The notes beneath the pieces are model-generated. The model worked only from the letters and a program-made list of their open reading frames with translations. It was not told the origin of the DNA and did not search any database. Below are positions 1 to 64,000 of a DNA stretch of 64,000 nt, piece by piece. Numbering within the stretch: the first letter of the stretch is position 1; the number at the start of each line of letters is the position of its first letter. This DNA comes from an uncultured Kiritimatiellota bacterium (lineage in GTDB: Bacteria; Verrucomicrobiota; Kiritimatiellia; RFP12; UBA1067), in NCBI GenBank assembly GCA_934643865.1, contig CAKUCX010000008.1, positions 2,125 to 66,124 on the forward strand. The letters are read 5' to 3'. The position numbers were made by a program, and so were the translations under genes.

Positions 1-1890
1 CTTTCGCCCGTCGTCAGACGCCGCGACAGCGAGATCTTCAAGCGGTTCAACGCCGACGAGGCGCGGCGCATGGCCGAGGGGAACGCCAGCGGCAAATGGA
101 CGTTCTGGAAGGACTTCGACCATTCGGTCCCGGAATGGGAGAAGAACCTCGCGCTTGGCTTCCCCGGGCTGGACCGCCGCCTGCGCGAGAACGGACGCGC
201 CGCGCCGCGCGACCGCGCCGTCGGAATCGTCTCCGAGGCGACGCTCCGGCTCCTGGACCGCTTCGTCGCCTACGGCGCGGCACACGACGACGGCAGGTCC
301 CCGCGGCTGCGCAAGCAGGTCGAGGGCCTGAAGCGCCTGCGCGCGGGGCCGCCGCAGACGGCCTACGACGCGCTCCTGTTCATCTACCTCTACTTCGTCT
401 GCAGCGAACACCTCGACGTCGTCCAGTGCCGCAGCCTCTCCATCCTCGACGTCGTCCTCTGGCCCCTCTACCGGGCCGATCTCGCCGCCGGGCGGACGAC
501 GGAGGCGGAGTTCCGCGAGCAGTTCCGCCACTTCCTCTGGCAGTGGGGCTCGATCGACAACTACTGGGGGCAGCCCGCGACGCTGGGCGGCACGAAGGCG
601 GACGGCACGACGGAGTACAATCCCCTTTCCGAGATCATCCTCGACGTCCTTGACGGCTACGCCCAGCCCTCGCCGAAGTTCCACCTCAAGATCGCGCGCA
701 ACACGCCGCCGGCGATCCTGCGCAAGGCGCTCGACATGGCGCGCCGCCACCGGTCGGTCGCGTTCTGCGGCGAGGAGCCGATCCGCCGCATCCTGACGCA
801 CTGCGGCTACACGGAGGACGAGGCGCGGCGCTTCTACACGAAGGGCTGCTACGAGTTCTGCGTTCCCGAAGGCGCGAACGACACGGGCGTCGGCTACGTG
901 AGCCTCGTCAAGCCGGTCTCGGACCTGCTGGCCGGCGCCGCGCGCGGCGACTTCGCGGCGGAGGACTTCGCGGCGTTCGAGCGCGCGTACACGGCGGCCG
1001 TCGTCGCGACGCTGGAGGAGGCGATGGACATCGCCGCCGCGTTCGAGCGGCACCTCGACGACGTGAACCCCGCGAACCTGGCGACGCTGGCGGTCGAGAA
1101 CGCGGTGAAGACGGGCCGGGACGCCTTCGCCAACGGCGCGTCGCGCGGCAACCACACGCGCATCCTGACGGTCGGCTTCGGGACGGCGGTCGACGCGCTC
1201 CTCGCGGTCCGGGAGATCGTCTACGAGCGGCGCGAGATGACGCTCGCGGCGCTTGGCCGTCTCATGGCGAAGGACTGGGCGGGCCGTGAGGACCTGCGCC
1301 TCCGGATGCAGCGCGCGCCGCGCAAGTGGGGCGCGAACGACCCGGAGGCGAACGCCCTGGCCGCGCGGCTCGGCAAGGCGCTTGCGCGCGCCGTCAACGG
1401 CAAGCCCAACGCGCGCGGCGGTCGCTTCGGCCTGAGCGGCCACTGCGCGCGGCAGTTCGTCTGCCAGGGCGAGCGCCTCGGCGCGACGCCGGACGGGCGC
1501 AAGGCGGGCGACGAGGTCTCGAAGAACCTCTCCCCCGCCGTCGGCGCCGACCGCGAGGGCGCGACCGCGCTCGTCCTCACGCTCGGCGCGCTCGACGCGC
1601 GCGACTGGCCGGGGGACTTCCCGCTGGACGTGATGCTCCTGCCTTCTTCGGTTTCCGGCGAGAAGGGGCTGGACGCGATGGAGGCGCTGGTGCGGGCCTT
1701 CTTCGCGCAGGGCGGCGCCCTGATCCAGTTCAACGTCTTCGACGTGGCGGAGCTGCGGGACGCCCAGGCGCACCCGGAGCGGTACGAGAACCTACAGGTG
1801 CGCGTCTGCGGGTGGAACGTGCGCTGGAACGACCTGCCGAAGAAGGAGCAGGACGCCTACATCCGCCGGGCGGAGGAGCTGGCAAGATAA
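1..1890 (+). CDS. glycyl radical enzyme (pyruvate formate-lyase / dehydratase superfamily), 5' end outside window
   Basis: Frame 1 is open from nt 1, with no stop before the first ATG at 70. The C-terminus ...ALIQFNVFDVAELRDAQAHPERYENLQVRVCGWNVRWNDL... fits the glycyl-radical signature RVxG[YFW]. The internal ...TKGCYEFCVPEG... fits the GCxE thiyl-Cys loop. Confidence 0.85.
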   Translation, partial: LSPVVRRRDSEIFKRFNADEARRMAEGNASGKWTFWKDFDHSVPEWEKNLALGFPGLDRRLRENGRAAPRDRAVGIVSEATLRLLDRFVAYGAAHDDGRSPRLRKQVEGLKRLRAGPPQTAYDALLFIYLYFVCSEHLDVVQCRSLSILDVVLWPLYRADLAAGRTTEAEFREQFRHFLWQWGSIDNYWGQPATLGGTKADGTTEYNPLSEIILDVLDGYAQPSPKFHLKIARNTPPAILRKALDMARRHRSVAFCGEEPIRRILTHCGYTEDEARRFYTKGCYEFCVPEGANDTGVGYVSLVKPVSDLLAGAARGDFAAEDFAAFERAYTAAVVATLEEAMDIAAAFERHLDDVNPANLATLAVENAVKTGRDAFANGASRGNHTRILTVGFGTAVDALLAVREIVYERREMTLAALGRLMAKDWAGREDLRLRMQRAPRKWGANDPEANALAARLGKALARAVNGKPNARGGRFGLSGHCARQFVCQGERLGATPDGRKAGDEVSKNLSPAVGADREGATALVLTLGALDARDWPGDFPLDVMLLPSSVSGEKGLDAMEALVRAFFAQGGALIQFNVFDVAELRDAQAHPERYENLQVRVCGWNVRWNDLPKKEQDAYIRRAEELAR

Positions 1891-1898
1891 GCGAGGCC

Positions 1899-1919
1899 GC
1901 GCGCCCCTCCCCGGCGCGC
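1899..1919. terminator. GC-rich hairpin between convergent genes (possible bidirectional terminator)
   Basis: gcgcgcc (1899-1905) pairs with ggcgcgc (1913-1919) around a 7-nt loop. It lies in the 43-nt gap between two convergent stop codons. There is no U-tract. Confidence 0.25.
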
Positions 1920-1933
1920 CGCCATCCGGCCGT

Positions 1934-4411
1934 TCAGCGGATGAAGAGCGTACACCCCATCGGCTTGTAGGTTGCCACGAACGTCGTCGTGCCGTCGCCG
2001 TTCGGGACGGCCGCCACGGCGCCCCGGTAGCGATTCAGCACCTTCGGACGCGCCAGCGCGATCCGATCCGCCAGCGTCGCCGCGACCGCGTCCTTCACCG
2101 TCAGGAGCCCGACCTTCCACACGGGGGCCGGCGGCGTCCATGCGGCGTCGTACGCCACGTCGACGGCGAAGCGGTCGCCGGCAAACGCGAGCGGCGCCGC
2201 CGCCTCCTTCACATTGTAGAGGCCGTACTGGCGCAGGGCGGCGTTCGTCGTCCCGCCGTCGAGCTTCAGCGAGGCGCCGGGCGCGAACGTGAGCGCCAGG
2301 CCATCGCATGCCTGCGCCGTCAGCGGCTGAAGCGACCCGACCGCCACCTCCAGGACGTTCGACGAGGCCGTCGGCGTCTCGCTCTGCGCGGCGCCCCCGA
2401 ACCGCAGCGTGCCGCCCAGGGCGAGCGTCCCCGCGCCCTCCTTGATGAAGCGCCCGTTCACCGTCAGCGGGCGCAGGATCGCGAGGGTGAGATTGTTCGT
2501 GACGAGGACGCGCCCGACATTGCCGATCGACACGCCGCGGTTGTAGCCGTCGGACAGCGTGACGTCCTTCCGGATGAACAGCTGGGCGTACTGCTCCAGG
2601 TGGAGGGCGTTGTAGGCGAAGGTGCCGCGCCGCCCGCCGAGGTTGCGCTCATCCGAGATGTACAGGTGCGGATGGCACAGCATGTTCGGCGTCACGATGC
2701 CGGGATGGTACTGTTCCGTGTCCTTCATCGTCGCGAAGATGCGGCCCGTGTAGTTGGTGTTGAGCGCCGTCAGCTCCAAGACGCCGTGGATGTTGTTCGT
2801 GCTGGAGGAGGAGGTCGAGGTCGCCGTGATGGATCCGTCGCCGTCCACCTCCGCCTCGACCAGGTAGACCTCAAGTCCGTTGATGCGCCCATACGTCGCG
2901 AACGTATTGTCCCCGTAGGCGTGCAGCCGGCCCCGGATGGCGTAGGCGGCGCAGAGTTCGCCGTCCTGGTCGCGCAGCGCGCGCGGCAGCTTGACGTTGT
3001 TGTTCCCCATGATGAAGGAGGCGTTGCGGAGGATGAAATTGCCGCACGAGAACGCGAGCCCCCGGTAGGAGGTGTCCATCTTCCGCCCGTCGAGGATGAA
3101 CGCGCGGCAGTCGAGCCGGTAGATTCCGGTGTTCGTCGGGGCGGTGACGTCACAACCCCTGCACACATAGGTCTTGGCCGCGTTGTCGGCGCCGCTCGGC
3201 CCGGGGCACAGCGAATCGCTCCAGTAATGCGCGCCGTCCGTGTTGGCCGCGTTCTCGAAGGCGTTCCGCGGCTTGGGTTCCGAAACATTCAGGCGCGTGA
3301 CGACGGTCTGCGGCGCGATGCCGAGCACATGACCGCCGTCCGCCTCCGCGCGCAGGGTCAGCGGGTAGGCGGGGGCGGGATACGCCCCGTTGAGGATCTG
3401 GAAGGAGGACGCGGCAATCTGCGAGACGTCCACGCCGGGGGCGAACCGGATCAAGTCGACCCCCTCCGGCTCATGGCCCGTAAACGCGGAGGAGAGTTCG
3501 AGGAACGCGGTCCCGCTCGTCTGGACGCTGTTCGTGACCGTCAGAACCGCGCGCGGGCCCTGCGTGGAGCCGCTGGCGAAGAGCGTCAGGCGCGCCCCGT
3601 CCTCCAGGCGGAGGGCGCCGACGGTGACGGCACCCTCCGCGTTGAACCGCGCCCAGCCCCCCGCCAGGTGGAGCGTCCCCGCCAGCGCGGTCACGCCGTC
3701 GAACTGCACAGAGGGCTCGCCGGAAAGGTCGGGGCGGGCGGACGCGCAGACCTGGATCGTGCCCAGATAGGCGTCGAAGCGTCCCTTCAGAACGTACTGG
3801 CCGTTTCCGTCGACGGGGTAGTCGAACGGCAGCGGCTCACCGAAATGGACGCGCAGGCAGCCATCGGGCGCGCTCCTCCAATCGGCCGGGATGGAGACGC
3901 GGGAATCCGACGTCATCCTCAGATGCGCGGGGTCCGCGGCCGTGCCATGGACCGTGATGACGCCGCCCAGCCCGGGGTTCTGGCCCGTCGTATAGCACAG
4001 GGAGCTCCCCGGCAGCAGATGCAGGTCGGGGACCGTGTAGAGGACCGGGGTTCCCACCAGATACCAGAACACGCCCCCCACCACGAGCATGTCGCCCTGA
4101 AAGGTGTGGTAGGTTTCGGGGAATTCCGCCTCGTTCGCCTCCACCATCTTCTTTCCCCAGGGCGTCATGAAGACCAGCTCCGGCGTCACATAGTACTTCT
4201 TGCCGGGCCGGGGCGGCTCGCCGTCCGACCAGTACGCGCCGCGCGTAAAGTGGTCGCGTGTAAGTTCCAGCGAAGGCGTCCCGACCGTCAGGACGTAGTT
4301 GTCCCCATCGTACGGCGTGGGCGGGACGACCACCGACGCCCCCGCAGGGACGCCGGCCAGCAGGGCCAGCCCCAGGACGCGGGCCAGGCGTGAACAGATC
4401 GCGTCATGCAT
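1934..4411 (-). CDS. large secreted PATR (autotransporter-associated beta-strand repeat)/beta-helix surface protein, 825 aa
   Basis: Start reset to ATG 4411 (MHDAICSRLARVLGLALLAGVPAGASVV, signal peptide), with GGAGGA just upstream. The 87 residues upstream in the ORF are Arg/Pro junk. A PATR-like ...KEGAGTLALGGTLRFGG... is present. The protein ends ...PMGCTLFIR. Confidence 0.75.
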   Translation of the reverse strand: MHDAICSRLARVLGLALLAGVPAGASVVVPPTPYDGDNYVLTVGTPSLELTRDHFTRGAYWSDGEPPRPGKKYYVTPELVFMTPWGKKMVEANEAEFPETYHTFQGDMLVVGGVFWYLVGTPVLYTVPDLHLLPGSSLCYTTGQNPGLGGVITVHGTAADPAHLRMTSDSRVSIPADWRSAPDGCLRVHFGEPLPFDYPVDGNGQYVLKGRFDAYLGTIQVCASARPDLSGEPSVQFDGVTALAGTLHLAGGWARFNAEGAVTVGALRLEDGARLTLFASGSTQGPRAVLTVTNSVQTSGTAFLELSSAFTGHEPEGVDLIRFAPGVDVSQIAASSFQILNGAYPAPAYPLTLRAEADGGHVLGIAPQTVVTRLNVSEPKPRNAFENAANTDGAHYWSDSLCPGPSGADNAAKTYVCRGCDVTAPTNTGIYRLDCRAFILDGRKMDTSYRGLAFSCGNFILRNASFIMGNNNVKLPRALRDQDGELCAAYAIRGRLHAYGDNTFATYGRINGLEVYLVEAEVDGDGSITATSTSSSSTNNIHGVLELTALNTNYTGRIFATMKDTEQYHPGIVTPNMLCHPHLYISDERNLGGRRGTFAYNALHLEQYAQLFIRKDVTLSDGYNRGVSIGNVGRVLVTNNLTLAILRPLTVNGRFIKEGAGTLALGGTLRFGGAAQSETPTASSNVLEVAVGSLQPLTAQACDGLALTFAPGASLKLDGGTTNAALRQYGLYNVKEAAAPLAFAGDRFAVDVAYDAAWTPPAPVWKVGLLTVKDAVAATLADRIALARPKVLNRYRGAVAAVPNGDGTTTFVATYKPMGCTLFIR

Positions 4412-4439
4412 GTCCAATCCTCCATTCGTTCGGAAACTC

Positions 4440-7043
4440 CTACGGCGCCGCGTCCACGCGGAAGACCGCCGTCTCCCAGGGCCGCAGCGAAACGACGGGC
4501 GCGGTTCCGGCCCCGGACGGACACCCCGCGCCGTTCCAGACGGGAACGAGCCGGAGGGGCGCGGGCAGCCCCGCCGCCGCGTCGGGTGCGAGCGTCGCCG
4601 TGGCGGGGCGCGCCGAGGCATTGCGCACGGTGACATAGACCGCCCCGCGCCCGGCCGCGCCAAAGCGCTCAACCCACACGTCGGGATGGCTGGAGCGAAG
4701 GCCCGTCACGGGCTCCCAGCCCGCCCGGTTCAGATTTCGGATGACGGGCATCGCCGCCTTGAAGAGGGCGCGGTCGCGCTCGCACTGGCGCGTGGGCCCG
4801 AAGTACCGCTTCCACCCCGCATAGCCCGGCTTCGGCTCGCCGCCGATCGTGCTCACGCCGGGATAGAAGCCGTAGAACATCTGGTTCTCCACATACTGCC
4901 GCATCTGCTCGGCCGACAGCTCCGGCGCGGGGCGGGAGAAGTTCCCCTCCTGGAGGAGGTTCGCCACCGGCCGCCGATACGCGAAGAAGCGCTGTTCGTT
5001 GGCGTCCGCGTCCGGCAGCACGGTGTGGAGCCTGCGGCCCTTGGCGTTCCCCCAGGCGCCCACCTCGCGGCCGAAGATGTCGATCGTCGTGGCATGGAAG
5101 CGGTGGCAGACCTCGAACACGTTGCCGAAGATGCGCTTGCCGAGGGCGTGGAAACGGCCCGCCGCCCATGTGACGAACGCCACCTGGTGCTGGATGCCGT
5201 TTGCGCACGGGCGGGCGGTGTCGACATCCCACACGAGGGGTTCGTCCATGACCGCCAGATGTTCGGGGCGCACGTTGTTGAAGCTGCTGGAGAAGCCGTA
5301 GGCCACGCTGTCCAGGTAGATGCCGTCGACGGCGTCGGGCGCGAGGCCGATCGTGTAATCCCAGCAGAGGGAGGCCCGGTTCGGACGCGCCAGGCGCGGA
5401 TCCGCGTTCGTCCGCCACCAGTGGAACCAGCCGTCGTACTTGTCCACGGCGAACGGGTGCGTGCCGTCCGGCTGGACGGGCAGGGCGTTGAGCGCCGCCT
5501 GCGCGGCGACCTGGCGGGGGGCGTCGAACCAGGTCGTGCCGGGCGCGTTCGTGGCGGCCCACCCCTTCAGCTCGGCCAGGCGCGCCGCCACCGACGGGCG
5601 CGAACCGTCCGGCCGCGTCTCAAGGCGCTGGCGCATGCCCCAGACCTCCGTGTAGGGGAACACGCCGATTCCGCGCGCATGGGCCTCGCGGATGGCCGCA
5701 GGGTTCTTCTCGACCGTCGTGGGGGCCTCCCAGAACGCCAGCCCGAAGTCGGCCGTGTTCGTGGGGCACGCGGACGGCGCGATCGGGAAGAGCCAGGCCC
5801 CCTCCGGCCCCTTGGGCCGCGCGAACGGCGCCGCATACGCGGCATAGTAGGTGCGGGCCGCCGAACGGAAGCCCCAGTCCGCCGCGAACGGGAACGCCGT
5901 CCAGCGCAGCGTCGCCGAGGTTCCCAGCCCCCGCCCCCGCGCCAGCAGGCCGACGACGTACGCGCTGCGGATGCCCCGCTCCGAAACCTGCCGCGCCTCG
6001 AACGCCGGCGCGTCGAAGGGCGTGCCGAGCGCCACGCCACGCCCGTTCTTCGACGCCGCGTCGAACGGGTAGCGGGAGACGGGGTGCCCGCCGACGGGGA
6101 CGGCATGGGCGCAAGACGCCCCGGGCGCAATCGCCACGTCCGTCCGCAGGTCCCGGTGCCAGACGCCCCCCGCGAAGTCGGCGGCGAGCGCCAGCGTGAC
6201 GCGCAGCGCGCGGGGGCGCGGCGGCTGGGCGAGGTCGATGACCTGCGCCTCCACCTCCGTCACCTCGGGGGAGACGGCGCGCGTGCGCGCCTCCAGGCGG
6301 AGCGCGCGCACGGGATCCGTGACCCGCAGCACGCCGTTCGACACCGCCTCCGGCGCGCCGAACACGCACGGCGTCACGCGGTGGGGGGCCCGCAGCGCCA
6401 GCTCGACCGCCGTGCAGTCCACGTATTCGCCCCGCCAGGGGCAGATGAAGGGGAGCAGGCCCGCCACGCCCTCGGGAACGGCAAGCGGGCAGCTGAACGT
6501 TTCCCATGCATGCGGCTTCTCCGGCGCGAGCGGCGCCATGTAGAACGCCTTGCTGACATCTGAATACGCCCAGCCGGACGGCGCCGGCATCCCCTCCGTC
6601 ACGTCCGCCCCCGCCGCGTCGAAGAGCCGCAGGTACACGACGAACGACGCCTCGCCCGGCGGCACGCGCCCCTGAAAGGAAAGCGTCACGCGCGAAGACG
6701 GCACGACGGGGACCGGCCGGGCCGGCCGGACGCCATGCGGGAAGCCCCAGCGCCGCCCCTGCCCCAGGCGCACGAAGGTGCGCGCGTCGGCGTCGGCCAT
6801 CGCCGCGCAGCTGCCCGACGGCCCGGACGGCTGCCACGCCTTCAGCTCCCTGAAGGACTCCGCGGCGATCACGCGCGGCGCGGCGTCCACGGCGGTCACC
6901 TCCTCCACCCCCAGCGTCGCCACGCCGACGCGCGGGATCTCCACGGCCGGCGCCGCGACGGGAGGCCGCTCCACGGCCAGCGCCCCGAAGGCGAGGCCGC
7001 ACATCGACAAGCCGATGAATTTCCCCATCATGAACGTTCCCAT
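4440..7043 (-). CDS. secreted hypothetical protein, possibly a glycoside-hydrolase-like TIM barrel, 867 aa
   Basis: N-terminal signal peptide MGTFMMGKFIGLSMCGLAFGALA. Composition is coherent and non-repetitive with strong GC3. ...VDGIYLDSVAYGF... resembles GH-like barrels. Function was not recognised. Confidence 0.6.
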   Translation of the reverse strand: MGTFMMGKFIGLSMCGLAFGALAVERPPVAAPAVEIPRVGVATLGVEEVTAVDAAPRVIAAESFRELKAWQPSGPSGSCAAMADADARTFVRLGQGRRWGFPHGVRPARPVPVVPSSRVTLSFQGRVPPGEASFVVYLRLFDAAGADVTEGMPAPSGWAYSDVSKAFYMAPLAPEKPHAWETFSCPLAVPEGVAGLLPFICPWRGEYVDCTAVELALRAPHRVTPCVFGAPEAVSNGVLRVTDPVRALRLEARTRAVSPEVTEVEAQVIDLAQPPRPRALRVTLALAADFAGGVWHRDLRTDVAIAPGASCAHAVPVGGHPVSRYPFDAASKNGRGVALGTPFDAPAFEARQVSERGIRSAYVVGLLARGRGLGTSATLRWTAFPFAADWGFRSAARTYYAAYAAPFARPKGPEGAWLFPIAPSACPTNTADFGLAFWEAPTTVEKNPAAIREAHARGIGVFPYTEVWGMRQRLETRPDGSRPSVAARLAELKGWAATNAPGTTWFDAPRQVAAQAALNALPVQPDGTHPFAVDKYDGWFHWWRTNADPRLARPNRASLCWDYTIGLAPDAVDGIYLDSVAYGFSSSFNNVRPEHLAVMDEPLVWDVDTARPCANGIQHQVAFVTWAAGRFHALGKRIFGNVFEVCHRFHATTIDIFGREVGAWGNAKGRRLHTVLPDADANEQRFFAYRRPVANLLQEGNFSRPAPELSAEQMRQYVENQMFYGFYPGVSTIGGEPKPGYAGWKRYFGPTRQCERDRALFKAAMPVIRNLNRAGWEPVTGLRSSHPDVWVERFGAAGRGAVYVTVRNASARPATATLAPDAAAGLPAPLRLVPVWNGAGCPSGAGTAPVVSLRPWETAVFRVDAAP

Positions 7044-7107
7044 GTCCTCGATCTTCTTTCGTGTCGTCGTCTACCGCAGGGAATGGCTTCCACGCCCCGC
7101 CCCACTC

Positions 7108-9324
7108 TCACCTGCACGCGGCGGCCATCTCGAAGACGAGCGCGCCGCCCGCGAGGATCTCCGCATGCGACAGCTTCCAGGCGGTCACCGGCCTGCCGTT
7201 CAGCGAGACGGCCTTCACGTACTTGTTCGCCTTCGAGAGATTCTTCGCGGTCATCGTAAAGGTCCTGCCCTTCGGGAGCGCGAGCGTGACCTGCGGAAGC
7301 TGCGGCGCGCCGATCACGTACTCGCCGCCGCACGGGTTGAAGGGATAGAAGCCAAGGGCGCTGAAGACGTACCACGCGCTCATCTGCCCGCAGTCGTCGT
7401 TGCCGCAGAGCCCCGCGGGGCCCACGTGGTACTGCGTGTCGAAGACCTCGCGAATGCGTTCCGCCGCCTTCTCGGGATGGCCGACCTGCGGATAGAAGTA
7501 GATGACGTGGTGGCTCGGCTCGTTGCCGTGGACGTACTGCCCGATCATGCCGGAGATGTCCAGGGGGACCGCGCCGCCGTTCGCTTCGGGGCCGCGGCCC
7601 GGCGCGGCGAAGAGCGCGTCCAGGCGCTTGACGAACGCATCGCGCCCGCCCATCGCCCGGACGAGGCCCTGCGGATCCTGCAGGACGTGCCAGGTGTACT
7701 GGAAGGCGTTGCCCTCGGTGAAGTCGTTGTCGTTTTCCGCGCCGTGGCCGAAGGCATACGGGTTGAACGGCTCGCGCCAGGCGCCGTCGGAGCGGCGGCC
7801 GCGCATGAAGCCCGTCTCCGGGTCGAAGACGTTCTTCCAGAAGGCGGCGCGGCGGGCGAAGAACGCCGCCGCGTCCCCGTGCCCGAGCTTCTCGGCGAAC
7901 ACCGAGGCGCACCAGTCCCCGAAGCCGCATTCGAGCGTCCGCGACACCGATTCGCCCCGGATGCGGTCGCACGGGAAATAGCCGTATGCGTCGTAGAGGT
8001 CCCAGTTCTCCTTCGGCTTGCCGGGATGCGCGACCGTCAGGGTGTTGGTGATCGCCGTGAACATGCGCGCGGTGTCGAACGTCCAGCCCTTCAGGTAGGC
8101 GTCGACGACGACGGGGATCGCGTGGTTGCCGACCATGCAGTCAACGTTTTTGCCGCCGTAGCTCATCACCGGGAGGCGTCCGAAGGCGCGGTCGTGCGCA
8201 AGCACGCTGGAGATGAAGGGGCCGACGATCTCGGGGACGGCGATCGTGTACCACGGATGCGCGGCGCGGAAGGTATCCCAGAGCGAGAGCGTGGTCAGAT
8301 AGGTTCCGTCCGCGCTCTGCGCGACCCGGTTGTCCGCGCCGCGGTAGCGGCCGTCGGCGTCCGCCCAGTCGTTCGGCTGGAGGTAGAGGTGGTAGAGGGC
8401 CGTGTACCAGTTCCGCTTCTGGTCGTCCGAACCCGCGCACGCCGAACGCGCGAAAAGCGCGTTCCACTTCGCCCGCGCCGCGCGCCGGACAGCCTCGAAG
8501 TCCCAGCCGGGGATGGCGTCCGCCAGATTCGCCCGGGCGGCCGCGCCGTCCACCGTGGAGTACGCGGCCTTGACGAGCAGCGGTTCCGCGCCGGCTGCGA
8601 AGGCGATGACGTAGCGCGGCGCCTCGTCCTTCGTCCCCAGCGTGCCGGGGATGCGCGTGATCGTCTGCCAGTCGCGGTTGAAGGCGAGCGCGTAGCCGAT
8701 GCGCCGCTTGGAGATCCAGCCCGTCCGCCAGTGGTCGCCGAACAGCTCCCGGCGTCCGGCGACCTGCGCCCTGGCGTCGGACGTGCGGACGCCGACCTTG
8801 GCGGGGTCCGCCATGTACACGCGCCTCCCCTGCCCAAACGGCAGGTTGACGAGCACCTTCACGACGCCGCCGGCGCCGCCCGCGATGCGGTAGAGCGCGG
8901 CCCGCTTCGCCGCCGCGATCTCGACTTCGAGGCCGTCGTCCGGCTGCACTACCCGGTAATGGCCCGGCGCCGCCCGTTCGGACGCCTTGTCGATCGCCCG
9001 CCGCGCCGGCATCGCCCCCAGCTCGCCCGTGAACGGCAGGATCTGCACATCGCCGTAGTCGGGGCATCCCGTCCCCGAGAGGTGCGTCAGGGAATACCCC
9101 AGCACGGACGCGTCGCGATGCTGGTAGCCCGAGCAGTACGCCCAGTCGTCGCAGCCCGTGTCGGGCCCCGCCTGGACCATGCCGAACGGGCACGCCGCCG
9201 CCGGATGCGTATGCCCCGTCCCCGCCGTGCCCGTGAACGGATCCACATACGCCGCGAGATCGTCGGCGGGCGCGGACAGCAGAACGCACCATCCCGCAAG
9301 AACGCCAAGGGCTTTTCTGTTCAT
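7108..9324 (-). CDS. GH92 family alpha-mannosidase
   Basis: Start reset to ATG 9324 (MNRKALGVLAGWCVLLSAPA), with AGGAGAG upstream. The N-terminal signature ...YVDPFTGTAGTGHTHPAAACPFGMVQAGPDTG... is typical of GH92. Confidence 0.85.
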   Translation of the reverse strand: MNRKALGVLAGWCVLLSAPADDLAAYVDPFTGTAGTGHTHPAAACPFGMVQAGPDTGCDDWAYCSGYQHRDASVLGYSLTHLSGTGCPDYGDVQILPFTGELGAMPARRAIDKASERAAPGHYRVVQPDDGLEVEIAAAKRAALYRIAGGAGGVVKVLVNLPFGQGRRVYMADPAKVGVRTSDARAQVAGRRELFGDHWRTGWISKRRIGYALAFNRDWQTITRIPGTLGTKDEAPRYVIAFAAGAEPLLVKAAYSTVDGAAARANLADAIPGWDFEAVRRAARAKWNALFARSACAGSDDQKRNWYTALYHLYLQPNDWADADGRYRGADNRVAQSADGTYLTTLSLWDTFRAAHPWYTIAVPEIVGPFISSVLAHDRAFGRLPVMSYGGKNVDCMVGNHAIPVVVDAYLKGWTFDTARMFTAITNTLTVAHPGKPKENWDLYDAYGYFPCDRIRGESVSRTLECGFGDWCASVFAEKLGHGDAAAFFARRAAFWKNVFDPETGFMRGRRSDGAWREPFNPYAFGHGAENDNDFTEGNAFQYTWHVLQDPQGLVRAMGGRDAFVKRLDALFAAPGRGPEANGGAVPLDISGMIGQYVHGNEPSHHVIYFYPQVGHPEKAAERIREVFDTQYHVGPAGLCGNDDCGQMSAWYVFSALGFYPFNPCGGEYVIGAPQLPQVTLALPKGRTFTMTAKNLSKANKYVKAVSLNGRPVTAWKLSHAEILAGGALVFEMAAACR

Positions 9325-9369
9325 TTTCTCTCCTTGTCCATAAGGCTCGCCCGTCACCGGCCGCCCGGC

Positions 9370-11010
9370 TCAGCGCACGAGGATGCACGTCCCCGCTCCG
9401 AGAATCCGCAGGAACTGCTCGGGCGGCAGGGCGCGGCGCGTGATGCGGACTTCGTCGAGGTTTCCGTTGAAGACCTGATACCCGGCGCTATCGCCGCCCA
9501 CGCGGATCTCCGACGCGTCACCCTTCATCGTGCAGTTCGCGGCGGACACGACCTGCCGGTAGTCCACATACCCCTTCAGCGCCTTCGCCTCGGCGTCGTA
9601 GACGTAGGCGAGATGGTGCCAGTCTCCGTCGTCCCAGCACTTCTCCGCATAGAGGTCGCCCCCGACCATGCCGTCGACGCGAAAGAGCATCTTGCGGTTC
9701 TCGCCGTTCAGAAGCACCTTGAAATTGTACTGCTTGAAAAGCGCGAAGGAATGGCGGTACACGTTCCCTTCCGCCGGCTTGCTCGTCGCACCGTGTGTGC
9801 GGAAAAAGATCTCAAGCGTGAAGCTGCGCGATGCGAGCGGATCGTCCGTGTCGTCCGCGATCGTGAACGTGCAGCCCTTCCCCGCGTCGTTCGTGCAGGA
9901 GAAGAACGACCCCGCGTTCTTCGCCAGATCGCCCGCCTGGGCATCCCGCAGCAGGGACGTGCCCCAGACCTCGTTGGTCTGCCACAGCCTATCCGTCAGG
10001 CCTTCGTAGACGATTTTCCGCACAGTGCCTGTGGCCGAATCGTAGACCGACATCAGCGTGGGCGAGACGCCGCCGTCGCCGAAGTCCGTCTCGCAGGCGA
10101 GGTGGACGAACGTGTCGGCGTCTGCAAACCGGCGCGGCCCCGCCAGGCGCAGGAACTGCGACACGTCCAGCGCCTCGTCCGAAATGCGCACCTCGTCGAT
10201 TTCGCCGTTGAACCGCCGCGTGTTGTGCAGGTCGTTGCCGCCGATCAGCAGACGGCTCGTCACGGGATGGTCGAACCCCACGGCCGGAAGCGCGTCCGTG
10301 CCAAGGAGACTTTCGTTGACCTGCGCATAGTCGACGTAGGCACGCGCCGTCTGCTTCCCGAAGTCGAACACCACGGCCACATGGTGCCAGCGGCCGTCGT
10401 TCACCAGGGGCGTTTTCTGCCCGTTGCCCCAGCCAATCCCCTTCGTCGTTCCGTCGGCCCGCTTGACCGAACAGCGGAAGAACAGGCGCGCCTCGTAGAG
10501 CGCGAGCATCCACGTCGCCTGGAACGATGCGTTCTCCTTGTGGATGATCGGCATCATGTACGCACTCGCCTGCACGATGTCGGCGGGCACGCGCACGAAG
10601 GCCTCCAGCGTCAGGTTCGTGATGGCCCGCAGACGCGCCTCCTCGGCCGCCGTCGGCGACACGAGCAGGTAGCCGCCCTGCGTGTCCGCCGCGTTCTTCT
10701 GGTGGAAGTGGAGCGCCCGCGCGTTGTCCGCCAGCCGTCCCGAGACCGGGTCGTAGACGGGCAGGTTGGACGGCGCGCCGTTTGTGTAGGACGGCAGATA
10801 GACGCTCCCGGGCGTCTCGTATGTCGCCGTGCCGTTGATCGTCTTGGGCCACGCGAGGTAGCCGCCCGCGCTGTTCGTCACGGCGGTTCCATAGTCCGTC
10901 GGCGCCGGGGCCTCCCGGTCCTCAAAGCGATACCACGCCACGGTCTCCGCCCGCACGGCGGCGGCCAGCAGAAGCGCGCATACAGCGAGGCGCATGGAGA
11001 GTTGAGACAT
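9370..11010 (-). CDS. secreted protein with two LamG/concanavalin-like lectin domains
   Basis: Start reset to ATG 11010 (MSQLSMRLAVCALLLAAAVRA). It carries two LamG C-terminal signatures, FNGEIDEVRISDEALDVSQF and FNGNLDEVRITRRALPPEQF. The protein ends ...GAGTCILVR. Confidence 0.8.
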   Translation of the reverse strand: MSQLSMRLAVCALLLAAAVRAETVAWYRFEDREAPAPTDYGTAVTNSAGGYLAWPKTINGTATYETPGSVYLPSYTNGAPSNLPVYDPVSGRLADNARALHFHQKNAADTQGGYLLVSPTAAEEARLRAITNLTLEAFVRVPADIVQASAYMMPIIHKENASFQATWMLALYEARLFFRCSVKRADGTTKGIGWGNGQKTPLVNDGRWHHVAVVFDFGKQTARAYVDYAQVNESLLGTDALPAVGFDHPVTSRLLIGGNDLHNTRRFNGEIDEVRISDEALDVSQFLRLAGPRRFADADTFVHLACETDFGDGGVSPTLMSVYDSATGTVRKIVYEGLTDRLWQTNEVWGTSLLRDAQAGDLAKNAGSFFSCTNDAGKGCTFTIADDTDDPLASRSFTLEIFFRTHGATSKPAEGNVYRHSFALFKQYNFKVLLNGENRKMLFRVDGMVGGDLYAEKCWDDGDWHHLAYVYDAEAKALKGYVDYRQVVSAANCTMKGDASEIRVGGDSAGYQVFNGNLDEVRITRRALPPEQFLRILGAGTCILVR

Positions 11011-11093
11011 GTCTTCCCTTTCGTTTGCAGATGACGACGCACGGCAAGGGGACATCGCCGCGCGGCCACGCGGCAGCCCCAATGTACGGTGTA

Positions 11094-11102
11094 ATTCTAC
11101 CA
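11094..11102 (-). promoter_or_regulatory. extended -10 box TGGTAGAAT for the LamG-GH92-hypothetical-PATR operon
   Basis: The reverse complement of attctacca lies 84 nt upstream of ATG 11010, in an AT-richer intergenic island. Confidence 0.5.
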
Positions 11103-11125
11103 TTTACCCCCCTCCCCGTCAAACA

Positions 11126-11164
11126 CGCCAGAATCCGCCCGGAGATTCGCCAGAATCCGCCCGG
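11126..11164. repeat. perfect 17-bp direct repeat x2 (cgccagaatccgcccgg), 22-bp period
   Basis: Copies sit at 11126-11142 and 11148-11164, separated by agatt, between two divergent promoters. Confidence 0.9.
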
Positions 11165-11195
11165 GAACCGGGCCCGAAAGGTATATATATAGCGC

Positions 11196-11225
11196 TTGAA
11201 GCGTGACGCGGGGTTGTGGTAGTAT
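11196..11225 (+). promoter_or_regulatory. promoter: -35 TTGAAG (11196-11201), extended -10 TGGTAGTAT (11217-11225)
   Basis: Spacer is 18 nt. The -10 ends 10 nt before ATG 11235, giving an essentially leaderless transcript. Confidence 0.55.
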
Positions 11226-11234
11226 CGCTGCATC

Positions 11235-12320
11235 ATGAAACGATCAAACATCATCCTTCTTGGCGCGCTCGCGCTCGCGGCGGGCGTGCAGGCGCAGGTG
11301 CGCGTGGGCGCGGTCAACTGGGACTGCGCGGTGCCGCGCGGGACCTACTTCGGGAATGCGACGGCGAATTCGCTCGGGCCCGCGCACTGGCGCGACCGCA
11401 CGCCCTACTACGCGCAGGTGACCGGCAAGGACCAGATCAACATCCCCTACCGCACGCTCGCCGAATACGAGACCGAGCTGCGCTACGCGATCGAGGCGGG
11501 CATCGACTACTTCGCCTACTGCTGGTACGACCGCAACCCCAACCAGACGCCCGACCCCGACCACGCCTGCTCGGCCTGCGGGCATCTCCAGGAGATCACC
11601 TACGCGCGGCTCATGCACGCCAAGAGCATCCTCCGCGAGAAGATCCGCCTCTGCGCGATCCTCGTGGCGGCGCACCCGTACTCCGACGTCGAACTCACCG
11701 ACCTTGCGCTTGAGATGCGCGAGCCGTGGTACGAGAAGGCCGGCGGGCGGCCGCTCGTCTACTACGGCTTCACGCGAAAGGGCGACGTCGCCCGGCGCCT
11801 GCGCGCGATCTGCCGGAAGCTCGGCGTGGCGGAGCCCTTCATCGCGTTCATGGACAACAACCCCAAGACGATCGCCCGCCTGGGCGCGGAGAAGGCGGTC
11901 GACGCCGCCTGCACCTACGCGAACGTCTGCTCGGGGACATTCCGCGAGATGGTCGACGTGATGCTGGCGCGCAACGCGACGCGCGCGTCGGCGGGGCTGC
12001 CGGTCGTGCCGCACCTCACGACGGGCTGGGACGGTCGCCCCCGCATCGAGCATCCGACGCCCTGGACGAAGAACGGGTACAATCCCACGTGGACGTATGC
12101 GAGCGCGCAGAGCGAGGAGGACTTCACATACGCGGCGACGCGGCTCAAGGCATGGATGGAGGCGAACGCCGCGTCCTGCCCGACAGGCCATGTGCTCGTG
12201 TTCGCCTGGAACGAGTTCGAGGAGGGCGGCTGGATCTGCCCGAACATCGGCGCGGACGGCAGGCCCGACACGCGGCGCGTGAAGTGGTTCCGGGCCGCGA
12301 GCGACATCTTGAAGCGCTAG
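11235..12320 (+). CDS. secreted hypothetical protein (possible glycoside-hydrolase-like), 361 aa
   Basis: Signal peptide MKRSNIILLGALALAAGVQAQ. ...VFAWNEFEEGGWICP... resembles the NEW/NEF-EG motif of some GH-like barrels. Function is uncertain. Confidence 0.65.
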   Translation: MKRSNIILLGALALAAGVQAQVRVGAVNWDCAVPRGTYFGNATANSLGPAHWRDRTPYYAQVTGKDQINIPYRTLAEYETELRYAIEAGIDYFAYCWYDRNPNQTPDPDHACSACGHLQEITYARLMHAKSILREKIRLCAILVAAHPYSDVELTDLALEMREPWYEKAGGRPLVYYGFTRKGDVARRLRAICRKLGVAEPFIAFMDNNPKTIARLGAEKAVDAACTYANVCSGTFREMVDVMLARNATRASAGLPVVPHLTTGWDGRPRIEHPTPWTKNGYNPTWTYASAQSEEDFTYAATRLKAWMEANAASCPTGHVLVFAWNEFEEGGWICPNIGADGRPDTRRVKWFRAASDILKR

Positions 12321-12515
12321 GCGCCGGGCCGGCGCGCACGGCGGAAACGTCCAGAAAGGGGAAAGCCATGAAGACCTTGCTGCTCTTCGCATCTCTCATG
12401 TCCGCCGGCGCCGCATGGGCGGCGGCGGATTGCGCGCGGGCCGCCGAGGACGTCGGCCCCTACCAAAGTCCGGGGCCGTCGGTTCGGGGCCGTCCGCGCC
12501 ACGCGCAGGGGAAAA

Positions 12516-12524
12516 TGATATACT
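12516..12524 (+). promoter_or_regulatory. extended -10 box TGATATACT
   Basis: It lies 161 nt upstream of the sialidase ATG 12685, which implies a long leader. Confidence 0.45.
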
Positions 12525-12684
12525 GCCGGCATGAATCTTGGAGACGTGAGAAGCTGCCTCGACTCGGCCGCCATTGTCCTTGCGCCGGATGGTACGCGCA
12601 GCTATCGCCTTATCCGCAGCGAAATCGCATGAACGTCCCGCAACGGTATTCCATTCCGCACAGGCAAGACAGGAGGAAAACGAC

Positions 12685-13983
12685 ATGACGAAGATGACCG
12701 GCAAAGGGAGGATCGCGGCACTGGCCGTGCTGGCCGCCTGCACGCATCCTGCGGTTTCAGGGCAGATGGACCGATGCGTCTACGAGGCGTTCGTGAGGTC
12801 TGTCGGGGACATCCCGCCCGTCATCCGCACGGACGGCCTTGAAGCCTATTCGTCGAACCGACTTGACTATGCGCTGATGAACGGCTTGGCGATGACGCGC
12901 GGCGGGCGGATCTACCTCAACTGGATTTCGGGAGGGGACGGCGCCGGGTCGTTCACGGCGGGAAACTGGAGCGATGACGGCGGCAGGACCTGGACGGACG
13001 TCAACCTGGTCATCGACGGCCATGACGGCACCTATACGGACCGCAACAACATCATCGGCACCTACTGGCTCGATCCGGACGGCCGTCTGCGCCTGTACAC
13101 CGACCAGTCGCTGTTCCACTACGACCGGCGCGCGGGCGTCTGGGAGTCCGTCTGCGAGAATCCGGACGCGGCCCGCCCCGTCTGGTCGAAACCGCGCCGC
13201 CTGTGCGACGGTCATGTCATGAACAAGCCCATCGTGCTGCGAAACGGCGAGTGGGCGTTCTCGGCCTACCTCAACGACTGTGGCGTCTTCGGAAAGGGTG
13301 CGCCGAGCGTGGGCGGGGCGTTCGCGGAACTCGACCCGTTCCGTGGCTCGACCTGCTATGTGTCGTCCGACCGGGGCCGGACGTGGACGCGGCGCGGCGC
13401 CGTGAAGTTCCCGGGATCGGACTGGCAGGAAACGCAGCTGCTCGAACGGAAGGACGGCACGCTCCGTGTCTTCAGCCGCGTGTGCGTCGAACGGGCGGAG
13501 GACGGAAAGAAGATCGGCTGCCTGATGGCCAGCGATTCCCGTGACGGAGGATGGACCTGGAGCCCGCCGCGCACCCTGCCGACGATGGACAACGTGAATG
13601 CGCGTTTCCAGATCGTGCGGCTTGCGAGCGGACGCCTGCTGTTCGTCTGCCACGGACGCCCCGAAGAGGGCGGGAAGGACGGCGTCGGGCGTGTCCGCCT
13701 CTCGGCCTACCTTTCCGACGACGACGGGGAGAGCTGGAAGGGTGGCCTCGTCCTCGACCCGACCTTCGGATCCTACCCGGATGTCGTCCAGGCTCCCGAC
13801 GGCACCATCTGCGTCGCGCACGACCACGGCCGCGGGAGCGAGGCCGAAATCTGGTTCCACCGCTTTACGGAGGATGACGTTCTGGCCGGGAAGGTCGTCT
13901 CGCCGGACAGCCGCCTCGGTACGGTCGCCTTTCGCGCGATGGCGTCGGAACGGAACAAGAGGCGGTTCCCGGGGCGGAAATGA
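12685..13983 (+). CDS. BNR/Asp-box repeat exo-alpha-sialidase-like glycosidase (GH33-like)
   Basis: Start reset to ATG 12685 (MTKMTGKGRIAALAVLAAC), with AGGAGG at about 12671. Four Asp-boxes are present: SDDGGRTW, SSDRGRTW, SRDGGWTW and SDDDGESW. Confidence 0.8.
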   Translation: MTKMTGKGRIAALAVLAACTHPAVSGQMDRCVYEAFVRSVGDIPPVIRTDGLEAYSSNRLDYALMNGLAMTRGGRIYLNWISGGDGAGSFTAGNWSDDGGRTWTDVNLVIDGHDGTYTDRNNIIGTYWLDPDGRLRLYTDQSLFHYDRRAGVWESVCENPDAARPVWSKPRRLCDGHVMNKPIVLRNGEWAFSAYLNDCGVFGKGAPSVGGAFAELDPFRGSTCYVSSDRGRTWTRRGAVKFPGSDWQETQLLERKDGTLRVFSRVCVERAEDGKKIGCLMASDSRDGGWTWSPPRTLPTMDNVNARFQIVRLASGRLLFVCHGRPEEGGKDGVGRVRLSAYLSDDDGESWKGGLVLDPTFGSYPDVVQAPDGTICVAHDHGRGSEAEIWFHRFTEDDVLAGKVVSPDSRLGTVAFRAMASERNKRRFPGRK

Positions 13984-14022
13984 GACCCTCCCGGCCGGAA
14001 CGGCGGCGGGGCGCGGCGGGAG

Positions 14023-14051
14023 TTGACCCGATGCCGCAACTGTGCGATAAT
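14023..14051 (+). promoter_or_regulatory. promoter: -35 TTGACC (14023-14028), extended -10 TGCGATAAT (14043-14051)
   Basis: Spacer is 17 nt. It lies 44 nt upstream of ATG 14095. Confidence 0.6.
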
Positions 14052-14094
14052 TGAACCGTTTCATGAAACGGAGAACAAGGAAGGACAGGATACA

Positions 14095-15159
14095 ATGAAC
14101 AAGATCGTCAGGAATCTGCTGGCGGCGGGCGTGGTTTCCGCCGGAATGATGGGGTTTGCCGGCTGCACCGCGCCGTGCGCGTGCAAGCCGACGTCGAACG
14201 ACTGCGGCTGCGCAAAGGACGCCTGCGCGTGCGCCGACTGCACCTGCAGGGGCGCGGAGGGCCGCTGGGCGATCCAGAAGCCGGGCGCGTTCTGGCTCGG
14301 CATCTGCCGGAAGGACGGCACGCCGAAGGCGAAGCTCCTCTGGGGCGGCGGCTCGCCGAACCCGCAGACGGACGTCAAGATCGACGGCGCGACCGCGACG
14401 ATGCGCCAGTGCCTGAAGGGCGACAAGGACCCCGCCAAGGCCCGCTTCCGCGTGACGACGCTCAAGGCGAACGGCGCGTGCGCCGACGTCACGTTCGTGA
14501 CGACGGACGGCACGGGCAAGGAACTTTCCCGCGAGACGGCGAAGGCGAAGCGCATCCCCGCGCTGCCGCCCGCGCCCGACCGCGCGAAGGCCGTCTACGG
14601 CGCGCCCATCGACCTCCTCGCGGACGGCATCGCCGGCTGGGAGACGATGAACCCGAAGGCCCACTTCGGCTGGAGCGTGAAGGACGGCGTCCTCTCGAAC
14701 CGCATCAAGCGCAAGGCGGACGGCAAGCCCGACGGCCACGGCGCAAACCTGAAGACGAAGCGCGCCGACTTCTTCGACTTCAAGCTCTCCTACGACGTGA
14801 GGGTGCTGCCGGGCTGCAACTCGGGCGTCTACCTGCGCGGCATCTACGAGATCCAGGTGCTTGACAGCTACGGCAAGCCCGTCGACTGCCACAACATGGC
14901 GGCCCTCTACGGGCGCATCACGCCGCGCGTCGCGGCCGAGAAGCCGGCGAACGAATGGCAGCACGTCGACGTCACGCTCTACAAGCGCCACGTGACGGTC
15001 GTCCTCAACGGCGTGAACATCATCGACAACCAGCCGGTCCTCGGCTGCACGGGCGGCGCGATCACGAGCGACGAGTTCGTGAAGGGGCCGCTCTACCTCC
15101 AGGGCGACCACTCCGACGCGGACTTCCGCAACATCGTCCTCACGCCGATCGTGAAGTAG
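14095..15159 (+). CDS. DUF1080 / 3-keto-disaccharide hydrolase-like lipoprotein with Cys-rich N-terminal linker
   Basis: Start reset to ATG 14095, with AAGGAAGGA upstream. The lipobox is MMGFAG|C. C-terminal ...WQHVDVTLYKRHVTVVLNGV...LYLQGDHSDADFRNIVL is typical of DUF1080. Confidence 0.8.
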   Translation: MNKIVRNLLAAGVVSAGMMGFAGCTAPCACKPTSNDCGCAKDACACADCTCRGAEGRWAIQKPGAFWLGICRKDGTPKAKLLWGGGSPNPQTDVKIDGATATMRQCLKGDKDPAKARFRVTTLKANGACADVTFVTTDGTGKELSRETAKAKRIPALPPAPDRAKAVYGAPIDLLADGIAGWETMNPKAHFGWSVKDGVLSNRIKRKADGKPDGHGANLKTKRADFFDFKLSYDVRVLPGCNSGVYLRGIYEIQVLDSYGKPVDCHNMAALYGRITPRVAAEKPANEWQHVDVTLYKRHVTVVLNGVNIIDNQPVLGCTGGAITSDEFVKGPLYLQGDHSDADFRNIVLTPIVK

Positions 15160-15217
15160 GGCCTGCCCGGCCGGCCCCCGGCGTTCGGCGGCGGGCCGGG
15201 CCTGCGCTTGGGCGGAA

Positions 15218-16183
15218 ATGGGCGGCTACGTGGGAAGGCTCGCGCCCTCGCCGACGGGGGCGCTCCACCTTGGCAACGCGCGGACGTTCATGGTCGCGTG
15301 GCTGCGCGCGCGGGCGCAAGGCGGCAGCGTCATCCTGCGCATGGAGGACCTCGACCACCCGCGCGACAAGCCGGGCGCGGCGCGCGCGGCGGTGGAAGAC
15401 CTGAAGTGGCTCGGCTTCGACTGGGACGCGGAATACACCCAAAGCGCGCGCACGACCCTCTACCGCGACGCGCTCGAACGCCTCCGCGCGGCGGGCCTGG
15501 CCTACCCCTGCGTCTGCTCGCGCAGGGACGTGGAGCGGGCGCAGTCCGCGCCCCATGCGGGCGAACAGCTCTTCTACCCGGGCACGTGCCGGGGCCGCTT
15601 CGCGTCATGGCGGGCGGCGCAGGCGTTTCTGCGGCAAGAGGCGGGCAAAGCGGGCGCGCCGCGTCTCCCGTGCTGGCGCTTCCGCGTCCCGGAGGGGACG
15701 GTCGTCCGCTTCGACGACGCCTTCGCGGGGCCGTTCGAGCAGGACGTCGCGGCCGCGCTCGGCGACTTCCCGCTCGCGCGCGAGGCGCACGGCGCGGGCT
15801 ACACGCTCGCCGTGTCGGTCGACGACGCGGCGATGGGCGTCACCGAGGTCGTGCGGGGCGACGACCTCCTCGCCGCGACGCCCGCGCAAATCCTCGTCCA
15901 CCGCGCGCTCGGCCATGCGCCGCCCGCGTTCTGCCACGTCCCGCTCGTCGTGGGGCCGGACGGCCGCCGCCTCGCGAAGCGCCACGGCGACACGCGCATC
16001 GCGGCCTTCCGCGCGGCGGGCGCGGCCCCCGAGGCCGTCGTCGGCCGCCTCGCCGCGACGTGCGGCTGGGGCGACGGCTCGCCCCTTCCCCTCCGCGACC
16101 TTCTCCCGCTCTTCGCGCTCGGGACGATCCCGCGCGCGCCCGCCGTCTTCGCGGGCGCGGCGCGCGGGGGAAATATGCTATAA
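15218..16183 (+). CDS. gluQ: glutamyl-Q tRNA(Asp) synthetase
   Basis: It has the class I HIGH region [18 protein letters not shown]. At 321 aa it has no anticodon-binding domain, like YadB/GluQRS. A KMSKS-like RLAKRHGD is present. Confidence 0.85.
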
Positions 16184-16184
16184 T
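16176..16184 (+). promoter_or_regulatory. extended -10 box TGCTATAAT for purL
   Basis: It overlaps the gluQ stop codon (16181-16183) and lies 31 nt upstream of purL ATG 16215. Confidence 0.6.
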
Positions 16185-16214
16185 CGCACTTCTGCCATTT
16201 CAACTCAGAGGCAC

Positions 16215-19200
16215 ATGAAGATGAAACCGATCCTGCTTTCGGGGACTGCGGCCTATTCGCAGTTCCGTCTCGACGCGCTCCGCGCCGCCCTGGCCGCCCG
16301 CGCACCCGCCCTCGCCCAGGCCGACATCACGGCCACGTGGGTGTATGCGCTCCAGAGCGAGGGGAACGGCCCCGACGACGCAACGCGCGCGCGCGCGGCG
16401 ACGCTTCTGAACGCCGTCGGCGACGAGCCCGCGCTTGAGGACGGCGCATTCTACGTGACGCCCCGCAAGGGCACGATCTCCCCGTGGAGCTCGAAGGCGA
16501 CGGACATCTTCCGCAACTGCGGCCTCGCGGGCATCGCCCGTGTCGAGCGCGGCATCCGCTTCCGGATCAAGCCCGCATTCGACCGTTCGGACGCGCAGCT
16601 CCTGAACGCGCTCCACGACCGGATGACCGAGGGCGTCTACGACACGCTCGACGACCTCTTCGACTGCCCGCCGCCGCGTCCCGGCCGCACCTTCGATGTG
16701 ATGGCGAAGGGCGTCGCGGCGATCCGCGAGGCGAACGCCGAGCTGGGCCTTGCGATCAGCGAGCCTGAGATGCAGTACCTCGCGGAGAGCTTCGCCGCCG
16801 CCGGACGCAACCCCACCGATACCGAGCTCGTGATGTTCGGCCAGGTGAACTCCGAGCACTGCCGCCACAAGATCTTCGGCGCGAAGTTCATCATCGACGG
16901 CCGGGAGATGCCGAACGCGCTCTTCGGGATGATCAAGAACACCCACAAGAAGAACGGGAAGGGCACGCTCGTCGCCTACAAGGACAACTCGTCCGTCGTG
17001 GAGGGCTTCGAGACCGAGATGTTCCTGCCGAACGGGGCGGGCGGGCGCACCCCCGGCAAGGAGCATGTGTATGGCTTCAGGAAGGTGCAGCTCGACCAGC
17101 TCATGAAGGTGGAGACGCACAACCATCCGACGGCGATCTCGCCGTTCCCGGGCGCGGCGACGGGCGTGGGCGGCGAGATCCGCGACGAGGCGGCGACGGG
17201 CAGCGGCTCGCGCACGCACGCGGGCATCTGCGGTTTCATGGTGAGCGATCTGCACATCCCCGGCTTCCCGCAGCCGTGGGAGCGCGAGTACGCGGAGTTC
17301 CCGAAGCGCCTCGCGACGCCGCTCGCGATCATGACGGAGGGTCCGCTCGGCGGCGCCGCGTTCGGCAACGAGTTCGGTCGTCCGCAGCTCACGGGCTTCT
17401 TCCGCACCTACGAGGGCGAGGCCGCCGGGCTCTACCGCGGCTACCACAAGCCGATCATGCTCGCGGGCGGACAGGGCGTGATCGTGCGCGACCAGGTGGA
17501 AAAGAAGCCGGTGCCGACGGGCGCGTACATCGTGCAGATCGGCGGCCCGGCGATGCGCATCGGCCTCGGCGGCGGCGCGGCTTCGTCCATGATGACGGGC
17601 ACGAACGACGAGGCGCTCGACTTCAACAGCGTCCAGCGCGGAAACGCCGAGATGCAGCGCCGCTGCCAGGGCGTGATCAACGCCTGCGCGGCGATGGGGA
17701 AGAAGAACCCCGTCCTCTCGATCCACGACATCGGCGCGGGCGGCCTCTCGAACGGCTGCCCCGAGCTCGTGGAGGCGACGGGCGGACGCTTCGAGCTGCG
17801 CAAGGTCCACAACGAGGAGCCCTCCATGAGCCCGATGGAGATCTGGTGCTGCGAGGCCCAGGAGCGCTACGTCCTCGCGCTGCGGCGCGACGCGCGCGCG
17901 GCCTTCGAGGCGCTCTGCGCGCGCGAGCGCTGCCCCGTCGCGTTTATCGGCGAGGCGACGGGCGACGGGCGCCTCGTCCTTGAAGACGACTACTTCCACG
18001 ACCGGCCGATCGACATGGACATCAAGGTCCTGCTCGGCAAGCCCCCACGCATGGTGCGCGACGTGACGCGCGTCGCGACGCCCCACGCGAAGCTGAACCT
18101 CAAGGAGGTGAAGCCGCAGGACGCCTTCTTCCGCCTCCTGCACCTGCCGACGGTCGCGGACAAGACGTTCCTCGTCACGATCACCGACCGTTCCGTCACG
18201 GGTCTCGTCGCGCGCGACCAGATGGTGGGCCCCTACCAGCTGCCCGCCGCCGACTGCGCCGTCACCACGATGGGCTACAAGACGCTCCACGGCCAGGCGA
18301 TGGCAACCGGCGAGCGCACGCCCGTCGCGCTGCTCGACGGCCCCGCCTCCGCGCGCCTCGCGATCACGGAGGCCCTGACGAACCTCGCGGCGGCCGACTG
18401 CGGCACGATCCGGAACGTGCGCCTCTCCGCCAACTGGATGGCGCCGTGCGGCGAACCCGGCGAGGACGCGAACCTCTACGACACTGTCCAGGAGGCCGGC
18501 CTCAACTTCTGCCCCGCCCTCGGCATCTCGATTCCCGTGGGCAAGGACTCCTGCTCGATGCACACGACGTGGACCGACTCGAAGGGCGCCTCCCACCGCC
18601 AGGTGGCGCCGCTCTCGCTCGTTGTCTCGTCCTTCTCGCCCGTGGCGGACGTCACGCTTACGCTCACGCCGGACCTGAAGCCGGGCGCCTCGAAGCTCGT
18701 CTACGTCGACCTCGGGCACGGCGCGAACCGCCTGGGCGCTTCCTGCCTCGCGCAGGTCTACAACCAGCTCGGCGACGCGCCCGCCGACGCGGACGCGCCG
18801 AGCGTGAAGGCGTTCTTCAACGCGATGCAGAAGATCGTCGCCGCACGCCTCGCGCTCGCCTACCACGACCGCAGCGACGGCGGCCTCGCCGTCACGCTCG
18901 CCGAGATGGCGGTCACGGGCGGGCGCGGCCTCGCCGCGACGCTGCCGGACGGCGATGCGCTCGCGGCGCTCTTCAGCGAGGAGCCGGGCGCCGTCCTCCA
19001 GGTGGCCGACGCGAACCTCGCGGACGTTCTCGCGATTTTCCGCAAGGCCGGCCTCGCCGACGACGTCCACGTCATCGGCGCGCCGGTCGACGACCGCACG
19101 TTCACGCTCGCCGTGGGCTGCCGCCGTACGCTTGCCACCACCGTCACGGAGATCCGCCGCGCCTGGAGCGAGACGACCTACCACATGCAGGCGCGCCGCG

Positions 19201-20093
19201 ACAATCCCGCCACCGCCCTGGAGGAATACGACAACGGCCTCGACGAGGCGGATCCCGGCCTCTCCTTCGCGCTCACCTACGATCCCGACGCGAAGGCCAG
19301 GACCTCCACGCGCGGCAAGGCGAAGCCGCGCATCGCGATCCTGCGCGAGCAGGGCGTCAACGGACACGTCGAGATGGGCGCGGCGTTCGCGCTCGCGGGG
19401 TTCGAGAGCGTGGACGTCCACATGACGGACCTTCTCGCGGGCCGCGTGGACCTCGCCGACTTCCAGGGTCTCGTCGCGTGCGGCGGCTTCAGCTACGGCG
19501 ACGTCCTCGGCGCGGGTTCGGGCTGGGCGCGTTCCATCCTCTTCAACCGCAGGCTGAAGGCCATGTTCAAGGCGTTCTTCCACCGCAAGGACACCTTCTC
19601 GCTCGGCGTGTGCAACGGCTGCCAGATGCTCTCGCAGCTCAAGGACCTCATCCCGGGGGCGCAGGATTGGCCGCAGTTCAAGCGCAACACGTCCGAGCAG
19701 TTCGAGGCGCGTTTCTGCACGCTCGAAGTGCTCGATTCGCCCTCGATCTTCTTCAAGGGCATGGCCGGAAGCCGCGTGCCGATCGCCGTCGCGCACGGCG
19801 AGGGGCGCGTCGTCTTCCCCGAAGGCGTGGACGGTGCGAAGGCGAAGGCGGCCCTCCGCTACGTGGACGGGCGCGGCGCGGCGACGGAACGCTATCCGTG
19901 GAACCCGAACGGGTCGGCGGGCGGCCTCACGGCCTTCACGACGAAGGACGGGCGCGCGACAATCATGATGCCGCACCCGGAGCGCGGCTTCCGCGCCTGC
20001 CAGCTCTCCTATCGCGGCGGCCTCTTCGACGGCGAGGCGGGCCCGTGGATGCGGATGTTCCGCAACGCCTATGCGTTCGCGATGGAAGGCTGA
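16215..20093 (+). CDS. purL: phosphoribosylformylglycinamidine (FGAM) synthase, single-chain large form, 1292 aa
   Basis: Start reset to ATG 16215 ([19 protein letters not shown]); upstream ORF residues are Arg/Ser junk. The AIR-synthase-like repeats are present. The C-terminal amidotransferase has GVCNGCQML and MMPHPERGF. Confidence 0.95.
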
Positions 20094-20104
20094 GGGGGGC
20101 GGAC

Positions 20105-20329
20105 ATGGACTGCGCGAAGCCGACGTTCGAGGAGGCGCTCCGGAAGCTGGAGACGCTCGTGGGCGAGATGGAAAGCGGGGAGCTGCCGCTCGACGAGATG
20201 ATGAAGCGCTTCGAGGAGGGAAGGCGCCTCGTCGCGTCGTGTACGTCCGAGCTGGCGTCCATCCGCCGGCGCGTGGAGGAGGCCGTCGCCGCCCCGGACG
20301 GGCCGACAGGCGATGAGGGGGCGCGATGA
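20105..20329 (+). CDS. xseB: exodeoxyribonuclease VII small subunit
   Basis: This 74-aa protein, MDCAKPTFEEALRKLETLVGEMESGELPLDEMMKRFEEGRRLV..., matches the XseB helical-hairpin pattern. It starts 11 nt after the purL stop, with GAGGGGGG upstream. Confidence 0.85.
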   Translation: MDCAKPTFEEALRKLETLVGEMESGELPLDEMMKRFEEGRRLVASCTSELASIRRRVEEAVAAPDGPTGDEGAR

Positions 20330-21465
20330 CGCGGGACATCTACGTCCAGGCGCGCGCCGACCACATCGCCTCGCTCGCGCGCGCGACGCCGCTCTCGGCC
20401 GTGGAGGAACTCGTGTGGAACGCGCTCGACGCGGACGCGCGCGAGGTGCGGATCGAGCTCGTGCAGAACGCGCTCGGCGGCGTCGACGAGATCCGCGTCG
20501 CGGACGACGGCTGCGGCATCGACATCCTGCGCGTCGAGGACACGTTCGGCGCGCTCGGCGGCAGCTGGAAGCGGGAGGAGGGCGCGGCGACGGCGAGGGC
20601 CCGCCGCCGCCTCCACGGCCGCCACGGCTGCGGGCGCTTCAAGGCGTTCGCGCTCGGCACGCACGTCACGTGGCGCACGACGATGCGCGCGGGCGGCGAA
20701 CTCCTCTCCTACGCGCTCGAAGGGGACGCCGCCGAGCCGGGCGTCTTCCGCATCCACGAGACGCCGACGGGGCCCGCGCCGGGGACGGAGGTCGCGGTCA
20801 CGGGCGTCCGGGCGGCGGCGGACGCGCTCACGGCGCCCGGCCCGGCGGTGCAGGCGCTCGCCGCGAAGTTCGCGCTCTACCTCAAGGCCTACCCCGACGT
20901 GCGGATCTGGTTCTGCGGCATCCCCGTCTCGCCCGTCATCGTGCAGAAGGCGGCGGCGACGTACGAGGTGCGGCTCGACGGCGGCCCGTCCGCAAGGCTG
21001 GAGGTGATCGAGTGGCGCAGGAAGTTCCCCGGGAGGGGGCGCATCGTCTTCTGCGGGCAGGGCGGCTTCACGCTCCACGAGCGGCCTTCCGGCGTCCGCT
21101 CGGGCCTGCCCTTCAGCTACACGGCCTACCTCGTGGGCGACCGCTTCGGCGCGCTCGCCGCCGAGAACGCGCTCGTGATGGACGAACTCCACCCCGAGGT
21201 GCGGGCCTGGCTCGACGCGGCGCGGAAGGCCCTCAAGGCGCATTTCCGGCGGCGCGCCGACGAGGAGGCGGCCGCGCGCCTCGCGAAGTGGATCGCCGAG
21301 AAGAGCTATCCGTTCGCGGCCGACGACGCCTCGCCCGAGCGGGCGCGCTTCGACGCGCGCGTCGCCGACCTGCGCGCGCACCTGGAGGGCTTCGACGCGC
21401 TCGCGGCCGCCGAGCGCGCCTACCTCTTCCGGCTGCTGCTGGGCCCGGGCCGGGAGGGCGCATGA
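20326..21465 (+). CDS. stand-alone GHKL (Bergerat-fold, HATPase_c_3-like) ATPase, 379 aa
   Basis: It has an N-box VEELVWNALDADA, a G1 box DDGCGI and a G2-like GRHGCGRFKAF. Its ATG overlaps the xseB stop (ATGA at 20326-20329). Confidence 0.7.
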   Translation: MTRDIYVQARADHIASLARATPLSAVEELVWNALDADAREVRIELVQNALGGVDEIRVADDGCGIDILRVEDTFGALGGSWKREEGAATARARRRLHGRHGCGRFKAFALGTHVTWRTTMRAGGELLSYALEGDAAEPGVFRIHETPTGPAPGTEVAVTGVRAAADALTAPGPAVQALAAKFALYLKAYPDVRIWFCGIPVSPVIVQKAAATYEVRLDGGPSARLEVIEWRRKFPGRGRIVFCGQGGFTLHERPSGVRSGLPFSYTAYLVGDRFGALAAENALVMDELHPEVRAWLDAARKALKAHFRRRADEEAAARLAKWIAEKSYPFAADDASPERARFDARVADLRAHLEGFDALAAAERAYLFRLLLGPGREGA

Positions 21466-21478
21466 GGCCGTGAAAGTA

Positions 21479-21487
21479 TGGTATACT
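21479..21487 (+). promoter_or_regulatory. extended -10 box TGGTATACT for rny
   Basis: It lies 35 nt upstream of ATG 21522, in the 56-nt gap after the GHKL gene. Confidence 0.6.
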
Positions 21488-21521
21488 GGACGCTCCGCCC
21501 GCCTTTAGACTTTTCCCCACT

Positions 21522-23102
21522 ATGCTCTTCGCGCTCTCAAGTACGACCTGGGACGGCCTTTCGGACGGCGTCGCGATCCTCATCATCGCGGCCCTGCTCC
21601 TGGTTGGCCTCTTTCTCGGCTACGCGCTGCGCGGCCTCGTCGGCCGCTGGCAGGCGGAGGCCATCGAGAAGCGCATGCGCCTCCGGGAGGAGGAGGCCGA
21701 GGCCGACATCAAGGCGCGCCTCAAGGAGGCGGACATCTCCGCGCGCGCGGCGGTGGTGAAGGCGAAGGAGGCGTTCGAGGCGTCCACGAAGAAGCGGCGC
21801 GCCGAATGGGAGGCGGCGGACGCACGCCAGGCGCAGCGCGAGGCGAACCTCGACCGCAAGGCCGCCGCGCTCGACGTGCGCGAAGGCGCGGTCAACGCGA
21901 AGGCCGAGGCGGCGGACGCGGCGGCGAAGACGGCCCGCGCGCGGGGCGACGCGGCGGAGGCGCGCCTCCAGGCGCTCGCGAAGATGACGCACGCCGAGGC
22001 GCGCAAGGAGATCTTGACGCGGGCGAACGCCGAGCTGCGCGCCGACGCCGCGATTCTCAGCCGCCGCATCCAGGAGGCCGCGCGCGAGCAGGGCGAAACC
22101 CTGGCGGCCCGAATTGTGGCGGATGCGATGCAGCGCTGCGCCGTGTCCCATGTGGAGGCGCTGGCGACGACCACCGTGGCGCTGCCCAACACCGAGATGA
22201 AGGGGCGCATCGTGGGGCGCGACGGGCGCAACGTGCGGGCCTTTGAGTCTGCGACGGGCGTGCAGCTCCTTCTGGACGACGCGCCGGACGCGGTCGTCCT
22301 CTCGGCGTTCGACCCCCTCCGCCGCGAAATCGCGCGCCGTGCGCTTGTGGCTCTTGTGGCCGACGGCCGCATCCACCCCGCGTCCATCGAGGCCGCCGTC
22401 GCCGCCGCGCAGGCCGCCCTTGAACAGACGTGCGAGGAAAAGGGCGCCGAGGCGGCCGCCGAAGCCGGCGTCGCGGGGCTTCCCGCCGAGACGCTGCGCC
22501 TCATGGGCGCGCTCCATTTCCGGCTCTCCCTCTCGCAGAACGTGCTGCGGCACGCCGTGGAGGTGGCGCTCCTCGCGGGCGCGATGGCCTCGGAGATGAA
22601 GCTCGACGCCGCGCGGGCCCGGCGCGTCGGCTTCCTGCACGACATCGGCAAGGCGATCACGGCGGAGAAGCGCGGCGCGCACGCGGCCCTTGGCGCGGAG
22701 TTCCTGCTCGCGCACGGCGAGGACGCGGCGGTGTGCGCCGCCGTCGCGGCGCACCACGCCGATCCGGGCACGGACGGCGGTGTGTACGGGGTTCTCTGCG
22801 CGGCGGCGGACGCGATCTCCTCCGCGCGCCCGGGCGCGCGCCAGGAGAACGTGGGCGACTACATCCAGCGCCTGGAGAACTTGGAGAAGATCGCGAAGGC
22901 GCATGCGGGCGTGCTGCACGTCTACGCCGTGCAGGCGGGGCGCGATCTGCGCGTCGTCGTCGATCCGTCCGTGGTCGGCGACTCGGCCGCCGCCGAGCTC
23001 GCGGGCGAGATCTGCCGCGACATCTCCGCGCAGCTGAAGTTCCCCGGCATGATCCGCGTGACGGTCGTGCGCGAGCTGCGCTGCGTCGAGTACGCGAAGT
23101 GA
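21522..23102 (+). CDS. rny: ribonuclease Y
   Basis: It has an N-terminal TM helix, a charged coiled coil, a KH motif GRIVGRDGRNVRAFESATGV and an HD domain ...FLHDIGKA.... Confidence 0.95.
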   Translation: MLFALSSTTWDGLSDGVAILIIAALLLVGLFLGYALRGLVGRWQAEAIEKRMRLREEEAEADIKARLKEADISARAAVVKAKEAFEASTKKRRAEWEAADARQAQREANLDRKAAALDVREGAVNAKAEAADAAAKTARARGDAAEARLQALAKMTHAEARKEILTRANAELRADAAILSRRIQEAAREQGETLAARIVADAMQRCAVSHVEALATTTVALPNTEMKGRIVGRDGRNVRAFESATGVQLLLDDAPDAVVLSAFDPLRREIARRALVALVADGRIHPASIEAAVAAAQAALEQTCEEKGAEAAAEAGVAGLPAETLRLMGALHFRLSLSQNVLRHAVEVALLAGAMASEMKLDAARARRVGFLHDIGKAITAEKRGAHAALGAEFLLAHGEDAAVCAAVAAHHADPGTDGGVYGVLCAAADAISSARPGARQENVGDYIQRLENLEKIAKAHAGVLHVYAVQAGRDLRVVVDPSVVGDSAAAELAGEICRDISAQLKFPGMIRVTVVRELRCVEYAK

Positions 23103-23138
23103 GCGATTGGTGAAATGGTTGAAGTGAGGAGGCGTTGC

Positions 23139-24839
23139 ATGAAGAAAGTCATGAAGAAGTCCGTGGTCCTGTTCTGCCTTGTGGCGGGCGGGCTGTTCGC
23201 GTCGGAGCAGGTCGCGCCGGCGCCCGAGCTGGTCGCGACGGTGGAGCTGGCGTCCTTTGGCGACATCTCGAAGAAGGCCGTCAACCTGGGGACGATGGTC
23301 AACAACCCGCTTCTCCCCACGCTCCTGATCGGCGCGGGGCAGGAACGGCTCGCCCAGACATACGGCCGCTTCCGGAGCGACGCGCCGATGTACGGGTTCG
23401 TCTATGCGCGCACGACGAACGACGTCGCCACCGTGGTCGTCTATCCGAGTGCGGACGGGCCGGCGAAGATGCTGCTGGACCATCCCGGCGCGACGAAGGA
23501 CGACGACGGGACGCTCCGCCTCCCCGCCGACGAGCAGAACGAGGCGGCGCGCTGGGTGACGTTCACGGGCGACCGGCGCTTCTGCGCGATCGCGCCGTCG
23601 GCGGCGTTGGCCCGGCGCGCGCTCGGGGACTTCGCCGCCCGCGCCGCGCCCGCGCCGGCCGCGCGCCCGCTCGTGCGCATCGACGTCACGGCGGCGGGGT
23701 TGCGGACGTGCGAGCAGCTTGCGTCCTTCGCGGGCGCGACGCTCACGCTCGACCTGGACGACAAGGGCCTTGTCGCCGAAGGGCGCCTCGCCGCGCGGCC
23801 GGGCGCGCCGGCGCCCGTCGGCGCGGGCGACGCGCTGCCCGCCGGGGCGCTCGACCGCCTTCCCGCCGGGGCGCCGTTCTTCGGGGCGATGGCGTCGCGC
23901 CTGGCGTGCGGCACGACGTCGGAGGCCGCCTTCCGGGCGGATCTGGAGGCCGCCGCCGCGCAGATCCAGACGAATCTTGCCGCGTTCGTGCAGGGAGACG
24001 CGAAGACGAAGGCGTATGCGCCGCTTGCGCGCGAGGCGGCGGACGCGCTCGTGGCGCTTCTGCGCGAGGGCGCGTCCTATCCGGCGGCGGCGGACTGGAC
24101 GGGGAGCGCGCTCGTGTTCGACGCGCAGCTGCGCCCCGCGTTCGTCTCCGCCGGCGCGTCGGCGGCGGCGCACAAGGCGGTCGCGGCGACGACGGCGTTC
24201 TTCGACCGCCTTGCGCGGGCCTTTGCGCGGCAGTGGCCGGGGAGGAAGATCCTCGTGAAGGCGGAGACGGGCTTCGTCGTCGACTGGGCGGAGGCGATCG
24301 ACGTCGGCGCGGCGGCCTCGGGCCTGGCGGACGGCAAGGAGACGGCGAAGGCGCTGGCGACGGCCAAGAAGACGGTGGCGGCCGTCCTCGGCGACACGAA
24401 GACGGTGCTTGCCTACAAGGCCGACGGGACGCAGATCGCGTCGCGCGTGGCCGCACCCGCGTTCGCGCTGCCGCAGGGGAAGCCGACGGGCGAGGCGCGC
24501 GTGGCGGCCGCCCTGCCGGAGACCGTCGCGGCGCGTCCCGGCGCCGCCTTCTCCCTTTCGCTCTATGCGCTCGCGCGCGAGGCCGTTCTGCCCATCATGG
24601 CGCGCGTCGCCGCCGAGAAGGACGCGAAGCAGTACGCGGCGATGCGCGCGGCGATGCCGGCGGCGGCGCCGAACAGCGCCATCGCGGGCGCGTTCTGGGC
24701 CGGGAAGGACGGCGCCTGCCGGGGGATCCTGCGCATCACGGCGAACGAGCTGAAGAACTTCGGCGCGGCGTTCAACGCCTTCACGGCGGCGGCGCTCTCG
24801 TCCACGTCCGACGACGACGACGAGGACGGCGACGAATAA
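23139..24839 (+). CDS. secreted Ala-rich hypothetical protein with poly-acidic C-terminus
   Basis: Start reset to ATG 23139 (MKKVMKKSVVLFCLVAGGLFA), with GGAGG upstream. The protein ends ...SSTSDDDDEDGDE. No family was recognised. Confidence 0.6.
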   Translation: MKKVMKKSVVLFCLVAGGLFASEQVAPAPELVATVELASFGDISKKAVNLGTMVNNPLLPTLLIGAGQERLAQTYGRFRSDAPMYGFVYARTTNDVATVVVYPSADGPAKMLLDHPGATKDDDGTLRLPADEQNEAARWVTFTGDRRFCAIAPSAALARRALGDFAARAAPAPAARPLVRIDVTAAGLRTCEQLASFAGATLTLDLDDKGLVAEGRLAARPGAPAPVGAGDALPAGALDRLPAGAPFFGAMASRLACGTTSEAAFRADLEAAAAQIQTNLAAFVQGDAKTKAYAPLAREAADALVALLREGASYPAAADWTGSALVFDAQLRPAFVSAGASAAAHKAVAATTAFFDRLARAFARQWPGRKILVKAETGFVVDWAEAIDVGAAASGLADGKETAKALATAKKTVAAVLGDTKTVLAYKADGTQIASRVAAPAFALPQGKPTGEARVAAALPETVAARPGAAFSLSLYALAREAVLPIMARVAAEKDAKQYAAMRAAMPAAAPNSAIAGAFWAGKDGACRGILRITANELKNFGAAFNAFTAAALSSTSDDDDEDGDE

Positions 24840-24851
24840 GGAGGCGCGGGC

Positions 24852-26150
24852 GTGGACGCATGCACGGTCTTTGTCTGCGGGCACCGCAACCCCGACTGCG
24901 ATTCGGTCATGAGCGCCTACGCGCTCGCCGACCTGCGCCGCCGCACGGGGCTCTCCAACGTCGAGCCGCTGTGCGCCGGGCGCCTGCCGGACCGCGCGCA
25001 GTGGGTGTTCGACCGCTTCGGGCTCGTGCCGCCCGCCTCGCGCGGCGACGTGTACGTGCGCGTGCGCGACCTCATCGCGCCGGACGTGCCGATCATCCCG
25101 GCGGACATGCCGCTCATCGACGCCCTGCGCGCGCTGGAGGCCTCCGGCGAGTCGTCCCTGCCCGTGGCCGGCGCGGACGGGCGCTTCCGGGGGATGCTCT
25201 CGCCCGCGAAGCTCCTCGCGCTCTTCATCGCGAAGGACGACCTCGCGCGCCCGACGGGCGAGGCCCCGCTCCACGCCTGCACGCAGGTACTCGCGGCGAC
25301 GGACCGCGTCCACGACGTGAAGCCCGCCGCGCTCCGCAACGCCCACAACCACTTCCCCGTCGTGGACGGGGACGGGCGGCTTCTCGGCACGGTGCTGAAG
25401 CGCGCGTTCGCCGAGACCCCGCCGTTCCGCATGATCCTCGTCGACCACAACGAGACGGCGCAGGGCATCCCCGGCCTGGAGGAGATCCCCGTCATCGAGG
25501 TCGTCGACCACCACCGCATCTCGTTCACCTCCACGCCCGAGCCGATCAAGTACATGGCGGACGCCGTGGGGTCCACCTGCACGCTCGTCGCGCGGATGTT
25601 CCGCGGCGCGGGGCTGCGGCCCTCGAAGGAAGTCGCAGGCGTGCTGCTCGCGGGCGTCGTCGCCGACACGCTCCTCTTCCAGTCCCCCACGGCGACCGGA
25701 GAGGACCGCACGTGCGCGGCGTGGCTGGAGAAGATCTGCGGCCTGTCGGCGCAGGCCCTGATGGACGGCATGATGTCCGTCGCCTCCGCGCTCCATTCGA
25801 TGACGCCCGAGAAGGCAGTCGATTCGGACCGCAAGGCATACGCGGAAGGCGGCTGGTCGTTCTCGCTCGCGCAGCTTGAGGAGGCCAACCTCGCCTTCTT
25901 CCACAACCGGCGCGCCGCGCTGGACGCGGAGCTGGCGCGCGTCCTCGCCCGGGAGAAGCTCGACTTCGCCGCGCTCCTCGTGACGGACCCCGTGCGGGGA
26001 AACTCCGAGCTCCTCTTCCGGGGCGCGGAGGTGGTGCGGCGCGCGCTCCCCTGGCGCACGGATGCGGGCGGGATCTTCCTGCTGCCGGGCGTCCTCTCGC
26101 GCAAGAAGCAGCTTCTGCCCGCCATCCTCTCCACGCTCGCGACGCTCTGA
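24852..26150 (+). CDS. DHH-CBS-DHHA2 phosphoesterase, probably a CBS-domain family II inorganic pyrophosphatase
   Basis: It starts at GTG, 9 nt after AAGGAGG. DHH motifs are GHRNPDCDS, DHNE and VVDHHRI, with a CBS-like insert between motifs II and III. Confidence 0.75.
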   Translation: MDACTVFVCGHRNPDCDSVMSAYALADLRRRTGLSNVEPLCAGRLPDRAQWVFDRFGLVPPASRGDVYVRVRDLIAPDVPIIPADMPLIDALRALEASGESSLPVAGADGRFRGMLSPAKLLALFIAKDDLARPTGEAPLHACTQVLAATDRVHDVKPAALRNAHNHFPVVDGDGRLLGTVLKRAFAETPPFRMILVDHNETAQGIPGLEEIPVIEVVDHHRISFTSTPEPIKYMADAVGSTCTLVARMFRGAGLRPSKEVAGVLLAGVVADTLLFQSPTATGEDRTCAAWLEKICGLSAQALMDGMMSVASALHSMTPEKAVDSDRKAYAEGGWSFSLAQLEEANLAFFHNRRAALDAELARVLAREKLDFAALLVTDPVRGNSELLFRGAEVVRRALPWRTDAGGIFLLPGVLSRKKQLLPAILSTLATL

Positions 26151-26171
26151 ACGGACGGCCGCCGCGCGCGC

Positions 26172-27401
26172 CTACTTCAGCAGCGTCCGGAGCATCGCGG
26201 CGATGGCGTCGCCCATCTGACGGCCGCCGACCTCCGACGGGTGGACGGCGTTGACGTTCCGCAGAACCGTGGCGTCCGAACGGGCGCTGACGGGCCGCCG
26301 CGCGCGGATAAAGCCCTCGACGGGATCGATGGCATGGGCGACGGGCAGCAGCAGCAGCCTCGGGTCGCCCTTCGCCTTCACGAACGCGTCGAACGCGCGG
26401 TTGAGGGCGAAGATGATCTTGCGGTGCTGCACCGCGTTCCAGCCCGAGCCGTAGTTCGCGGCGAAGCCGTCCTGAGAGGCGCCGACGGGCGACGTGCAGA
26501 GGAGATACGTGGCGTCGGGCATGTCTTCGCGCAGGCGCCTCAGAAGGCGGTCGGCGTCGACGAGGACGCTCCGCTCGATCCGCGCACGCAGCTCCGGCGC
26601 CTCGCCCCTGAAGTCAAAGACGCTGTTCACGCCCAGCTCGACCACGACGAAGTCCGGCGCCCGGCCCCCGTTGATCCGGTCGAGCCAGCGCCGGACGTCC
26701 ACGCTCTTCCTGCCGTTCTCGAACTTCACGAGCGGGCTGCGGAGAAGCCCCCGCTGCCAGGCGTGGACGATCTTGACCGGCACGCCCAAGGCCCTAAGCT
26801 GCTCGCGCTCGGCCGCGTCCTGGACGTTGGAGACCTCCTCCTCCGACACGCAGTAGCGCGTCAGGAACGTGCTGAACGTGAAGCCGCCGTAGCCGTCGTG
26901 CGGCACGCCGTTCGTCGTCGCGCTCCGCCGCGCGCCGACGGGCGTGTAGCCCGTGAAGCCGGCCGCACGCATGTCCCGGAAGAGCTGGTCCTGGTATCCG
27001 CTGTTCGTGAGCGAGTCCCCGAGAAGCGCGAGCGTCACCCGGCGCCGCGGGTCGCGCGGCGCGGCGGCGACCTCGACCGTCGTCGTGGCCGCGGCGACGA
27101 GCCCGCCGTCGTCCCAGGCGTTGACGACGAGCGCGAACGTCCGCCCCGCGTCCTCCTCCCCCGGCGTGAAGGTCCAGCGCGTGCATTCGGCGCGGCCCTT
27201 CGCGCAGAACGCCTGGTAGGCGTAGTTCTGCGGCACGACCGAGTCGAAGACGTTGCCGTAGTAGACGTTCAGCTCAAGGCCCGGCGCGGCGTAGAGGCGT
27301 TCGGGCAGATGGAAGGCGGGCGCGGCGAACGCCGCCCCCGCCGCCAGCGCCGCGCCCGCGAACACGGCCCGTCCGATCTTCGTCATCATGTCCATCCTCA
27401 C
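26172..27401 (-). CDS. secreted SGNH/GDSL-type hydrolase (esterase)
   Basis: A signal peptide is present. Block I is LALLGDSLTNSG and block V is like NAVHPS. Its ATG overlaps the stop of the upstream gene (ATGA at 27398-27401). Confidence 0.75.
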   Translation of the reverse strand: MRMDMMTKIGRAVFAGAALAAGAAFAAPAFHLPERLYAAPGLELNVYYGNVFDSVVPQNYAYQAFCAKGRAECTRWTFTPGEEDAGRTFALVVNAWDDGGLVAAATTTVEVAAAPRDPRRRVTLALLGDSLTNSGYQDQLFRDMRAAGFTGYTPVGARRSATTNGVPHDGYGGFTFSTFLTRYCVSEEEVSNVQDAAEREQLRALGVPVKIVHAWQRGLLRSPLVKFENGRKSVDVRRWLDRINGGRAPDFVVVELGVNSVFDFRGEAPELRARIERSVLVDADRLLRRLREDMPDATYLLCTSPVGASQDGFAANYGSGWNAVQHRKIIFALNRAFDAFVKAKGDPRLLLLPVAHAIDPVEGFIRARRPVSARSDATVLRNVNAVHPSEVGGRQMGDAIAAMLRTLLK

Positions 27402-30163
27402 TTTCCGCCTTCGACGACCTCGAAGTAGGGCGTCGCGTCTTCGAGCGCCGACGTGTCCCAGTCCAGCCGCAGGCGTCCGTCCGCGACGGAGGCCGGCATC
27501 TCCACGCCCCGCGAGCCGTCGAAGTTCACGGCGAAGACGCGCGGCGCGCGGAGCGCGCTCCTGATCGAGAAGCGGAAGCGCCCCGTCTTCATCAGCGTCT
27601 CGTAGCCGCCCGCCTCAAGCTGGGCGTCGGACGAGCATTCCCAGCCCGCGCGCGTCCAGCGCGCGTTCTCCGCCGCGAACGCCGTCGCGACGATGACGAG
27701 CAGCCGCCGGCTCGCGGCGACGGGCGCGGCGGCGTCGAGCGAGATCGCGAGGATGCTCGCGGGCGTCGAGACGCGCTCGACCGCAAGCGCGGAGAGCGTC
27801 GCCTGCGCGGCGTCCGGCTTCAGGGCGGCGGCCTGGAAGCGCGGCGCGTCGACCGTCATCGTCTCGCGCGCGACGTCCGTCACGATCTCGCCCGTGTCGC
27901 TCTCGTAGAGGCCCTTCTCCGGGTCCGTCCGGTTGCCGGCGCCGAGGATGCCCGCGCGGCGCAGCGCGGCGAACGACGCGGCGCGGTGGGCGCTGTTCCG
28001 CCGCACCTGCTCGTTCAGTTCCGCCCAGGCGTCCTTCATCGCGACGCCGACGAAGCTCTCGGGCACGAGGTCGAGGTCGGCGAGCGGGTTGCGCGCGCGC
28101 GCGTAGTCGCCGCCGACGCGCGTCACGAACGACAGCGCGTTGTGCGCGCTGCCGATGGCGCCGACGTAGGCGCGCGACGCGAGCACGCGCTCCGGCACGT
28201 GGACGCTCACCGCGTGGCGCCCGGGCGCGATGTCGCCGCGCTGCCAGCCGAACGCCGCCGCCACCGAGGCGACACGCGCCATCGGGTTCATGCCGCCGTC
28301 GAAGCTGAACGGGCCGAACGGCGCGTAGACCTTCCACTGGACGAGGTTCGCGTGCGGCGTCACGAGCTGCCAGTCCTGCAGGGCCGCGCCGGCCGTCAGC
28401 ACGACCGGCTCCTCCTGCGCGTAGCGGCTCGCGCCGCAGTGCGAGACCTCCGTGACGAGCAGGGGCTTGCCGAGGACGCGCGTCATCGACGCATGGGAGA
28501 TGTAGTTGTTGTAGCAGATCGAGCTGCGGCGCGAGACGGTCTGCATCATGCCGTCGCACCACGGCTCCAGCAGGTTCTTGGCGTGCTCGCCCTTCGGGAG
28601 CGGGGCGCGGTTGGGGTGCGCGTGGTAGGGGTGGATCGCGACGGCGCCGTAGTCCCTGCGCGCGTCCCCTTCGAGGTTGCGCATCGACATGTCCCAGTGG
28701 GTGACGAGCCCCTTCCAACCGCTCGCCCGCACCGTGCCGAGGAAGAACGCATTCAGCTTCGCGATCTCGCCGCGCACGAACGCGCGGGCCTTGTCGCCGT
28801 GCGGCGACGCCTCCAGCAGCAGGCCATACGAGAATTCCGGCATGTCGGCCCCGAAGGCCGCGCGGAAGCGCGGCGTGAAGTCGGCGAGCCGGCGCGTGTC
28901 GCCGCCGTTGCCGCCGAAGACGTGCTCCTGCTCGTTGCGGCACGTGAGGGCGAAGAACTGCGGGTCGTCGATCGGCCGCCTGCCCGTGTAGGGGTTCGGG
29001 GTGAGCATGAGGAAGTCGTAGGCGGCCTTCCAGTGGTTGCGCACGCGCGCGTCGAGGAAGAGCTGCATGTTGAGGTTGGCCTTGTTCCGGCCGGCCTTCA
29101 CGTACATCGACTGCGACGTGAAGACGTCCATCATGTAGTAGATGCCGCGCGCGCGCAGCGCGGCCGTGAAGCGGTGGAAGCGGTCGAGGAAGCGCGCGTC
29201 GACCGTCTTGAGCAGGGCGTCGTACGTCTCGGGGAGCGGGCATTCCGAGACATCGACGTTGCGCACGGCGTAGAACTTCATGCCCGACTGGCCCGCGAAT
29301 CGGCTGTCGAAGAAATGGAAGCGGATGACGTTGAAGCCATAGCGGAGGATCTGGTCGGCGAGCGCGTCCATCTCCGCGTCGTCCATCTCCGCGAAGCCGT
29401 CCCAGGGGCCGCCGTAGGTGCAGTTGAAGCCCCTGAGCCGCACGCGCCGCCCCGGCGCGTTCTCGAAGCGGAGCGTGCCGTCCGCGTCCGCGACGATCCG
29501 CCCCATCGCGTCGATGTCCGCGCGCGGCAGGTACTGCGCGAGGTCGAGGACGCTCCCCTTCTTCACGTCGTAGCCGGGGATGCGCTTCGCCTTGAAGTAC
29601 TCGGGCGCGGGCGCGTTCAGCCGGAGCGGGCGCCAGTCGGGGCCGCGCACGCGGCGGACGGGGTCGACGCGCGCGAACGCCATCGGCCCGAGGGTGAGCG
29701 CCGTCCCCTTCGCGAGCGTGCCGAGCGTGAAGAACGGAAGGGAGTAGACGTTGTTCGTGACGGCCGTGCTGTCGAGATGCCACATGAGCTCGCAGCGCGT
29801 CCACGTCCCCGCCTCGAACGTCTGCTTCATCCCCTTGAAGAACGTGTACGGCGCGTGCGCGAGGGTGCAGCTGAAGGGGACCTCCGCCGCGCGGTCGGCT
29901 TTCGCCCAGAAGCGGAGGCGGTAGATCCTGTCCTGCACGGGGTTGAAGGCGGCGTTGAAGCGGACGCCGGCGGAGACGGCCGAGGCGCCGGGCTTCGGCT
30001 CGCGGGTCACGACGAACGTGAGGGCGTCCTCGCCGTCCGGCGTCCGCTCCTCAGCCGCGCGGCAGACGACGCCGCCGCTGCAGACGACGCGCGGCGCCGC
30101 GCCCAGCTGAAGCGCCGCCGCGCCCACGAAGATCCCCGCCGCCAATCCGCATGTCATCATCAT
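27398..30163 (-). CDS. secreted putative glycoside hydrolase (N-terminal CBM-like region plus TIM-barrel-like region), 921 aa
   Basis: Start reset to ATG 30163 (MMMTCGLAAGIFVGAAALQLGAAP), with GGGAGGG upstream. The upstream 236 ORF residues overlap the previous gene. ...YGFNVIRFHFFDS... and ...LLVTEVSH... resemble clan GH-A, but the function is tentative. Confidence 0.6.
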   Translation of the reverse strand: MMMTCGLAAGIFVGAAALQLGAAPRVVCSGGVVCRAAEERTPDGEDALTFVVTREPKPGASAVSAGVRFNAAFNPVQDRIYRLRFWAKADRAAEVPFSCTLAHAPYTFFKGMKQTFEAGTWTRCELMWHLDSTAVTNNVYSLPFFTLGTLAKGTALTLGPMAFARVDPVRRVRGPDWRPLRLNAPAPEYFKAKRIPGYDVKKGSVLDLAQYLPRADIDAMGRIVADADGTLRFENAPGRRVRLRGFNCTYGGPWDGFAEMDDAEMDALADQILRYGFNVIRFHFFDSRFAGQSGMKFYAVRNVDVSECPLPETYDALLKTVDARFLDRFHRFTAALRARGIYYMMDVFTSQSMYVKAGRNKANLNMQLFLDARVRNHWKAAYDFLMLTPNPYTGRRPIDDPQFFALTCRNEQEHVFGGNGGDTRRLADFTPRFRAAFGADMPEFSYGLLLEASPHGDKARAFVRGEIAKLNAFFLGTVRASGWKGLVTHWDMSMRNLEGDARRDYGAVAIHPYHAHPNRAPLPKGEHAKNLLEPWCDGMMQTVSRRSSICYNNYISHASMTRVLGKPLLVTEVSHCGASRYAQEEPVVLTAGAALQDWQLVTPHANLVQWKVYAPFGPFSFDGGMNPMARVASVAAAFGWQRGDIAPGRHAVSVHVPERVLASRAYVGAIGSAHNALSFVTRVGGDYARARNPLADLDLVPESFVGVAMKDAWAELNEQVRRNSAHRAASFAALRRAGILGAGNRTDPEKGLYESDTGEIVTDVARETMTVDAPRFQAAALKPDAAQATLSALAVERVSTPASILAISLDAAAPVAASRRLLVIVATAFAAENARWTRAGWECSSDAQLEAGGYETLMKTGRFRFSIRSALRAPRVFAVNFDGSRGVEMPASVADGRLRLDWDTSALEDATPYFEVVEGGK
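30091..30150 (-). repeat. copy 1 of a near-identical 53-60-nt segment encoding a signal-peptide core
   Basis: 30098-30150 matches 34305-34357 at 52/53 positions. The extended 60 nt has 2 mismatches. It encodes ..AAGIFVGAAALQLGAAP. Confidence 0.9.
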
Positions 30164-30183
30164 CGTGCCCTCCCTCTTCCTTC

Positions 30184-32667
30184 CTATCGGAAAATGAGCG
30201 CCATGCCGCCCGCCGAGACGGCGAGCGCGGCCTCCTGCCAGACGAGCCGGCGGCCCTCGACGGGAACGCCGTCCAGAAGCACCTTCCAGTCCGCGAGGGG
30301 ACTGCCCGTCGCGCTCGCCGCGAACACAAGCGGCAGCACGCCCAACGGCACCCTCCCGTCGATGCCGACCACGTTGAGCGTACCCGCCCCGGCCAGCCGC
30401 ACGCCCTTGAGCGTGCCGACGCCCGTGCCCGCCGACAGGTCGACGGCCAGCTTCGACAGCTCCTGCCGCCCCGTGACCTGCGTGCAGTCGAGCGTCGCGC
30501 CCCGGTCGACCCGCACGCACGCGGTCGGCGCAAAGCCCGCGCTCGGCCGTTCCGCGACGCAGAGCGGATAGAACGGCGTGCGGTACCAGGCCTGTCCGCC
30601 GAGGGCCTTTTGGCCGGCCTGTTCGTCCATGGCCGTCCATGTCCCGTCCTTCCCGGACGGGCTTGATTCGACCTTCCACGCCCCGGGGAAGCGTTCCTGC
30701 CAGCCGTCCCACTGGGACTTCACGTTGTAGCCCGTGACGAACGCCCCCTCCCGCGCGGGGATGCGGTACGTCGCGACGAGCCAGGTGTCCGGCGCGTCGA
30801 GGAGCGGCGCGAAGTCGAACCGGCAGCTGTTGACGGTGCTGTCCAAGAACATGGCGACCTCGGGCGCGCATTGGTAGTCGGAGCCGTGCTTCCCGTCCGG
30901 GTAGTCCCCGGCGGGCTTGTAGGCCGTCGACGAGAACATCACCTGCTTGGGCCCAAGCGCCTCGGGCGCCGTCGTGTTGGCGACCTGACTGTACGTGGAC
31001 TGGGAAGTCCCGCCGCCGTCGCAGATCGTCCCGTCCTCGCCGTAAAGCCGGAACGGACCGAGGTTCAGCTCCCTTCCGCGCACGGCCGTCTCCTTGATCG
31101 TCACGCGCCAGAATTCGTTTGTCGTACCACGCCGCGCGACGGCGAGGACGCCCGCGCGCACGTGGACGTCCGCCACCCCGGATGCAGCGTCCAGGGCGAG
31201 ATAGGACGTGCCGTCTCCAGTCTTCTCGACCTCCACGCCACCCGCCTGCAGGATGCCGTCAATGAAATCGACCGCCGCATCGTCAGCTTCCCCCGCGAGG
31301 ACGAGCCGGCCGCCGTTCACATACGTGACGGTTGCGGCGGCATCGAGGTTGGCGGCCCGCGCACGCACCGTCGCGCCGTCGAGGACAAGCGTCGTGCCGG
31401 CTGCCGCCGTGATGGACGCGAGCGAGATGGGGACATCTGCCGGGGCGAAGGACACCGTGCCCGCCGTCACCGCCAGGGCGTCGAAGGACGGCGTGTTCGT
31501 GATCGTCAGCGTGCCCGCGCCAACCTTTTCGACGTTGATTCCCGCCGTGATGTTCGGCGCGTTCAGGACGCCGTCGGGGCGCTGCGAGCCGAAGACGAGC
31601 GTCGCGGCGCGCGGGGCGCCGTTGGAGACGATCGACTGCGCGGCGGCCGTCAGCCCGTTGACCGCCTGCGCCGTGCCGTTGAGGTCGAGCCAATTGTATT
31701 CGTTGTCGCCGTCGAGAACCACGTCGCCGCCGTCCGCACGGCACGGCAGCGCATTCTTTTCGGAACAGGTGAGGCACATGAAGGAGGACAGGCGCAGATG
31801 GCCCGTGTGCCCCCAGGAGAAGGCCGAAGCCCCCAGCTTCCAGCCGAAGTGGTGCTCCTTCCCCGTCGCGGAATGGACGACGACATCGCCCGCGCCCGCC
31901 GTCTTCACGAGGCCCTCCGTCGGCTCCGTGCGAGGATTGCCGTACTTGTAGCCGAGCGTGATCGGCCGCCCGTCCACGCTTTCAAGAATCAGCGCGCGCC
32001 CCTTCGTGGACGAAAGGCGCCTGCTCGCGCCATAGCCGTTGTTGTCCGACAGGAAGCCGCCGTTGAAGAGGATGCGCGCGTCGCAGTTCGAGCTGAGATT
32101 CTGGATGCGGTCGGAGTTTTGGTTCTGAAAGAGCGCGCCGTTCGGATCAAGCCGGATGATGTCGAGGACGCCCGATTCGGCCGCCGCATCTGCGGGAACG
32201 ACGATGTCGCCGCAGAAAAGGTGGTGGGCCGTCGCGTCGCAGAACCGGTCGTGGGCGCTCGTCGCGACGTCCGCGACGTCGACATCCCACGTAAAGACCT
32301 CTCCCGTCGTGGGGTTCTGCCAAAACCTGCGGCGCTTGCCGCCGAGCGTGACACATCCCGTCCCCCCTCCCCCGATCGTAAGCGGGCGGGCTTTCATGGT
32401 GATCTGCCCCCAGTCGCCAACCGTCACCGTCGCCGCGTCGCCCGCCGCGCCGCCGACGGCGAGTGCCTCCGTGACGGTCAAGACGACAGGCGCGTCCTTC
32501 GTGCCGCCCGCGACGGCGAGCGCGCCGTGGACGGCGACGGCGGAATGCGTCCGGGAAGCCGCGATGGCCAACGTCTCGCCCTGCGCAACCGTCAACGGCT
32601 CGGCCACATCCGCACGGACGGCGCAGGCGGCGGCAAGAGCCGCCATCAACAACGACATGTTCTTCAT
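30184..32667 (-). CDS. large secreted PATR/beta-helix surface protein with a discoidin-like C-terminal region, 827 aa
   Basis: Start reset to ATG 32667 (MKNMSLLMAALAAACAVRA), with GGAGG upstream. PATR-like ...VEKVGAGTLTITNTPSF... is present. The protein ends ...AGGMALIFR. Confidence 0.75.
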   Translation of the reverse strand: MKNMSLLMAALAAACAVRADVAEPLTVAQGETLAIAASRTHSAVAVHGALAVAGGTKDAPVVLTVTEALAVGGAAGDAATVTVGDWGQITMKARPLTIGGGGTGCVTLGGKRRRFWQNPTTGEVFTWDVDVADVATSAHDRFCDATAHHLFCGDIVVPADAAAESGVLDIIRLDPNGALFQNQNSDRIQNLSSNCDARILFNGGFLSDNNGYGASRRLSSTKGRALILESVDGRPITLGYKYGNPRTEPTEGLVKTAGAGDVVVHSATGKEHHFGWKLGASAFSWGHTGHLRLSSFMCLTCSEKNALPCRADGGDVVLDGDNEYNWLDLNGTAQAVNGLTAAAQSIVSNGAPRAATLVFGSQRPDGVLNAPNITAGINVEKVGAGTLTITNTPSFDALAVTAGTVSFAPADVPISLASITAAAGTTLVLDGATVRARAANLDAAATVTYVNGGRLVLAGEADDAAVDFIDGILQAGGVEVEKTGDGTSYLALDAASGVADVHVRAGVLAVARRGTTNEFWRVTIKETAVRGRELNLGPFRLYGEDGTICDGGGTSQSTYSQVANTTAPEALGPKQVMFSSTAYKPAGDYPDGKHGSDYQCAPEVAMFLDSTVNSCRFDFAPLLDAPDTWLVATYRIPAREGAFVTGYNVKSQWDGWQERFPGAWKVESSPSGKDGTWTAMDEQAGQKALGGQAWYRTPFYPLCVAERPSAGFAPTACVRVDRGATLDCTQVTGRQELSKLAVDLSAGTGVGTLKGVRLAGAGTLNVVGIDGRVPLGVLPLVFAASATGSPLADWKVLLDGVPVEGRRLVWQEAALAVSAGGMALIFR

Positions 32668-32699
32668 GGGACTGCCTCCAAGGTTTTGAGCGTGAAACG

Positions 32700-34367
32700 T
32701 CAGGACGTGTGATCGGCCAGCTCCAGAAGGACGCATGCCGAAGCCTCCATGCAGTTCAGCCAGTCGTAGGTCGCCGCGCCCAGCCAGTCGTTCGACCAGA
32801 ACGTGGGGAGGCGCCCGTCGGGCTGCACCTCCCGCGTCATCTGGTCGCCCAGCACGCGCGCCTTGGCAAGATCCGTCGCGTTGCCCGTCGCTCGCCACAT
32901 CGCGAGATAGGCCCGGATCAGCTTCGCGGCCGATGCGTCGATCGAGACGTAGCAGCTGTACTGCTCGAAGACAGACGGATAGTCGTAGCCGCCGGGGCGG
33001 AACAGCGCCGGGCATTCCCCGCGCGCCGCCCCGCCCGGCTTCGGGATCGCCTCGTCCCTGGCGCACGGCGCCTCCCAGAAGACGAACTGGTCTTCGCTGA
33101 AGCGGAGGAGGTCGCGCGCCAGCGCCATCTTCTCCGCGCTCACGGGCCGCCGCCGCAGGATCTCCAGCATGCCGTCGAGCGCGTTGTGCTTCGTGAGGCC
33201 CTGGTACGGCGGCTTCGGCTCGATGTCCTCGAACTGGCCGTCCCAGTTCATCGTCCTGAACGGCCCCCTCTCCAGAAAGGCGAAGCAGTCGTCGGCGAGC
33301 TGCCGCCAGCGCGCGTCGCCCGTCGCCTCGGCAAGCGCCGCCGCGAAGGGCAGCAGCTGCGACGGCACGAGGGCGTTGCGCCCGACGGACGCGCCCGTCG
33401 CAAGCACCATCTTGAGCGGCCAGCTGCCGTCCGCGCGCCGCACGCGCACGTACGTCTCGGCGATGCGGACGGCCGCGTCGAGAAAGCGGCGCTCCCCCGT
33501 CGCGCGGAAGTAGGCGACGAACGCATGGCCCACGGCGGCGGGATAGCACAGCATCACCTCGCGGCGGTACTTGGCGGCCCCTTCGGGATCGTTGCCGACC
33601 ATCGCCTTGCGCGCCCCGCCGCCGTCCGCCTTCAGGCCGCCGCGCAGCGGCCGGCGCCCGTAGGTCGGCGGCCAGTGCGCGAGGGGCGCGCCGGCGGGTT
33701 CAAGCTCGCGCAGCAGAAGCTCCGCCGACGCCGCGGCGAAGCGCATCGCCTGCGCGCGGCTTTCCGGCATCTTCCGCGCCCACGCGAGCATGGCCGTGAT
33801 GTGCGCGGCGTGCGTCTTCGAGACGTAGGCGTTGTGCTGGTAGCCCTGCTCGGGCTCGCCCGTCTCGACAAGCGTGCGCATCGCGGGCAGCGCGGTCATG
33901 TAGGCGAAGATTCTGCGCGCCGCCTCGCGGTAGGGCATCGCGGCGGGCGGGAAGGCGACGTCCTCGAAGCGCGCCGTCTTCGTGAACCTGCGCATCTGCG
34001 GCGCGCCGCGCGCCGCGCCGTCGGCCGCATGCGCCGTGCAGGTCACCGACCAGCCCGTCCCCTTCGCCATCTCGGGCCAGAACGCGACGAGCGACACCTC
34101 CGGGCGGGCGGCGGCGCAGGCGCGCGTCCAGTCGCCGCGGCGGATCTCGAAGCGGTAGCGCGCGGCGCCGGGAACCGCGTCGAAGGAAAGGACGGGCGGC
34201 GCGCGGAAGAGCGTCGCGTAGTCGTTCCAGAACGGCACGCCCTTCTCCGCGCTTCCCGGCCGAATCGGCGTGCGGTCGCCTTCTGCGGACGGCGCCGGCG
34301 GCGTCGCGCCCAGCTGAAGCGCCGCCGCGCCCACGAAGATCCTCGCCGCCAATCCGCCGCGCCGCAT
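32700..34367 (-). CDS. secreted hypothetical protein (possibly alpha/alpha-toroid lyase/hydrolase-like), 555 aa
   Basis: Start reset to ATG 34367 (MRRGGLAARIFVGAAALQLGATPP), with GAGGGGG upstream. The upstream ORF portion overlaps the GH127-like gene in another frame. Function was not recognised. Confidence 0.6.
   Translation of the reverse strand: MRRGGLAARIFVGAAALQLGATPPAPSAEGDRTPIRPGSAEKGVPFWNDYATLFRAPPVLSFDAVPGAARYRFEIRRGDWTRACAAARPEVSLVAFWPEMAKGTGWSVTCTAHAADGAARGAPQMRRFTKTARFEDVAFPPAAMPYREAARRIFAYMTALPAMRTLVETGEPEQGYQHNAYVSKTHAAHITAMLAWARKMPESRAQAMRFAAASAELLLRELEPAGAPLAHWPPTYGRRPLRGGLKADGGGARKAMVGNDPEGAAKYRREVMLCYPAAVGHAFVAYFRATGERRFLDAAVRIAETYVRVRRADGSWPLKMVLATGASVGRNALVPSQLLPFAAALAEATGDARWRQLADDCFAFLERGPFRTMNWDGQFEDIEPKPPYQGLTKHNALDGMLEILRRRPVSAEKMALARDLLRFSEDQFVFWEAPCARDEAIPKPGGAARGECPALFRPGGYDYPSVFEQYSCYVSIDASAAKLIRAYLAMWRATGNATDLAKARVLGDQMTREVQPDGRLPTFWSNDWLGAATYDWLNCMEASACVLLELADHTS
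34298..34357 (-). repeat. copy 2 of the signal-peptide-coding repeat
   Basis: See 30091-30150. The one core mismatch (30136 c versus 34343 t) changes Gly to Arg. Confidence 0.9.
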
Positions 34368-34387
34368 CTCCCGCCCCCTCACGTGCG

Positions 34388-36328
34388 TCAGAACCAGATC
34401 GAAAAGAGGTCGCCGCCCTCGCCGCACGGCACGTCCGTGCCGCTCGCGAAGTCGCAGACCGTCGCCTTGACCGTCGGTGCGCCCGGCTTCGTCAGTTCGA
34501 GGTCCCAGCTCCCCCACACGGGGCCGGCCGGCGCGCGCGGCGTCAGCTTCGCGCGGTAGCCCTTGCCGTTCACGGTGAACGCCTCGTTGATCTCGGCCCT
34601 CGTGCAGCCGACGAGGCGCGACTTCGCGAGGACGAGCGGCCCCCACATCACCGTGGCGGCCGGCGTCGTGCGGTAGCCGTCCGTGAGGTCGCGGTTCAGG
34701 CTCCCGTGGTCGGGATAGCGTCTGAAGGCCCAGATCTTGCGGTCGGGCCTGTTCAGCTCCGGCACCGTCTCCAGGCGGTCGACGACGCGCGCGTTCATGT
34801 CGAAGGCGAGCGTGTAGACCTGCGGCGCCGACGCCGCGTCCGCGCCGGCCGCCGCCACCTTCCGCACGTCCATCGCCGGGCACCAGCCCGGGCGGCGGAA
34901 CGCGACCTTCGCCGCCGGGTCCGACACCCTGACGGTGACGACGCTCCCGACCGGGTAGTTGCCCTCGATGGCGAACGTCACGCCGTCGAGCGTGACGGCC
35001 GCGTCCTGGTAGAGGTTCACGTGGAAGACGCCCGCGCGGTCGCGCGTGACCGTCGCCTGCGCGACGTCCATGAACGTGCGCGGCAGGTTGTTCACGCAGC
35101 AGTGGTTGTAGGCGTAGCCGCACTGGCCGCGCTGCTCCGAGTGGCGACCGTGGCCGCGCAGGAAGAACGGGCCGAAGGCGCCGCCGCGCCAGATGCCGGC
35201 GAGGTAGCCGTTGAAGTAGGCCGCCTCCACCGCGTCGAGGTACTTCTTGTCGCCGGTCACGAGGAAGAGGTCGACGTTCAGGCGGATCCAGTGGATGACG
35301 TCGCAGACCTCGTTCAGGGCGTTGCAGTACTGCGGCGCGCCGATGAGCTTGTCGCCGAAGCCGACGGCGCCGAACGGGTTGGCGTCGGTCTTCGCGAGGT
35401 TGTCGCGGACGCGGCGCGCCGTTTCGAGGCAGCGCGCCTCGCCCGTCGCGCGGTAGTATTCGACGAGCCCGTCCACGCAGCTCAGGAACTCGTATGTCTT
35501 CGCCCAGCTCTCGGGCTTCGGATACCAGGCGTGGAGCGGGCCGGCCTTGGGCGCGTTGCGGAAGAAGTTCGGGCACTGCCCGTCCGCGCGGTCCCAGTCG
35601 GCGAGCATCTCGGTGGCGTAGTCGAGGTATTTCCGGTTCCCGGTTTCCTCCCAGAGCATGACGAGCGGTTTGAGGATCGACATCGAGGGGAGGCCGTTCA
35701 TCGAGCCCGCGCCCGTCTCGTGGAGCCGCAGGCCAAGGCGGCGGAGCATGTCGATGAGCTGGTTCATCTGCCGCTCGACCGAGGCGAGGATCGCCCGGTC
35801 GCCCGTCGCCTTGTAGGCCATGAGCATGCCCCACATGCAGTACTTGCGGTTCCAGATGTTCCAGACGGGCATCCAGCCGTAGATCTTCTTCGTCGCCTCC
35901 GGGTCCTTGATCCAGACGAGCTCCTTGTCCTTGTACGAGCCGAGGTAGCCGTCGGGGTCCTCCAGCGCGATCATGCGCCGGCACTCCTCGGCGACGAAGC
36001 GCTTCACCGCCGGGTCGTCGAGGTAGTCGGCGACGCGCGCGGCGCCCAGCATGAGCTTGCCCCAGAACTCGCCGCGCCAGACGCCGCCGTGGCCGCGCGC
36101 GTCGTCGTCGCGCTCCACGAACGCGCGCCGCGCCTCGGCGAAGACGTTCTCCTGCGCGAATTTCGAGGTGACACGCGCGCGGAAGAGGTCGTCCATCTTC
36201 TCGGCCGGCCGGCCCCGGAGGCGCACGTCCCGCAGGCGGGGCGTCTCCATCGCGTCAGGCACCGGCGCCGCGCCCAGCTGGAACACCGCCGCTGCGGCGA
36301 AGACGGCCGCCCATGTACGTTTCTTCAT
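34388..36328 (-). CDS. GH127/DUF1680 family (beta-L-arabinofuranosidase-like) glycoside hydrolase
   Basis: Signal peptide MKKRTWAAVFAAAAVFQLGAAP. ...GGVWRGEFWGKLMLGAARV... is characteristic of DUF1680. Confidence 0.75.
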   Translation of the reverse strand: MKKRTWAAVFAAAAVFQLGAAPVPDAMETPRLRDVRLRGRPAEKMDDLFRARVTSKFAQENVFAEARRAFVERDDDARGHGGVWRGEFWGKLMLGAARVADYLDDPAVKRFVAEECRRMIALEDPDGYLGSYKDKELVWIKDPEATKKIYGWMPVWNIWNRKYCMWGMLMAYKATGDRAILASVERQMNQLIDMLRRLGLRLHETGAGSMNGLPSMSILKPLVMLWEETGNRKYLDYATEMLADWDRADGQCPNFFRNAPKAGPLHAWYPKPESWAKTYEFLSCVDGLVEYYRATGEARCLETARRVRDNLAKTDANPFGAVGFGDKLIGAPQYCNALNEVCDVIHWIRLNVDLFLVTGDKKYLDAVEAAYFNGYLAGIWRGGAFGPFFLRGHGRHSEQRGQCGYAYNHCCVNNLPRTFMDVAQATVTRDRAGVFHVNLYQDAAVTLDGVTFAIEGNYPVGSVVTVRVSDPAAKVAFRRPGWCPAMDVRKVAAAGADAASAPQVYTLAFDMNARVVDRLETVPELNRPDRKIWAFRRYPDHGSLNRDLTDGYRTTPAATVMWGPLVLAKSRLVGCTRAEINEAFTVNGKGYRAKLTPRAPAGPVWGSWDLELTKPGAPTVKATVCDFASGTDVPCGEGGDLFSIWF

Positions 36329-36352
36329 GCCATCTCCTTTTTCACGTTGACG

Positions 36353-37129
36353 TCAAGCCGGGCTCTCGGCGTCGGCGGCCGCGGAATGGTAGATCCGGTG
36401 CGCCTGATAGATCGCGAGGAGGGCGAAGAGGGCGATCATCATTTCGCCGCCCTCCTCCAGGGCCGTGAAGAGGGAGGAGACCGAATCGACCGTATCGGAT
36501 TTCGAAAGCCCGCGCACATGGCGGATCCACGCCGGCATCCGGTCGCAGAGCTGCACCATCACGCCGGATGTGCCGAAGCAGCACATCGTCCACGCGACGG
36601 GGTGGAGCGCGAAGAAGCCCTTCACGAGCTGCGGGAAGAAGTACGCGAGCAGGACCGCGAAGACGCCGAAGAACGCCCCGAAGTAGAAGACGACGAACGC
36701 CTTCGCCGCAAGCGGCGCCCCGGCGTTCGTGAGGAAGCGCATCTTGAAGGGCGTGCCCGTGAGCGCCGTGCCGTCCGGCTTCACGAGGCCATGTACGCTG
36801 CCGTTCGCGTTCACCACCTCGGGGAACAGCGCCTTGATGGCCATCAGGTGCAGGTCCATCTCCTTGACGACGGCCATGACGGCGACGCAGGAGACGGCCG
36901 CGCAGAGGAGCGCCCGCCGGCGCGGCGAGCCCGTGAACGGACACTTCCACCAGACGAGCGGCACGATCGCCGCATAGAACGGCAGCGTCGCGAGCTCGAA
37001 GGGCGAGTAGCCGTCCGCATCGAAGAAGCTGCGGAGTGCCGCCGGCTCCATCGCCGTCCACGTCGCGAGGAGCGCGAGCAGGCAAAGGACGAAGAGGATG
37101 GGGGCGACGAGGTAGGGCTTGAGTTTCAT
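36353..37129 (-). CDS. integral membrane protein of unknown function, about 258 aa
   Basis: There are 6-7 hydrophobic segments. ATG 37129 is preceded by AGAGGAGA. An alternative ATG at 37153 overlaps the ligase stop (ATGA). Confidence 0.65.
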   Translation of the reverse strand: MKLKPYLVAPILFVLCLLALLATWTAMEPAALRSFFDADGYSPFELATLPFYAAIVPLVWWKCPFTGSPRRRALLCAAVSCVAVMAVVKEMDLHLMAIKALFPEVVNANGSVHGLVKPDGTALTGTPFKMRFLTNAGAPLAAKAFVVFYFGAFFGVFAVLLAYFFPQLVKGFFALHPVAWTMCCFGTSGVMVQLCDRMPAWIRHVRGLSKSDTVDSVSSLFTALEEGGEMMIALFALLAIYQAHRIYHSAAADAESPA

Positions 37130-37149
37130 GTCCGTATTCTCCTCTCTGT

Positions 37150-38838
37150 TCATTCGTCGAGCGCGCCCTTGTAGGCCACGCGGCGGACCTTCTGGATGGA
37201 CGTGCGCGCGAGCGGCTCCTTCGAGACGACGACCTTGCGCACACGCTTGTAGTCCGCGAGGTGCTGGCACTGCGCGTGGACGCGGCTCTGCGCGATCTTC
37301 TCGGCCTCCGGCCACGGCATCTCCACGCCGCCGTTCATCTCCTTGAGGAGGTCCAGGTTCGGATGGACGACGCACCCGACCTTCTCGCCGGGGATGCCGC
37401 CCGTCGTGTAGCCGACGACCACACAGTCCGCCACGACCGGATCGGCCCCGATGCGGGCCTCGACCTCCTCCGGGTAGATGTTCTTGCCCTCGCGGTTCAC
37501 GATGAGCGCCTTCTTGCGGCCTCGGATCGAGATGAGGCCGATCTCGTCGATGGAGGCGAGGTCGCCCGTCTTGAGCCAGTCGCCGTCGAACGCCTCCGCC
37601 GTCGCCGCCTCGTTGTGCCAGTAGCCCTTCATCGTGATCGGCCCCTTGACCTGCAGCTCGCCGACGCCCTGTTCGTTCGGGTCCGCGAGGCGGATCTCGA
37701 TGTTCGCGAGCTTGAGACCGATCGTGCCGATCTTCGCGACCTTCGGCCCCGCAATGGAGACGACGGGCGAGCATTCCGTGAGGCCGTAACCTTCCAGGAC
37801 CGGCAGGGCGAGGCGGCGGAAGCCTTCCAGGACGTGCTTCGGGCACGGCGCGCCGCCCACGATCATGAACCGAAGGCGTCCGCCGAGCCCCTTGCGCACG
37901 TTGTGCCGCACGAGACCGCCGAGGCCGACCGTCATCAGGAAGCGGGCCTTCTTCGACGCCTTGATCTTCGCGTCGATGCGGTCGAACATCTTCTCCGCGA
38001 GGAGCGGCACGCTCATCACGATCGTCGGCTGCAGCACGCGGATGTCCTCGCCGATCGTGTAGAGCGAGCGGACGAACGCCATCTGACAGCCCCGGAAGAG
38101 CCCCAGGACGAAGTTCGTGCAGAACGAGAAGGCGTGGAAGAGCGGCAGCACGACGAGGAGCGTGTCGTTGCCGTCCACCGTCATGTCGTCGAACGCCCGC
38201 AGCGCGCCCTCGATGTCGGCGATGAAGTTCGCGTGCGTGAGCATTGCGCCCTTCGGCTTGCCCGTCGTGCCCGACGTGTAGATGATCGAGGCGACGTCCT
38301 CCTCCTGCGCGACGTGCGTTCCGTACCAGGCCTCGTGTCCGGCGGCCCGCCGCACGGTTTCCGGATCGCTCTTGAGCGCCACGTAGTCGAAGAGCGGCAC
38401 GTCGCCGAGGGCGTCGGGGCCGACCTCCCCGGCGTCCACGAGGACGACGGCGCGCAGGTCGGGCAGGTTCGGGGCGATGAGCCGCATGAGGTCGAGGTGC
38501 GCCTTGTCCGTCGTGACGACGACGGCGCCGGAGTCCTTCAGGATGTACTCGACCTCGGCGCTGTGGAGCTTCGGGTCGAGCGGCACCACGCCCACCCCCG
38601 CGCCGCTGCACGCAAGGTAGGCCTCCATCCACTCGGGACCGTTCGGCAGCATGAGCGCGACGTTCTCGGCGCGTGGGCGCAGCGCGAAATGCGGACCATA
38701 CGCCTCGGCGACCGCGCGCACGCCGGCGAGGAAGTCCGCCCAGCTGCGCGCATGCCAGTCCTTGGCCTCAAAGTAGCGAAGCGCCGTGGCCTGTGGCGTC
38801 TCCTGGGCAAACTTCTCAAGATATGAGCGGATTGTCAT
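37150..38838 (-). CDS. AMP-dependent synthetase/ligase (long-chain acyl-CoA synthetase-like)
   Basis: Start reset to ATG 38838 (MTIRSYLEKF), with AAGGGAG upstream. The AMP-binding motifs IIYTSGTTGKPKGAMLTH, EGYGLTE and WLKTGDLA...RGRKK are present. Confidence 0.85.
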   Translation of the reverse strand: MTIRSYLEKFAQETPQATALRYFEAKDWHARSWADFLAGVRAVAEAYGPHFALRPRAENVALMLPNGPEWMEAYLACSGAGVGVVPLDPKLHSAEVEYILKDSGAVVVTTDKAHLDLMRLIAPNLPDLRAVVLVDAGEVGPDALGDVPLFDYVALKSDPETVRRAAGHEAWYGTHVAQEEDVASIIYTSGTTGKPKGAMLTHANFIADIEGALRAFDDMTVDGNDTLLVVLPLFHAFSFCTNFVLGLFRGCQMAFVRSLYTIGEDIRVLQPTIVMSVPLLAEKMFDRIDAKIKASKKARFLMTVGLGGLVRHNVRKGLGGRLRFMIVGGAPCPKHVLEGFRRLALPVLEGYGLTECSPVVSIAGPKVAKIGTIGLKLANIEIRLADPNEQGVGELQVKGPITMKGYWHNEAATAEAFDGDWLKTGDLASIDEIGLISIRGRKKALIVNREGKNIYPEEVEARIGADPVVADCVVVGYTTGGIPGEKVGCVVHPNLDLLKEMNGGVEMPWPEAEKIAQSRVHAQCQHLADYKRVRKVVVSKEPLARTSIQKVRRVAYKGALDE

Positions 38839-38863
38839 GTCATACTCCCTTTCTCTCGTCAAA

Positions 38864-38872
38864 ATTATACCA
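38864..38872 (-). promoter_or_regulatory. extended -10 box TGGTATAAT for the ligase-to-SGNH operon
   Basis: The reverse complement of attatacca lies 26 nt upstream of ATG 38838, in the 50-nt gap after apbE. Confidence 0.6.
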
Positions 38873-38888
38873 TTTCCAGGCACGCGCC

Positions 38889-39716
38889 TCAGGGGACGCG
38901 GCCGAACTTCGTCAAAGGATCCCGCAGGCGGTCCAGCCACGGGCGCTGCTCCCGCGCCACCCAGACGCCCGCCTCCAGCTCGCGGCACGCCGCCGCCAGC
39001 TCCCGCGCGTCGAGCGCGAGCGCGGCCGTCGAGAGCGCGTCGGCCACCGCGCCCGTCCGGGCCCGGCTCCAGCTCTGCGCCCACCGCACGGCGGGGCCGC
39101 CCCGCCGCACGTCGAAGATGTGCTCGCCGCGCACCTCGAACCCGCTTCCCGAAAGGGCGCCGTCCGAAAGGCGCAGCACCGTCTCCTGCCGCGTCCGCCC
39201 CTTCCAGCGCCCGCCAATGCCAAGCGCCCAGGGTCCGCCGCCGATCACCTGCGTCGAGGAGCCGGCATCCAGAAGCCAGTCATGGAGGTCGAACTGCTCG
39301 GAACGGAGGATCTCCGCACAGACGTCGAGCGCGTAGCCCTTGCCGATGCCGCCGAAGTCGAGCGCGACGGGGCCCTTCCGCACGCCGACGCGCACATGCT
39401 CCACGTCGAGCGTCAGCTCCGCGAAGTTCCGCCGCTCCACCGTCGGGTCGAACGCGCCGCCCGTCGCGGCGCAGACCCGCGCACTCGCCACGAGGACATC
39501 CATCGTCTCGCGCGCCACCGTCGCGATGCCGCCGTCCGGGAGGCCCCGGATCACCGCGACGTCGCTCGTGTCGTTGAAGCGCGTGAGCAACAGCTCCAAT
39601 CCGTCGATCCGGGCGAAACAGGCCGCGGCCGCGGCACCGCACAGCGCCTCGTCCTCATTTAAGCCAAAGGACACCGAGAACTCGGTGTCCATGGCCTTGT
39701 GGGAGAACTTCCTCAC
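38889..39716 (-). CDS. apbE: ApbE-family FAD:protein FMN transferase, with no signal peptide
   Basis: ...ALDFGGIGKGYALD... and the overall ApbE pattern are present. The annotated start is GTG 39716, 1 nt after the cytochrome stop. The conserved MxT start of the ApbE fold (AMDTEF) begins at residue 8. Confidence 0.8.
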   Translation of the reverse strand: MRKFSHKAMDTEFSVSFGLNEDEALCGAAAAACFARIDGLELLLTRFNDTSDVAVIRGLPDGGIATVARETMDVLVASARVCAATGGAFDPTVERRNFAELTLDVEHVRVGVRKGPVALDFGGIGKGYALDVCAEILRSEQFDLHDWLLDAGSSTQVIGGGPWALGIGGRWKGRTRQETVLRLSDGALSGSGFEVRGEHIFDVRRGGPAVRWAQSWSRARTGAVADALSTAALALDARELAAACRELEAGVWVAREQRPWLDRLRDPLTKFGRVP

Positions 39717-39717
39717 G

Positions 39718-42285
39718 TCAGCGCCTTGTACCCTGCCCTGCGCCCTTCAGGCAGAGGCCGCACACGAGCGCGCTCACGGCCGCGAAGGCGAGCGCCACGC
39801 ACCGGTGGCTCCACAGCAGCACGTCCTGTCCGTGGCTGCCGAAGACCGTCATCATCGGCATCACCGCCGTGAAGACCGTCCCCGCCGCGAGGAGCGTCCA
39901 GAACGCCCACGCGAGGGACATCCAGAGATTCCGCTCCGTGCGCTCCGCCGCGCGCATCCCCGCGATCAGGACGACGCCCGCCGCGAAGCCGCCGCCCGCG
40001 ACCATGTGGAGGACGAGCCACCAGCCCGTCATCGCCCCGCACAGCCAGCCGACGACGCCCGACAGGGCGAGGTAGCCGAGGCAGCAGACGAAGCCGACGT
40101 CGACGATCCACTTCGCGAAGCCCCAGATGAAGTCGTCCGAGTTGTCCGAGATCCACCGCCCCAGACGGTTCAGCGCCACGGCCGCCGCCGCCGCCGCGAA
40201 GAGGCAGAGAAGACCGAACACCGTCCAGAGGAACACCTTGAAGAGCGGACGCATCGCGAACGTCGTCCCGAGCGTCGCGTAGTAGAAGCCGTCCACCCCC
40301 AGCAGCTCGGCCTGGGAAACAAACGGCGCCGCAGCCTCCTGCACCGGACCCGTCGGCGCGATCTTCCCGAGGAAGAACGCCGAATCGGCGGTGTGGCACG
40401 CCGCGCACTTGGCCGGCGCCGCGCCGCGCGCCTGGCGCGCCGCGCGCACGTCGTGCCCGACCGGCCAGGAGACCGGCTGCGCCTCGGGTGCGCCCGGCGT
40501 CTTGACGAGCGCACCGTCCGCACCGAGGGAGAAGACGAGCCCGCCCGCGACGTAGCGCACGCCCTTACCCGCATGGACAAGCGCCCGGCGCACCATCTCC
40601 TCCGTGAAGGGCTGCTCGGCGTCCCTGACCTTCGCGTACTGTTCAAGCGTCCAGGCGTCGAGCATCGGCACGAACGCCGTGCCATCCGCCGAAAGCGTCC
40701 CGACGGGGAAGGCGTTCGTCGGGGCCGCCACGCCCTCGCACGCCGTCACGCCGCCCGCGCCGTCGATCGTATAGACCTTGCCCGCGCGGCAGGCGGCGAC
40801 CTTCTCCTTCGACACGCCGACCTTCGCGTTGAAGAGCGTGGCGAGCAGATTGCGGAACTCGCCCGGCGCGCGGTCCTCCGCCGCGATGTAGGGGACGTCG
40901 TTCGTGGGCGTGCGGTAGACGGGCACGCCGTCGTCTCGCAGCGTCGTCACGCCCACGGGGCCGTCCGTCTCCTTCAGGAGTTCCAGCGCCACCGTGACCC
41001 GTTCGACGACCGTGAACGCCTCGCCCGCGAGCGCGGCGGCCTCGGTGGGCGGAACCGGCTTCAGCGCGCCGCCCTCGGCCACGCGGTGGAAACCGCTCGG
41101 CCACATCATGCGGCGGGGCTCCACGACGCCCTGCGCGTTCTTCACGAAGACGGGTTCGAGGATGACCGGGCAGTCCGTCGCCCACTGGGCGCGCCCGTAG
41201 ACGCCGATGCGGTTGGCGCGCGCCGTGCGCACCTGCGCGAGCCTGCCGCCCTCCGTCACGCCCGCGTGGCAGACCGTGCAGGCGAGCTTCTGGAAGTGGA
41301 CGAGCGGGATGCCGGCGTGGACGGGCTTCGGCCCCGCCCCGTCCTTCTCCACGTGGCAGGACGCGCAGCTCTTCGTCGCCACGCGGTGGTCCATCCCGTT
41401 CTGGTGGCAGTCCACGCACCGCATCCCGCGCTGGAGATGCACATCGCCCGAAATCGCGTGGGACGGCATCCCCTTCTGCGACACGCCGTGGCACGCCAGG
41501 CAGTTCTCGTTCTTCGGTTTGCCCACATTGAAGACGCAGCGCCCCTTCTCGTCGAACTTCGCGGGGTCGTAGGCCGTCGTCTCGGGAACCTTGAAGAGAT
41601 GGTCGTCGGGATTTTCCGCCGCCGCCCAGGTGGCCTCCAGCCGCTCGTTCATGCCGCCCACGGCGGCGAGCCCGGAGGCGGCCGTCGCGGCGCCCTGCCA
41701 GTTCTCGCGCAGCACCTGCCGCGCCCACTCGCTCGAATCATAGCCCTCCTGCTGGTGGCAGGCGAGGCAGTTGGGGCCGAGCGCGCCCGTCACGAACCAG
41801 CGCTGGCGCGCGCCGGCGACCTCGTTGAGCGCGTTCGTGTCGCACGCGATGCCGCCGCCGGGGAAGTGGCGGCCGAAGAGCTTCGTCCACTGCCAGCACG
41901 AGAGGCCCACGTCGCGCGGCGCGCGCGCGCCCGCCTGGCCGTGGAGGGAGAGCGGGATCGCCGTGCCCGTCGCCTCGTCCGCCCAGAACCACGGCTCGCC
42001 CGCGACGGAGGACGGCGCGTCGCCCGCGTCCAGCCCCGTGCGGAAGTGGCTGCCCCGGTGCATCGCGGCGACGTCGTGGCACTGCCCGCACGTCTGCGCG
42101 AGGGAGATCGGCCGCGGGAGGCGTGCGGTCGGGGAGACCTTCTCGCCGTCCGCGTCGCGCGGCGCGAGCCTGTGGACGGGGACCGTGCGCCCCCCGTTCC
42201 AGTGCGAGGCCGCTTCGGCCCCCGGACCAATCAACGACGCCGCGAGGGCAAACGCCGCCGCGCACGCGGGAAGGCTGCTCTTCAT
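39718..42285 (-). CDS. heptahaem c-type cytochrome fused to a C-terminal polytopic membrane domain, 855 aa
   Basis: A signal peptide is present. Seven CXXCH motifs are CGQCH, CLACH x2, CVDCH, CASCH, CTVCH and CAACH. The last about 220 aa contain about 5 TM helices with conserved-looking His residues. Confidence 0.8.
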   Translation of the reverse strand: MKSSLPACAAAFALAASLIGPGAEAASHWNGGRTVPVHRLAPRDADGEKVSPTARLPRPISLAQTCGQCHDVAAMHRGSHFRTGLDAGDAPSSVAGEPWFWADEATGTAIPLSLHGQAGARAPRDVGLSCWQWTKLFGRHFPGGGIACDTNALNEVAGARQRWFVTGALGPNCLACHQQEGYDSSEWARQVLRENWQGAATAASGLAAVGGMNERLEATWAAAENPDDHLFKVPETTAYDPAKFDEKGRCVFNVGKPKNENCLACHGVSQKGMPSHAISGDVHLQRGMRCVDCHQNGMDHRVATKSCASCHVEKDGAGPKPVHAGIPLVHFQKLACTVCHAGVTEGGRLAQVRTARANRIGVYGRAQWATDCPVILEPVFVKNAQGVVEPRRMMWPSGFHRVAEGGALKPVPPTEAAALAGEAFTVVERVTVALELLKETDGPVGVTTLRDDGVPVYRTPTNDVPYIAAEDRAPGEFRNLLATLFNAKVGVSKEKVAACRAGKVYTIDGAGGVTACEGVAAPTNAFPVGTLSADGTAFVPMLDAWTLEQYAKVRDAEQPFTEEMVRRALVHAGKGVRYVAGGLVFSLGADGALVKTPGAPEAQPVSWPVGHDVRAARQARGAAPAKCAACHTADSAFFLGKIAPTGPVQEAAAPFVSQAELLGVDGFYYATLGTTFAMRPLFKVFLWTVFGLLCLFAAAAAAVALNRLGRWISDNSDDFIWGFAKWIVDVGFVCCLGYLALSGVVGWLCGAMTGWWLVLHMVAGGGFAAGVVLIAGMRAAERTERNLWMSLAWAFWTLLAAGTVFTAVMPMMTVFGSHGQDVLLWSHRCVALAFAAVSALVCGLCLKGAGQGTRR

Positions 42286-42286
42286 G

Positions 42287-42706
42287 CTAGTTCCTCTCCT
42301 CGTCCTGGGTCGCCAGGGAGAAATTCCACACGTCGGCCGCGCGGCAGGCGTCGATGAGCCCCATGAGCTTCTCGTAGGGGACGGTCTTGTCGGCGCGGAT
42401 GACGACGGGCTGCCCCGGATAGAGCTTCGCGATGCGCGTGAGGCGCGCCGTCACGTCCTCCAGAGACAGCCGGTTGCCGTTCACGGAGACGTCGCCGGAT
42501 GCGTTGAGGTTCAGGATGATCTCGCCCGGCATGCGGCCCGGCACCGTCGCGGACTTCGCGGTCGGCAGGGCGATGGCGACCTCGGTCTCCCACTGGGAGA
42601 AGACGCTGGTGGTCACGAAGAAGCACAGGAGCAGGAAGATGACGTCCATCAGGGACGTCATCTGCAGCGCCGGGGCGTGGCTGCGGATCGTGCGGCGGAA
42701 GTTCAT
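42287..42706 (-). CDS. exbD: ExbD/TolR family biopolymer transport protein
   Basis: At 139 aa it has a single N-terminal TM (LMDVIFLLLCFF) and an ExbD-like periplasmic domain. Its ATG overlaps the exbB stop (TGATG). Confidence 0.85.
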   Translation of the reverse strand: MNFRRTIRSHAPALQMTSLMDVIFLLLCFFVTTSVFSQWETEVAIALPTAKSATVPGRMPGEIILNLNASGDVSVNGNRLSLEDVTARLTRIAKLYPGQPVVIRADKTVPYEKLMGLIDACRAADVWNFSLATQDEERN

Positions 42707-43338
42707 CAGAACGCCTTTTGCAGGATGACCGCGAGCGTCTCAAGCCCGGCGATGCGCTTCGCCGTGCGGCGGCGCAGGAACGCATGGCACGCGAGGCACG
42801 GGATGGAGATGACGAGGCCGAACACCGTCGTGATGATGGCCTGCGAGATGCCGGCGGCGAGGACGACGGGCTTCGCGTTCGCCGCGATGTCGTTCGCGAT
42901 GCCGCCGAACGCCTGGAACATGCCAAGCACCGTGCCGAGCAGGCCCACGAGCGGCGCGATCGCCGCGATGTCCGCAAGCCAGTCGACGGCCGCCTGGAGC
43001 TGCTCCGCGACGTGCGCGCCCGCCGTCTCGACGGCCGGCGACACGTCCACGCGCTGCCCCTGCACCGCGCCCCGCGCCGCGTCGAGCGCCGCGAGCGCGA
43101 GGGCCGCGAACGCGCAGGGCCGCCGCTCACAGAGGCGGCGCGCCTCGCCGTGGTCGCCCACCTGCAGCTTGCTGAAGACGTCGCTCATGAGCGTGCGCGG
43201 CGTCAGCGCCTCGCGCCGCTGCGCGAAGAGGAGATACAGCACAAGCGCGAGCGCAACCACCGAAAGGGCCGCAAGCGCCCACATGAGGGGGCCGCCGTAG
43301 TTCCACGCCTGCGCCAACGTCATACCCGTTTCATTCAT
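42706..43338 (-). CDS. exbB: MotA/TolQ/ExbB proton-channel protein
   Basis: It has three TM segments and ...APLVGLLGTVLGMFQAF.... Its ATG overlaps the argH stop (ATGA at 43335-43338). Confidence 0.85.
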   Translation of the reverse strand: MNETGMTLAQAWNYGGPLMWALAALSVVALALVLYLLFAQRREALTPRTLMSDVFSKLQVGDHGEARRLCERRPCAFAALALAALDAARGAVQGQRVDVSPAVETAGAHVAEQLQAAVDWLADIAAIAPLVGLLGTVLGMFQAFGGIANDIAANAKPVVLAAGISQAIITTVFGLVISIPCLACHAFLRRRTAKRIAGLETLAVILQKAF

Positions 43339-44684
43339 CCGAGGAGTTCCTTCATTTTTGCTTCAAACTGTTCCGCGCGCGCGGCCACCGACGTCCGCAG
43401 CGCCGCCACGCGCCCCGCATAGAGCGCATAGTCGAGCCCGGCGGTGGCGCCCGCGTGCGTCTTCGCCGCGACGGCGGCGTCCGGGTCCTCCGTCGCGAGC
43501 GCCTCCAGGTTGTCGCGCACCTGATGGTAGGCTTCGCGCCAGGGCGTGCCGGCGGCGACCTTCCGGAGCGCGACATCCGTCGCGAACACGCCGGGGATGA
43601 ACCCCGCGCGCAGCTTCGCCTCGTCGACGCCCAGGCCGCGCACGAACTTCGCGAGGATGCGCAGGGTCGTGCGCGTGATCGAGAGCCCCTTCATGTAGAG
43701 GCCCTTGCAATCCTGCAGGTCGCGGTTGTACCCGCCGGGCATCGCGTGGAGCATCGAGAGGGCCGCCGTCGCGAGGCCGAGCACCTGGGCGGTCTTGGAG
43801 CGCACGAGCTCCAGGACGTCCGGGTTGTACTTCTGCGGCATGATCGAGCTGCCCGTGCAGTACGCGCGTGGCAGGGAGAAGTAGCCGAACTCCGGCATCG
43901 AGAAGAGGATCATGTCCTCCGCGAGGCGCGAGAGGACGGCCATCAGCTGCGCGAGCGCCGAGAGGAGCGCCGCCTCGTCCTCGCCGCGCCCCATCGAGGC
44001 GCCGAAGACGTTGTGGAGCGGCCGCGCGAAGCCCAGGAGGTCGCTCGTCCGCTGCCGGTCGAGCGGCAGGGGCACGCCGTACCCCGCCGCGCTGCCGAGC
44101 GGACAGGCGTCGTTCAGCGTGTAGGCGGCCTCCAAGTTCGCCGTCTGGTCGAGGATCATCTCCGCGTGGCCCGTCGCCCACACGCCGACCGAGCTCGGCA
44201 TCGCCGGCTGCAGGTGCGTGCGGCCCACCATCGGCACGCGGTCGTGGACCTTGCCGAAGTCGACGAGTGCCGCCGCGAGATCCGCCAGCTCCCCTTCGAG
44301 GCCCAGGAGCTGGTCCTTGATGTGGAGGCGCACGTCCACCGCGACCTGGTCGTTGCGGCTGCGGCCCGTGTGGATCTTCTTGCCGAGGTCGCCCAGCGTC
44401 TCCGTCAGGCGCGTCTCCACGGCCATGTGGACGTCCTGGTCCTGCTCGCGCACGACGAAGAAGCGGTCGGCCACCACGTCCGCGAGCGCGGCGCGCACGC
44501 GCGCGGCCTCCTCCTGCGTCACGACGGGCGGGGTGACGGGCATCTCCGAAAGCATCGTCACGTGGGCCGCCGTCCCGAGGCAGTCCCAGCGCACAAGGTC
44601 CATGTCGAGGACAGGATCGTCCCCGACCGTGTAGTCGAGGACGTCCGGGTCAACGTCACCGGTTATCGTCTTTTCTGTCTTCAT
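43335..44684 (-). CDS. argH: argininosuccinate lyase
   Basis: Start reset to ATG 44684 (MKTEKTITGD...). The signatures TGRSRNDQVAVD and GSSIMPQKYNPDVLE are present. Confidence 0.95.
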   Translation of the reverse strand: MKTEKTITGDVDPDVLDYTVGDDPVLDMDLVRWDCLGTAAHVTMLSEMPVTPPVVTQEEAARVRAALADVVADRFFVVREQDQDVHMAVETRLTETLGDLGKKIHTGRSRNDQVAVDVRLHIKDQLLGLEGELADLAAALVDFGKVHDRVPMVGRTHLQPAMPSSVGVWATGHAEMILDQTANLEAAYTLNDACPLGSAAGYGVPLPLDRQRTSDLLGFARPLHNVFGASMGRGEDEAALLSALAQLMAVLSRLAEDMILFSMPEFGYFSLPRAYCTGSSIMPQKYNPDVLELVRSKTAQVLGLATAALSMLHAMPGGYNRDLQDCKGLYMKGLSITRTTLRILAKFVRGLGVDEAKLRAGFIPGVFATDVALRKVAAGTPWREAYHQVRDNLEALATEDPDAAVAAKTHAGATAGLDYALYAGRVAALRTSVAARAEQFEAKMKELLG

Positions 44685-45834
44685 CCAAGATCTCTTGCAG
44701 CTGCGCGTCCGCCTCGTCCAGCAGCCGCCCAAGCTCGCCGGGGGCCTCCCCGCGCGCCAGGGCCGCCAGGAACCGGCGGTAGGCCTCGGCCGCCTCGGCC
44801 AGAGCCGGGCCGCGTCCAAGGGCGCAGAACAGCATCTCCCGGGCCTTGCGCGCGGCGGCCTCGCGCAGGGCCGGATGGTCGGCCGAAAGCGCAATCGCCT
44901 CGCGGAAGGTGCAGGATGTGCCATTCGCGCCTATATTTCTATCAAATTCGGCTGGATAAAGCAAGAGACGAGAGGTGAAAACCTTGAGATCCCACCGGCT
45001 CGCCCGCCCCGGGGAGAGGACGGCGCGCGTAAGGCGGGCGAGGCGCTCGTCGCTCGCGCGGTCCTGCTCGTGGGGGTCCTTCTCGCCCGTCAGGTCGGCC
45101 GCGAGGCGCGCAGCGTCGAACGCCCGCCCAGCGGCGAAGCCCTCCAGCGTCTTGCGGAAGAGCTTCCGTTCCTTGAGCCACGCGACGACGTAGCCGCAGA
45201 GCGCCGCATCCTCCCCCTTCCCCGCCCGCAGGTTGCGGCAGAGGGCGGGGAAGAACGGCAGACGCGCCGCGCGCCACATCGCCAGCACCGCGCGCTTGTC
45301 GTCGTGGACCGTCTCCCCGTCGAGCCCCCGCAGGACCCCCAGCACCATCCAGCCCGGCATCGCCGCTGCCGCCGCCACGCCCGGCGGGCGGTTTCGGTCG
45401 ATCCACCCCCGGAAATACGCCTTCACGATCGCGTAGCGCAGCGCCTCCAGATCCGAGAACCCCGGCGACGGCAGCCACACGTGCGTGATCGCCGCCCCCG
45501 CGCGCCGGCCCGCGCGGGAAATCACCCGCACGTCGTTCGTCGTGCCGTCCTGCGCGTGGATGAGGAGGCCCGCCCCGCCGCGCGGCATGGAGAGGCCGTA
45601 GACCCGCTCGACGTCGCGCACAAGGCGCGTCGTGAACTGGAGAATGGGCAGGCGAAACCCCACCGGGTCGCCCGGCACGTCCGCCGCCACAACCTCCACG
45701 AAGCCGTCCGCGCCGCGCGCGACCTTCGGCATGTCCGCCGCGCGCCGCCGGAGAGGCGGCGCGTCCTCCGCCGCCTGCGCCCGGACGGCGAGGGCCGCAC
45801 ACGCCACGAGGGCGAGGAAAAGCATCCTCTTCAT
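44656..45834 (-). CDS. secreted hypothetical protein, 392 aa
   Basis: Signal peptide MKRMLFLALVACAALAVRAQA. Its 3' end overlaps argH by 29 nt. No family was recognised. Confidence 0.6.
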   Translation of the reverse strand: MKRMLFLALVACAALAVRAQAAEDAPPLRRRAADMPKVARGADGFVEVVAADVPGDPVGFRLPILQFTTRLVRDVERVYGLSMPRGGAGLLIHAQDGTTNDVRVISRAGRRAGAAITHVWLPSPGFSDLEALRYAIVKAYFRGWIDRNRPPGVAAAAAMPGWMVLGVLRGLDGETVHDDKRAVLAMWRAARLPFFPALCRNLRAGKGEDAALCGYVVAWLKERKLFRKTLEGFAAGRAFDAARLAADLTGEKDPHEQDRASDERLARLTRAVLSPGRASRWDLKVFTSRLLLYPAEFDRNIGANGTSCTFREAIALSADHPALREAAARKAREMLFCALGRGPALAEAAEAYRRFLAALARGEAPGELGRLLDEADAQLQEILDEDRKDDNR

Positions 45835-45838
45835 GCGC

Positions 45839-46960
45839 CTAGCGGATCTTGACGAGGAGGATGAGGATGATCGGCATCAGGAACGCCTGCACGAGGACGA
45901 AGCGCATGAGGACCTGCGCGTTCGACCACTTCAGCTCCCGCTTGCAGTGGTCGTGGAGCGGAAAGCGGACGCTCTGGACGAGCTTGACGAGGGGGTTGCG
46001 CCGCGCGCGCTCCTCCGGCGCCAGCATCGACGGCGGACGCACGTCCAGCCCGCAGCGGCGGAAGAGGCGCAGGAGGAGGATCTTCACAAGCCCGCCCCCG
46101 CCGTTCACGAGGACGACGGGCGCGAACGCGAAGAGGAGCAGCGGGTTGCCCGTCACAAGCACGCCCGCCCCGAGGAGGAGGCCGAGGAAGCGCGAGCCCG
46201 CGTCGCCCATGAGGACCTTCGACGGCTCGGCGTTCCACCACAGGTAGCCCGCGAAGCCGCCCGAAACCGTCAGGAGGAGGACGGCCCAGCGCACGGCGAG
46301 GTAGTTGTGGGGGACGCGCAGGTAGTCGGCCATCGGGCGGTAGCCGACGAGGCCGTAGAGGAAGACGGCGAGCGCAACGAGGGAAATGACCGTCAGCGAC
46401 CCCGCGAGGCCGTCCACGCCGTCCGAGCAGTTCGTCGCGTTCATGACGACGAAGAGGACGAAGGCCGCCGCCGGGACGTATGCCCACCAGGGGAGCGTCC
46501 AGACGCGCATCGTGAACGGCAGCCAGACGCGGCCCTCCAGCGCCGACCAGACGAAGAGGGCGACGCCGAGGCAGACGACGGCGTCCAAAAGCCCCTTCCG
46601 GAGCTGGCCCCACGGCTCGACGGCGCGGTCGTCGAGGTAGCCGAAGGCCATCGCGACGTAGAGGCAGAAGATCATGCCGAGCGCGGGCGCCGAAAGCGGC
46701 ACCACGAGGAGGACGACCGGCAGGACGAGGAGCGTGACCCACAGGCCCGTGCCCGTCGGCTTGCCGACGGAGGCCATGCCGTCCCGGCCGAGGACGGCCT
46801 TGCCGTGGTCGCGCGGCGAGAAGCGCCACAGCCTCGGCAGCAGAAAGGCGACGGCGAACGCCGCGAGGAGCGTCCCCGCCGCGGCGAGCAGAACATGGGA
46901 GCGCAGAAGCCGAAACGGCCCCCACGCCGCTTCAAGGAAAGGGGCGAGATGGTAGAGCAT
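45839..46960 (-). CDS. mraY: divergent MraY-like polyprenyl-phosphate sugar-phosphate transferase (phospho-N-acetylmuramoyl-pentapeptide transferase family)
   Basis: It is polytopic. NATNCSDGVDGLAG (compare NxxNxTDGLDGLA), MGDAGSRFLG and a C-terminal RFPLHDH...KWSNAQVLMRF (compare PLHHHFE..GW) are present. Confidence 0.7.
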   Translation of the reverse strand: MLYHLAPFLEAAWGPFRLLRSHVLLAAAGTLLAAFAVAFLLPRLWRFSPRDHGKAVLGRDGMASVGKPTGTGLWVTLLVLPVVLLVVPLSAPALGMIFCLYVAMAFGYLDDRAVEPWGQLRKGLLDAVVCLGVALFVWSALEGRVWLPFTMRVWTLPWWAYVPAAAFVLFVVMNATNCSDGVDGLAGSLTVISLVALAVFLYGLVGYRPMADYLRVPHNYLAVRWAVLLLTVSGGFAGYLWWNAEPSKVLMGDAGSRFLGLLLGAGVLVTGNPLLLFAFAPVVLVNGGGGLVKILLLRLFRRCGLDVRPPSMLAPEERARRNPLVKLVQSVRFPLHDHCKRELKWSNAQVLMRFVLVQAFLMPIILILLVKIR

Positions 46961-46983
46961 GGCTGAACATTCCTAAAGCGCAC

Positions 46984-46992
46984 AGTATACCA
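46984..46992 (-). promoter_or_regulatory. extended -10 box TGGTATACT for the mraY-like operon
   Basis: The reverse complement of agtatacca lies 24 nt upstream of ATG 46960. Confidence 0.6.
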
Positions 46993-47041
46993 CATGCGCG
47001 CCGCGCCGGGGCGGGCGGGCCGCCGCGCGCGCGTCGGCGCC

Positions 47042-49525
47042 TCACCGAACGAGGAGGAGCGTGCCGCCGGGCACGTAGACGAGGAGAAGCGCCTTCGCGT
47101 CGGCGGAGCGCGCGACCCTGAAATGCCCGGCGGCCTCGCCCGCCACCTTCGGCGCGCCCGTGATGCCGCCCGCCGCCGTCGCGAGGACGGCGCCCGACGG
47201 CCGGAGCGCCTTCATGTCGCCCTCCAGTTCAAGCGCGGCGCCCTCGCCAAAGACCAGCGCGCCGTCGGTCGCGAAGGCGCGCCCCGCCGCGAGATCCGCC
47301 GCGCGCGCGACGAGGCGCGCCGTCACCGTCACGCCCGCCTCGGCGAGCCACGCGCTCGCCACGTTGACCGCAGGGCATCCAACGAGCTCCTGCACGACGA
47401 GCGTGCGGCTCGGCGCCGCGAAGACGGCACCCGCCGTGCCGCTGAGGCGCTCCAGGCGGCGCACCGTCTTCGCCTCCTTCAGGGCCGCGTGGGCCGCCGT
47501 GCCCGGAATCGTCAGCGTGAAGAGCGGCGCGTCGCCCGTGTTCTCCAGGCGCGCGTAGTCGCCGGGATCGCGCGTGCCGCGCCCCAGGCGGTCGTAGACG
47601 AGCCCGCACTTCGCCTTGTCCGTCCACGTCGGGGCAGCCACCTTCGGCACCGACATGGCCGGCCCGACCTTTCGCCCCGACACGCCGATGCGCCACCAGA
47701 ACGGGTTGGGGCCGGGCGTCAGCACGGCGTTGCCGAAGCAAATGTCGTCGCTCGCCCCCGTGGACTGCCGCCCGTAGACGCTCTTCCCGTTGATCCAGAG
47801 GGTCGAGACCGTCGTCTCGGAGGCGGCGAACGTCCACGTCACGTTCGTGGCGTCGTGGTTCCAGACGTAGCCCTGATAGCAGAAGGTGTAGCCGTTCGCC
47901 GTCACGACCTCACCGAACTCATTCGTCGCCATCTCCTTCAGCTCGGCCGTCTCGTAGGCGAAGCGGACGGACGCCGTCACCCCGTTCGTCTGGCAGTTGT
48001 CGGCGTTGTCGCAGTGGAGGTTCGCGCGAACGGCGAGCAATTCCGGGCTCGCGCCTTCCTTGTGCCAGTAGGCATACGCCTTGTGGCCCTCGTAGAGGCC
48101 GCTGTTGAAGTTCCGGTCCGGCTCTTCAAGCGCCGCCGTGCCGGCCTCAAGGTCGAGCGCCGTGAAATCCGGCGCGTCCATCGAACACGTCAGCGTCGCG
48201 CCCGCCTTCTTGAGGACGCCGGCCCACGCGCCGGCGCAGTCGCCGACCGAGACGCTCCCCGTCACCTCCAGCTTCGGCAGGCGCCAGGCGTCCCCAAGGC
48301 GATCCTGGCCTTCTGAAAATGCGAGCGCGGCGTCGTGGGCGGAGAAGACGCCCGTTCCCATCGCGGCGGGCAGCGCGCCGTCCGCCATCGCCTTCAGGAC
48401 GACGTTCGAGACGGCCAGCCCCTTGTCAAAGACGTTCGAGGGCGCGTGCAGCTCGATGGTCGGCGCGTGCGCGACGGCCATGTTGTTCCAGCAGATGGCG
48501 AGCGTGTCCCGCGCCGTGACCGGCCCCCGCAGGATCGTCACGTTCTCGTTGGGCGGCGCCTGCGCCCCGTTGCCCTGCCCGCACGCGCCGATGGCGGCGC
48601 GCCCCTCGAAGAGCAGCGGCCCGTCCCATGTGCCGCCGTAGCTCGTCGTCGTAAAGGGCCACTTCAGGCCGTTCGTCTCCAGAACCCGCACCGTCCAGGG
48701 CTTCGCGCCCACGCCCGTGCTCTCGTAGAGGTCGAGGGAGGCGCCGTCCCGCAGCGTGACGGTGTTCGACGCATCGCCTCCGAGCTTCGCGTAGTTGTTC
48801 ATCGTCGCCCGCGCGCGAGAAATGACGAAATGCCCCGGATTCGTGACGACCGTTCGGATGCAGAAGGCGCCAGCGCCGTCCGTGTCGCAGAACGTCAGCG
48901 TGTGCCCGTTCATGTCGAGGGAGTTGTTCGCGTTGTTGCAGGGGAAGTCCTGGTAGGTGCCCACCTGGACGATCTTCGCGTCGCCCGTCATCGTGAGCCG
49001 CGTGCCGCCCCACACGCCGTTGCGCTCCTTCCGCTCCGGGGTACGCGCGACGAGGGCGCCCATGCCGCCGACGCCCGCGCCGGCGAAGGCCAGCCGCTCG
49101 CCCGCGAAATCGAGCCTGTCGTCGGCCGTCGCGTCGAGGCATTCCGTCTCCAGCGTCGCGCCGTCGGCGACGAACGTGCCGTGATCCGTGTCGCCCAAGG
49201 CGCCCAGGGCGGTCAGGCGCAGGACCGCGCCCGCCGCCACGTGGACCTCGCCCGTGTAGCCGGCGGACTTGAGGTCGACGTCGATCTCAAGCCGCCCGCC
49301 CCCGGCGACGCGCAAATCCGCCGCCGCGTGGAGGCCGGCGCGCGTCGGCGTCTCGCCCGCCACGCTGCTCGTCACGTAGCCCTGCGCGAAGGCCTCGTCC
49401 AGCGTGTTCGTCGCCCCGTCCGGCAGCGTGACCGTGTAGACGGACGCCCCGGCGGCCGCGCCCGCGACCAAGATGCCCGCGAGGGCGCAACGCCGCCCTT
49501 GCGTGCCAAGAAACCAACGCTCCAT
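47042..49525 (-). CDS. large secreted PATR/beta-helix surface protein with a PA14-like region, 827 aa
   Basis: Signal peptide-like MERWFLGTQGRRCALAGILVAGAAAGA. Beta-helix/PATR-like repeats are present. The protein ends ...VPGGTLLLVR. Confidence 0.75.
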   Translation of the reverse strand: MERWFLGTQGRRCALAGILVAGAAAGASVYTVTLPDGATNTLDEAFAQGYVTSSVAGETPTRAGLHAAADLRVAGGGRLEIDVDLKSAGYTGEVHVAAGAVLRLTALGALGDTDHGTFVADGATLETECLDATADDRLDFAGERLAFAGAGVGGMGALVARTPERKERNGVWGGTRLTMTGDAKIVQVGTYQDFPCNNANNSLDMNGHTLTFCDTDGAGAFCIRTVVTNPGHFVISRARATMNNYAKLGGDASNTVTLRDGASLDLYESTGVGAKPWTVRVLETNGLKWPFTTTSYGGTWDGPLLFEGRAAIGACGQGNGAQAPPNENVTILRGPVTARDTLAICWNNMAVAHAPTIELHAPSNVFDKGLAVSNVVLKAMADGALPAAMGTGVFSAHDAALAFSEGQDRLGDAWRLPKLEVTGSVSVGDCAGAWAGVLKKAGATLTCSMDAPDFTALDLEAGTAALEEPDRNFNSGLYEGHKAYAYWHKEGASPELLAVRANLHCDNADNCQTNGVTASVRFAYETAELKEMATNEFGEVVTANGYTFCYQGYVWNHDATNVTWTFAASETTVSTLWINGKSVYGRQSTGASDDICFGNAVLTPGPNPFWWRIGVSGRKVGPAMSVPKVAAPTWTDKAKCGLVYDRLGRGTRDPGDYARLENTGDAPLFTLTIPGTAAHAALKEAKTVRRLERLSGTAGAVFAAPSRTLVVQELVGCPAVNVASAWLAEAGVTVTARLVARAADLAAGRAFATDGALVFGEGAALELEGDMKALRPSGAVLATAAGGITGAPKVAGEAAGHFRVARSADAKALLLVYVPGGTLLLVR
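48972..49008 (-). repeat. internal (coding) copy of a 37-nt duplicated segment
   Basis: atcttcgcgtcgcccgtcatcgtgaGccgcgtgccgc encodes ..TRLTMTGDAKIV.. within CDS 47042..49525. Confidence 0.9.
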
Positions 49526-49567
49526 CTCCGCTCCTCCTCTCCAAACGACACGACCGACTCAAAAAGC

Positions 49568-49576
49568 AGTCTAGCA
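49568..49576 (-). promoter_or_regulatory. extended -10-like box TGCTAGACT
   Basis: The reverse complement of agtctagca lies 43 nt upstream of ATG 49525. Confidence 0.45.
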
Positions 49577-49603
49577 AAGCCCGCGCGCCCTGTCCAGCGC
49601 GAA

Positions 49604-49623
49604 GCGCCCTTTGCGAAGGGCGC
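49604..49623 (-). terminator. 8-bp GC-rich hairpin with tetraloop downstream of queA
   Basis: gcgccctt-tgcg-aagggcgc is a perfect palindrome about 65 nt after the queA stop. The U-tract is poor. Confidence 0.25.
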
Positions 49624-49629
49624 GGAACA

Positions 49630-49666
49630 ATCTTCGCGTCGCCCGTCATCGTGAACCGCGTGCCGC
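49630..49666 (-). repeat. intergenic copy of the 37-nt segment (36/37 identical to 48972-49008)
   Basis: atcttcgcgtcgcccgtcatcgtgaAccgcgtgccgc lies in direct orientation, between the queA stop and the promoter of gene 47042..49525. Confidence 0.9.
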
Positions 49667-49686
49667 GCTGCGGGCGGCGACGGGCC

Positions 49687-50790
49687 CTACACGATCAGCA
49701 TGCAGTCGCCGTAGGAGAAGAAGCGGTAGTTGGCGCGGACGGCGAGGGCGTAGGCGCAGAGCATCCGTTCGCGGCCCGCGAGGGCGCTCGTCATCATGAG
49801 GAGCGTGGACTGCGGCAGATGGAAGTTCGTGAGCAGGCAGTCGCACACCCTGAACCTGTAGGGCGGGAAGATGAAGATGTTGCTCGCGCCGCTGCCGCCC
49901 ACGACGAGCGGATCGCCGGGGGCCTTCTCGCGCGCAGCCACGGTCTCCAGCGTCCGCACGCTCGTGGAGCCGACGCAGAAGACGCGCCCGCCACGGGCCT
50001 TGCAGGCGTTGATGGCGTCCGCCGTCTCGGGGGGCACGCTGAACGCCTCGAAGTCCATCTCGTGGTCCTCGATGTTCTCCGCCTTGACGGGACGGAAGGT
50101 GCCGGGGCCCACATGGAGGGTGACGGCGACGCGCCGGACGCCCTTCGCGTCGAGCGCGGCGAAGATCTCGGGGGTGAAGTGGAGGCCCGCCGTGGGGGCC
50201 GCCACGCTGCCGAGGTGCTTCGCGTAGATGGTCTGGTAGCGCGCGCGGTCGGCCATCTCCTCCTCGCGCGTGCCCGCGCGGTGGACGTAGGGCGGCACGG
50301 GCGTGCGGCCGAATGCGTCGAGGAGCGCGTTCAATGGACGCGCCGAGACGAACGCGCACGTCCACATGCCGCCGCCGACCTTCTTCACGAGTTCGACGCG
50401 CAGCTCGCGGTTCGGCCCGAACACGGCGACCTGCCCCACGCGCGCGGGGCGCCCGGAGCCGACCATCACGCGCCAGGAGAGGACCTCGCCCGCGCGATCG
50501 CCGCGCGCCTCCAGGGAGTCCGCATCCGTCGCGGGCGAGACCATCAGCACCTCCACCGCGCCCGGCGAATCGCTCCACGTGCCGACGAGGCGCGCGGGAA
50601 ACACCTTCGTGTCGTTCACCACGAGGAGGTCGTTCGCCGTGATGTACGCGGGGAAGTCGGCCACCGTGCGATGCTCCACCACGCCCGTGTCGCGGTGCAG
50701 CACCATCATGCGGTCATCGCCCCGCCGCGCGGAGGGGTGCTGGGCGATGAGCCGCGTGGGGAGGGGGTACCAGAACTGCCGGGTCTTCAT
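49687..50790 (-). CDS. queA: S-adenosylmethionine:tRNA ribosyltransferase-isomerase
   Basis: It reads MKTRQFWYPLPTRLIAQHP...VNDTKVFPARL...GGRVFCVGSTSVRTLE. The start is 3 nt after the rpoC stop. Confidence 0.95.
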   Translation of the reverse strand: MKTRQFWYPLPTRLIAQHPSARRGDDRMMVLHRDTGVVEHRTVADFPAYITANDLLVVNDTKVFPARLVGTWSDSPGAVEVLMVSPATDADSLEARGDRAGEVLSWRVMVGSGRPARVGQVAVFGPNRELRVELVKKVGGGMWTCAFVSARPLNALLDAFGRTPVPPYVHRAGTREEEMADRARYQTIYAKHLGSVAAPTAGLHFTPEIFAALDAKGVRRVAVTLHVGPGTFRPVKAENIEDHEMDFEAFSVPPETADAINACKARGGRVFCVGSTSVRTLETVAAREKAPGDPLVVGGSGASNIFIFPPYRFRVCDCLLTNFHLPQSTLLMMTSALAGRERMLCAYALAVRANYRFFSYGDCMLIV

Positions 50791-50793
50791 CCC

Positions 50794-55179
<4,386 letters not shown>

Positions 55180-55203
55180 TCCAGTGTTCTCCTGTTCGCG
55201 AAA

Positions 55204-59127
<3,924 letters not shown>

Positions 59128-59260
59128 GGCTTACCTTTCAGTTGTGCGTCTGCACGGAAGTGAATCAAAACGGACGGATGCGGAAATCAGCGGTTTCGCC
59201 GCGAATGAAGTGTGGTAAGCGACCACTTTGTTAACTGTTTCGGCGGTGAAGCAAGCGAAT

Positions 59261-59269
59261 AGTATAGCA
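59261..59269 (-). promoter_or_regulatory. extended -10 box TGCTATACT for rpoBC(-queA)
   Basis: The reverse complement of agtatagca lies 134 nt upstream of rpoB ATG 59127. An AT-rich tandem aaatgaag x2 (59296-59311) sits at a UP-element-like distance. Confidence 0.6.
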
Positions 59270-59336
59270 CATCCCTTCGCTGGAAGATAGGGCGAAAATG
59301 AAGAAATGAAGAAATCGGCAAGCCGCCGCCGCGCGC

Positions 59337-60932
59337 CTATTCCGCAATCTCCAGGACGACGTGGGGCGTCGCCGTGGGCGGCGCCTTCTCAAGTACCGCC
59401 CCCGGAATGACGAGCGCCCCCTTCGCGTCGCGCGCGCAGAGCGCCGTCACATCGCGGCGCGTCCCCTCCTCCAGCAGAGACCGCGCCCAGATGCGCGCGC
59501 CGACGGGCACGCCGCCCGTCAGCGTGACCGAGCGGAACGTTCCGAAGAGCCCGAGCGGCCGCCCCGGCTCGAGCGCCGTGTCGAGCGCGACGTCGGCGGG
59601 GCAGACGACGGAACGCCGCCCGTCCAGGACGCGCGGCAGGAACGCAAGCGCCACGGCGCCGTTGGGGTAGCGCGCGCCGCACACGAACGGCCGGGGGCCG
59701 TCCGCGCGGACGGCGGGCAGGGGCAGCCCCCGCGTCACGACGGCGGGCGCGCGCTGGACAACCGTCTTCCGCGCGGCGGCGGCATACCAGGAACAGTCGT
59801 TCGTCGAATACGTCCAGCGGTCCTCCAGAACCTCCGCGCTCGTGCGCGTCACCGCCTCCGTGCCGTGGCCGAACGGCGCGGCCAGCTTCTGCCAGGCAAG
59901 CGCCGTGTAGACGTCGTTCGTGCGGCGCACGCCGCGCCACCAGTCCGTCGACATCGCGCCCAGGACGTGCCCCAGCCCCACGGCGATGAGCGGCTCGTCC
60001 TCGACGTTGAGGAGGACCGGCAGCTTCGCCGCCTCGGCGATCGGCGAATAGTACGCGCAGCGCTCCAGCGTCGTCACATGGTCGAAGGGGCCGATGACGT
60101 CGTAGGTGCGGAAGACGTCCGAGGCCGCGAGGACCTCCGCCACCTCCCCGCGCCGACCCTCCCAGAGCGGATCCCCGACGAAGCGGCCCGTCCCCGTGAC
60201 GGAGCCCGTCTCCTTGTCAATGGAAAGGCCGTTGAGCGGCCCGCCGGGGAGCCGGCAGTGCTCCAGCCGCAGACCGGGGTAAACGCGGTCGCGCACCTCG
60301 GTGACGAGGCGGCGGAAGGCCGGCTCGCCCGCACCATTGCGGAAGCCCCAGTCGATCTTCCAGTAGTCGACGCCCGCCTCCCGGCAGATCGCCATCCGCT
60401 CGGCGAGCACGCGGCGCGCCGCCTCGTCCGCGAGCCGCCCCTTCGCCCCCGGCATGTCGCCGTGGACGTGGCAGGGCACCCACACGGCAAGCCCCAGCCA
60501 GCCGCGCGCCTTGACGGCGTCGCTGAACGCCTTCAGGCGCCCGGCCGGCGTCCCGCGAAACGACGGGAAGCGCTTCGCGTCCGGCACAAGCGAACCGCGC
60601 AGCGAGAGGTCGGGGCCCGCGCTCGCCGTTCCCTCCGGGATGTCCCACCCCGCGTCCACGAGCAGATACAGCCCCGCGCGGACCTGCGGGTACATCACGT
60701 TCGCCCAGCCCGTCCCGTCGAACAGGACGCGCTCGTTGAGGTTGTCGCGCTGACTCTGCGTCCCCGCGTCGATCGGGCAGCGGATCTTCCCCGCCTTGAG
60801 GTTGTCCGCCAGCGTCGCGCCCTGCGTCGCCCACGTACACCAGTAGTTGGGAACCGGCCGAAGCTCCGTCGCACCCCCCATCCAAGTTGCCATGAACACG
60901 GCCACCACAACTGTCATTGCCTTGATTTGCAT
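59337..60932 (-). CDS. secreted alpha-galactosidase-like (clan GH-D, GH27/36-like) glycoside hydrolase
   Basis: Start reset to ATG 60932 (MQIKAMTVVVAVFMATWMGG). ...YWCTWATQG...LYLLVDAGWD... and ...GVDYWKIDWG... resemble melibiase-type barrels. The family assignment is tentative. Confidence 0.6.
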   Translation of the reverse strand: MQIKAMTVVVAVFMATWMGGATELRPVPNYWCTWATQGATLADNLKAGKIRCPIDAGTQSQRDNLNERVLFDGTGWANVMYPQVRAGLYLLVDAGWDIPEGTASAGPDLSLRGSLVPDAKRFPSFRGTPAGRLKAFSDAVKARGWLGLAVWVPCHVHGDMPGAKGRLADEAARRVLAERMAICREAGVDYWKIDWGFRNGAGEPAFRRLVTEVRDRVYPGLRLEHCRLPGGPLNGLSIDKETGSVTGTGRFVGDPLWEGRRGEVAEVLAASDVFRTYDVIGPFDHVTTLERCAYYSPIAEAAKLPVLLNVEDEPLIAVGLGHVLGAMSTDWWRGVRRTNDVYTALAWQKLAAPFGHGTEAVTRTSAEVLEDRWTYSTNDCSWYAAAARKTVVQRAPAVVTRGLPLPAVRADGPRPFVCGARYPNGAVALAFLPRVLDGRRSVVCPADVALDTALEPGRPLGLFGTFRSVTLTGGVPVGARIWARSLLEEGTRRDVTALCARDAKGALVIPGAVLEKAPPTATPHVVLEIAE

Positions 60933-60938
60933 GCACGC

Positions 60939-60947
60939 AGTATAGCA
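60939..60947 (-). promoter_or_regulatory. extended -10 box TGCTATACT placed 7 nt from ATG 60932 (leaderless arrangement)
   Basis: This is the reverse complement of agtatagca. The canonical 7-nt distance from the hexamer puts the TSS on the A of the ATG. Confidence 0.5.
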
Positions 60948-60987
60948 AACCTCTCGCGGCCCGTACACAGCGAGGCACGGATACAGT

Positions 60988-61043
60988 GTCATGCGTCACT
61001 GAACAGCGAGGTATGGAAACTCCGCTGTTCAGTGACGCATGAC
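60988..61043. repeat. perfect 21-bp inverted repeat with a 14-nt loop
   Basis: gtcatgcgtcactgaacagcg (60988-61008) pairs with cgctgttcagtgacgcatgac (61023-61043) with no mismatch. It lies between divergent gene starts. Confidence 0.9.
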
Positions 61044-61142
61044 CATTTTCGGGGCATGTTCGGGATATTTTCGCCTGTTGCTTCTCGGGGAAGTCCCGGC
61101 CCCCATAGCGCGGCGGCGGCTCTTGTGGAGGCCAGGGCGGTG

Positions 61143-61151
61143 TGCTATACT
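61143..61151 (+). promoter_or_regulatory. extended -10 box TGCTATACT for the integrase-like gene
   Basis: It lies 46 nt upstream of ATG 61197. Confidence 0.55.
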
Positions 61152-61196
61152 GGCGTTAATCCGTGTCTTCCAAGGACGCACGGGAAATTGAAAACC

Positions 61197-62312
61197 ATGC
61201 CCGGAACGACATCTCCAGACACCCGCCCTTCCACGCGGATTCCGTTGACGCGGAGCCAGCTGAAGGCGGTTTTCGACGCCGCACGCCACGACGCCCTTCT
61301 CTACCCGCTTCTCGTCGCAGCCGCCTACACCGGCCTGCGCCTCGGCGATCTCTGCAACCTCAAATGGGCCGCCGTCGATCTTGCGGCGGGGCTCGTCACC
61401 GTTCCCGCCACGACCGCACGCCAGTTCGCCACGCTCCCCATCCTCCCCCCGCTTCGCGCCGTCCTCGAAGAACAGCGCGCCCGTTGCGACACGTCTCGCG
61501 TTTTCGTCTTCCCGGAAGCGGCCCGGCGCTACAACTACAAAAACGGCCATGGCATCCACTCGCTTCGCGGTACCCTTCTCGTCGGGGCGAAGGTCTTCAT
61601 CGGCCAGGCTCTCAACGCCCCGCCCCCTTCTGCCCGGCTGGATGCGGCGACATCCCTCCCGTCCCTCCCGGATGTCATGGCCCACATCCAGAAAGCACGG
61701 TTCGCCGCCGCCAAGGCCGCCCGCATGGCCACGACCTACCGCCTGTTCCTGGAAGGCCGCAGCTACGCCCAGATCGCCGCCGTCACGGGACGCGGCAAAG
61801 GACAGTGTTCGGAAGACCTGCACGCCGTCGAAACCCTCGTTGGACGCCGCCTCCGCCCCGGCCGTGTGCGCCATGCACGGAACGCCAGGGCTGCGGCCGA
61901 CCTCATCCAGCTGACGCGCCGCGCCTCCGGCGGCGCGTCCCGGCAGACGAGCCTCTACGGCTGGCGCTCCTTCCGCCCGGCGTTCTGCCTTCTGGCGCTG
62001 GAGGCGGGCATCCCCACCGGGACCATCGAGCAGGTCGTCGGCCGGGCGACGATGGCCCAGACCCTCAAGGACCTCCACGACGCAAAGGACGCCGACACGG
62101 CGGGCGGGTTCGCCTCGCGCGCCCTTGCGCTGGCGCGCGACGTGATCACGCCCAAACAGACGGCCCTCGTCAACGCCGTCCTCCACGCGGCGGGCATCGA
62201 GGCCGAGGAAGCCGACCCGAAGCGCGCGCTCTCCCTTCTCGGCACGGCGGTCGTCAACAAGACGCGCGCCCGCATCGCCGCCGCCCTCCGATCCGCCGGG
62301 ATCAAGACCTAA
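61197..62312 (+). CDS. tyrosine-recombinase (phage integrase family)-like protein, apparently degenerate, 371 aa
   Basis: Start reset to ATG 61197 (MPGTTSPD...); the upstream 612 ORF codons are antisense to the GH gene. A box I-like ...VAAAYTGLRLGDLCNLKWAAVDL..GLVTVP... is present. Box II-like elements are IHSLRG and ...YGWRSFRPAFCLLALEAGIP..IEQVVGRAT.... No Tyr follows these. Confidence 0.55.
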   Translation: MPGTTSPDTRPSTRIPLTRSQLKAVFDAARHDALLYPLLVAAAYTGLRLGDLCNLKWAAVDLAAGLVTVPATTARQFATLPILPPLRAVLEEQRARCDTSRVFVFPEAARRYNYKNGHGIHSLRGTLLVGAKVFIGQALNAPPPSARLDAATSLPSLPDVMAHIQKARFAAAKAARMATTYRLFLEGRSYAQIAAVTGRGKGQCSEDLHAVETLVGRRLRPGRVRHARNARAAADLIQLTRRASGGASRQTSLYGWRSFRPAFCLLALEAGIPTGTIEQVVGRATMAQTLKDLHDAKDADTAGGFASRALALARDVITPKQTALVNAVLHAAGIEAEEADPKRALSLLGTAVVNKTRARIAAALRSAGIKT

Positions 62313-63043
62313 CGGCCAACGCGGCCGCGCCTCACGCGCCTCAGCCACCGCAGCCAGGCGGCCGGGCGGCGGTGGACGAGCAGCGAAACGGCCGCGAGCG
62401 TCAGGGGAACGATTCCAAACGCCGCCGCGCCCGCGCGTTGCAGGAGAAGCGCCCCGGCAACGACGCCCGCGACAAAGCACACGATGACGAGCGCATAGTG
62501 CCGGGCCTTCGCGAGCTCGTTCGGATCTGTCCGGCGCAGCCACAGGTAGGCCGCGTCCGCACCGCTCCGCAGGTTGCCCGTACACATCGTGGACGCGAAC
62601 GGAAGCCCCCGCACCCGGCGGAACGCCTGCACCTGCATGGCGCAGACGAACGAGATCAACGCCGCCACCGCGAAGTCGAAGGGGCCGGCGGGCATCCAGA
62701 CGACGGCGAGCAGCAGCGCGGCCTCAATCCACAAGACGACCTGATGCCACCCGAAGCGGCGGGCGTGCGCGCAGCGCGCGTGGACGGCGTTCGCGAACAT
62801 GACCCCGGCCCCGTAGGCGACGACGGCGCAGACGCCATGCGCCGCCCCCCACGCATCGCCCGCCGCCAGCCGAAGGCCGATGATCACCAGATTGCCGGTG
62901 ACCGCGTTCGCGAACACGCCGCCCCGGAAGAGGTAGGCGTAGACATCCGTGAACCCGCCCGCCGCGCTGAGCAGGCAGGCCGCCAGCAGCCGCTCCTCTC
63001 GCAACGGCATCTGCGACGCGCCCTGTAAGAGTCTCTTCGCCAT
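62309..63043 (-). CDS. YoaK/DUF1275 family membrane protein
   Basis: ...AAGGFTDVYAYLFRGGVFANAVTGNLV... is present and the protein is polytopic. The start was chosen at ATG 63043 (MAKRLL) because the -10 box lies at 63055-63063. In-frame ATGs at 63064 and 63121 are alternatives. Confidence 0.7.
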   Translation of the reverse strand: MAKRLLQGASQMPLREERLLAACLLSAAGGFTDVYAYLFRGGVFANAVTGNLVIIGLRLAAGDAWGAAHGVCAVVAYGAGVMFANAVHARCAHARRFGWHQVVLWIEAALLLAVVWMPAGPFDFAVAALISFVCAMQVQAFRRVRGLPFASTMCTGNLRSGADAAYLWLRRTDPNELAKARHYALVIVCFVAGVVAGALLLQRAGAAAFGIVPLTLAAVSLLVHRRPAAWLRWLRRVRRGRVGR

Positions 63044-63054
63044 GGCCTGGTCAC

Positions 63055-63063
63055 AGTATACCA
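63055..63063 (-). promoter_or_regulatory. extended -10 box TGGTATACT
   Basis: The reverse complement of agtatacca lies 12 nt upstream of ATG 63043, giving a near-leaderless transcript. Confidence 0.45.
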
Positions 63064-63204
63064 TAAGCACCCGCTGCCGGGCATCCGCGTCCGACTTGCA
63101 CCGAGGCCGGTGCGCGCCCATACGGACGGAGACCGCCGCGATTTAACCCAATCCTCACGGAACGCATATCGGCCTCTAACGAAGAAAGCGGATACTCTGC
63201 GGCG

Positions 63205-64000
63205 ATGAACACACATCAGGCCACATCCAGGCTCTCGGTCGACGCGCTCTTCGCGTCCGCCTGCCTTGCCGGCGCGGCGCTGGGGCTCGTCCTCGCGGCC
63301 GCGCTCGTCGCCGAGCTGGGCGCCGCCTCGGCGGACATCTGGCGGGCGGAGAGCCTCCGCTTCCTGTTCTCGTCAAACTGGGACCCGGCGGCGGCATCGC
63401 GAACGCGCTCCTCGGCACGCTCCTCATCACCGGCGGCGCGGCGGCGCTCGCAGTCCCCCCGGCGCTCGCGGCCGGCATCGGGCTTGCCGAGTTCGGCGCG
63501 GACGGGCGCTTCGCCGCGCTCGTGCGCTTCACGGTGAACGCGCTGATGGGCGTGCCGAGCGTCATCGTCGGCCTCTTCGTCTACGGCGTCCTCGTCGCGA
63601 CGACGGGGCACTTCTCCGGCTTCGCGGGCTCCGTCGCGCTCGCGATCCTCATGTTCCCGGTCGTCGTGCGCACGACCGAGGACCAGCTCGCGGGCGTCCC
63701 CGTCACGCTGCGCGAGTCGGGCCTCGCCCTCGGCGCGACGCGCACGCGCGTCACGCTCGGCCTCGTCTGCCGCGCGGCAAAGGGCGGGCTTCTCACGGGC
63801 GTCCTCCTCGCCGTCGCGCGCGTCTCGGGCGAGACGGCGCCGCTCCTCTTCACGGCGCTCTACGCGGACGCCTGGCCGACGGGCTACTTCACGGGGCCGA
63901 CGCCGTCCGCGCCCGTCTTCATCACGAACGCGACGATGGACTCGCCGTTCGAGGAATTGCACCGCATGGGATGGGGCGCGGCCCTCGTCGTCGCCGCCGC
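63205..64000 (+). pseudogene. pstA: phosphate ABC transporter permease PstA with an apparent 1-nt frameshift near 63385; 3' end outside window
   Basis: Frame A from ATG 63205 gives TM1 and ...LRFLFSSNWDP. Frame B from about 63387 gives GGGIANALLGT..., LRESGLALGATRTRV (EAA loop) and ARVSGETAPLLFTAL, and stays open to the window end. Frame B has no ATG/GTG/TTG before about 63519. Confidence 0.6.

What the first reader, a model, noticed from the sequence alone, without database searches (positions are those of the whole stretch)
1934..1963. Four large secreted proteins share an identical-style C-terminal tail G-x-x-[L/I/C]-[F/L/I]-[I/V/F]-R-COOH: a candidate undescribed sorting or attachment tag
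Seen directly: four proteins terminate in the same pattern immediately before the stop. They are ...YKPMGCTLFIR* (CDS 1934..4411), ...RILGAGTCILVR* (LamG protein, 9370..11010, tail codons 9373-9399), ...AVSAGGMALIFR* (30184..32667) and ...VYVPGGTLLLVR* (47042..49525). All four have N-terminal signal peptides. One of them, the LamG protein, is otherwise unrelated to the three PATR proteins. None of the other secreted enzymes in the window (GH92, sialidase, GH127-like, SGNH and others) ends this way. The tail is too short for a TM helix, so it differs from PEP-CTERM/LPXTG/GlyGly-CTERM-type signals, which have a hydrophobic helix plus a basic cluster. It also ends in Arg rather than the aromatic residue of the OMP beta-signal. 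It resembles the first strand of a PATR repeat (GxGTLxL), which suggests a beta-strand-complementation or recognition function.
Basis: seen in the sequence. Interest (0 to 1): 0.7.

Follow-up and report, generated by a model that had tools for sequence, protein, structure and literature searches.

The report
Short C-terminal tag of Kiritimatiellia proteins
Many large exported sugar-binding and adhesin-like proteins of Kiritimatiellia bacteria, otherwise unrelated to one another, end in the same nine residues (Pro-x-Gly-Thr, four hydrophobic residues, terminal Arg); this looks like an undescribed address or anchoring tag, but its function has not been tested.

Summary
Four minus-strand genes end in GCTLFIR, GTCILVR, GMALIFR and GTLLLVR, against about 0.001-0.005 expected. 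The four proteins share no other significant similarity, and the tails use different codons.

- **Conservation.** The tail is kept in relatives of all four, down to about 25% identity. The consensus is P-[NRK]-G-T-h-h-h-h-R, and it ends on the last residue in 234 of 305 proteins.
- **Cross-family test.** A matrix trained on LamG tails alone recognises 39/39 family-D ends and 125/150 family-C ends above every one of 1,729 control ORF ends.
- **Lineage.** 21 tail-ending ORFs occur in 221 kb of Kiritimatiellia-type DNA, against 0 in 903 kb from other phyla.
- **Carriers.** They have signal peptides and lectin or adhesin folds (LamG; beta-helix with PA14) and sit in operons with tail-less hydrolases.
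- **Structure.** AlphaFold2 models of two families leave the tail unpacked, with low confidence.
- **Prior description.** No Pfam or NCBIfam model matches, and no paper was found.

The tail lacks the transmembrane helix and basic cluster of PEP-CTERM-type signals. It also lacks the domain of the T9SS signal and the aromatic end of the OMP beta-signal.

Best reading: a new, minimal, lineage-specific C-terminal localisation or anchoring tag read by another molecule. The mechanism is inferred, not shown.

The parts
1934..1963 (-). Stop codon plus the last nine codons (KPMGCTLFIR... tail PMGCTLFIR) of gene A
   Evidence: Translation. The 46%-identical homologue P0164 ends ..YKLYGLMIMVR. The LamG-trained matrix scores this end 6.8, above the maximum of all control ends (2.6).
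1934..4411 (-). Gene A: 825-aa signal-peptide protein with no Pfam hit; last gene of the operon LamG-GH92-unknown-A
9370..9399 (-). Stop codon plus the last nine codons (GAGTCILVR) of the LamG gene B
   Evidence: Translation. In the AF2 model me448b91ee065 the last residues are coil with pLDDT about 55, while both LamG domains exceed 90. The tail is conserved in about 110 homologues.
9370..11010 (-). Gene B: 546-aa signal-peptide protein with two LamG (PF13385) domains; it lies immediately upstream of GH92 (7108-9357)
30184..30213 (-). Stop codon plus the last nine codons (AGGMALIFR) of gene C
   Evidence: Translation. The exhaustive search found 247 cluster representatives; 114 of the best 150 end in the tail under the loose pattern.
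30184..32667 (-). Gene C: 827-aa signal-peptide protein with no Pfam hit, inside the operon unknown-GH127-like-unknown-C-unknown-SGNH
47042..47071 (-). Stop codon plus the last nine codons (PGGTLLLVR) of gene D
   Evidence: Translation. It is the only window match to the DNA pattern P-x-G-T-h4-R-stop, with 0 expected. In the AF2 model ma49e15134484, residues 818-827 are coil with pLDDT about 64, following a confident hairpin.
47042..49525 (-). Gene D: 827-aa signal-peptide protein, a beta-helix with an inserted PA14-like lectin domain

Best explanation
The nine C-terminal residues P-[NRK]-G-T-h-h-h-h-R-COOH are a lineage-specific protein tag of the class Kiritimatiellia. The tag is appended to Sec-exported, mostly non-enzymatic glycan-binding or adhesin-like proteins: LamG proteins, beta-helix/PA14 proteins, and some multidomain enzymes.

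Proposed mechanism (inferred). After export through Sec, the tail stays unfolded and exposed. An envelope component reads it in trans. That component would recognise two things: the free terminal arginine with its carboxylate, and the short, fully hydrophobic strand, most simply by beta-strand addition into a hydrophobic groove. The outcome is delivery to, or retention at, the cell surface. The lectin-like proteins would thus be held next to the tail-less hydrolases encoded in the same operons.

Shown:
- The tag exists.
- It is placed strictly at the C-terminus.
- It is conserved across unrelated families.
- It is restricted to this lineage in the data available.
- It is associated with signal peptides.
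- It is not packed in the two structure models.

Inferred: recognition in trans, surface localisation, and whether the tail is cleaved or kept.
For: - **Unrelated carriers.** The four window proteins share nothing else.
- **Same profile in two families.** Families D (n=40) and LamG (n=112) converge position by position: P at -8 in 42-54%, G at -6 in 78-92%, T at -5 in 52-65%, LIVMF at -4 to -1, and R at the end in about 90%.
- **Cross-family recognition.** A matrix trained on LamG tails alone scores 39/39 family-D ends and 125/150 family-C ends above the maximum of 1,729 control ORF ends.
- **Strict terminal anchoring.** The motif ends on the last residue in 234/305 proteins and is almost never displaced by 1-10 residues.
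- **Lineage restriction.** 21 of 503 ORF ends carry the tail in Kiritimatiellia-type DNA, against 0 of 1,729 in other phyla (Fisher 2e-14). Thirteen of the 21 are bystander genes rather than the seed gene. LamG relatives in other phyla end differently.
- **Signal peptides.** 208/231 carriers of at least 500 aa pass a crude signal-peptide test. Most of the rest are fragments.
- **Free tail in models.** AF2 models of two unrelated carriers leave the tail as low-confidence coil beside confidently folded domains.
- **Minimal length.** In LamG proteins only about nine residues follow the domain.
- **Diverse carriers.** A DNA scan centred on the tag found LamG, PATR, fn3, CBM-like and AXE1 esterase carriers.
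- **Lectin nature and operon context.** D has a PA14-like fold. Carriers are encoded next to GH92, GH127-like, SGNH and GH20 genes that lack the tail.
- **Sorting-signal criteria.** The tag meets four of Haft's seven attributes of small C-terminal sorting signals: near the C-terminus, many per genome, signal peptides, and otherwise unrelated carriers.
Against: - There is no experimental evidence on localisation, cleavage or a partner.
- No candidate receptor or processing enzyme was identified. No complete genome was available for co-occurrence analysis.
- The tail fails two hallmark features of known small sorting domains: a helix-length hydrophobic segment and a basic cluster.
- Low AF2 confidence for a terminal peptide is weak evidence of exposure.
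- Taxon labels come from metagenome bins, and some are inconsistent.
- In the tag-seeded metagenome contigs, tail genes were not dense: one extra in 170 kb.
- Long ORFs fuse an ECF-sigma-like part to tail proteins. If these are real fusions, they are inner-membrane proteins with a periplasmic tail, which argues against the tag being a signal for full secretion.
Confidence: 0.55

Rival explanations
1. Assembly tag. The exposed, aggregation-prone strand is flanked by Pro/Gly on one side and Arg on the other. It could dock carriers onto a scaffold protein or onto each other. Models are dockerin-cohesin pairing, or donor-strand exchange as in type V pili. The result would be a multi-protein glycan-capture complex rather than routing of the protein.
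For: - The tail is free and both faces of the strand are hydrophobic.
- Many different carriers occur per genome, and they cluster with glycan-degrading operons.
- Strict terminal placement fits a strand that must insert end-on.
Against: - No acceptor or scaffold family was identified.
- The hydrolases in the same operons lack the tail, unlike cellulosomal enzymes.
- Nothing was tested.
Confidence: 0.15
2. A beta-signal-like handle. An Omp85-family protein (BamA/TamA-like) or another outer-membrane translocon pairs with the last strand, as with the C-terminal insertion signal of outer-membrane barrels. Here the handle would move or tether soluble passenger proteins.
For: The grammar is the same as for the OMP beta-signal (from established knowledge of that signal). 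It is the last strand, has a conserved Gly five to six residues from the end, has hydrophobic residues after it, and must be at the extreme C-terminus.
Against: - It ends in Arg, not Phe/Trp/Tyr.
- The hydrophobic residues are consecutive, not alternating.
- The carriers are not barrels in AF2 models.
- No Kiritimatiellia barrel protein could be examined to see how that lineage's own beta-signal looks.
Confidence: 0.12
3. A cleaved sorting signal of the sortase, exosortase or rhombosortase kind. A dedicated peptidase would cut at the conserved P-x-G-T and attach the protein covalently to a lipid, glycan or peptidoglycan.
For: - The tag has a miniature version of the three-part design: signature motif, hydrophobic stretch, basic end.
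- Related PVC phyla use PEP-CTERM on similar passengers.
- In rhombosortase systems, C-terminal tags ride on type II secretion substrates (own knowledge). Kiritimatiella has a type II system.
Against: - Four to five hydrophobic residues cannot hold the tail in a membrane for an intramembrane enzyme.
- No model of a known class matches.
- No candidate enzyme was found.
Confidence: 0.1
4. No trans function. The tail could be an intrinsic structural or stability element, for example a cap strand or a C-terminus that resists tail-specific proteases. On this reading it arose convergently or was inherited with a small shared C-terminal fold.
For: - In families A, C and D the tail follows a conserved hairpin (..[DN]G.L.v...) that is confidently folded in the model of D.
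- YkuD-type enzymes end in a similar P.GT.V.IR strand that is part of their fold.
Against: - LamG carriers have no such hairpin. The tail follows the domain directly.
- The tail is unpacked in both models.
- The position-specific profile is the same in unrelated families and only in one lineage.
Confidence: 0.06
5. Chance, composition bias, or a DNA-level repeat at gene ends.
For: High G+C (70%) enriches Gly, Ala, Arg and Leu codons.
Against: - Expected 0.001-0.005 per 34 genes, against 4 observed.
- Codons and downstream DNA differ.
- The tail is conserved to 25% identity.
- It is absent from 1,729 control ORF ends, including high-G+C phyla.
Confidence: 0.01

Closest known systems
PEP-CTERM / exosortase and the other small three-part C-terminal sorting domains (GlyGly-CTERM, MYXO-CTERM, LPXTG and others; Haft, bioRxiv 10.1101/2023.06.07.544157)
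   Same: - It sits at the C-terminus of signal-peptide proteins.
- There are many copies per genome.
- The carriers are otherwise unrelated.
- The order is a conserved motif, then hydrophobic residues, then a basic end.
- Sister PVC phyla use these signals on similar LamG and beta-helix passengers.
   Different: - The hydrophobic stretch is 4-5 residues, not a transmembrane helix.
- There is one terminal Arg instead of a cluster of 2-5.
- The Arg must be the very last residue.
- No HMM of these classes matches.
- No cognate intramembrane enzyme is known.
Type IX secretion C-terminal domain (T9SS CTD) of Bacteroidota
   Same: - It is a lineage-specific C-terminal signal on Sec-exported adhesins and glycan-binding proteins.
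- Its last strand is hydrophobic and ends in a basic residue. Bacteroidota LamG relatives end ..HRMVVLK and ..KVIVKF.
- The functional context is the same: polysaccharide or host-glycan foragers.
   Different: - The CTD is a folded beta-sandwich of about 70-100 residues, whereas here nine residues suffice after a LamG domain.
- No CTD model matches.
- T9SS is not known in the PVC group (own knowledge).
C-terminal beta-signal of outer-membrane beta-barrel proteins (recognised by BAM)
   Same: - It is strictly at the extreme C-terminus.
- It has strand character.
- It has a conserved Gly a few residues before the end, followed by hydrophobic residues.
   Different: - The terminal residue is Arg rather than aromatic.
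- The hydrophobic residues are consecutive rather than alternating.
- The carriers are soluble lectin or beta-helix folds, not barrels.
Donor-strand mechanisms (chaperone-usher pili; C-terminal strand exchange in type V pili) and PDZ-type recognition of free C-termini
   Same: A short terminal strand, unpaired in the monomer, binds another protein by beta-strand addition. PDZ-type sites read the free carboxylate.
   Different: - No pilin fold, chaperone or acceptor groove was identified.
- PDZ ligands normally end in a hydrophobic residue.
- This is an analogy only.

Membership tests
Small three-part C-terminal sorting domains (PEP-CTERM, GlyGly-CTERM, MYXO-CTERM, LPXTG type; criteria) | Located at or very near the C-terminus | tested here: met
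   The motif ends on the last residue in 234/305 proteins.
Small three-part C-terminal sorting domains | Multiple occurrences in one genome, on proteins with no other similarity | tested here: met
   There are four in 64 kb, with no pairwise similarity. Bystander carriers occur in related loci.
Small three-part C-terminal sorting domains | Most carriers have an N-terminal signal peptide | tested here: met
   208/231 pass a crude hydrophobicity test, and most of the rest are fragments. No dedicated signal-peptide predictor was available.
Small three-part C-terminal sorting domains | [quoted passage not shown] | tested here: inconclusive
   G (-6) is present in 78-92% and R (0) in about 90%. T (-5) reaches only 52-65% and P (-8) only 42-54%.
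Small three-part C-terminal sorting domains | Hydrophobic segment long enough for a transmembrane alpha-helix | tested here: not met
   The run of hydrophobic residues (Thr counted) before the last residue is five in 111/152 proteins and never more than six.
Small three-part C-terminal sorting domains | Cluster of 2-5 basic residues at the end | tested here: not met
   There is a single terminal Arg, and position -1 is V/F/I/L.
PEP-CTERM, T9SS CTD, LPXTG, GlyGly-CTERM and other curated sorting models | Match to the family's curated HMM | tested here: not met
   No C-terminal hit in NCBIfam or Pfam for the full proteins at E <= 1. No C-terminal hit in NCBIfam for excised C-termini at E <= 10.
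T9SS C-terminal domain | Folded beta-sandwich domain of about 70-100 residues at the C-terminus | tested here: not met
   In LamG carriers only about nine residues follow the LamG domain, and they are modelled as coil.
OMP beta-signal | Aromatic last residue, alternating hydrophobic pattern, and a carrier that is a beta-barrel | tested here: not met
   The last residue is R in about 90% and W in 2 of 152. The AF2 models are LamG sandwiches and a beta-helix with PA14, not barrels.
Any sorting system | Cognate processing or receptor protein that co-occurs with the tag | not testable with these tools

The most novel reading that the evidence does not exclude
The tag marks a so far unknown protein-localisation pathway of Kiritimatiellota. 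On this reading a receptor reads a free C-terminal Arg plus a five-residue hydrophobic strand. It then carries or tethers up to perhaps a couple of hundred lectin-like proteins per genome to the cell surface. That figure is a rough extrapolation from this single window. This would be the lineage's counterpart of T9SS CTD or PEP-CTERM sorting, and of SusD-like surface glycan binders, built on a different principle: no membrane-spanning segment and no folded signal domain.
Probability: 0.3. Interest if true: 0.85.

Novelty: new variant of a known kind. Interest (0 to 1): 0.7.

Why it matters
Kiritimatiellia are abundant degraders of sulfated and host-derived glycans in guts, rumen and sediments. 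The cultured type strain lacks the TonB-dependent Sus-like uptake systems of Bacteroidota (PMC5148204). How these bacteria hold glycans at the cell surface is therefore open.

A nine-residue tag found on roughly one gene in nine of this window would give three things:
- a simple way to list the candidate surface-exposed or anchored proteins of any Kiritimatiellia genome;
- a handle for finding the machinery, by phylogenetic profiling or pull-down with the peptide;
- a new, very small type of bacterial C-terminal signal, outside the three-part rule that has guided the discovery of such signals.

A curated HMM or pattern would also improve annotation of hundreds of 'hypothetical' proteins.

Tried and rejected
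**Known sorting models.**
- Full proteins were scanned at E <= 1 against NCBIfam and Pfam, and excised C-termini at E <= 10 against NCBIfam. Nothing relevant was found.
- PATR (PF12951) is not detected in A, C or D.

**Alternative origins of the shared tail.**
- A DNA-level repeat or terminator was rejected: codons and downstream DNA differ.
- Paralogy among the four was rejected.

**Searches that failed or were uninformative.**
- The genome scan with the broad LamG alignment A1 failed because it had no conserved stretch. It was redone with A2.
- The metagenome DNA scan first failed for too few specified bases. It was rerun with TGA as the stop. About 16-25 of the 120 are credible protein ends. 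Five are YkuD L,D-transpeptidase look-alikes. These contigs carry no taxonomy.
- Cluster look-up for organism names of family-C members returned no names.
- Gene A has only two relatives in the word-indexed search.
- Five literature searches found no description. Subscription journals are not covered.

**Partner and beta-signal.**
- A search of the window and loci for an outer-membrane barrel, to compare the lineage's own beta-signal, found only a TolC-like OEP gene in L201. That is uninformative.
- No candidate partner gene was found in the window. It holds ExbB, a multihaem cytochrome and housekeeping genes.

**ECF-sigma fusions.** The fused ORFs may be merged gene calls, so they were not used as evidence.
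Full report
**1. The observation**

The window has 70% G+C. It is a chromosomal stretch carrying rpoB, rpoC, purL, rny, queA and a glycyl-radical enzyme gene. These are interspersed with genes for exported proteins.

- A, 1934-4411: ...YKPMGCTLFIR
- B, 9370-11010: ...RILGAGTCILVR
- C, 30184-32667: ...AVSAGGMALIFR
- D, 47042-49525: ...VYVPGGTLLLVR

All four start with signal-peptide-like N-termini.

I curated 34 genes. Poisson P is about 1e-11 to 1e-13, for a pattern chosen after the fact. Of 267 stop-to-stop ORFs of at least 100 aa in all six frames, only these four end this way.

The four proteins show no significant pairwise similarity. The tails are encoded by different codons and followed by unrelated DNA. 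Chance, paralogy and a DNA repeat are therefore excluded.

The other signal-peptide proteins in the window lack the tail. These are GH92, a BNR sialidase, a GH127-like protein, an SGNH protein and several unknowns.

**2. The tail in relatives**

- **Family D.** Relatives (P0001-P0042, 29-60% identity) nearly all end ...S.DGK.L.L.Y.P.GT.vifR. Those that carry a name are from Kiritimatiellia.
- **LamG family (B).** About 110 full-length relatives, down to 24% identity, end [P].G[TLM]hhhhR. Again only Kiritimatiellia/-ae names appear. The tail starts only about nine residues after the conserved end of the LamG domain.
- **Family A.** It has only two relatives in the word-indexed search. The 46%-identical one ends ..YGLMIMVR.
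- **Family C.** The exhaustive search found 247 cluster representatives. Of the best 150, 75 match the strict pattern and 114 a loose one.

The position-specific make-up is the same in the unrelated families D and LamG:
- -8: P (42-54%)
- -7: N/R/K
- -6: G (78-92%)
- -5: T (52-65%; otherwise L or M)
- -4 to -1: L/I/V/M/F
- last residue: R (about 90%; rarely K, H, Q or W)

A scoring matrix was trained only on LamG tails. It places 39/39 family-D ends and 125/150 family-C ends above the best of 1,729 control ORF ends. The window's four tails are the top four of all window ORF ends.

The motif ends on the very last residue in 234 of 305 proteins. It is almost never shifted inward by a few residues. 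This implies that the free C-terminus is part of what is recognised.

**3. Lineage**

A scan of one genome per species with a LamG alignment returned 80 loci.
- Twelve are of the Kiritimatiellia type. They are rumen and gut MAGs, some labelled Verrucomicrobia, Lentisphaerae or, in one case, Spirochaetaceae.
- The other 68 come from other phyla and serve as controls.

I counted six-frame ORFs of at least 150 aa. The Kiritimatiellia-type DNA, including the window (221 kb), has 21 tail ends among 503 ORFs. The other phyla (903 kb) have 0 among 1,729 (Fisher 2e-14).

Thirteen of the 21 are bystander genes, unrelated to the LamG seed. Examples are L001 442-5097, L003 746-4642, L004 2172-6245 and L007 899-4093.

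LamG relatives in other phyla end differently. The Bacteroidota ones end like T9SS C-terminal domains.

I also ran a metagenome DNA scan centred on the tag (P-x-G-T-h4-R-TGA). Most matches are chance. About 16-25 terminate long ORFs with signal peptides. Their Pfam hits are diverse: LamG, PATR, fn3/Pur_ac_phosph_N, CBM-like, DUF642 and an AXE1 esterase. Five matches are YkuD L,D-transpeptidase ends, an unrelated look-alike.

**4. Anatomy of the carriers**

AlphaFold2 with family alignments gave confident models.
- **B** (pLDDT 86) is two LamG sandwiches. The last residues are coil with pLDDT about 55.
- **D** (pLDDT 88) is a beta-helix with an inserted domain. That domain matches PA14 lectin domains of yeast flocculins, Epa adhesins and the Marinomonas ice-binding adhesin, at E about 1e-4. 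Its conserved hairpin 802-817 is confidently folded. The final VPGGTLLLVR is coil with pLDDT about 64.

In two unrelated carriers, therefore, the tail is not modelled as part of the fold.

The carriers sit in operons with hydrolases that lack the tail:
- B-GH92-unknown-A
- unknown-GH127-like-unknown-C-unknown-SGNH
- a LamG carrier followed by an unknown gene, GH20 and a phosphoesterase gene in L007

**5. Comparison with known signals**

No NCBIfam or Pfam model matches the C-termini. This holds for full proteins at E <= 1 in both libraries, and for excised tails at E <= 10 in NCBIfam.

Haft lists seven attributes of small prokaryotic C-terminal sorting domains (bioRxiv 10.1101/2023.06.07.544157).
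- Met: C-terminal location, many per genome, signal peptides, otherwise unrelated carriers.
- Partly met: the conserved signature.
- Not met: a helix-length hydrophobic segment and a basic cluster.

The tail is not a T9SS CTD, because there is no folded domain. It is not an OMP beta-signal either: it ends in Arg, its hydrophobic residues are consecutive, and the carriers are not barrels.

Five full-text searches found no description. [quoted passage not shown] It reports no TonB-dependent Sus-like uptake systems (PMC5148204).

**6. Interpretation**

I conclude that this is a genuine, undescribed, lineage-specific C-terminal tag.

The most likely mechanism runs as follows. The tail stays exposed after Sec export. 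An envelope component reads it in trans, through the terminal Arg carboxylate and the hydrophobic strand. The lectin-like carrier is thereby brought to, or held at, the cell surface. I give this a confidence of 0.55. The mechanism is inferred, not shown.

The rivals are:
- a docking or assembly tag;
- a beta-signal-like handle for an Omp85-type protein;
- a cleaved, sortase-like signal;
- a purely structural element.

Chance is excluded.

Limits:
- There was no complete genome, so no proteome-wide count and no search for a co-occurring enzyme.
- Taxon labels come from metagenome bins.
- Signal peptides were judged by a crude hydrophobicity rule.
- AF2 confidence at chain ends is weak evidence.
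- The pattern was defined after seeing the data. The cross-family matrix test and the other-phyla control do not depend on that choice.

Noticed in passing
P0030, P0268, P0294 (relatives of genes D and C); L008:2830-6153: These are long ORFs. An ECF-sigma-like N-terminal part (PF08281 in P0030) plus one hydrophobic segment runs in frame into a tail-bearing protein. That protein has its own internal Met and signal peptide. This is either a fused trans-envelope sensor or merged gene calls. Either way, a sigma-factor gene sits directly upstream of some tail genes.
   Followed up: partly
P0161, P0310; L195:2937-5465(-), L095:2852-4117(-): Some tail-bearing proteins do not start with a plain signal peptide. 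They start with a conserved motif 'GKP.AGNPHVRFDEGEVASA.P.RRGSLLYK' followed by a hydrophobic segment. This is a recurrent N-terminal element that I could not name.
   Followed up: no
window 47042-49525 (-): Protein D is not a detectable PATR protein. Its AF2 model is a beta-helix with an inserted PA14-like lectin domain, similar to yeast flocculins, Epa adhesins and the Marinomonas ice-binding adhesin PA14. It also resembles PA14 sensor domains of clostridial anti-sigma factors.
   Followed up: partly
L018:9590-10318: This contig belongs to a rumen MAG labelled Spirochaetaceae (RUG13809). It carries a Kiritimatiellia-type LamG end (...DEVRISKGVLTVDQMLHVTKNGTVLSIR). That suggests mis-binning or transfer.
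   Followed up: no
L101, L172, L114, L177, L143 (metagenome loci): ORFs of the YkuD L,D-transpeptidase type (motif ..GC[IV]R[IV]..) also end in ..LP.GT.V.[IL]R. Here it is presumably the last strand of that fold. Any pattern-based census must exclude this look-alike.
   Followed up: partly
P0267, P0286; L054:8948-15376; L073:102-3770: Tail-less relatives and proteins of other PVC lineages often end in 'FF[RK]VKV', 'YYRV' or 'FFRAVP'-type sequences. This is a second recurrent C-terminal pattern, and I did not examine it.
   Followed up: no
L201:7447-12493: Two tandem 830-aa LamG paralogues both end ..GRAPNAF[ST]IVVR, with Gly at -6 replaced by Ala and Thr at -5 by Phe. They sit behind an AraC/periplasmic-binding-type regulator on a 354-kb contig.
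   Followed up: partly
window 61029-62585 (-) and 27398-30871 (-): The 518-aa ORF at 61029-62585 is Arg/Gly-rich and has no family hit. It is probably an antisense artefact of the high G+C. The long ORF 27398-30871 overlaps the 3' end of gene C only through an upstream extension, and the real start is likely near 30163.
   Followed up: partly
window 39718-43338 (-): An 855-aa multihaem c-type cytochrome (c7/c3/NrfB-like, MtrC-like hits) lies next to ApbE and ExbB/ExbD-like genes. This is unusual company in a fermentative glycan degrader's genome.
   Followed up: no

Follow-up and report, generated by a model that had tools for sequence, protein, structure and literature searches.

In the TonB-ExbB-ExbD and TolQ-TolR-TolA systems, the genes of the two stator subunits lie adjacent and overlapping in the canonical operons, and the partner TonB or TolA is recognised by an N-terminal anchor, a Pro-rich spacer and a TonB_C domain. 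Periplasmic multihaem c domains are joined to a membrane part in the inner-membrane multihaem quinol/quinone oxidoreductases, i.e. NapC/NirT/CymA/NrfH, ImcH of Geobacter with its 7 haems and CbcL, whose c domain with 9 haems is fused to a dihaem cytochrome b. For the oxidation of sugars, comparators are the complexes of sugar dehydrogenase and cytochrome c in the membranes of acetic acid bacteria, glucoside 3-dehydrogenase, and periplasmic enzymes of the Gfo/Idh/MocA family (GFOR of Zymomonas, the ThuAB 3-keto-trehalose pathway). Flavinylated and cytochrome components are used interchangeably according to a survey of ApbE-associated extracytosolic electron transfer, in which ApbE and FMN-binding proteins were kept only if they carried a signal peptide or a lipidation site (Meheust et al. 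2021, bioRxiv 10.1101/2021.01.07.425746). A literature search returned no published description of an architecture combining exbBD, a cytochrome gene and apbE, and the preliminary description of the present locus, in which it was not recognised as a described system, stands in this respect. Here, such a locus of human-gut Kiritimatiellia was analysed within its window, i.e. the whole stretch of 64 kb of DNA. We consider it rather probable that two separately inherited blocks have been joined in one co-directional unit and that the cytochrome module acts as an electron wire from the periplasm to quinone. The first block, the gene of a secreted hypothetical protein followed by argH, exbB and exbD, would provide an ordinary ExbB/ExbD (TolQ/TolR-like) proton-driven stator, whose TonB/TolA-type partner would be encoded elsewhere. 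The second, a heptahaem c-type cytochrome fused to a five-helix membrane domain together with a signal-less ApbE, would be the remnant of an older widespread module.

The genes argH, exbB, exbD, heptahaem cytochrome and apbE follow each other on the minus strand at distances of -4 to +1 nt (Table 1), and the coordinates and identities proposed for them earlier were confirmed, with Pfam and NCBIfam profile scores for the identities. The junctions reported at that time can all be read in the sequence: the argH stop and the exbB start have ATGA in common, exbB and exbD overlap in TGATG, and gaps of 1 nt each separate exbD from the cytochrome gene and the latter from apbE. Genes of this genome are closely packed in general; the other co-directional pairs of the window lie -4 to +24 nt apart. 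Since argH is as closely coupled to exbB and as well conserved, packing by itself is no evidence of shared function here. The mraY-like protein reaches 94 bits with TIGR00445 (mraY), under the cut-off of 192, and its gene recurs upstream in loci L005, L006, L009, L010, L015, L018, L022 and L091. For the secreted hypothetical protein no match was found in Pfam or NCBIfam; its gene is the first of a persistent hyp-argH-exbB-exbD block, with homologues before argH-exbBD in L001, L003, L005, L087 and L088. The acyl-CoA synthetase gene accompanies apbE across gut Kiritimatiellia and, judged by synteny, lies outside the module in distant phyla. Elsewhere in the window, a 3-keto-disaccharide hydrolase family protein is encoded at 14023-15159.

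The -10 box noted before at 46984 is indeed present on the minus strand. The motif TGGTATAMT occurs in 4 copies in the window vs 0.04 expected, and 3 of the 4 copies are located shortly upstream of a gene start. A further copy, between apbE and the acyl-CoA synthetase gene, bounds the predicted unit at seven genes. The seven-gene unit proposed earlier fits these motifs, and there is no promoter or terminator signal inside this unit, which contains both exbBD and the cytochrome gene; terminator-like sites occur at chance level (5 found vs 5.1 expected), all of them inside genes.

Table 1. Coordinates of genes, protein domains and predicted promoter motifs at the locus (positions of the window; domains are listed below the cytochrome)
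Feature	Position	Strand	Evidence or remarks
Extended -10 promoter-like motif TGGTATACT	46984..46992	(-)	23 nt before mraY-like ATG; predicted start of seven-gene unit
mraY-like glycosyltransferase family 4 membrane protein, 373 aa	45839..46960	(-)	PF00953 98 bits
Secreted hypothetical protein, 392 aa, signal peptide	44656..45834	(-)	29-nt overlap with argH
argH, argininosuccinate lyase, 449 aa	43335..44684	(-)	TIGR00838 288.7 bits vs cut-off 279.5
exbB/tolQ-type stator subunit, 210 aa, 3 TM helices	42706..43338	(-)	PF01618 85 bits
exbD/tolR-type stator subunit, 139 aa	42287..42706	(-)	PF02472 100 bits
Heptahaem cytochrome, 855 aa	39718..42285	(-)	exactly seven CXXCH (aa 66, 173, 262, 290, 307, 336, 627) and membrane domain
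Cytochrome signal peptide, aa 1-25, ends AEA	42211..42285	(-)	sequence
Periplasmic hexahaem domain, aa 26-370	41176..42210	(-)	CXXCH at 66, 173, 262, 290, 307, 336
Haem-free alpha/beta middle domain, aa 371-610	40456..41175	(-)	AF2 pLDDT about 85-95
Seventh haem segment, aa 611-665	40291..40455	(-)	invariant H611 and C627-A-A-C-H631
C-terminal 5-helix membrane domain, aa 666-855	39721..40290	(-)	alignment, helix prediction
ApbE-family protein, 275 aa, GTG start, no signal peptide	38889..39716	(-)	PF02424 107.5 bits
Extended -10 motif TGGTATAAT	38864..38872	(-)	between apbE and acyl-CoA synthetase; predicted separate promoter, end of unit
Long-chain acyl-CoA synthetase, ATG at 38838	37150..38838	(-)	PF00501 256 bits

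The cytochrome is a member of a broad uncharacterised family, which contains at least 313 clusters at 50% identity (E<=1e-30) and for which neither a solved-structure match nor a literature match was found. The signal peptide, the seven CXXCH motifs and the C-terminal domain of about five helices that had been described were all recovered, the helices lying within aa 666-854. In 48 homologues the seven motifs show no variation, and seven further histidines are likewise invariant, H611 and the candidate distal histidines H38, H80, H283, H300, H323 and H330 of the hexahaem domain; seven CXXCH are also found in each of 34 distant homologues. The N-terminus before S27-H28-W29-N30-G31-G32 is not conserved among the 48 homologues. 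HMM searches, as had been suggested for the two halves of the protein, matched the haem part to the multihaem models PF14537 (34.4 bits) and PF14522 (33.9 bits), both over the gathering threshold, and gave no Pfam match for the membrane part. The middle domain, likewise without a Pfam match, is missing or much shorter in family forms of 600-730 aa.

For the membrane domain no relative was found in Pfam, PDB sequences or Foldseek, the best matches being FdnI (E=0.41) and a de novo designed bundle with two haems (E about 1). In distant phyla, a homologue of the domain is encoded after the cytochrome as a membrane protein of its own, 161-226 aa long, and many of the distant loci have such a separate ORF (L052, L055-58, L060-66 and others). 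The invariant residues of the domain are H760, H827, M811, Q820 and G743, the first four of them being invariant across the alignment with the separate subunits. The positive-inside charge distribution of the domain places both invariant histidines in the outer leaflet. Predicted to lie where TM3 and TM5 end on the periplasmic side, H760 and H827 probably hold one b-type haem beside a quinone site, these two invariant histidines being the evidence for a b-haem/quinone role of the domain. Like the NapC/NirT/CymA/NrfH/ImcH/CbcL class, the protein joins a periplasmic multihaem c domain to a membrane part, a c-type module being fused to a putative b-type one as in CbcL, and seven CXXCH being present as in ImcH. 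It differs from this class in that its membrane domain is C-terminal, has five helices and only two invariant histidines, in that a haem-free middle domain of 240 aa is present, and in that neither PF03264 (NapC/NirT) nor PF01292 (HydC/FdnI) is matched and no sequence or fold relative was found in the PDB.

The presumed ancestral module was traced in 34 distant loci (33-38% identity) of Verrucomicrobia, the Pontiellaceae isolate B12227, Lentisphaerae and Aminicenantes/Acidobacteriota. In the module of these loci, the gene of a TAT-exported Gfo/Idh/MocA dehydrogenase is followed by those of the heptahaem cytochrome, a small membrane subunit (the part fused to the cytochrome in the window), a signal-less ApbE, an F5/8-type-C protein and a PMT_2 glycosyltransferase. 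The Gfo/Idh/MocA protein of ~461 aa is encoded immediately upstream of the cytochrome in 32/32 informative distant loci; its consensus carries an RR.F motif near the N-terminus, and the TAT signal PF10518 was detected in L055, the only module copy among three that was scanned. The wider neighbourhood also encodes ThuA, a TIM barrel similar to xylose isomerase and more TAT Gfo/Idh/MocA proteins. No exbB-like ORF was found within 8 kb of the cytochrome gene in any distant locus, as far as each contig reaches. Similar to the sugar dehydrogenase-cytochrome complexes, the ancestral module combines the genes of a TAT-exported dehydrogenase, a multihaem cytochrome and a membrane subunit, and the ThuA and TIM-barrel genes near the distant modules as well as the hydrolase family protein of the window recall the ThuAB type of pathway. 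Different from those complexes, the dehydrogenase belongs to the NAD(P)-binding Rossmann type rather than to the flavoproteins or PQQ enzymes, 7 haems instead of 3 are present in the cytochrome, whose fold differs as well, and the window lacks the dehydrogenase gene.

Under the two-block explanation, the cytochrome would be exported by Sec and seven bis-His haems would be attached covalently in the periplasm. Electrons taken from one or more periplasmic dehydrogenases would pass along the haem chain to the membrane domain, and periplasmic sugar oxidation would be linked to the membrane quinone pool; the module probably wires periplasmic dehydrogenases to this pool. In the lineage of the window, the dehydrogenase gene would have lost its adjacent place, which exbBD would have taken upstream via rearrangement, and ExbBD and the cytochrome, which are predicted to be co-transcribed, need not act together. 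The lack of any Gfo/Idh/MocA gene in the 64 kb of the window counts against this explanation, as does the fact that no Pfam, PDB-sequence or Foldseek relative was found for the membrane domain.

The electrons might also flow in the reverse direction, the protein being a quinol-oxidising inner-membrane cytochrome, in function like CymA, ImcH or CbcL, that delivers menaquinol electrons to a periplasmic or extracellular acceptor, as a sink for a fermentative gut anaerobe. This is unlikely, although quinol dehydrogenases are generally built from a periplasmic multihaem and a membrane domain, the dehydrogenase gene has left its place beside the cytochrome in the clade of the window, and short cytochrome forms of 600-650 aa have lost the middle domain. 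The similarity to the NCBIfam models for DmsE-family decahaem cytochromes, NrfB and ExtN points the same way, being weak (E 3e-5 to 6e-3) and far under the cut-offs; the lack of NapC/NirT and HydC/FdnI matches speaks against it. Moreover, none of the loci examined has a gene for a terminal reductase, a porin-cytochrome or an outer-membrane cytochrome next to it, and the neighbour that is ancestral and strictly conserved is an enzyme of the dehydrogenase type, not a reductase.

In the preliminary description, a possible functional link was proposed between the stator and the membrane-anchored cytochrome, which would replace TonB/TolA, so that the pmf drives or gates the cytochrome or its redox state controls the stator. 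The stator pair itself is well defined: both proteins are clear members of their Pfam families, the closest solved structures for exbB are E. coli ExbB (2e-11) and TolQ (3e-8), and residues 14-132 of ExbD align to 18-133 of E. coli ExbD, the essential aspartate of the TM helix being kept as Asp21 (in SLMDVIF), equivalent to Asp25 of E. coli. The adjacent and overlapping genes resemble canonical TonB/Tol operons. In contrast to these, both proteins score under the NCBIfam equivalog cut-offs of the TolQ/R as well as the ExbB/D models, and the gene after exbD encodes no TonB/TolA, the cytochrome having neither N-terminal anchor nor Pro-rich spacer nor TonB_C domain. Among the large ORFs scanned in the window no TonB_C domain, TonB/TolA-like protein or TonB-dependent receptor was found, as had been claimed, and no second exbB/exbD was found in its 64 kb; a sibling genome with argH-exbBD-cytochrome (L021) has another exbB-exbD pair, with the gene of a Pro-rich protein bearing a membrane anchor behind it, which speaks against the stator-cytochrome link.

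The synteny of the exbD-cytochrome junction gave a divided answer. The junction is kept in 32/44 informative species-level loci of gut Kiritimatiellia (49-96% identity), among them L005 and L018, which diverge most (49-50%); its spacing is <=4 nt in 29/37 loci, and it is usually translationally coupled. It is unusually persistent, exceeding usual casual synteny, which counts against the two-block explanation and for stator coupling. The coupling is also favoured by the shared predicted unit, by the lack of a TonB/TolA-like gene among the ORFs scanned in the window and by the membrane domain of the cytochrome, with which a stator might in principle make contact. The junction is missing in 12/44 gut-clade loci and all 34 distant loci, where the cytochrome gene occurs alone or with Gfo/ApbE genes, as in L039 of gut Kiritimatiellia (Gfo-cytochrome-apbE-acs without exbBD, 67% identity), and exbBD never recurs independently. 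Conversely, orthologous ExbB/ExbD with 70-76% identity to those of the window precede unrelated genes in loci without the cytochrome: hyp-argH-exbB-exbD is followed by NadA in L087 and by a secreted repeat protein in L088, and PGI-exbB-exbD by a PIG-L deacetylase in L086. The conserved partner of the membrane domain is the haem domain itself, separate genes encoding the two elsewhere, and the equally close argH joins an unrelated function to exbB. The proposed stator-cytochrome link is weakened by these findings and now appears quite improbable.

It is hardly likely that the module serves the modification of cell-envelope glycans and not energy metabolism. In this reading, PMT_2 (ArnT-like) and the F5/8 lectin-like protein would handle a lipid-linked or envelope glycan, one sugar of which would be oxidised by the exported dehydrogenase, with the cytochrome only disposing of electrons. 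In its favour, the PMT_2 and F5/8 genes are conserved downstream of apbE in most distant loci, and the mraY-like gene heads the unit of the window, recurs in L005, L018 and L091, and would fit an envelope theme together with exbBD as a Tol-like envelope system. Against it, the PMT_2 and F5/8 genes are missing from the window and the gut clade, and the ThuA gene, the TIM-barrel gene and several Gfo paralogues in the neighbourhood suggest a catabolic 3-keto-sugar chemistry.

With regard to the two joined blocks, no conserved [S/T]G[A/S][S/T] flavinylation motif was found in any module protein, which counts against this explanation, as does the missing signal peptide of ApbE, and no FMN_bind domain was found in the proteins neighbouring apbE. 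As in the ApbE-associated systems surveyed (10.1101/2021.01.07.425746), apbE of the window is clustered with an extracytosolic redox protein; different from them, its product is signal-less and its neighbours are without FMN_bind or [S/T]GA[S/T]. The conserved H-K-A-M-D-T motif of apbE lies 15 codons past an in-frame stop, and ApbE is signal-less in every lineage where this could be judged. The link between apbE and the cytochrome that had been noted is real: the two adjoin in most gut and distant loci, and with apbE downstream in 29/34 of the distant loci this is the phylogenetically deepest link of the module.

The genes argH, exbB, exbD, the cytochrome gene and apbE were found in the ORF list as five consecutive minus-strand genes, and their junctions were read directly in the sequence. 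As the preliminary description had stated, argH and exbB share ATGA, exbB and exbD overlap as TGATG, and a single base separates exbD from the cytochrome gene and the latter from apbE. The argH ORF can be extended to 44924, but its 449-aa form already exceeds the TIGR00838 cut-off. Co-directional gene pairs elsewhere in the window lie −4 to +24 nt apart, and tight gene spacing is a general trait of this 70% GC genome.

Genes of the argH-exbBD-cytochrome-apbE cluster and copies of the extended -10 motif in the window
Feature	Position	Strand	Basis
argH	43335..44684	-	449-aa form above TIGR00838 cut-off
exbB	42706..43338	-	MotA_ExbB PF01618, 85 bits vs gathering 22.9
exbD	42287..42706	-	ExbD PF02472, 100.1 bits vs gathering 25.4
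Cytochrome gene, 855 aa	39718..42285	-	PF14522, 33.9 vs 24.8; PF14537, 34.4 vs 25
apbE, GTG start	38889..39716	-	PF02424, 107.5 bits vs gathering 25.6
Extended -10 TGGTATAMT	21479-21487	+	motif search of window
Extended -10 TGGTATAMT	38864-38872	-	motif search of window
Extended -10 TGGTATAMT	46984-46992	-	motif search of window
Extended -10 TGGTATAMT	63055-63063	-	motif search of window

The -10 box proposed for a seven-gene unit was recovered at 46984 as TGGTATACT, 23 nt ahead of the start of the mraY-like gene. The extended motif TGGTATAMT has four copies in the window (0.04 expected) and looks like a housekeeping promoter signature of this lineage: a start codon follows 23-35 nt after the copies at 21479, 38864 and 46984, and the one at 63055 is close to where an ORF is annotated to begin. 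The copy at 38864 separates apbE from the acyl-CoA synthetase gene, for which a promoter of its own is predicted. This motif search was more informative than a two-hexamer sigma-70 scan, by which no promoter was detected inside the seven-gene unit. Terminator-like hairpins occurred at chance level in the window, every one of them inside a gene. From these hairpins and the motifs at 46984 and 38864, a transcription unit is therefore predicted that comprises the mraY-like gene, hyp392 (encoding a 392-aa secreted hypothetical protein), argH, exbB, exbD, the cytochrome gene and apbE, in support of the earlier prediction. The mraY-like GT4 protein (45839-46960 (-)) scored 94 bits with TIGR00445 (cut-off 192) and may not be the true MraY; its gene recurs ahead of the hyp-argH-exbBD block in the comparison loci L005, L006, L009, L018 and L091.

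Judged by family models and alignment, ExbB and ExbD of the window are ordinary members of their families. Their scores against the NCBIfam equivalog models stayed far below the cut-offs (tolQ 60.5 vs 221, exbB 53.7 vs 206, tolR 50.2 vs 127, ExbD_1 37.4 vs 153), and in a PDB search the pair was slightly nearer to solved ExbB/ExbD than to TolQ/TolR. Residues 14-132 of the window's ExbD align to 18-133 of E. coli ExbD, and Asp21, within the TM-helix segment SLMDVIFLLL, matches the essential D25 of the E. coli protein. The window holds a single exbB/exbD pair. The reported lack of a TonB/TolA-like gene and of a TonB-dependent receptor was upheld for the ORFs scanned, in which neither TonB_C nor a receptor domain was detected; likewise no TonB/TolA-type partner gene was found beside exbBD among these ORFs. 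The sibling genome L021 also has argH-exbBD-cytochrome and carries two stator sets. The second one (12100-16407) consists of genes for an 881-aa TPR protein, an exbB-like protein of 205 aa, a weakly exbD-like protein of 161 aa and a membrane-anchored Pro-rich protein, which gave no Pfam match and is a candidate TonB/TolA-like partner. Such genomes thus have further stator sets with TonB/TolA-like candidates.

In the preliminary description it was proposed that the stator pair works with the cytochrome in the place of TonB or TolA. The cytochrome shares no defining feature of these proteins and, as far as its sequence indicates, is not an analogue of them. It lacks an N-terminal TM anchor that stays uncleaved and contacts ExbB/TolQ through a conserved Ser/His motif, its N-terminus being variable, signal-peptide-like and ending in AEA; conservation starts at S27-H28-W29-N30, with no conserved column earlier in 48 homologues. 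No Pro-rich or long helical periplasmic spacer is present in the cytochrome, the periplasmic part of which is made up of haem and alpha/beta domains, and its proline content of 5.5% is average for the window. The C-terminus, where a TonB_C or TolA domain was looked for, is a five-helix membrane domain, and Pfam and NCBIfam gave multihaem families only. Hyp392 and the cytochrome N-terminus were considered as TonB-like anchors and rejected, as both carry signal peptides of the cleavable type.

For the analysis of synteny, ORFs of 80 species-representative loci were scored with the proteins of the window, and the results were placed on a tree built from the haem core by neighbour joining. Within the clade of gut and rumen Kiritimatiellia, exbD was located directly upstream of the cytochrome gene in 32 of the 44 informative species loci, including the most divergent members L005 and L018 (49-50% identity), so that within this clade the arrangement is of long standing and well conserved. 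The spacing was at most 4 nt in 29 of 37 junction loci when extra assemblies were counted. The expected conservation of the junction thus stood within the clade but not throughout, as it was absent in 12 of the 44 loci and in all 34 distant loci. The 12 comprise a monophyletic group of nine species with forms of about 610 aa, plus L038, L039 and L040; here the cytochrome gene comes after unrelated genes, e.g. der or ribosomal protein genes.

The stator genes were followed in the opposite direction by homologue searches. A first search with ExbB returned only relatives of at least 76% identity, which were uninformative for synteny, and the divergent ExbB of the cytochrome-bearing locus L050 was used instead. 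Six orthologue contexts were looked up with this query, three of which run on into a cytochrome gene (L089, L090, L091). L090 was considered as an exbBD locus without cytochrome and rejected, since translation gave a cytochrome split by a frameshift: at 2764-4694 it lies in two ORFs (277 and 366 aa) with the break between the third and fourth CXXCH, which reflects either a frameshift error or a pseudogene. Locus L087 reads hyp-argH-exbB-exbD-NadA with no cytochrome next, in L088 hyp-argH-exbB-exbD is followed by the gene of a secreted repeat protein without CXXCH, and L086 reads PGI-exbB-exbD-PIG-L deacetylase. ExbB and ExbD of these three loci are 70-76% identical to those of the window and nearer to them than the proteins of the cytochrome-bearing L050 or L005. 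As the hypothetical protein and argH, where present beside these exbBD genes, are orthologous as well, the persistent unit is therefore hyp392-argH-exbB-exbD. Moreover, argH has no conceivable stator role and is nevertheless ATGA-coupled to exbB, so that translational coupling is not evidence of shared function here.

The distant set consisted of 34 loci with 33-38% identity from groundwater Verrucomicrobia, the Pontiellaceae isolate B12227, Lentisphaerae and many Aminicenantes/Acidobacteriota. Within 8 kb of the cytochrome gene, as far as the contig reached, no exbB-like ORF was found in any of them. In all 32 loci that were informative on this point, the gene immediately upstream encoded a Gfo/Idh/MocA oxidoreductase some 461 aa long; its consensus contains an RR.F motif close to the N-terminus, and the TAT-signal model PF10518 matched in L055 among three module copies scanned. 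The cytochrome gene is followed by that of a 161-226 aa membrane protein aligning with the C-terminal domain of the window's cytochrome, with H760, H827, M811, Q820 and G743 invariant across phyla. An ApbE gene comes next in 29 of 34 loci, which supports the suggested link between apbE and the cytochrome, and then genes for an F5/8-type-C (NedA-like galactose-binding) protein and a PMT_2 glycosyltransferase. In order, the module comprises TAT Gfo/Idh/MocA, heptahaem cytochrome, small 2-His membrane protein, signal-less ApbE, F5/8-type-C and PMT_2. Loci with the six-gene module are L043, L044, L052, L054-L066 and L068-L085 (e.g. L055 6577-14349 and L059 6439-14532). Still further upstream are genes for ThuA, a HEAT-repeat protein and a xylose-isomerase-like TIM barrel, along with additional Gfo/Idh/MocA paralogues of the TAT type; such surroundings are typical of periplasmic 3-keto-sugar chemistry.

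In L039, a gut Kiritimatiellia locus with a cytochrome 67% identical to that of the window, the order is Gfo-cytochrome-apbE-acyl-CoA synthetase, with no exbBD. The window itself gave no match to a Gfo/Idh/MocA gene anywhere in its 64 kb; it keeps the order heptahaem cytochrome, 2-His membrane part and signal-less ApbE, with the first two fused and apbE 1 nt on. That Gfo/Idh/MocA oxidoreductase, heptahaem cytochrome, 2-His membrane subunit and signal-less ApbE form a conserved, undescribed module, of which the window appears to hold a remnant, is the more solid result of this analysis. No description of the six-gene module, the cytochrome family or the gene arrangement was found in the searched literature, in agreement with the initial impression that this is not a described system. 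In the simplest history, the cytochrome-apbE pair would be left over from the older Gfo/Idh/MocA module, and a rearrangement in gut Kiritimatiellia would have put it behind the hyp-argH-exbBD block. The relation between split and fused genes indicates that the partner of the membrane domain is the haem domain and not the stator.

A machine composed of the ExbB/ExbD stator and the cytochrome is set against this history. The exbD-cytochrome junction is long-lived and tightly coupled, albeit in one clade, and recruitment of the stator would explain such a junction across lineages only 49% identical. Nevertheless, such a machine is unlikely, because each block occurs without the other (exbBD in L086-L088; the cytochrome in the 12 gut-clade species and the 34 distant loci) and no independent recurrence of exbBD beside the cytochrome was found; the proposed functional tie is thus poorly supported. 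Slightly more doubtful still is the specific version in which ExbB/ExbD of gut Kiritimatiellia were recruited to the cytochrome instead of TonB/TolA, coupling pmf to a periplasmic electron-transfer chain by gating or moving it. A stator-cytochrome machine would give the 5:2 motor family a new output, which the comparative evidence makes improbable.

The cytochrome was also characterized as a family. The seven CXXCH motifs counted before are located at aa 66, 173, 262, 290, 307, 336 and 627, and all are invariant among 48 homologues, as are seven further periplasmic histidines (H38, H80, H283, H300, H323, H330, H611), which would be enough for bis-His ligation of every haem. By motifs, histidines and Pfam models, the protein is predicted to be a multihaem cytochrome c (c3/c7-type). 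The signal-peptide-like N-terminus and five C-terminal helices (aa 666-854) agree with the earlier reading. The region of aa ~371-610 is variable among homologues, missing from forms of 600-730 aa, and confidently modelled by AF2 as a putative haem-free alpha/beta domain. Closest homologues came from human-gut, Hadza, rumen and horse-faeces MAGs, those bearing a lineage name being mostly labelled Kiritimatiellia or Kiritimatiellae. With a profile of the 48 homologues, at least 313 clusters (50% identity) reached E≤1e-30 and 597 reached E≤1e-10. Family members come from Kiritimatiellia of gut and rumen and from Verrucomicrobia, Lentisphaerae and Aminicenantes.

Invariant positions of the membrane domain in the 48 homologues are H760, H827 and the segment M809-P-M-M812. 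Charged segments are present after TM1 (NRLGRW), after TM3 (RAAERTER) and at the C-terminus (KGAGQGTRR), a distribution that would place the haem domain, the TM2-3 and TM4-5 loops, H760 and H827 on the periplasmic side. Foldseek searches of the PDB gave no match with E<0.5 for the full AF2 model (mean pLDDT 68.5) or the membrane domain alone (pLDDT 67.2); the sole recurring local match was 7ah0, a de novo two-haem four-helix bundle. PDB profile searches with alignments of the family and of the membrane domain were at noise level only (ActA 0.14, FdnI 0.41, EccD5 0.11), and Pfam at E≤10 returned nothing usable for the membrane domain, the middle domain or the 392-aa hypothetical protein. The suggested assignment of the membrane half to DUF4405 or Ni_hydr_CYTB was not borne out, the best values being E=9.4 for DUF4405, in one distant membrane subunit (Pfam at E≤10), and E=0.41 for FdnI.

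H760 and H827 may ligate one b-type haem in the outer leaflet beside a quinone site, and the cytochrome would connect periplasmic dehydrogenases with the quinone pool as an electron carrier. Its mode of action would resemble that of the inner-membrane multihaem quinol/quinone oxidoreductases CymA/NrfH, ImcH and CbcL, although membership tests place it outside their families, and that of the cytochrome subunits of membrane-bound sugar dehydrogenases, to which family it does not belong either. NapC/NirT/CymA/NrfH proteins combine a PF03264 tetrahaem domain with an N-terminal TM helix, whereas the cytochrome lacks PF03264 and has a C-terminal membrane part. The Ni_hydr_CYTB/FdnI-type domain of CbcL has four haem-ligating histidines; in contrast, the cytochrome lacks PF01292 and has two invariant histidines. 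The partners strictly conserved with this family, a TAT-exported sugar dehydrogenase of the NAD(P) type, a novel membrane subunit with two histidines and an ApbE that lacks a signal peptide, together suggest an undescribed route from periplasmic sugar oxidation to the quinone pool. This bears on how supposedly fermentative PVC bacteria of animal guts dispose of or harvest electrons.

The ApbE of the window contains the segments GGIGKGYALD and ADALST, which we take to be conserved cofactor-binding motifs. Its conserved N-terminal H-x-A-M-x-T motif lies at most 21 codons past an in-frame stop, as in L021, L059, L061, L062, L072, L076, L082 and L084, so the protein has no signal peptide. In characterised ApbE systems, the enzyme is extracytosolic with a signal peptide or lipobox, unlike that of the window. 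A conserved [S/T]G[A/S][S/T] flavinylation motif was absent from the cytochrome, Gfo/Idh/MocA and F5/8 proteins and from the membrane subunit, and Pfam gave no FMN_bind match in the proteins beside ApbE in the window and the module copies scanned. As a speculation, ApbE might act in the cytoplasm and modify a non-canonical site of a TAT substrate. The module would also exemplify an exported redox complex that is served by a cytoplasmic ApbE. Signal-less ApbE was deliberately left out of a large published survey of ApbE clusters (Meheust et al. 2021, bioRxiv 10.1101/2021.01.07.425746).

The gene content of the window points to a glycan degrader with at least one gene of 3-keto-sugar metabolism. 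Glycan genes encode a member of the 3-keto-disaccharide hydrolase family PF06439 (14023-15159 (+)), a BNR sialidase-like protein (12574-13983 (+)), a GH92 enzyme (7108-9357 (-)) and a GH127-like enzyme (34388-36328 (-)). A gene for a glycyl-radical enzyme with PFL-like and Gly_radical domains occupies 70-1890 (+). At 50794-59127 (-), the N-terminal sequences of two very long ORFs (1461 and 1307 aa) resemble those of rpoC and rpoB. Downstream of the acyl-CoA synthetase gene, 36353-37150 (-) encodes in about 265 codons a multi-pass membrane protein without annotation, starting with MKLKPYLVAPILF; in L039, the protein encoded after the synthetase (12426-13211) has a similar N-terminus.

Follow-up and report, generated by a model that had tools for sequence, protein, structure and literature searches.

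The perfect inverted repeat at positions 60988-61043 of the window, by which we mean the whole 64-kb stretch of DNA that was analysed, is very probably a terminal-repeat remnant of an IS66-family element, as judged by comparison with IS copies in this and other genomes. The arms of the repeat are IS tips, the junction between them lies where it was predicted, and the same product is found elsewhere. For annotation, this would make a striking palindrome beside an integrase-like gene a piece of transposon debris rather than a recombination site or an operator. The features of the locus are the following.

59331-60964, minus strand: gene cassette comprising a secreted protein of unknown family (CDS 59337-60932) and its own promoter
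60939-60947, minus strand: extended -10 box TGCTATACT of the left gene, kept in genome G001
60967-60984, plus strand: partial direct copy (15/18) of hairpin nt 16-33 (ACAGCGAGGCACGGATAC), repeat family D3
60988-61043, no strand: probable 56-bp IS66-family (ISBst12-like) palindromic remnant, composed of nt 1-37 of one IS end and inverted nt 19-1 of the other end
60988-61008, plus strand: left arm, an IS terminal inverted repeat tip that begins GTCATG, where all other family copies have GTAATG
61009-61022, plus strand: loop, subterminal IS nt 22-35 (AGGTATGGAAACTC) by comparison with the IS ends
61023-61043, minus strand: right arm, an inverted IS terminal-repeat tip, with C at tip position 3 in all strains seen
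61123-61151, plus strand: promoter of the integrase-like gene, with -35 box TTGTGG (61123-61128), a 17-nt spacer and extended -10 box TGCTATACT (61143-61151)
61197-62312, plus strand: integrase-like gene (371 aa), of which only the N-terminal part of the Phage_integrase catalytic domain was matched

The positions and the pairing are exactly those claimed by an earlier sequence-only reading of this DNA. In the window repeat search, the arms at 60988-61008 (GTCATGCGTCACTGAACAGCG) and 61023-61043 (CGCTGTTCAGTGACGCATGAC) were complementary at 21 of 21 positions and enclosed a 14-nt loop. The divergent intergenic setting had also been described correctly, with ATG 60932 (minus) and ATG 61197 (plus) flanking the repeat, no ORF terminating at it, and the repeat lying upstream of both -10 boxes (60939-60947, minus; 61143-61151, plus). 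The 56-bp unit itself is non-coding and holds no ORF. Single-strand folding of 60960-61070 gave -55.7 kcal/mol, compared with -30.1 +/- 3.3 kcal/mol for the shuffles (z = -7.7). No other match to the arm was found in the 64-kb window with up to 3 mismatches allowed, and none was found in 100 dinucleotide shuffles; the palindrome is far beyond chance. The same intergenic sequence was recovered in six independent metagenome assemblies, which excludes an assembly artefact.

The arm was searched for in the whole assembly (G000, 3.3 Mb, 122 contigs) with up to 2 mismatches. It was found at eight further sites with 1-2 mismatches of 21, always as a single arm, and each of these copies forms the sharp outer edge of a longer repeat that runs inward for 157-720 nt. 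Two facing ends, C51:10705 and C51:12705, bound a complete element of 2,001 bp that is flanked by the 8-bp target duplication GCTTTTTT; its ends are alike over about 75-93 nt and its terminal repeats start GTAATGCGTCACTGAACAGCG. The 463-aa ORF of this element matches Pfam DDE_Tnp_IS66 (2e-24) and zf-IS66 as well as NCBIfam transpos_IS66 (2.3e-52), and it is the terminal repeat of this element that the window arms reproduce with 1-2 mismatches per 21 nt. The loop of the window repeat is nearest to the GGGTATGGAAAC variant of the G000 IS ends, seen on C27 and C69. A second complete copy of 2,001 bp, with the duplication AAATTTTC, was located at G001:C221:390-2390. The distribution of the tip is patchy (14 of the 301 genomes sampled in the taxonomic order), and some genomes carry many copies at contig ends.

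IS66-family termini begin 5'-GTAA according to the ISfinder description. The anatomy of the parent, as predicted from its ORFs and ends, is that of the single-ORF ISBst12 group of the family, which has one transposase ORF and no tnpA/tnpB accessory genes. No TnpB_IS66 (IS66 Orf2) gene was found in the 2,001-bp element, which contains the transposase and one small DUF6788 ORF only. The 109-aa ORF upstream of the transposase in the C51:10705-12705 element matched DUF6788 (1.1e-8) and not the usual TnpA/TnpB. A described member of the ISBst12 group, ISDge4 from Deinococcus geothermalis, encodes a transposase of 449 aa and has tips that read GTAAC/GTGAC and a direct repeat of 8 bp (PMC12898284). 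The parent resembles the group and ISDge4 in its one DDE_Tnp_IS66/zf-IS66 transposase of ~460 aa, its GTAA-starting repeats and its 8-bp duplication, but differs in the unusual length of its repeats (about 75-93 bp) and in the extra small DUF6788 ORF upstream. The window element differs from the group in being geneless, with two tips and 14 nt only.

Only one intact IS copy is present in the G000 assembly. Six solo IS ends were recorded (C27:23391, C35:1850, C45:21992, C57:5119, C68:14126 and C69:12615), which keep 157-720 nt and are cut internally at a point that differs from one end to the next; in some, a frameshifted piece of the transposase C-terminus is left.

Read from left to right, the window element consists of 37 nt of an IS end (the tip, then AGGTATGGAAACTCCG) that pass directly into the inverted tip. 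Collinearity with the IS ends holds as far as ...GAAACTCCG, where the switch to the inverted tip takes place, and an alignment of six hairpins with both IS ends placed the switch at the same point in all six. Each long terminal repeat carries ACTCCG at nt 32-37. This stretch is quasi-palindromic and the repeats are inverted, so that ACCCCG is read at the other end in the same orientation. The two ends thus share a 6-bp imperfect direct repeat, AC(T/C)CCG. When a deletion between the AC[TC]CCG repeats was simulated on two full-length copies (G000 and G001), the product was 56 bp long and identical to the hairpin consensus, with ...AAACTCCGCTG... or ...AAACCCCGCTG... as the predicted junction depending on the repeat kept. 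Both variants occur naturally: the CTCCG junction in the window, G018, G006, L060 and G178, and the CCCCG junction in G001. Junctions at short direct repeats within inverted ends, with both resolutions possible, are what characterises nearly precise excision.

Outside G000, one hairpin each was found in G001, G018, G006, G178 and the metagenome contig L060, at non-orthologous intergenic sites.

G001:C104 (URIT01000104.1, a human-gut MAG): hairpin with orthologous copies in two metagenome contigs
G018:C99: hairpin
G006:C234: degenerate hairpin
G178:C48: hairpin in another genus
L060 (55%-GC metagenome contig): hairpin with a perfect 8-bp duplication, GAACCACC

A target duplication is absent in four of these five. 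The neighbours of the hairpins elsewhere are autotransporter-like and beta-galactosidase genes, GDPD and hexokinase genes, genes for an unknown secreted protein and a PFOR-like protein, and a PMT_2 gene; the hairpin in G001 sits between convergent gene ends. At the G001:C104 locus, L061 and L062 differ from L059 by a change of the left tip from GTAATG to AAAATG with an unmatched right arm, which shows that symmetry is not always maintained. The 62-bp hairpin of L066 (G178:C48:4081-4698) is preceded, 556 nt upstream, by a tip-like end, GTAAGGCGTCACTGAACAGCG, that has the same orientation, and the resulting 618-bp span is flanked by ACTGAAAG and CCTGAAAT (6/8). This span may be a larger non-autonomous derivative with the hairpin as its right end.

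Two other origins were considered and rejected. A CRISPR repeat, suggested by an arm and loop that end in ...GGAAAC, is contradicted by copies that are dispersed and single and that run on into a transposase gene. Fold-back priming, or palindrome extension from one IS end, does not agree with a palindrome that stops exactly at the tip and with a right flank without IS interior.

The proposed route to the window element starts from a full-length 2,001-bp IS66-family copy at the site, whose long terminal repeats would pair as a stem. Replication slippage across this stem would then delete the 1,945-bp interior between the AC(T/C)CCG repeats, and the product left would be the 56 bp of tip (21), 14-nt loop and inverted tip (21). 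Slippage between short direct repeats, helped by pairing of long inverted ends, is the basis of nearly precise excision. In the case of Tn10, Foster et al. are said to have reported in 1981 that nearly precise excision leaves a 50-bp palindrome, by deletion between short direct repeats in the inverted IS10 ends. The Tn10 remnant is likewise a palindrome of both tips with its junction at short direct repeats, and the same product recurs. It belongs to another transposon family and keeps its 9-bp target duplication, whereas the window element has none, and the formation proposed for the remnant in the present IS family is deduced from sequences. The wider yield for transposon biology is modest: IS66/ISBst12 elements with long terminal repeats would collapse to a predictable 56-bp palindrome, of which both junctions are natural.

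In-situ collapse from a full-length copy is probably what happened at this site, and we hold it to be a reasonably likely history; transposition of a 56-bp unit into the site as a MITE retains an appreciable but smaller chance. The preference for collapse rests on the occurrence of one copy per genome, on the presence of both junction variants and on loops that resemble the IS variants of each host.

The fullest form of the MITE account, in which a unit of 56 bp arose a single time, was moved in trans by an IS66-family transposase as an active or recently active minimal MITE and was inserted here as a whole, is possible though rather doubtful. It would explain intact outward-facing transposon tips, hairpins at differing loci in six genomes or contigs (one host having 55% GC) and the perfect 8-bp duplication at one copy, and an apparently intact full-length transposase gene is available in G000. 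Nevertheless, a single hairpin per genome means that there was no amplification, both junction variants and the likeness of the loops to each host's own IS variants suggest recurrent local formation, and in-situ collapse of a full IS would account equally well for the lone target duplication; the window copy, moreover, has no duplication and carries GTCA tips. Bacterial MITEs are thought to be derived from IS by internal deletion (PMC3189936). Being short (56 bp), non-coding and bounded by the terminal repeats of its parental IS, the hairpin conforms to the description of a MITE; the amplification and duplication that belong to the class are missing, with one hairpin each in G000, G001, G018, G006 and G178 and a duplication at one of the six copies. 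It resembles Correia/NEMIS, MITEPsy1 and MITEAba12 in being short, non-coding and intergenic and in having the terminal repeats of a resident IS, but with 56 bp it is among the very smallest, it has one copy per genome rather than being amplified, and it usually has no duplication. No IS66-derived MITE was found described in the literature searched, a search that was not exhaustive.

The sequence-only reading had listed a MITE/REP-type element among its candidates. This is close to the terminal-repeat remnant of an IS66-family element to which the evidence points, while the notion of a generic high-copy REP fails on the one hairpin per genome. The many dispersed identical copies that a genome-wide search might have turned up are not there: G000 has a single hairpin, and IS ends account for the remaining eight copies of the arm. 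REPs exist in many copies and depend for their mobility on RAYT (IS200/IS605-like) transposases. The hairpin shares with REPs and REPINs an extragenic palindrome able to form a hairpin, but it is single-copy, where a genome with such elements has tens to hundreds of near-identical extragenic copies, and its arms consist of IS66 tips.

Returning to in-situ collapse, the window copy departs from it in one respect. No 8-bp target duplication was found at or near this copy, where GATACAGT and CATTTTCG match at 2 of 8 positions, which is chance level. The missing duplication is at odds with both an in-situ scar and a simple MITE insertion, and a later rearrangement of the flank is assumed. If the parent or the remnant lay at an IS-associated rearrangement junction, this would account for the missing duplication as well as for a synteny break 24 nt to the left. 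The targets of the intact copies (AAATTTTC, GCTTTTTT) are AT-rich, and the right flank CATTTTCG resembles them, which lends slight support. Neither a full-length IS nor an empty site at the exact position was found in the 16 assemblies with the locus, in relatives, by exact-protein look-ups of the integrase-like gene and three strain variants, or in genome and metagenome pattern scans, and a more distant orthologous locus was not found among the relatives searched.

The synteny break is the edge of the left gene cassette. The cassette (59331-60964) has a 97.7% identical counterpart at G001:C8:32921-34554 whose flanks are unrelated on either side, and the boundaries of the cassette lie a few nt outside the CDS and the promoter; homology to G001 stops at 60964, so that the breakpoint is 24 nt from the hairpin. 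Within the window's own species, the cassette of other strains is as different from that of the window as the G001 cassette is. This divergence and the unrelated flanks indicate that the cassette was relocated within a recombining population, with the hairpin at the junction. The strain alignment of the cassette is a recombination mosaic, and G001, G014 and G006 also differ from one another in the DNA upstream of rpoB. No IS-like repeat was found at the other cassette boundary (59331). In the 23 nt between breakpoint and hairpin, most of the space is filled by the 15/18 copy of hairpin nt 16-33 (shuffle test p about 0.014), which is not accounted for by the IS-collapse model. The protein encoded in the cassette had no match in Pfam, NCBIfam or PDB sequences, and the label 'GH-D-like' given to it in the sequence-only reading is without such a match. 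The hairpin marks a rearrangement-prone spot in an uncultured human-gut lineage.

Both arms of the window copy begin GTCATG, while GTAATG is found in all IS copies and in all other hairpins. The GTCA tips and the missing target duplication suggest that the window copy is now probably immobile. Whether excision scar or minimal MITE, the remnant is probably inert, and from its GTCA tips and its place upstream of both promoters, outside both predicted transcripts, we infer no designed role for the neighbours.

How the tips came to deviate can be followed among strains, for which 16 assemblies from several studies carry the locus; all 16 have the hairpin. L073-L076 combine a left tip that still reads GTAATG with a right tip of the C variant, giving arms that match at 20 of 21 positions, and the window and the other strains have C on both. 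The GTCA deviation is secondary, as L073-L076 show. Since A stands at tip position 3 in all other family members, the most parsimonious order would have the right arm mutate before the left, the second change restoring the perfect palindrome. At loop position 1, the ancestral G is retained in L081 and L082. G001 was rejected as a root for the strain polymorphism, its cassette being no more distant than those of conspecific strains in what is a mosaic alignment.

Template-switch ('quasipalindrome') mutation yields palindrome-restoring changes. We would attribute the perfect symmetry to such palindrome-templated mutation and not to selection, with less certainty than the IS origin itself, as one event fits either. 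The symmetric A-to-C change could instead reflect selection for hairpin pairing. Variation amounts to 2 sites in the 56 nt of the hairpin and to about 4 in 225 in the rest of the spacer; that the hairpin does not vary less than the spacer argues against strong constraint. In either case, the locus offers a natural example of a palindrome-restoring substitution among strains. The A-to-C change in the left arm also creates an in-frame minus-strand ATG at 60990-60992, inside the hairpin. Gene callers in other assemblies then start the left ORF there, which gives 551 aa instead of 530/531 aa (530 in L073). The 551-aa start is probably a spurious artefact of the tip mutation, as it lies upstream of the promoter and -10 box.

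A bolder proposal, that an ISBst12-type transposase accepts the 56-bp unit as a minimal functional substrate, the unit being as such the smallest IS66-derived MITE, or else that the unit is an exapted hairpin under selection, seems to us improbable on the sequences compared. If either branch held, the minimal cis needs of a poorly understood IS family would come down to a 21-bp tip and 16 subterminal nt. Under the exaptation branch, the hairpin would be an insulator or a transposase-titrating site between two divergent promoters.

The arrangement of these promoters bears on the functional readings. The same extended -10 box, TGCTATACT, is common to both divergent genes. For the left gene a leaderless mRNA is implied, since the -10 hexamer stops 7 nt short of the A of ATG 60932. 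Relative to either promoter the hairpin is upstream, 20 nt past the nominal -35 of the left gene and 79 nt past the -35 of the right gene, and it is therefore outside both predicted transcripts. No acceptable outward-facing -35/-10 pair was seen in the tip by inspection, and none was called in the promoter scan.

Exaptation as a terminator or insulator for antisense or read-through transcripts, or as a small structured RNA, is quite unlikely. In favour of exaptation, the stem is highly stable and is followed on the plus strand by a short T-run (CATTTTC), and the hairpin in G001, placed between convergent gene ends, could terminate both of its neighbours. In the window, on the other hand, no gene ends at the hairpin and it falls outside the predicted transcripts, its contexts in other genomes are heterogeneous, and the terminator scan does not call it. 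The loop of 14 nt, with 4 T after the stem on the plus strand and none on the minus strand, does not make an intrinsic terminator. That a terminator role was not to be expected here had been foreseen in the sequence-only reading, and the negative scan and the lack of a gene end bear this out. No Rfam family was reached at threshold: the best match in the Rfam 15 search was RF02592, a generic hairpin match with 32.8 bits against a gathering score of 47.

Still less likely is a binding, recombination or operator site of the adjacent integrase-like protein that serves the divergent pair. The position between two divergent promoters, 154 nt upstream of the integrase-like ATG, makes such a site attractive at first sight, as do the perfect palindrome and the palindrome-restoring substitution among strains. 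The homologues of the integrase-like gene on G001:C59 and G014:C80 (81% nt identity) speak against it: their promoter, CTTGTGGAG...TGCTATACTGG, is kept while the hairpin is absent and the upstream DNA is unrelated. An operator for the divergent promoters, another earlier suggestion, loses its ground with this observation. A recombination or binding site for the integrase-like protein fares no better, since homologues do without the hairpin and the five other hairpins lie beside unrelated genes, none of them near an integrase; the co-occurrence with a recombinase gene across relatives that would mark a tyrosine-recombinase att site is not seen. Furthermore, the arms have been shown to be IS66 tips, their format of 21 bp each around a 14-nt spacer is unlike that of tyrosine-recombinase core sites, the protein matches the N-terminal part only of the catalytic domain, and within the species the hairpin (2 sites in 56 nt) is not less variable than the rest of the spacer. 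The comparison gives no support to a link between the hairpin and the integrase-like gene. Weakest of all, a chance palindrome or an assembly artefact can be dismissed, given that not one match arose in 100 shuffles, that independent assemblies from several samples have the same sequence, and that the hairpin family is found in other genomes.

Two further observations concern the right side of the locus. A 27-nt motif, CCTGTTGCTTCTCGGGGAAGTCCCGGC, at 61074-61100 of the window recurs with 26 of 27 matches at G000:C113:2783-2809 (minus), and these are its only two copies in the genome. It includes CTTC-N5-GAAG, and both copies lie ~40 nt upstream of a TGnTATACT -10 box, that of the integrase-like gene here and that of an rpiB-like gene on C113; the motif may be the site of a shared regulator. 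In L081 and L082, whose integrase-like gene is 99.3% identical, the downstream DUF1275 gene (window 62309-63121) is replaced by a DUF4832 gene, which indicates that the right side of the locus is also variable.
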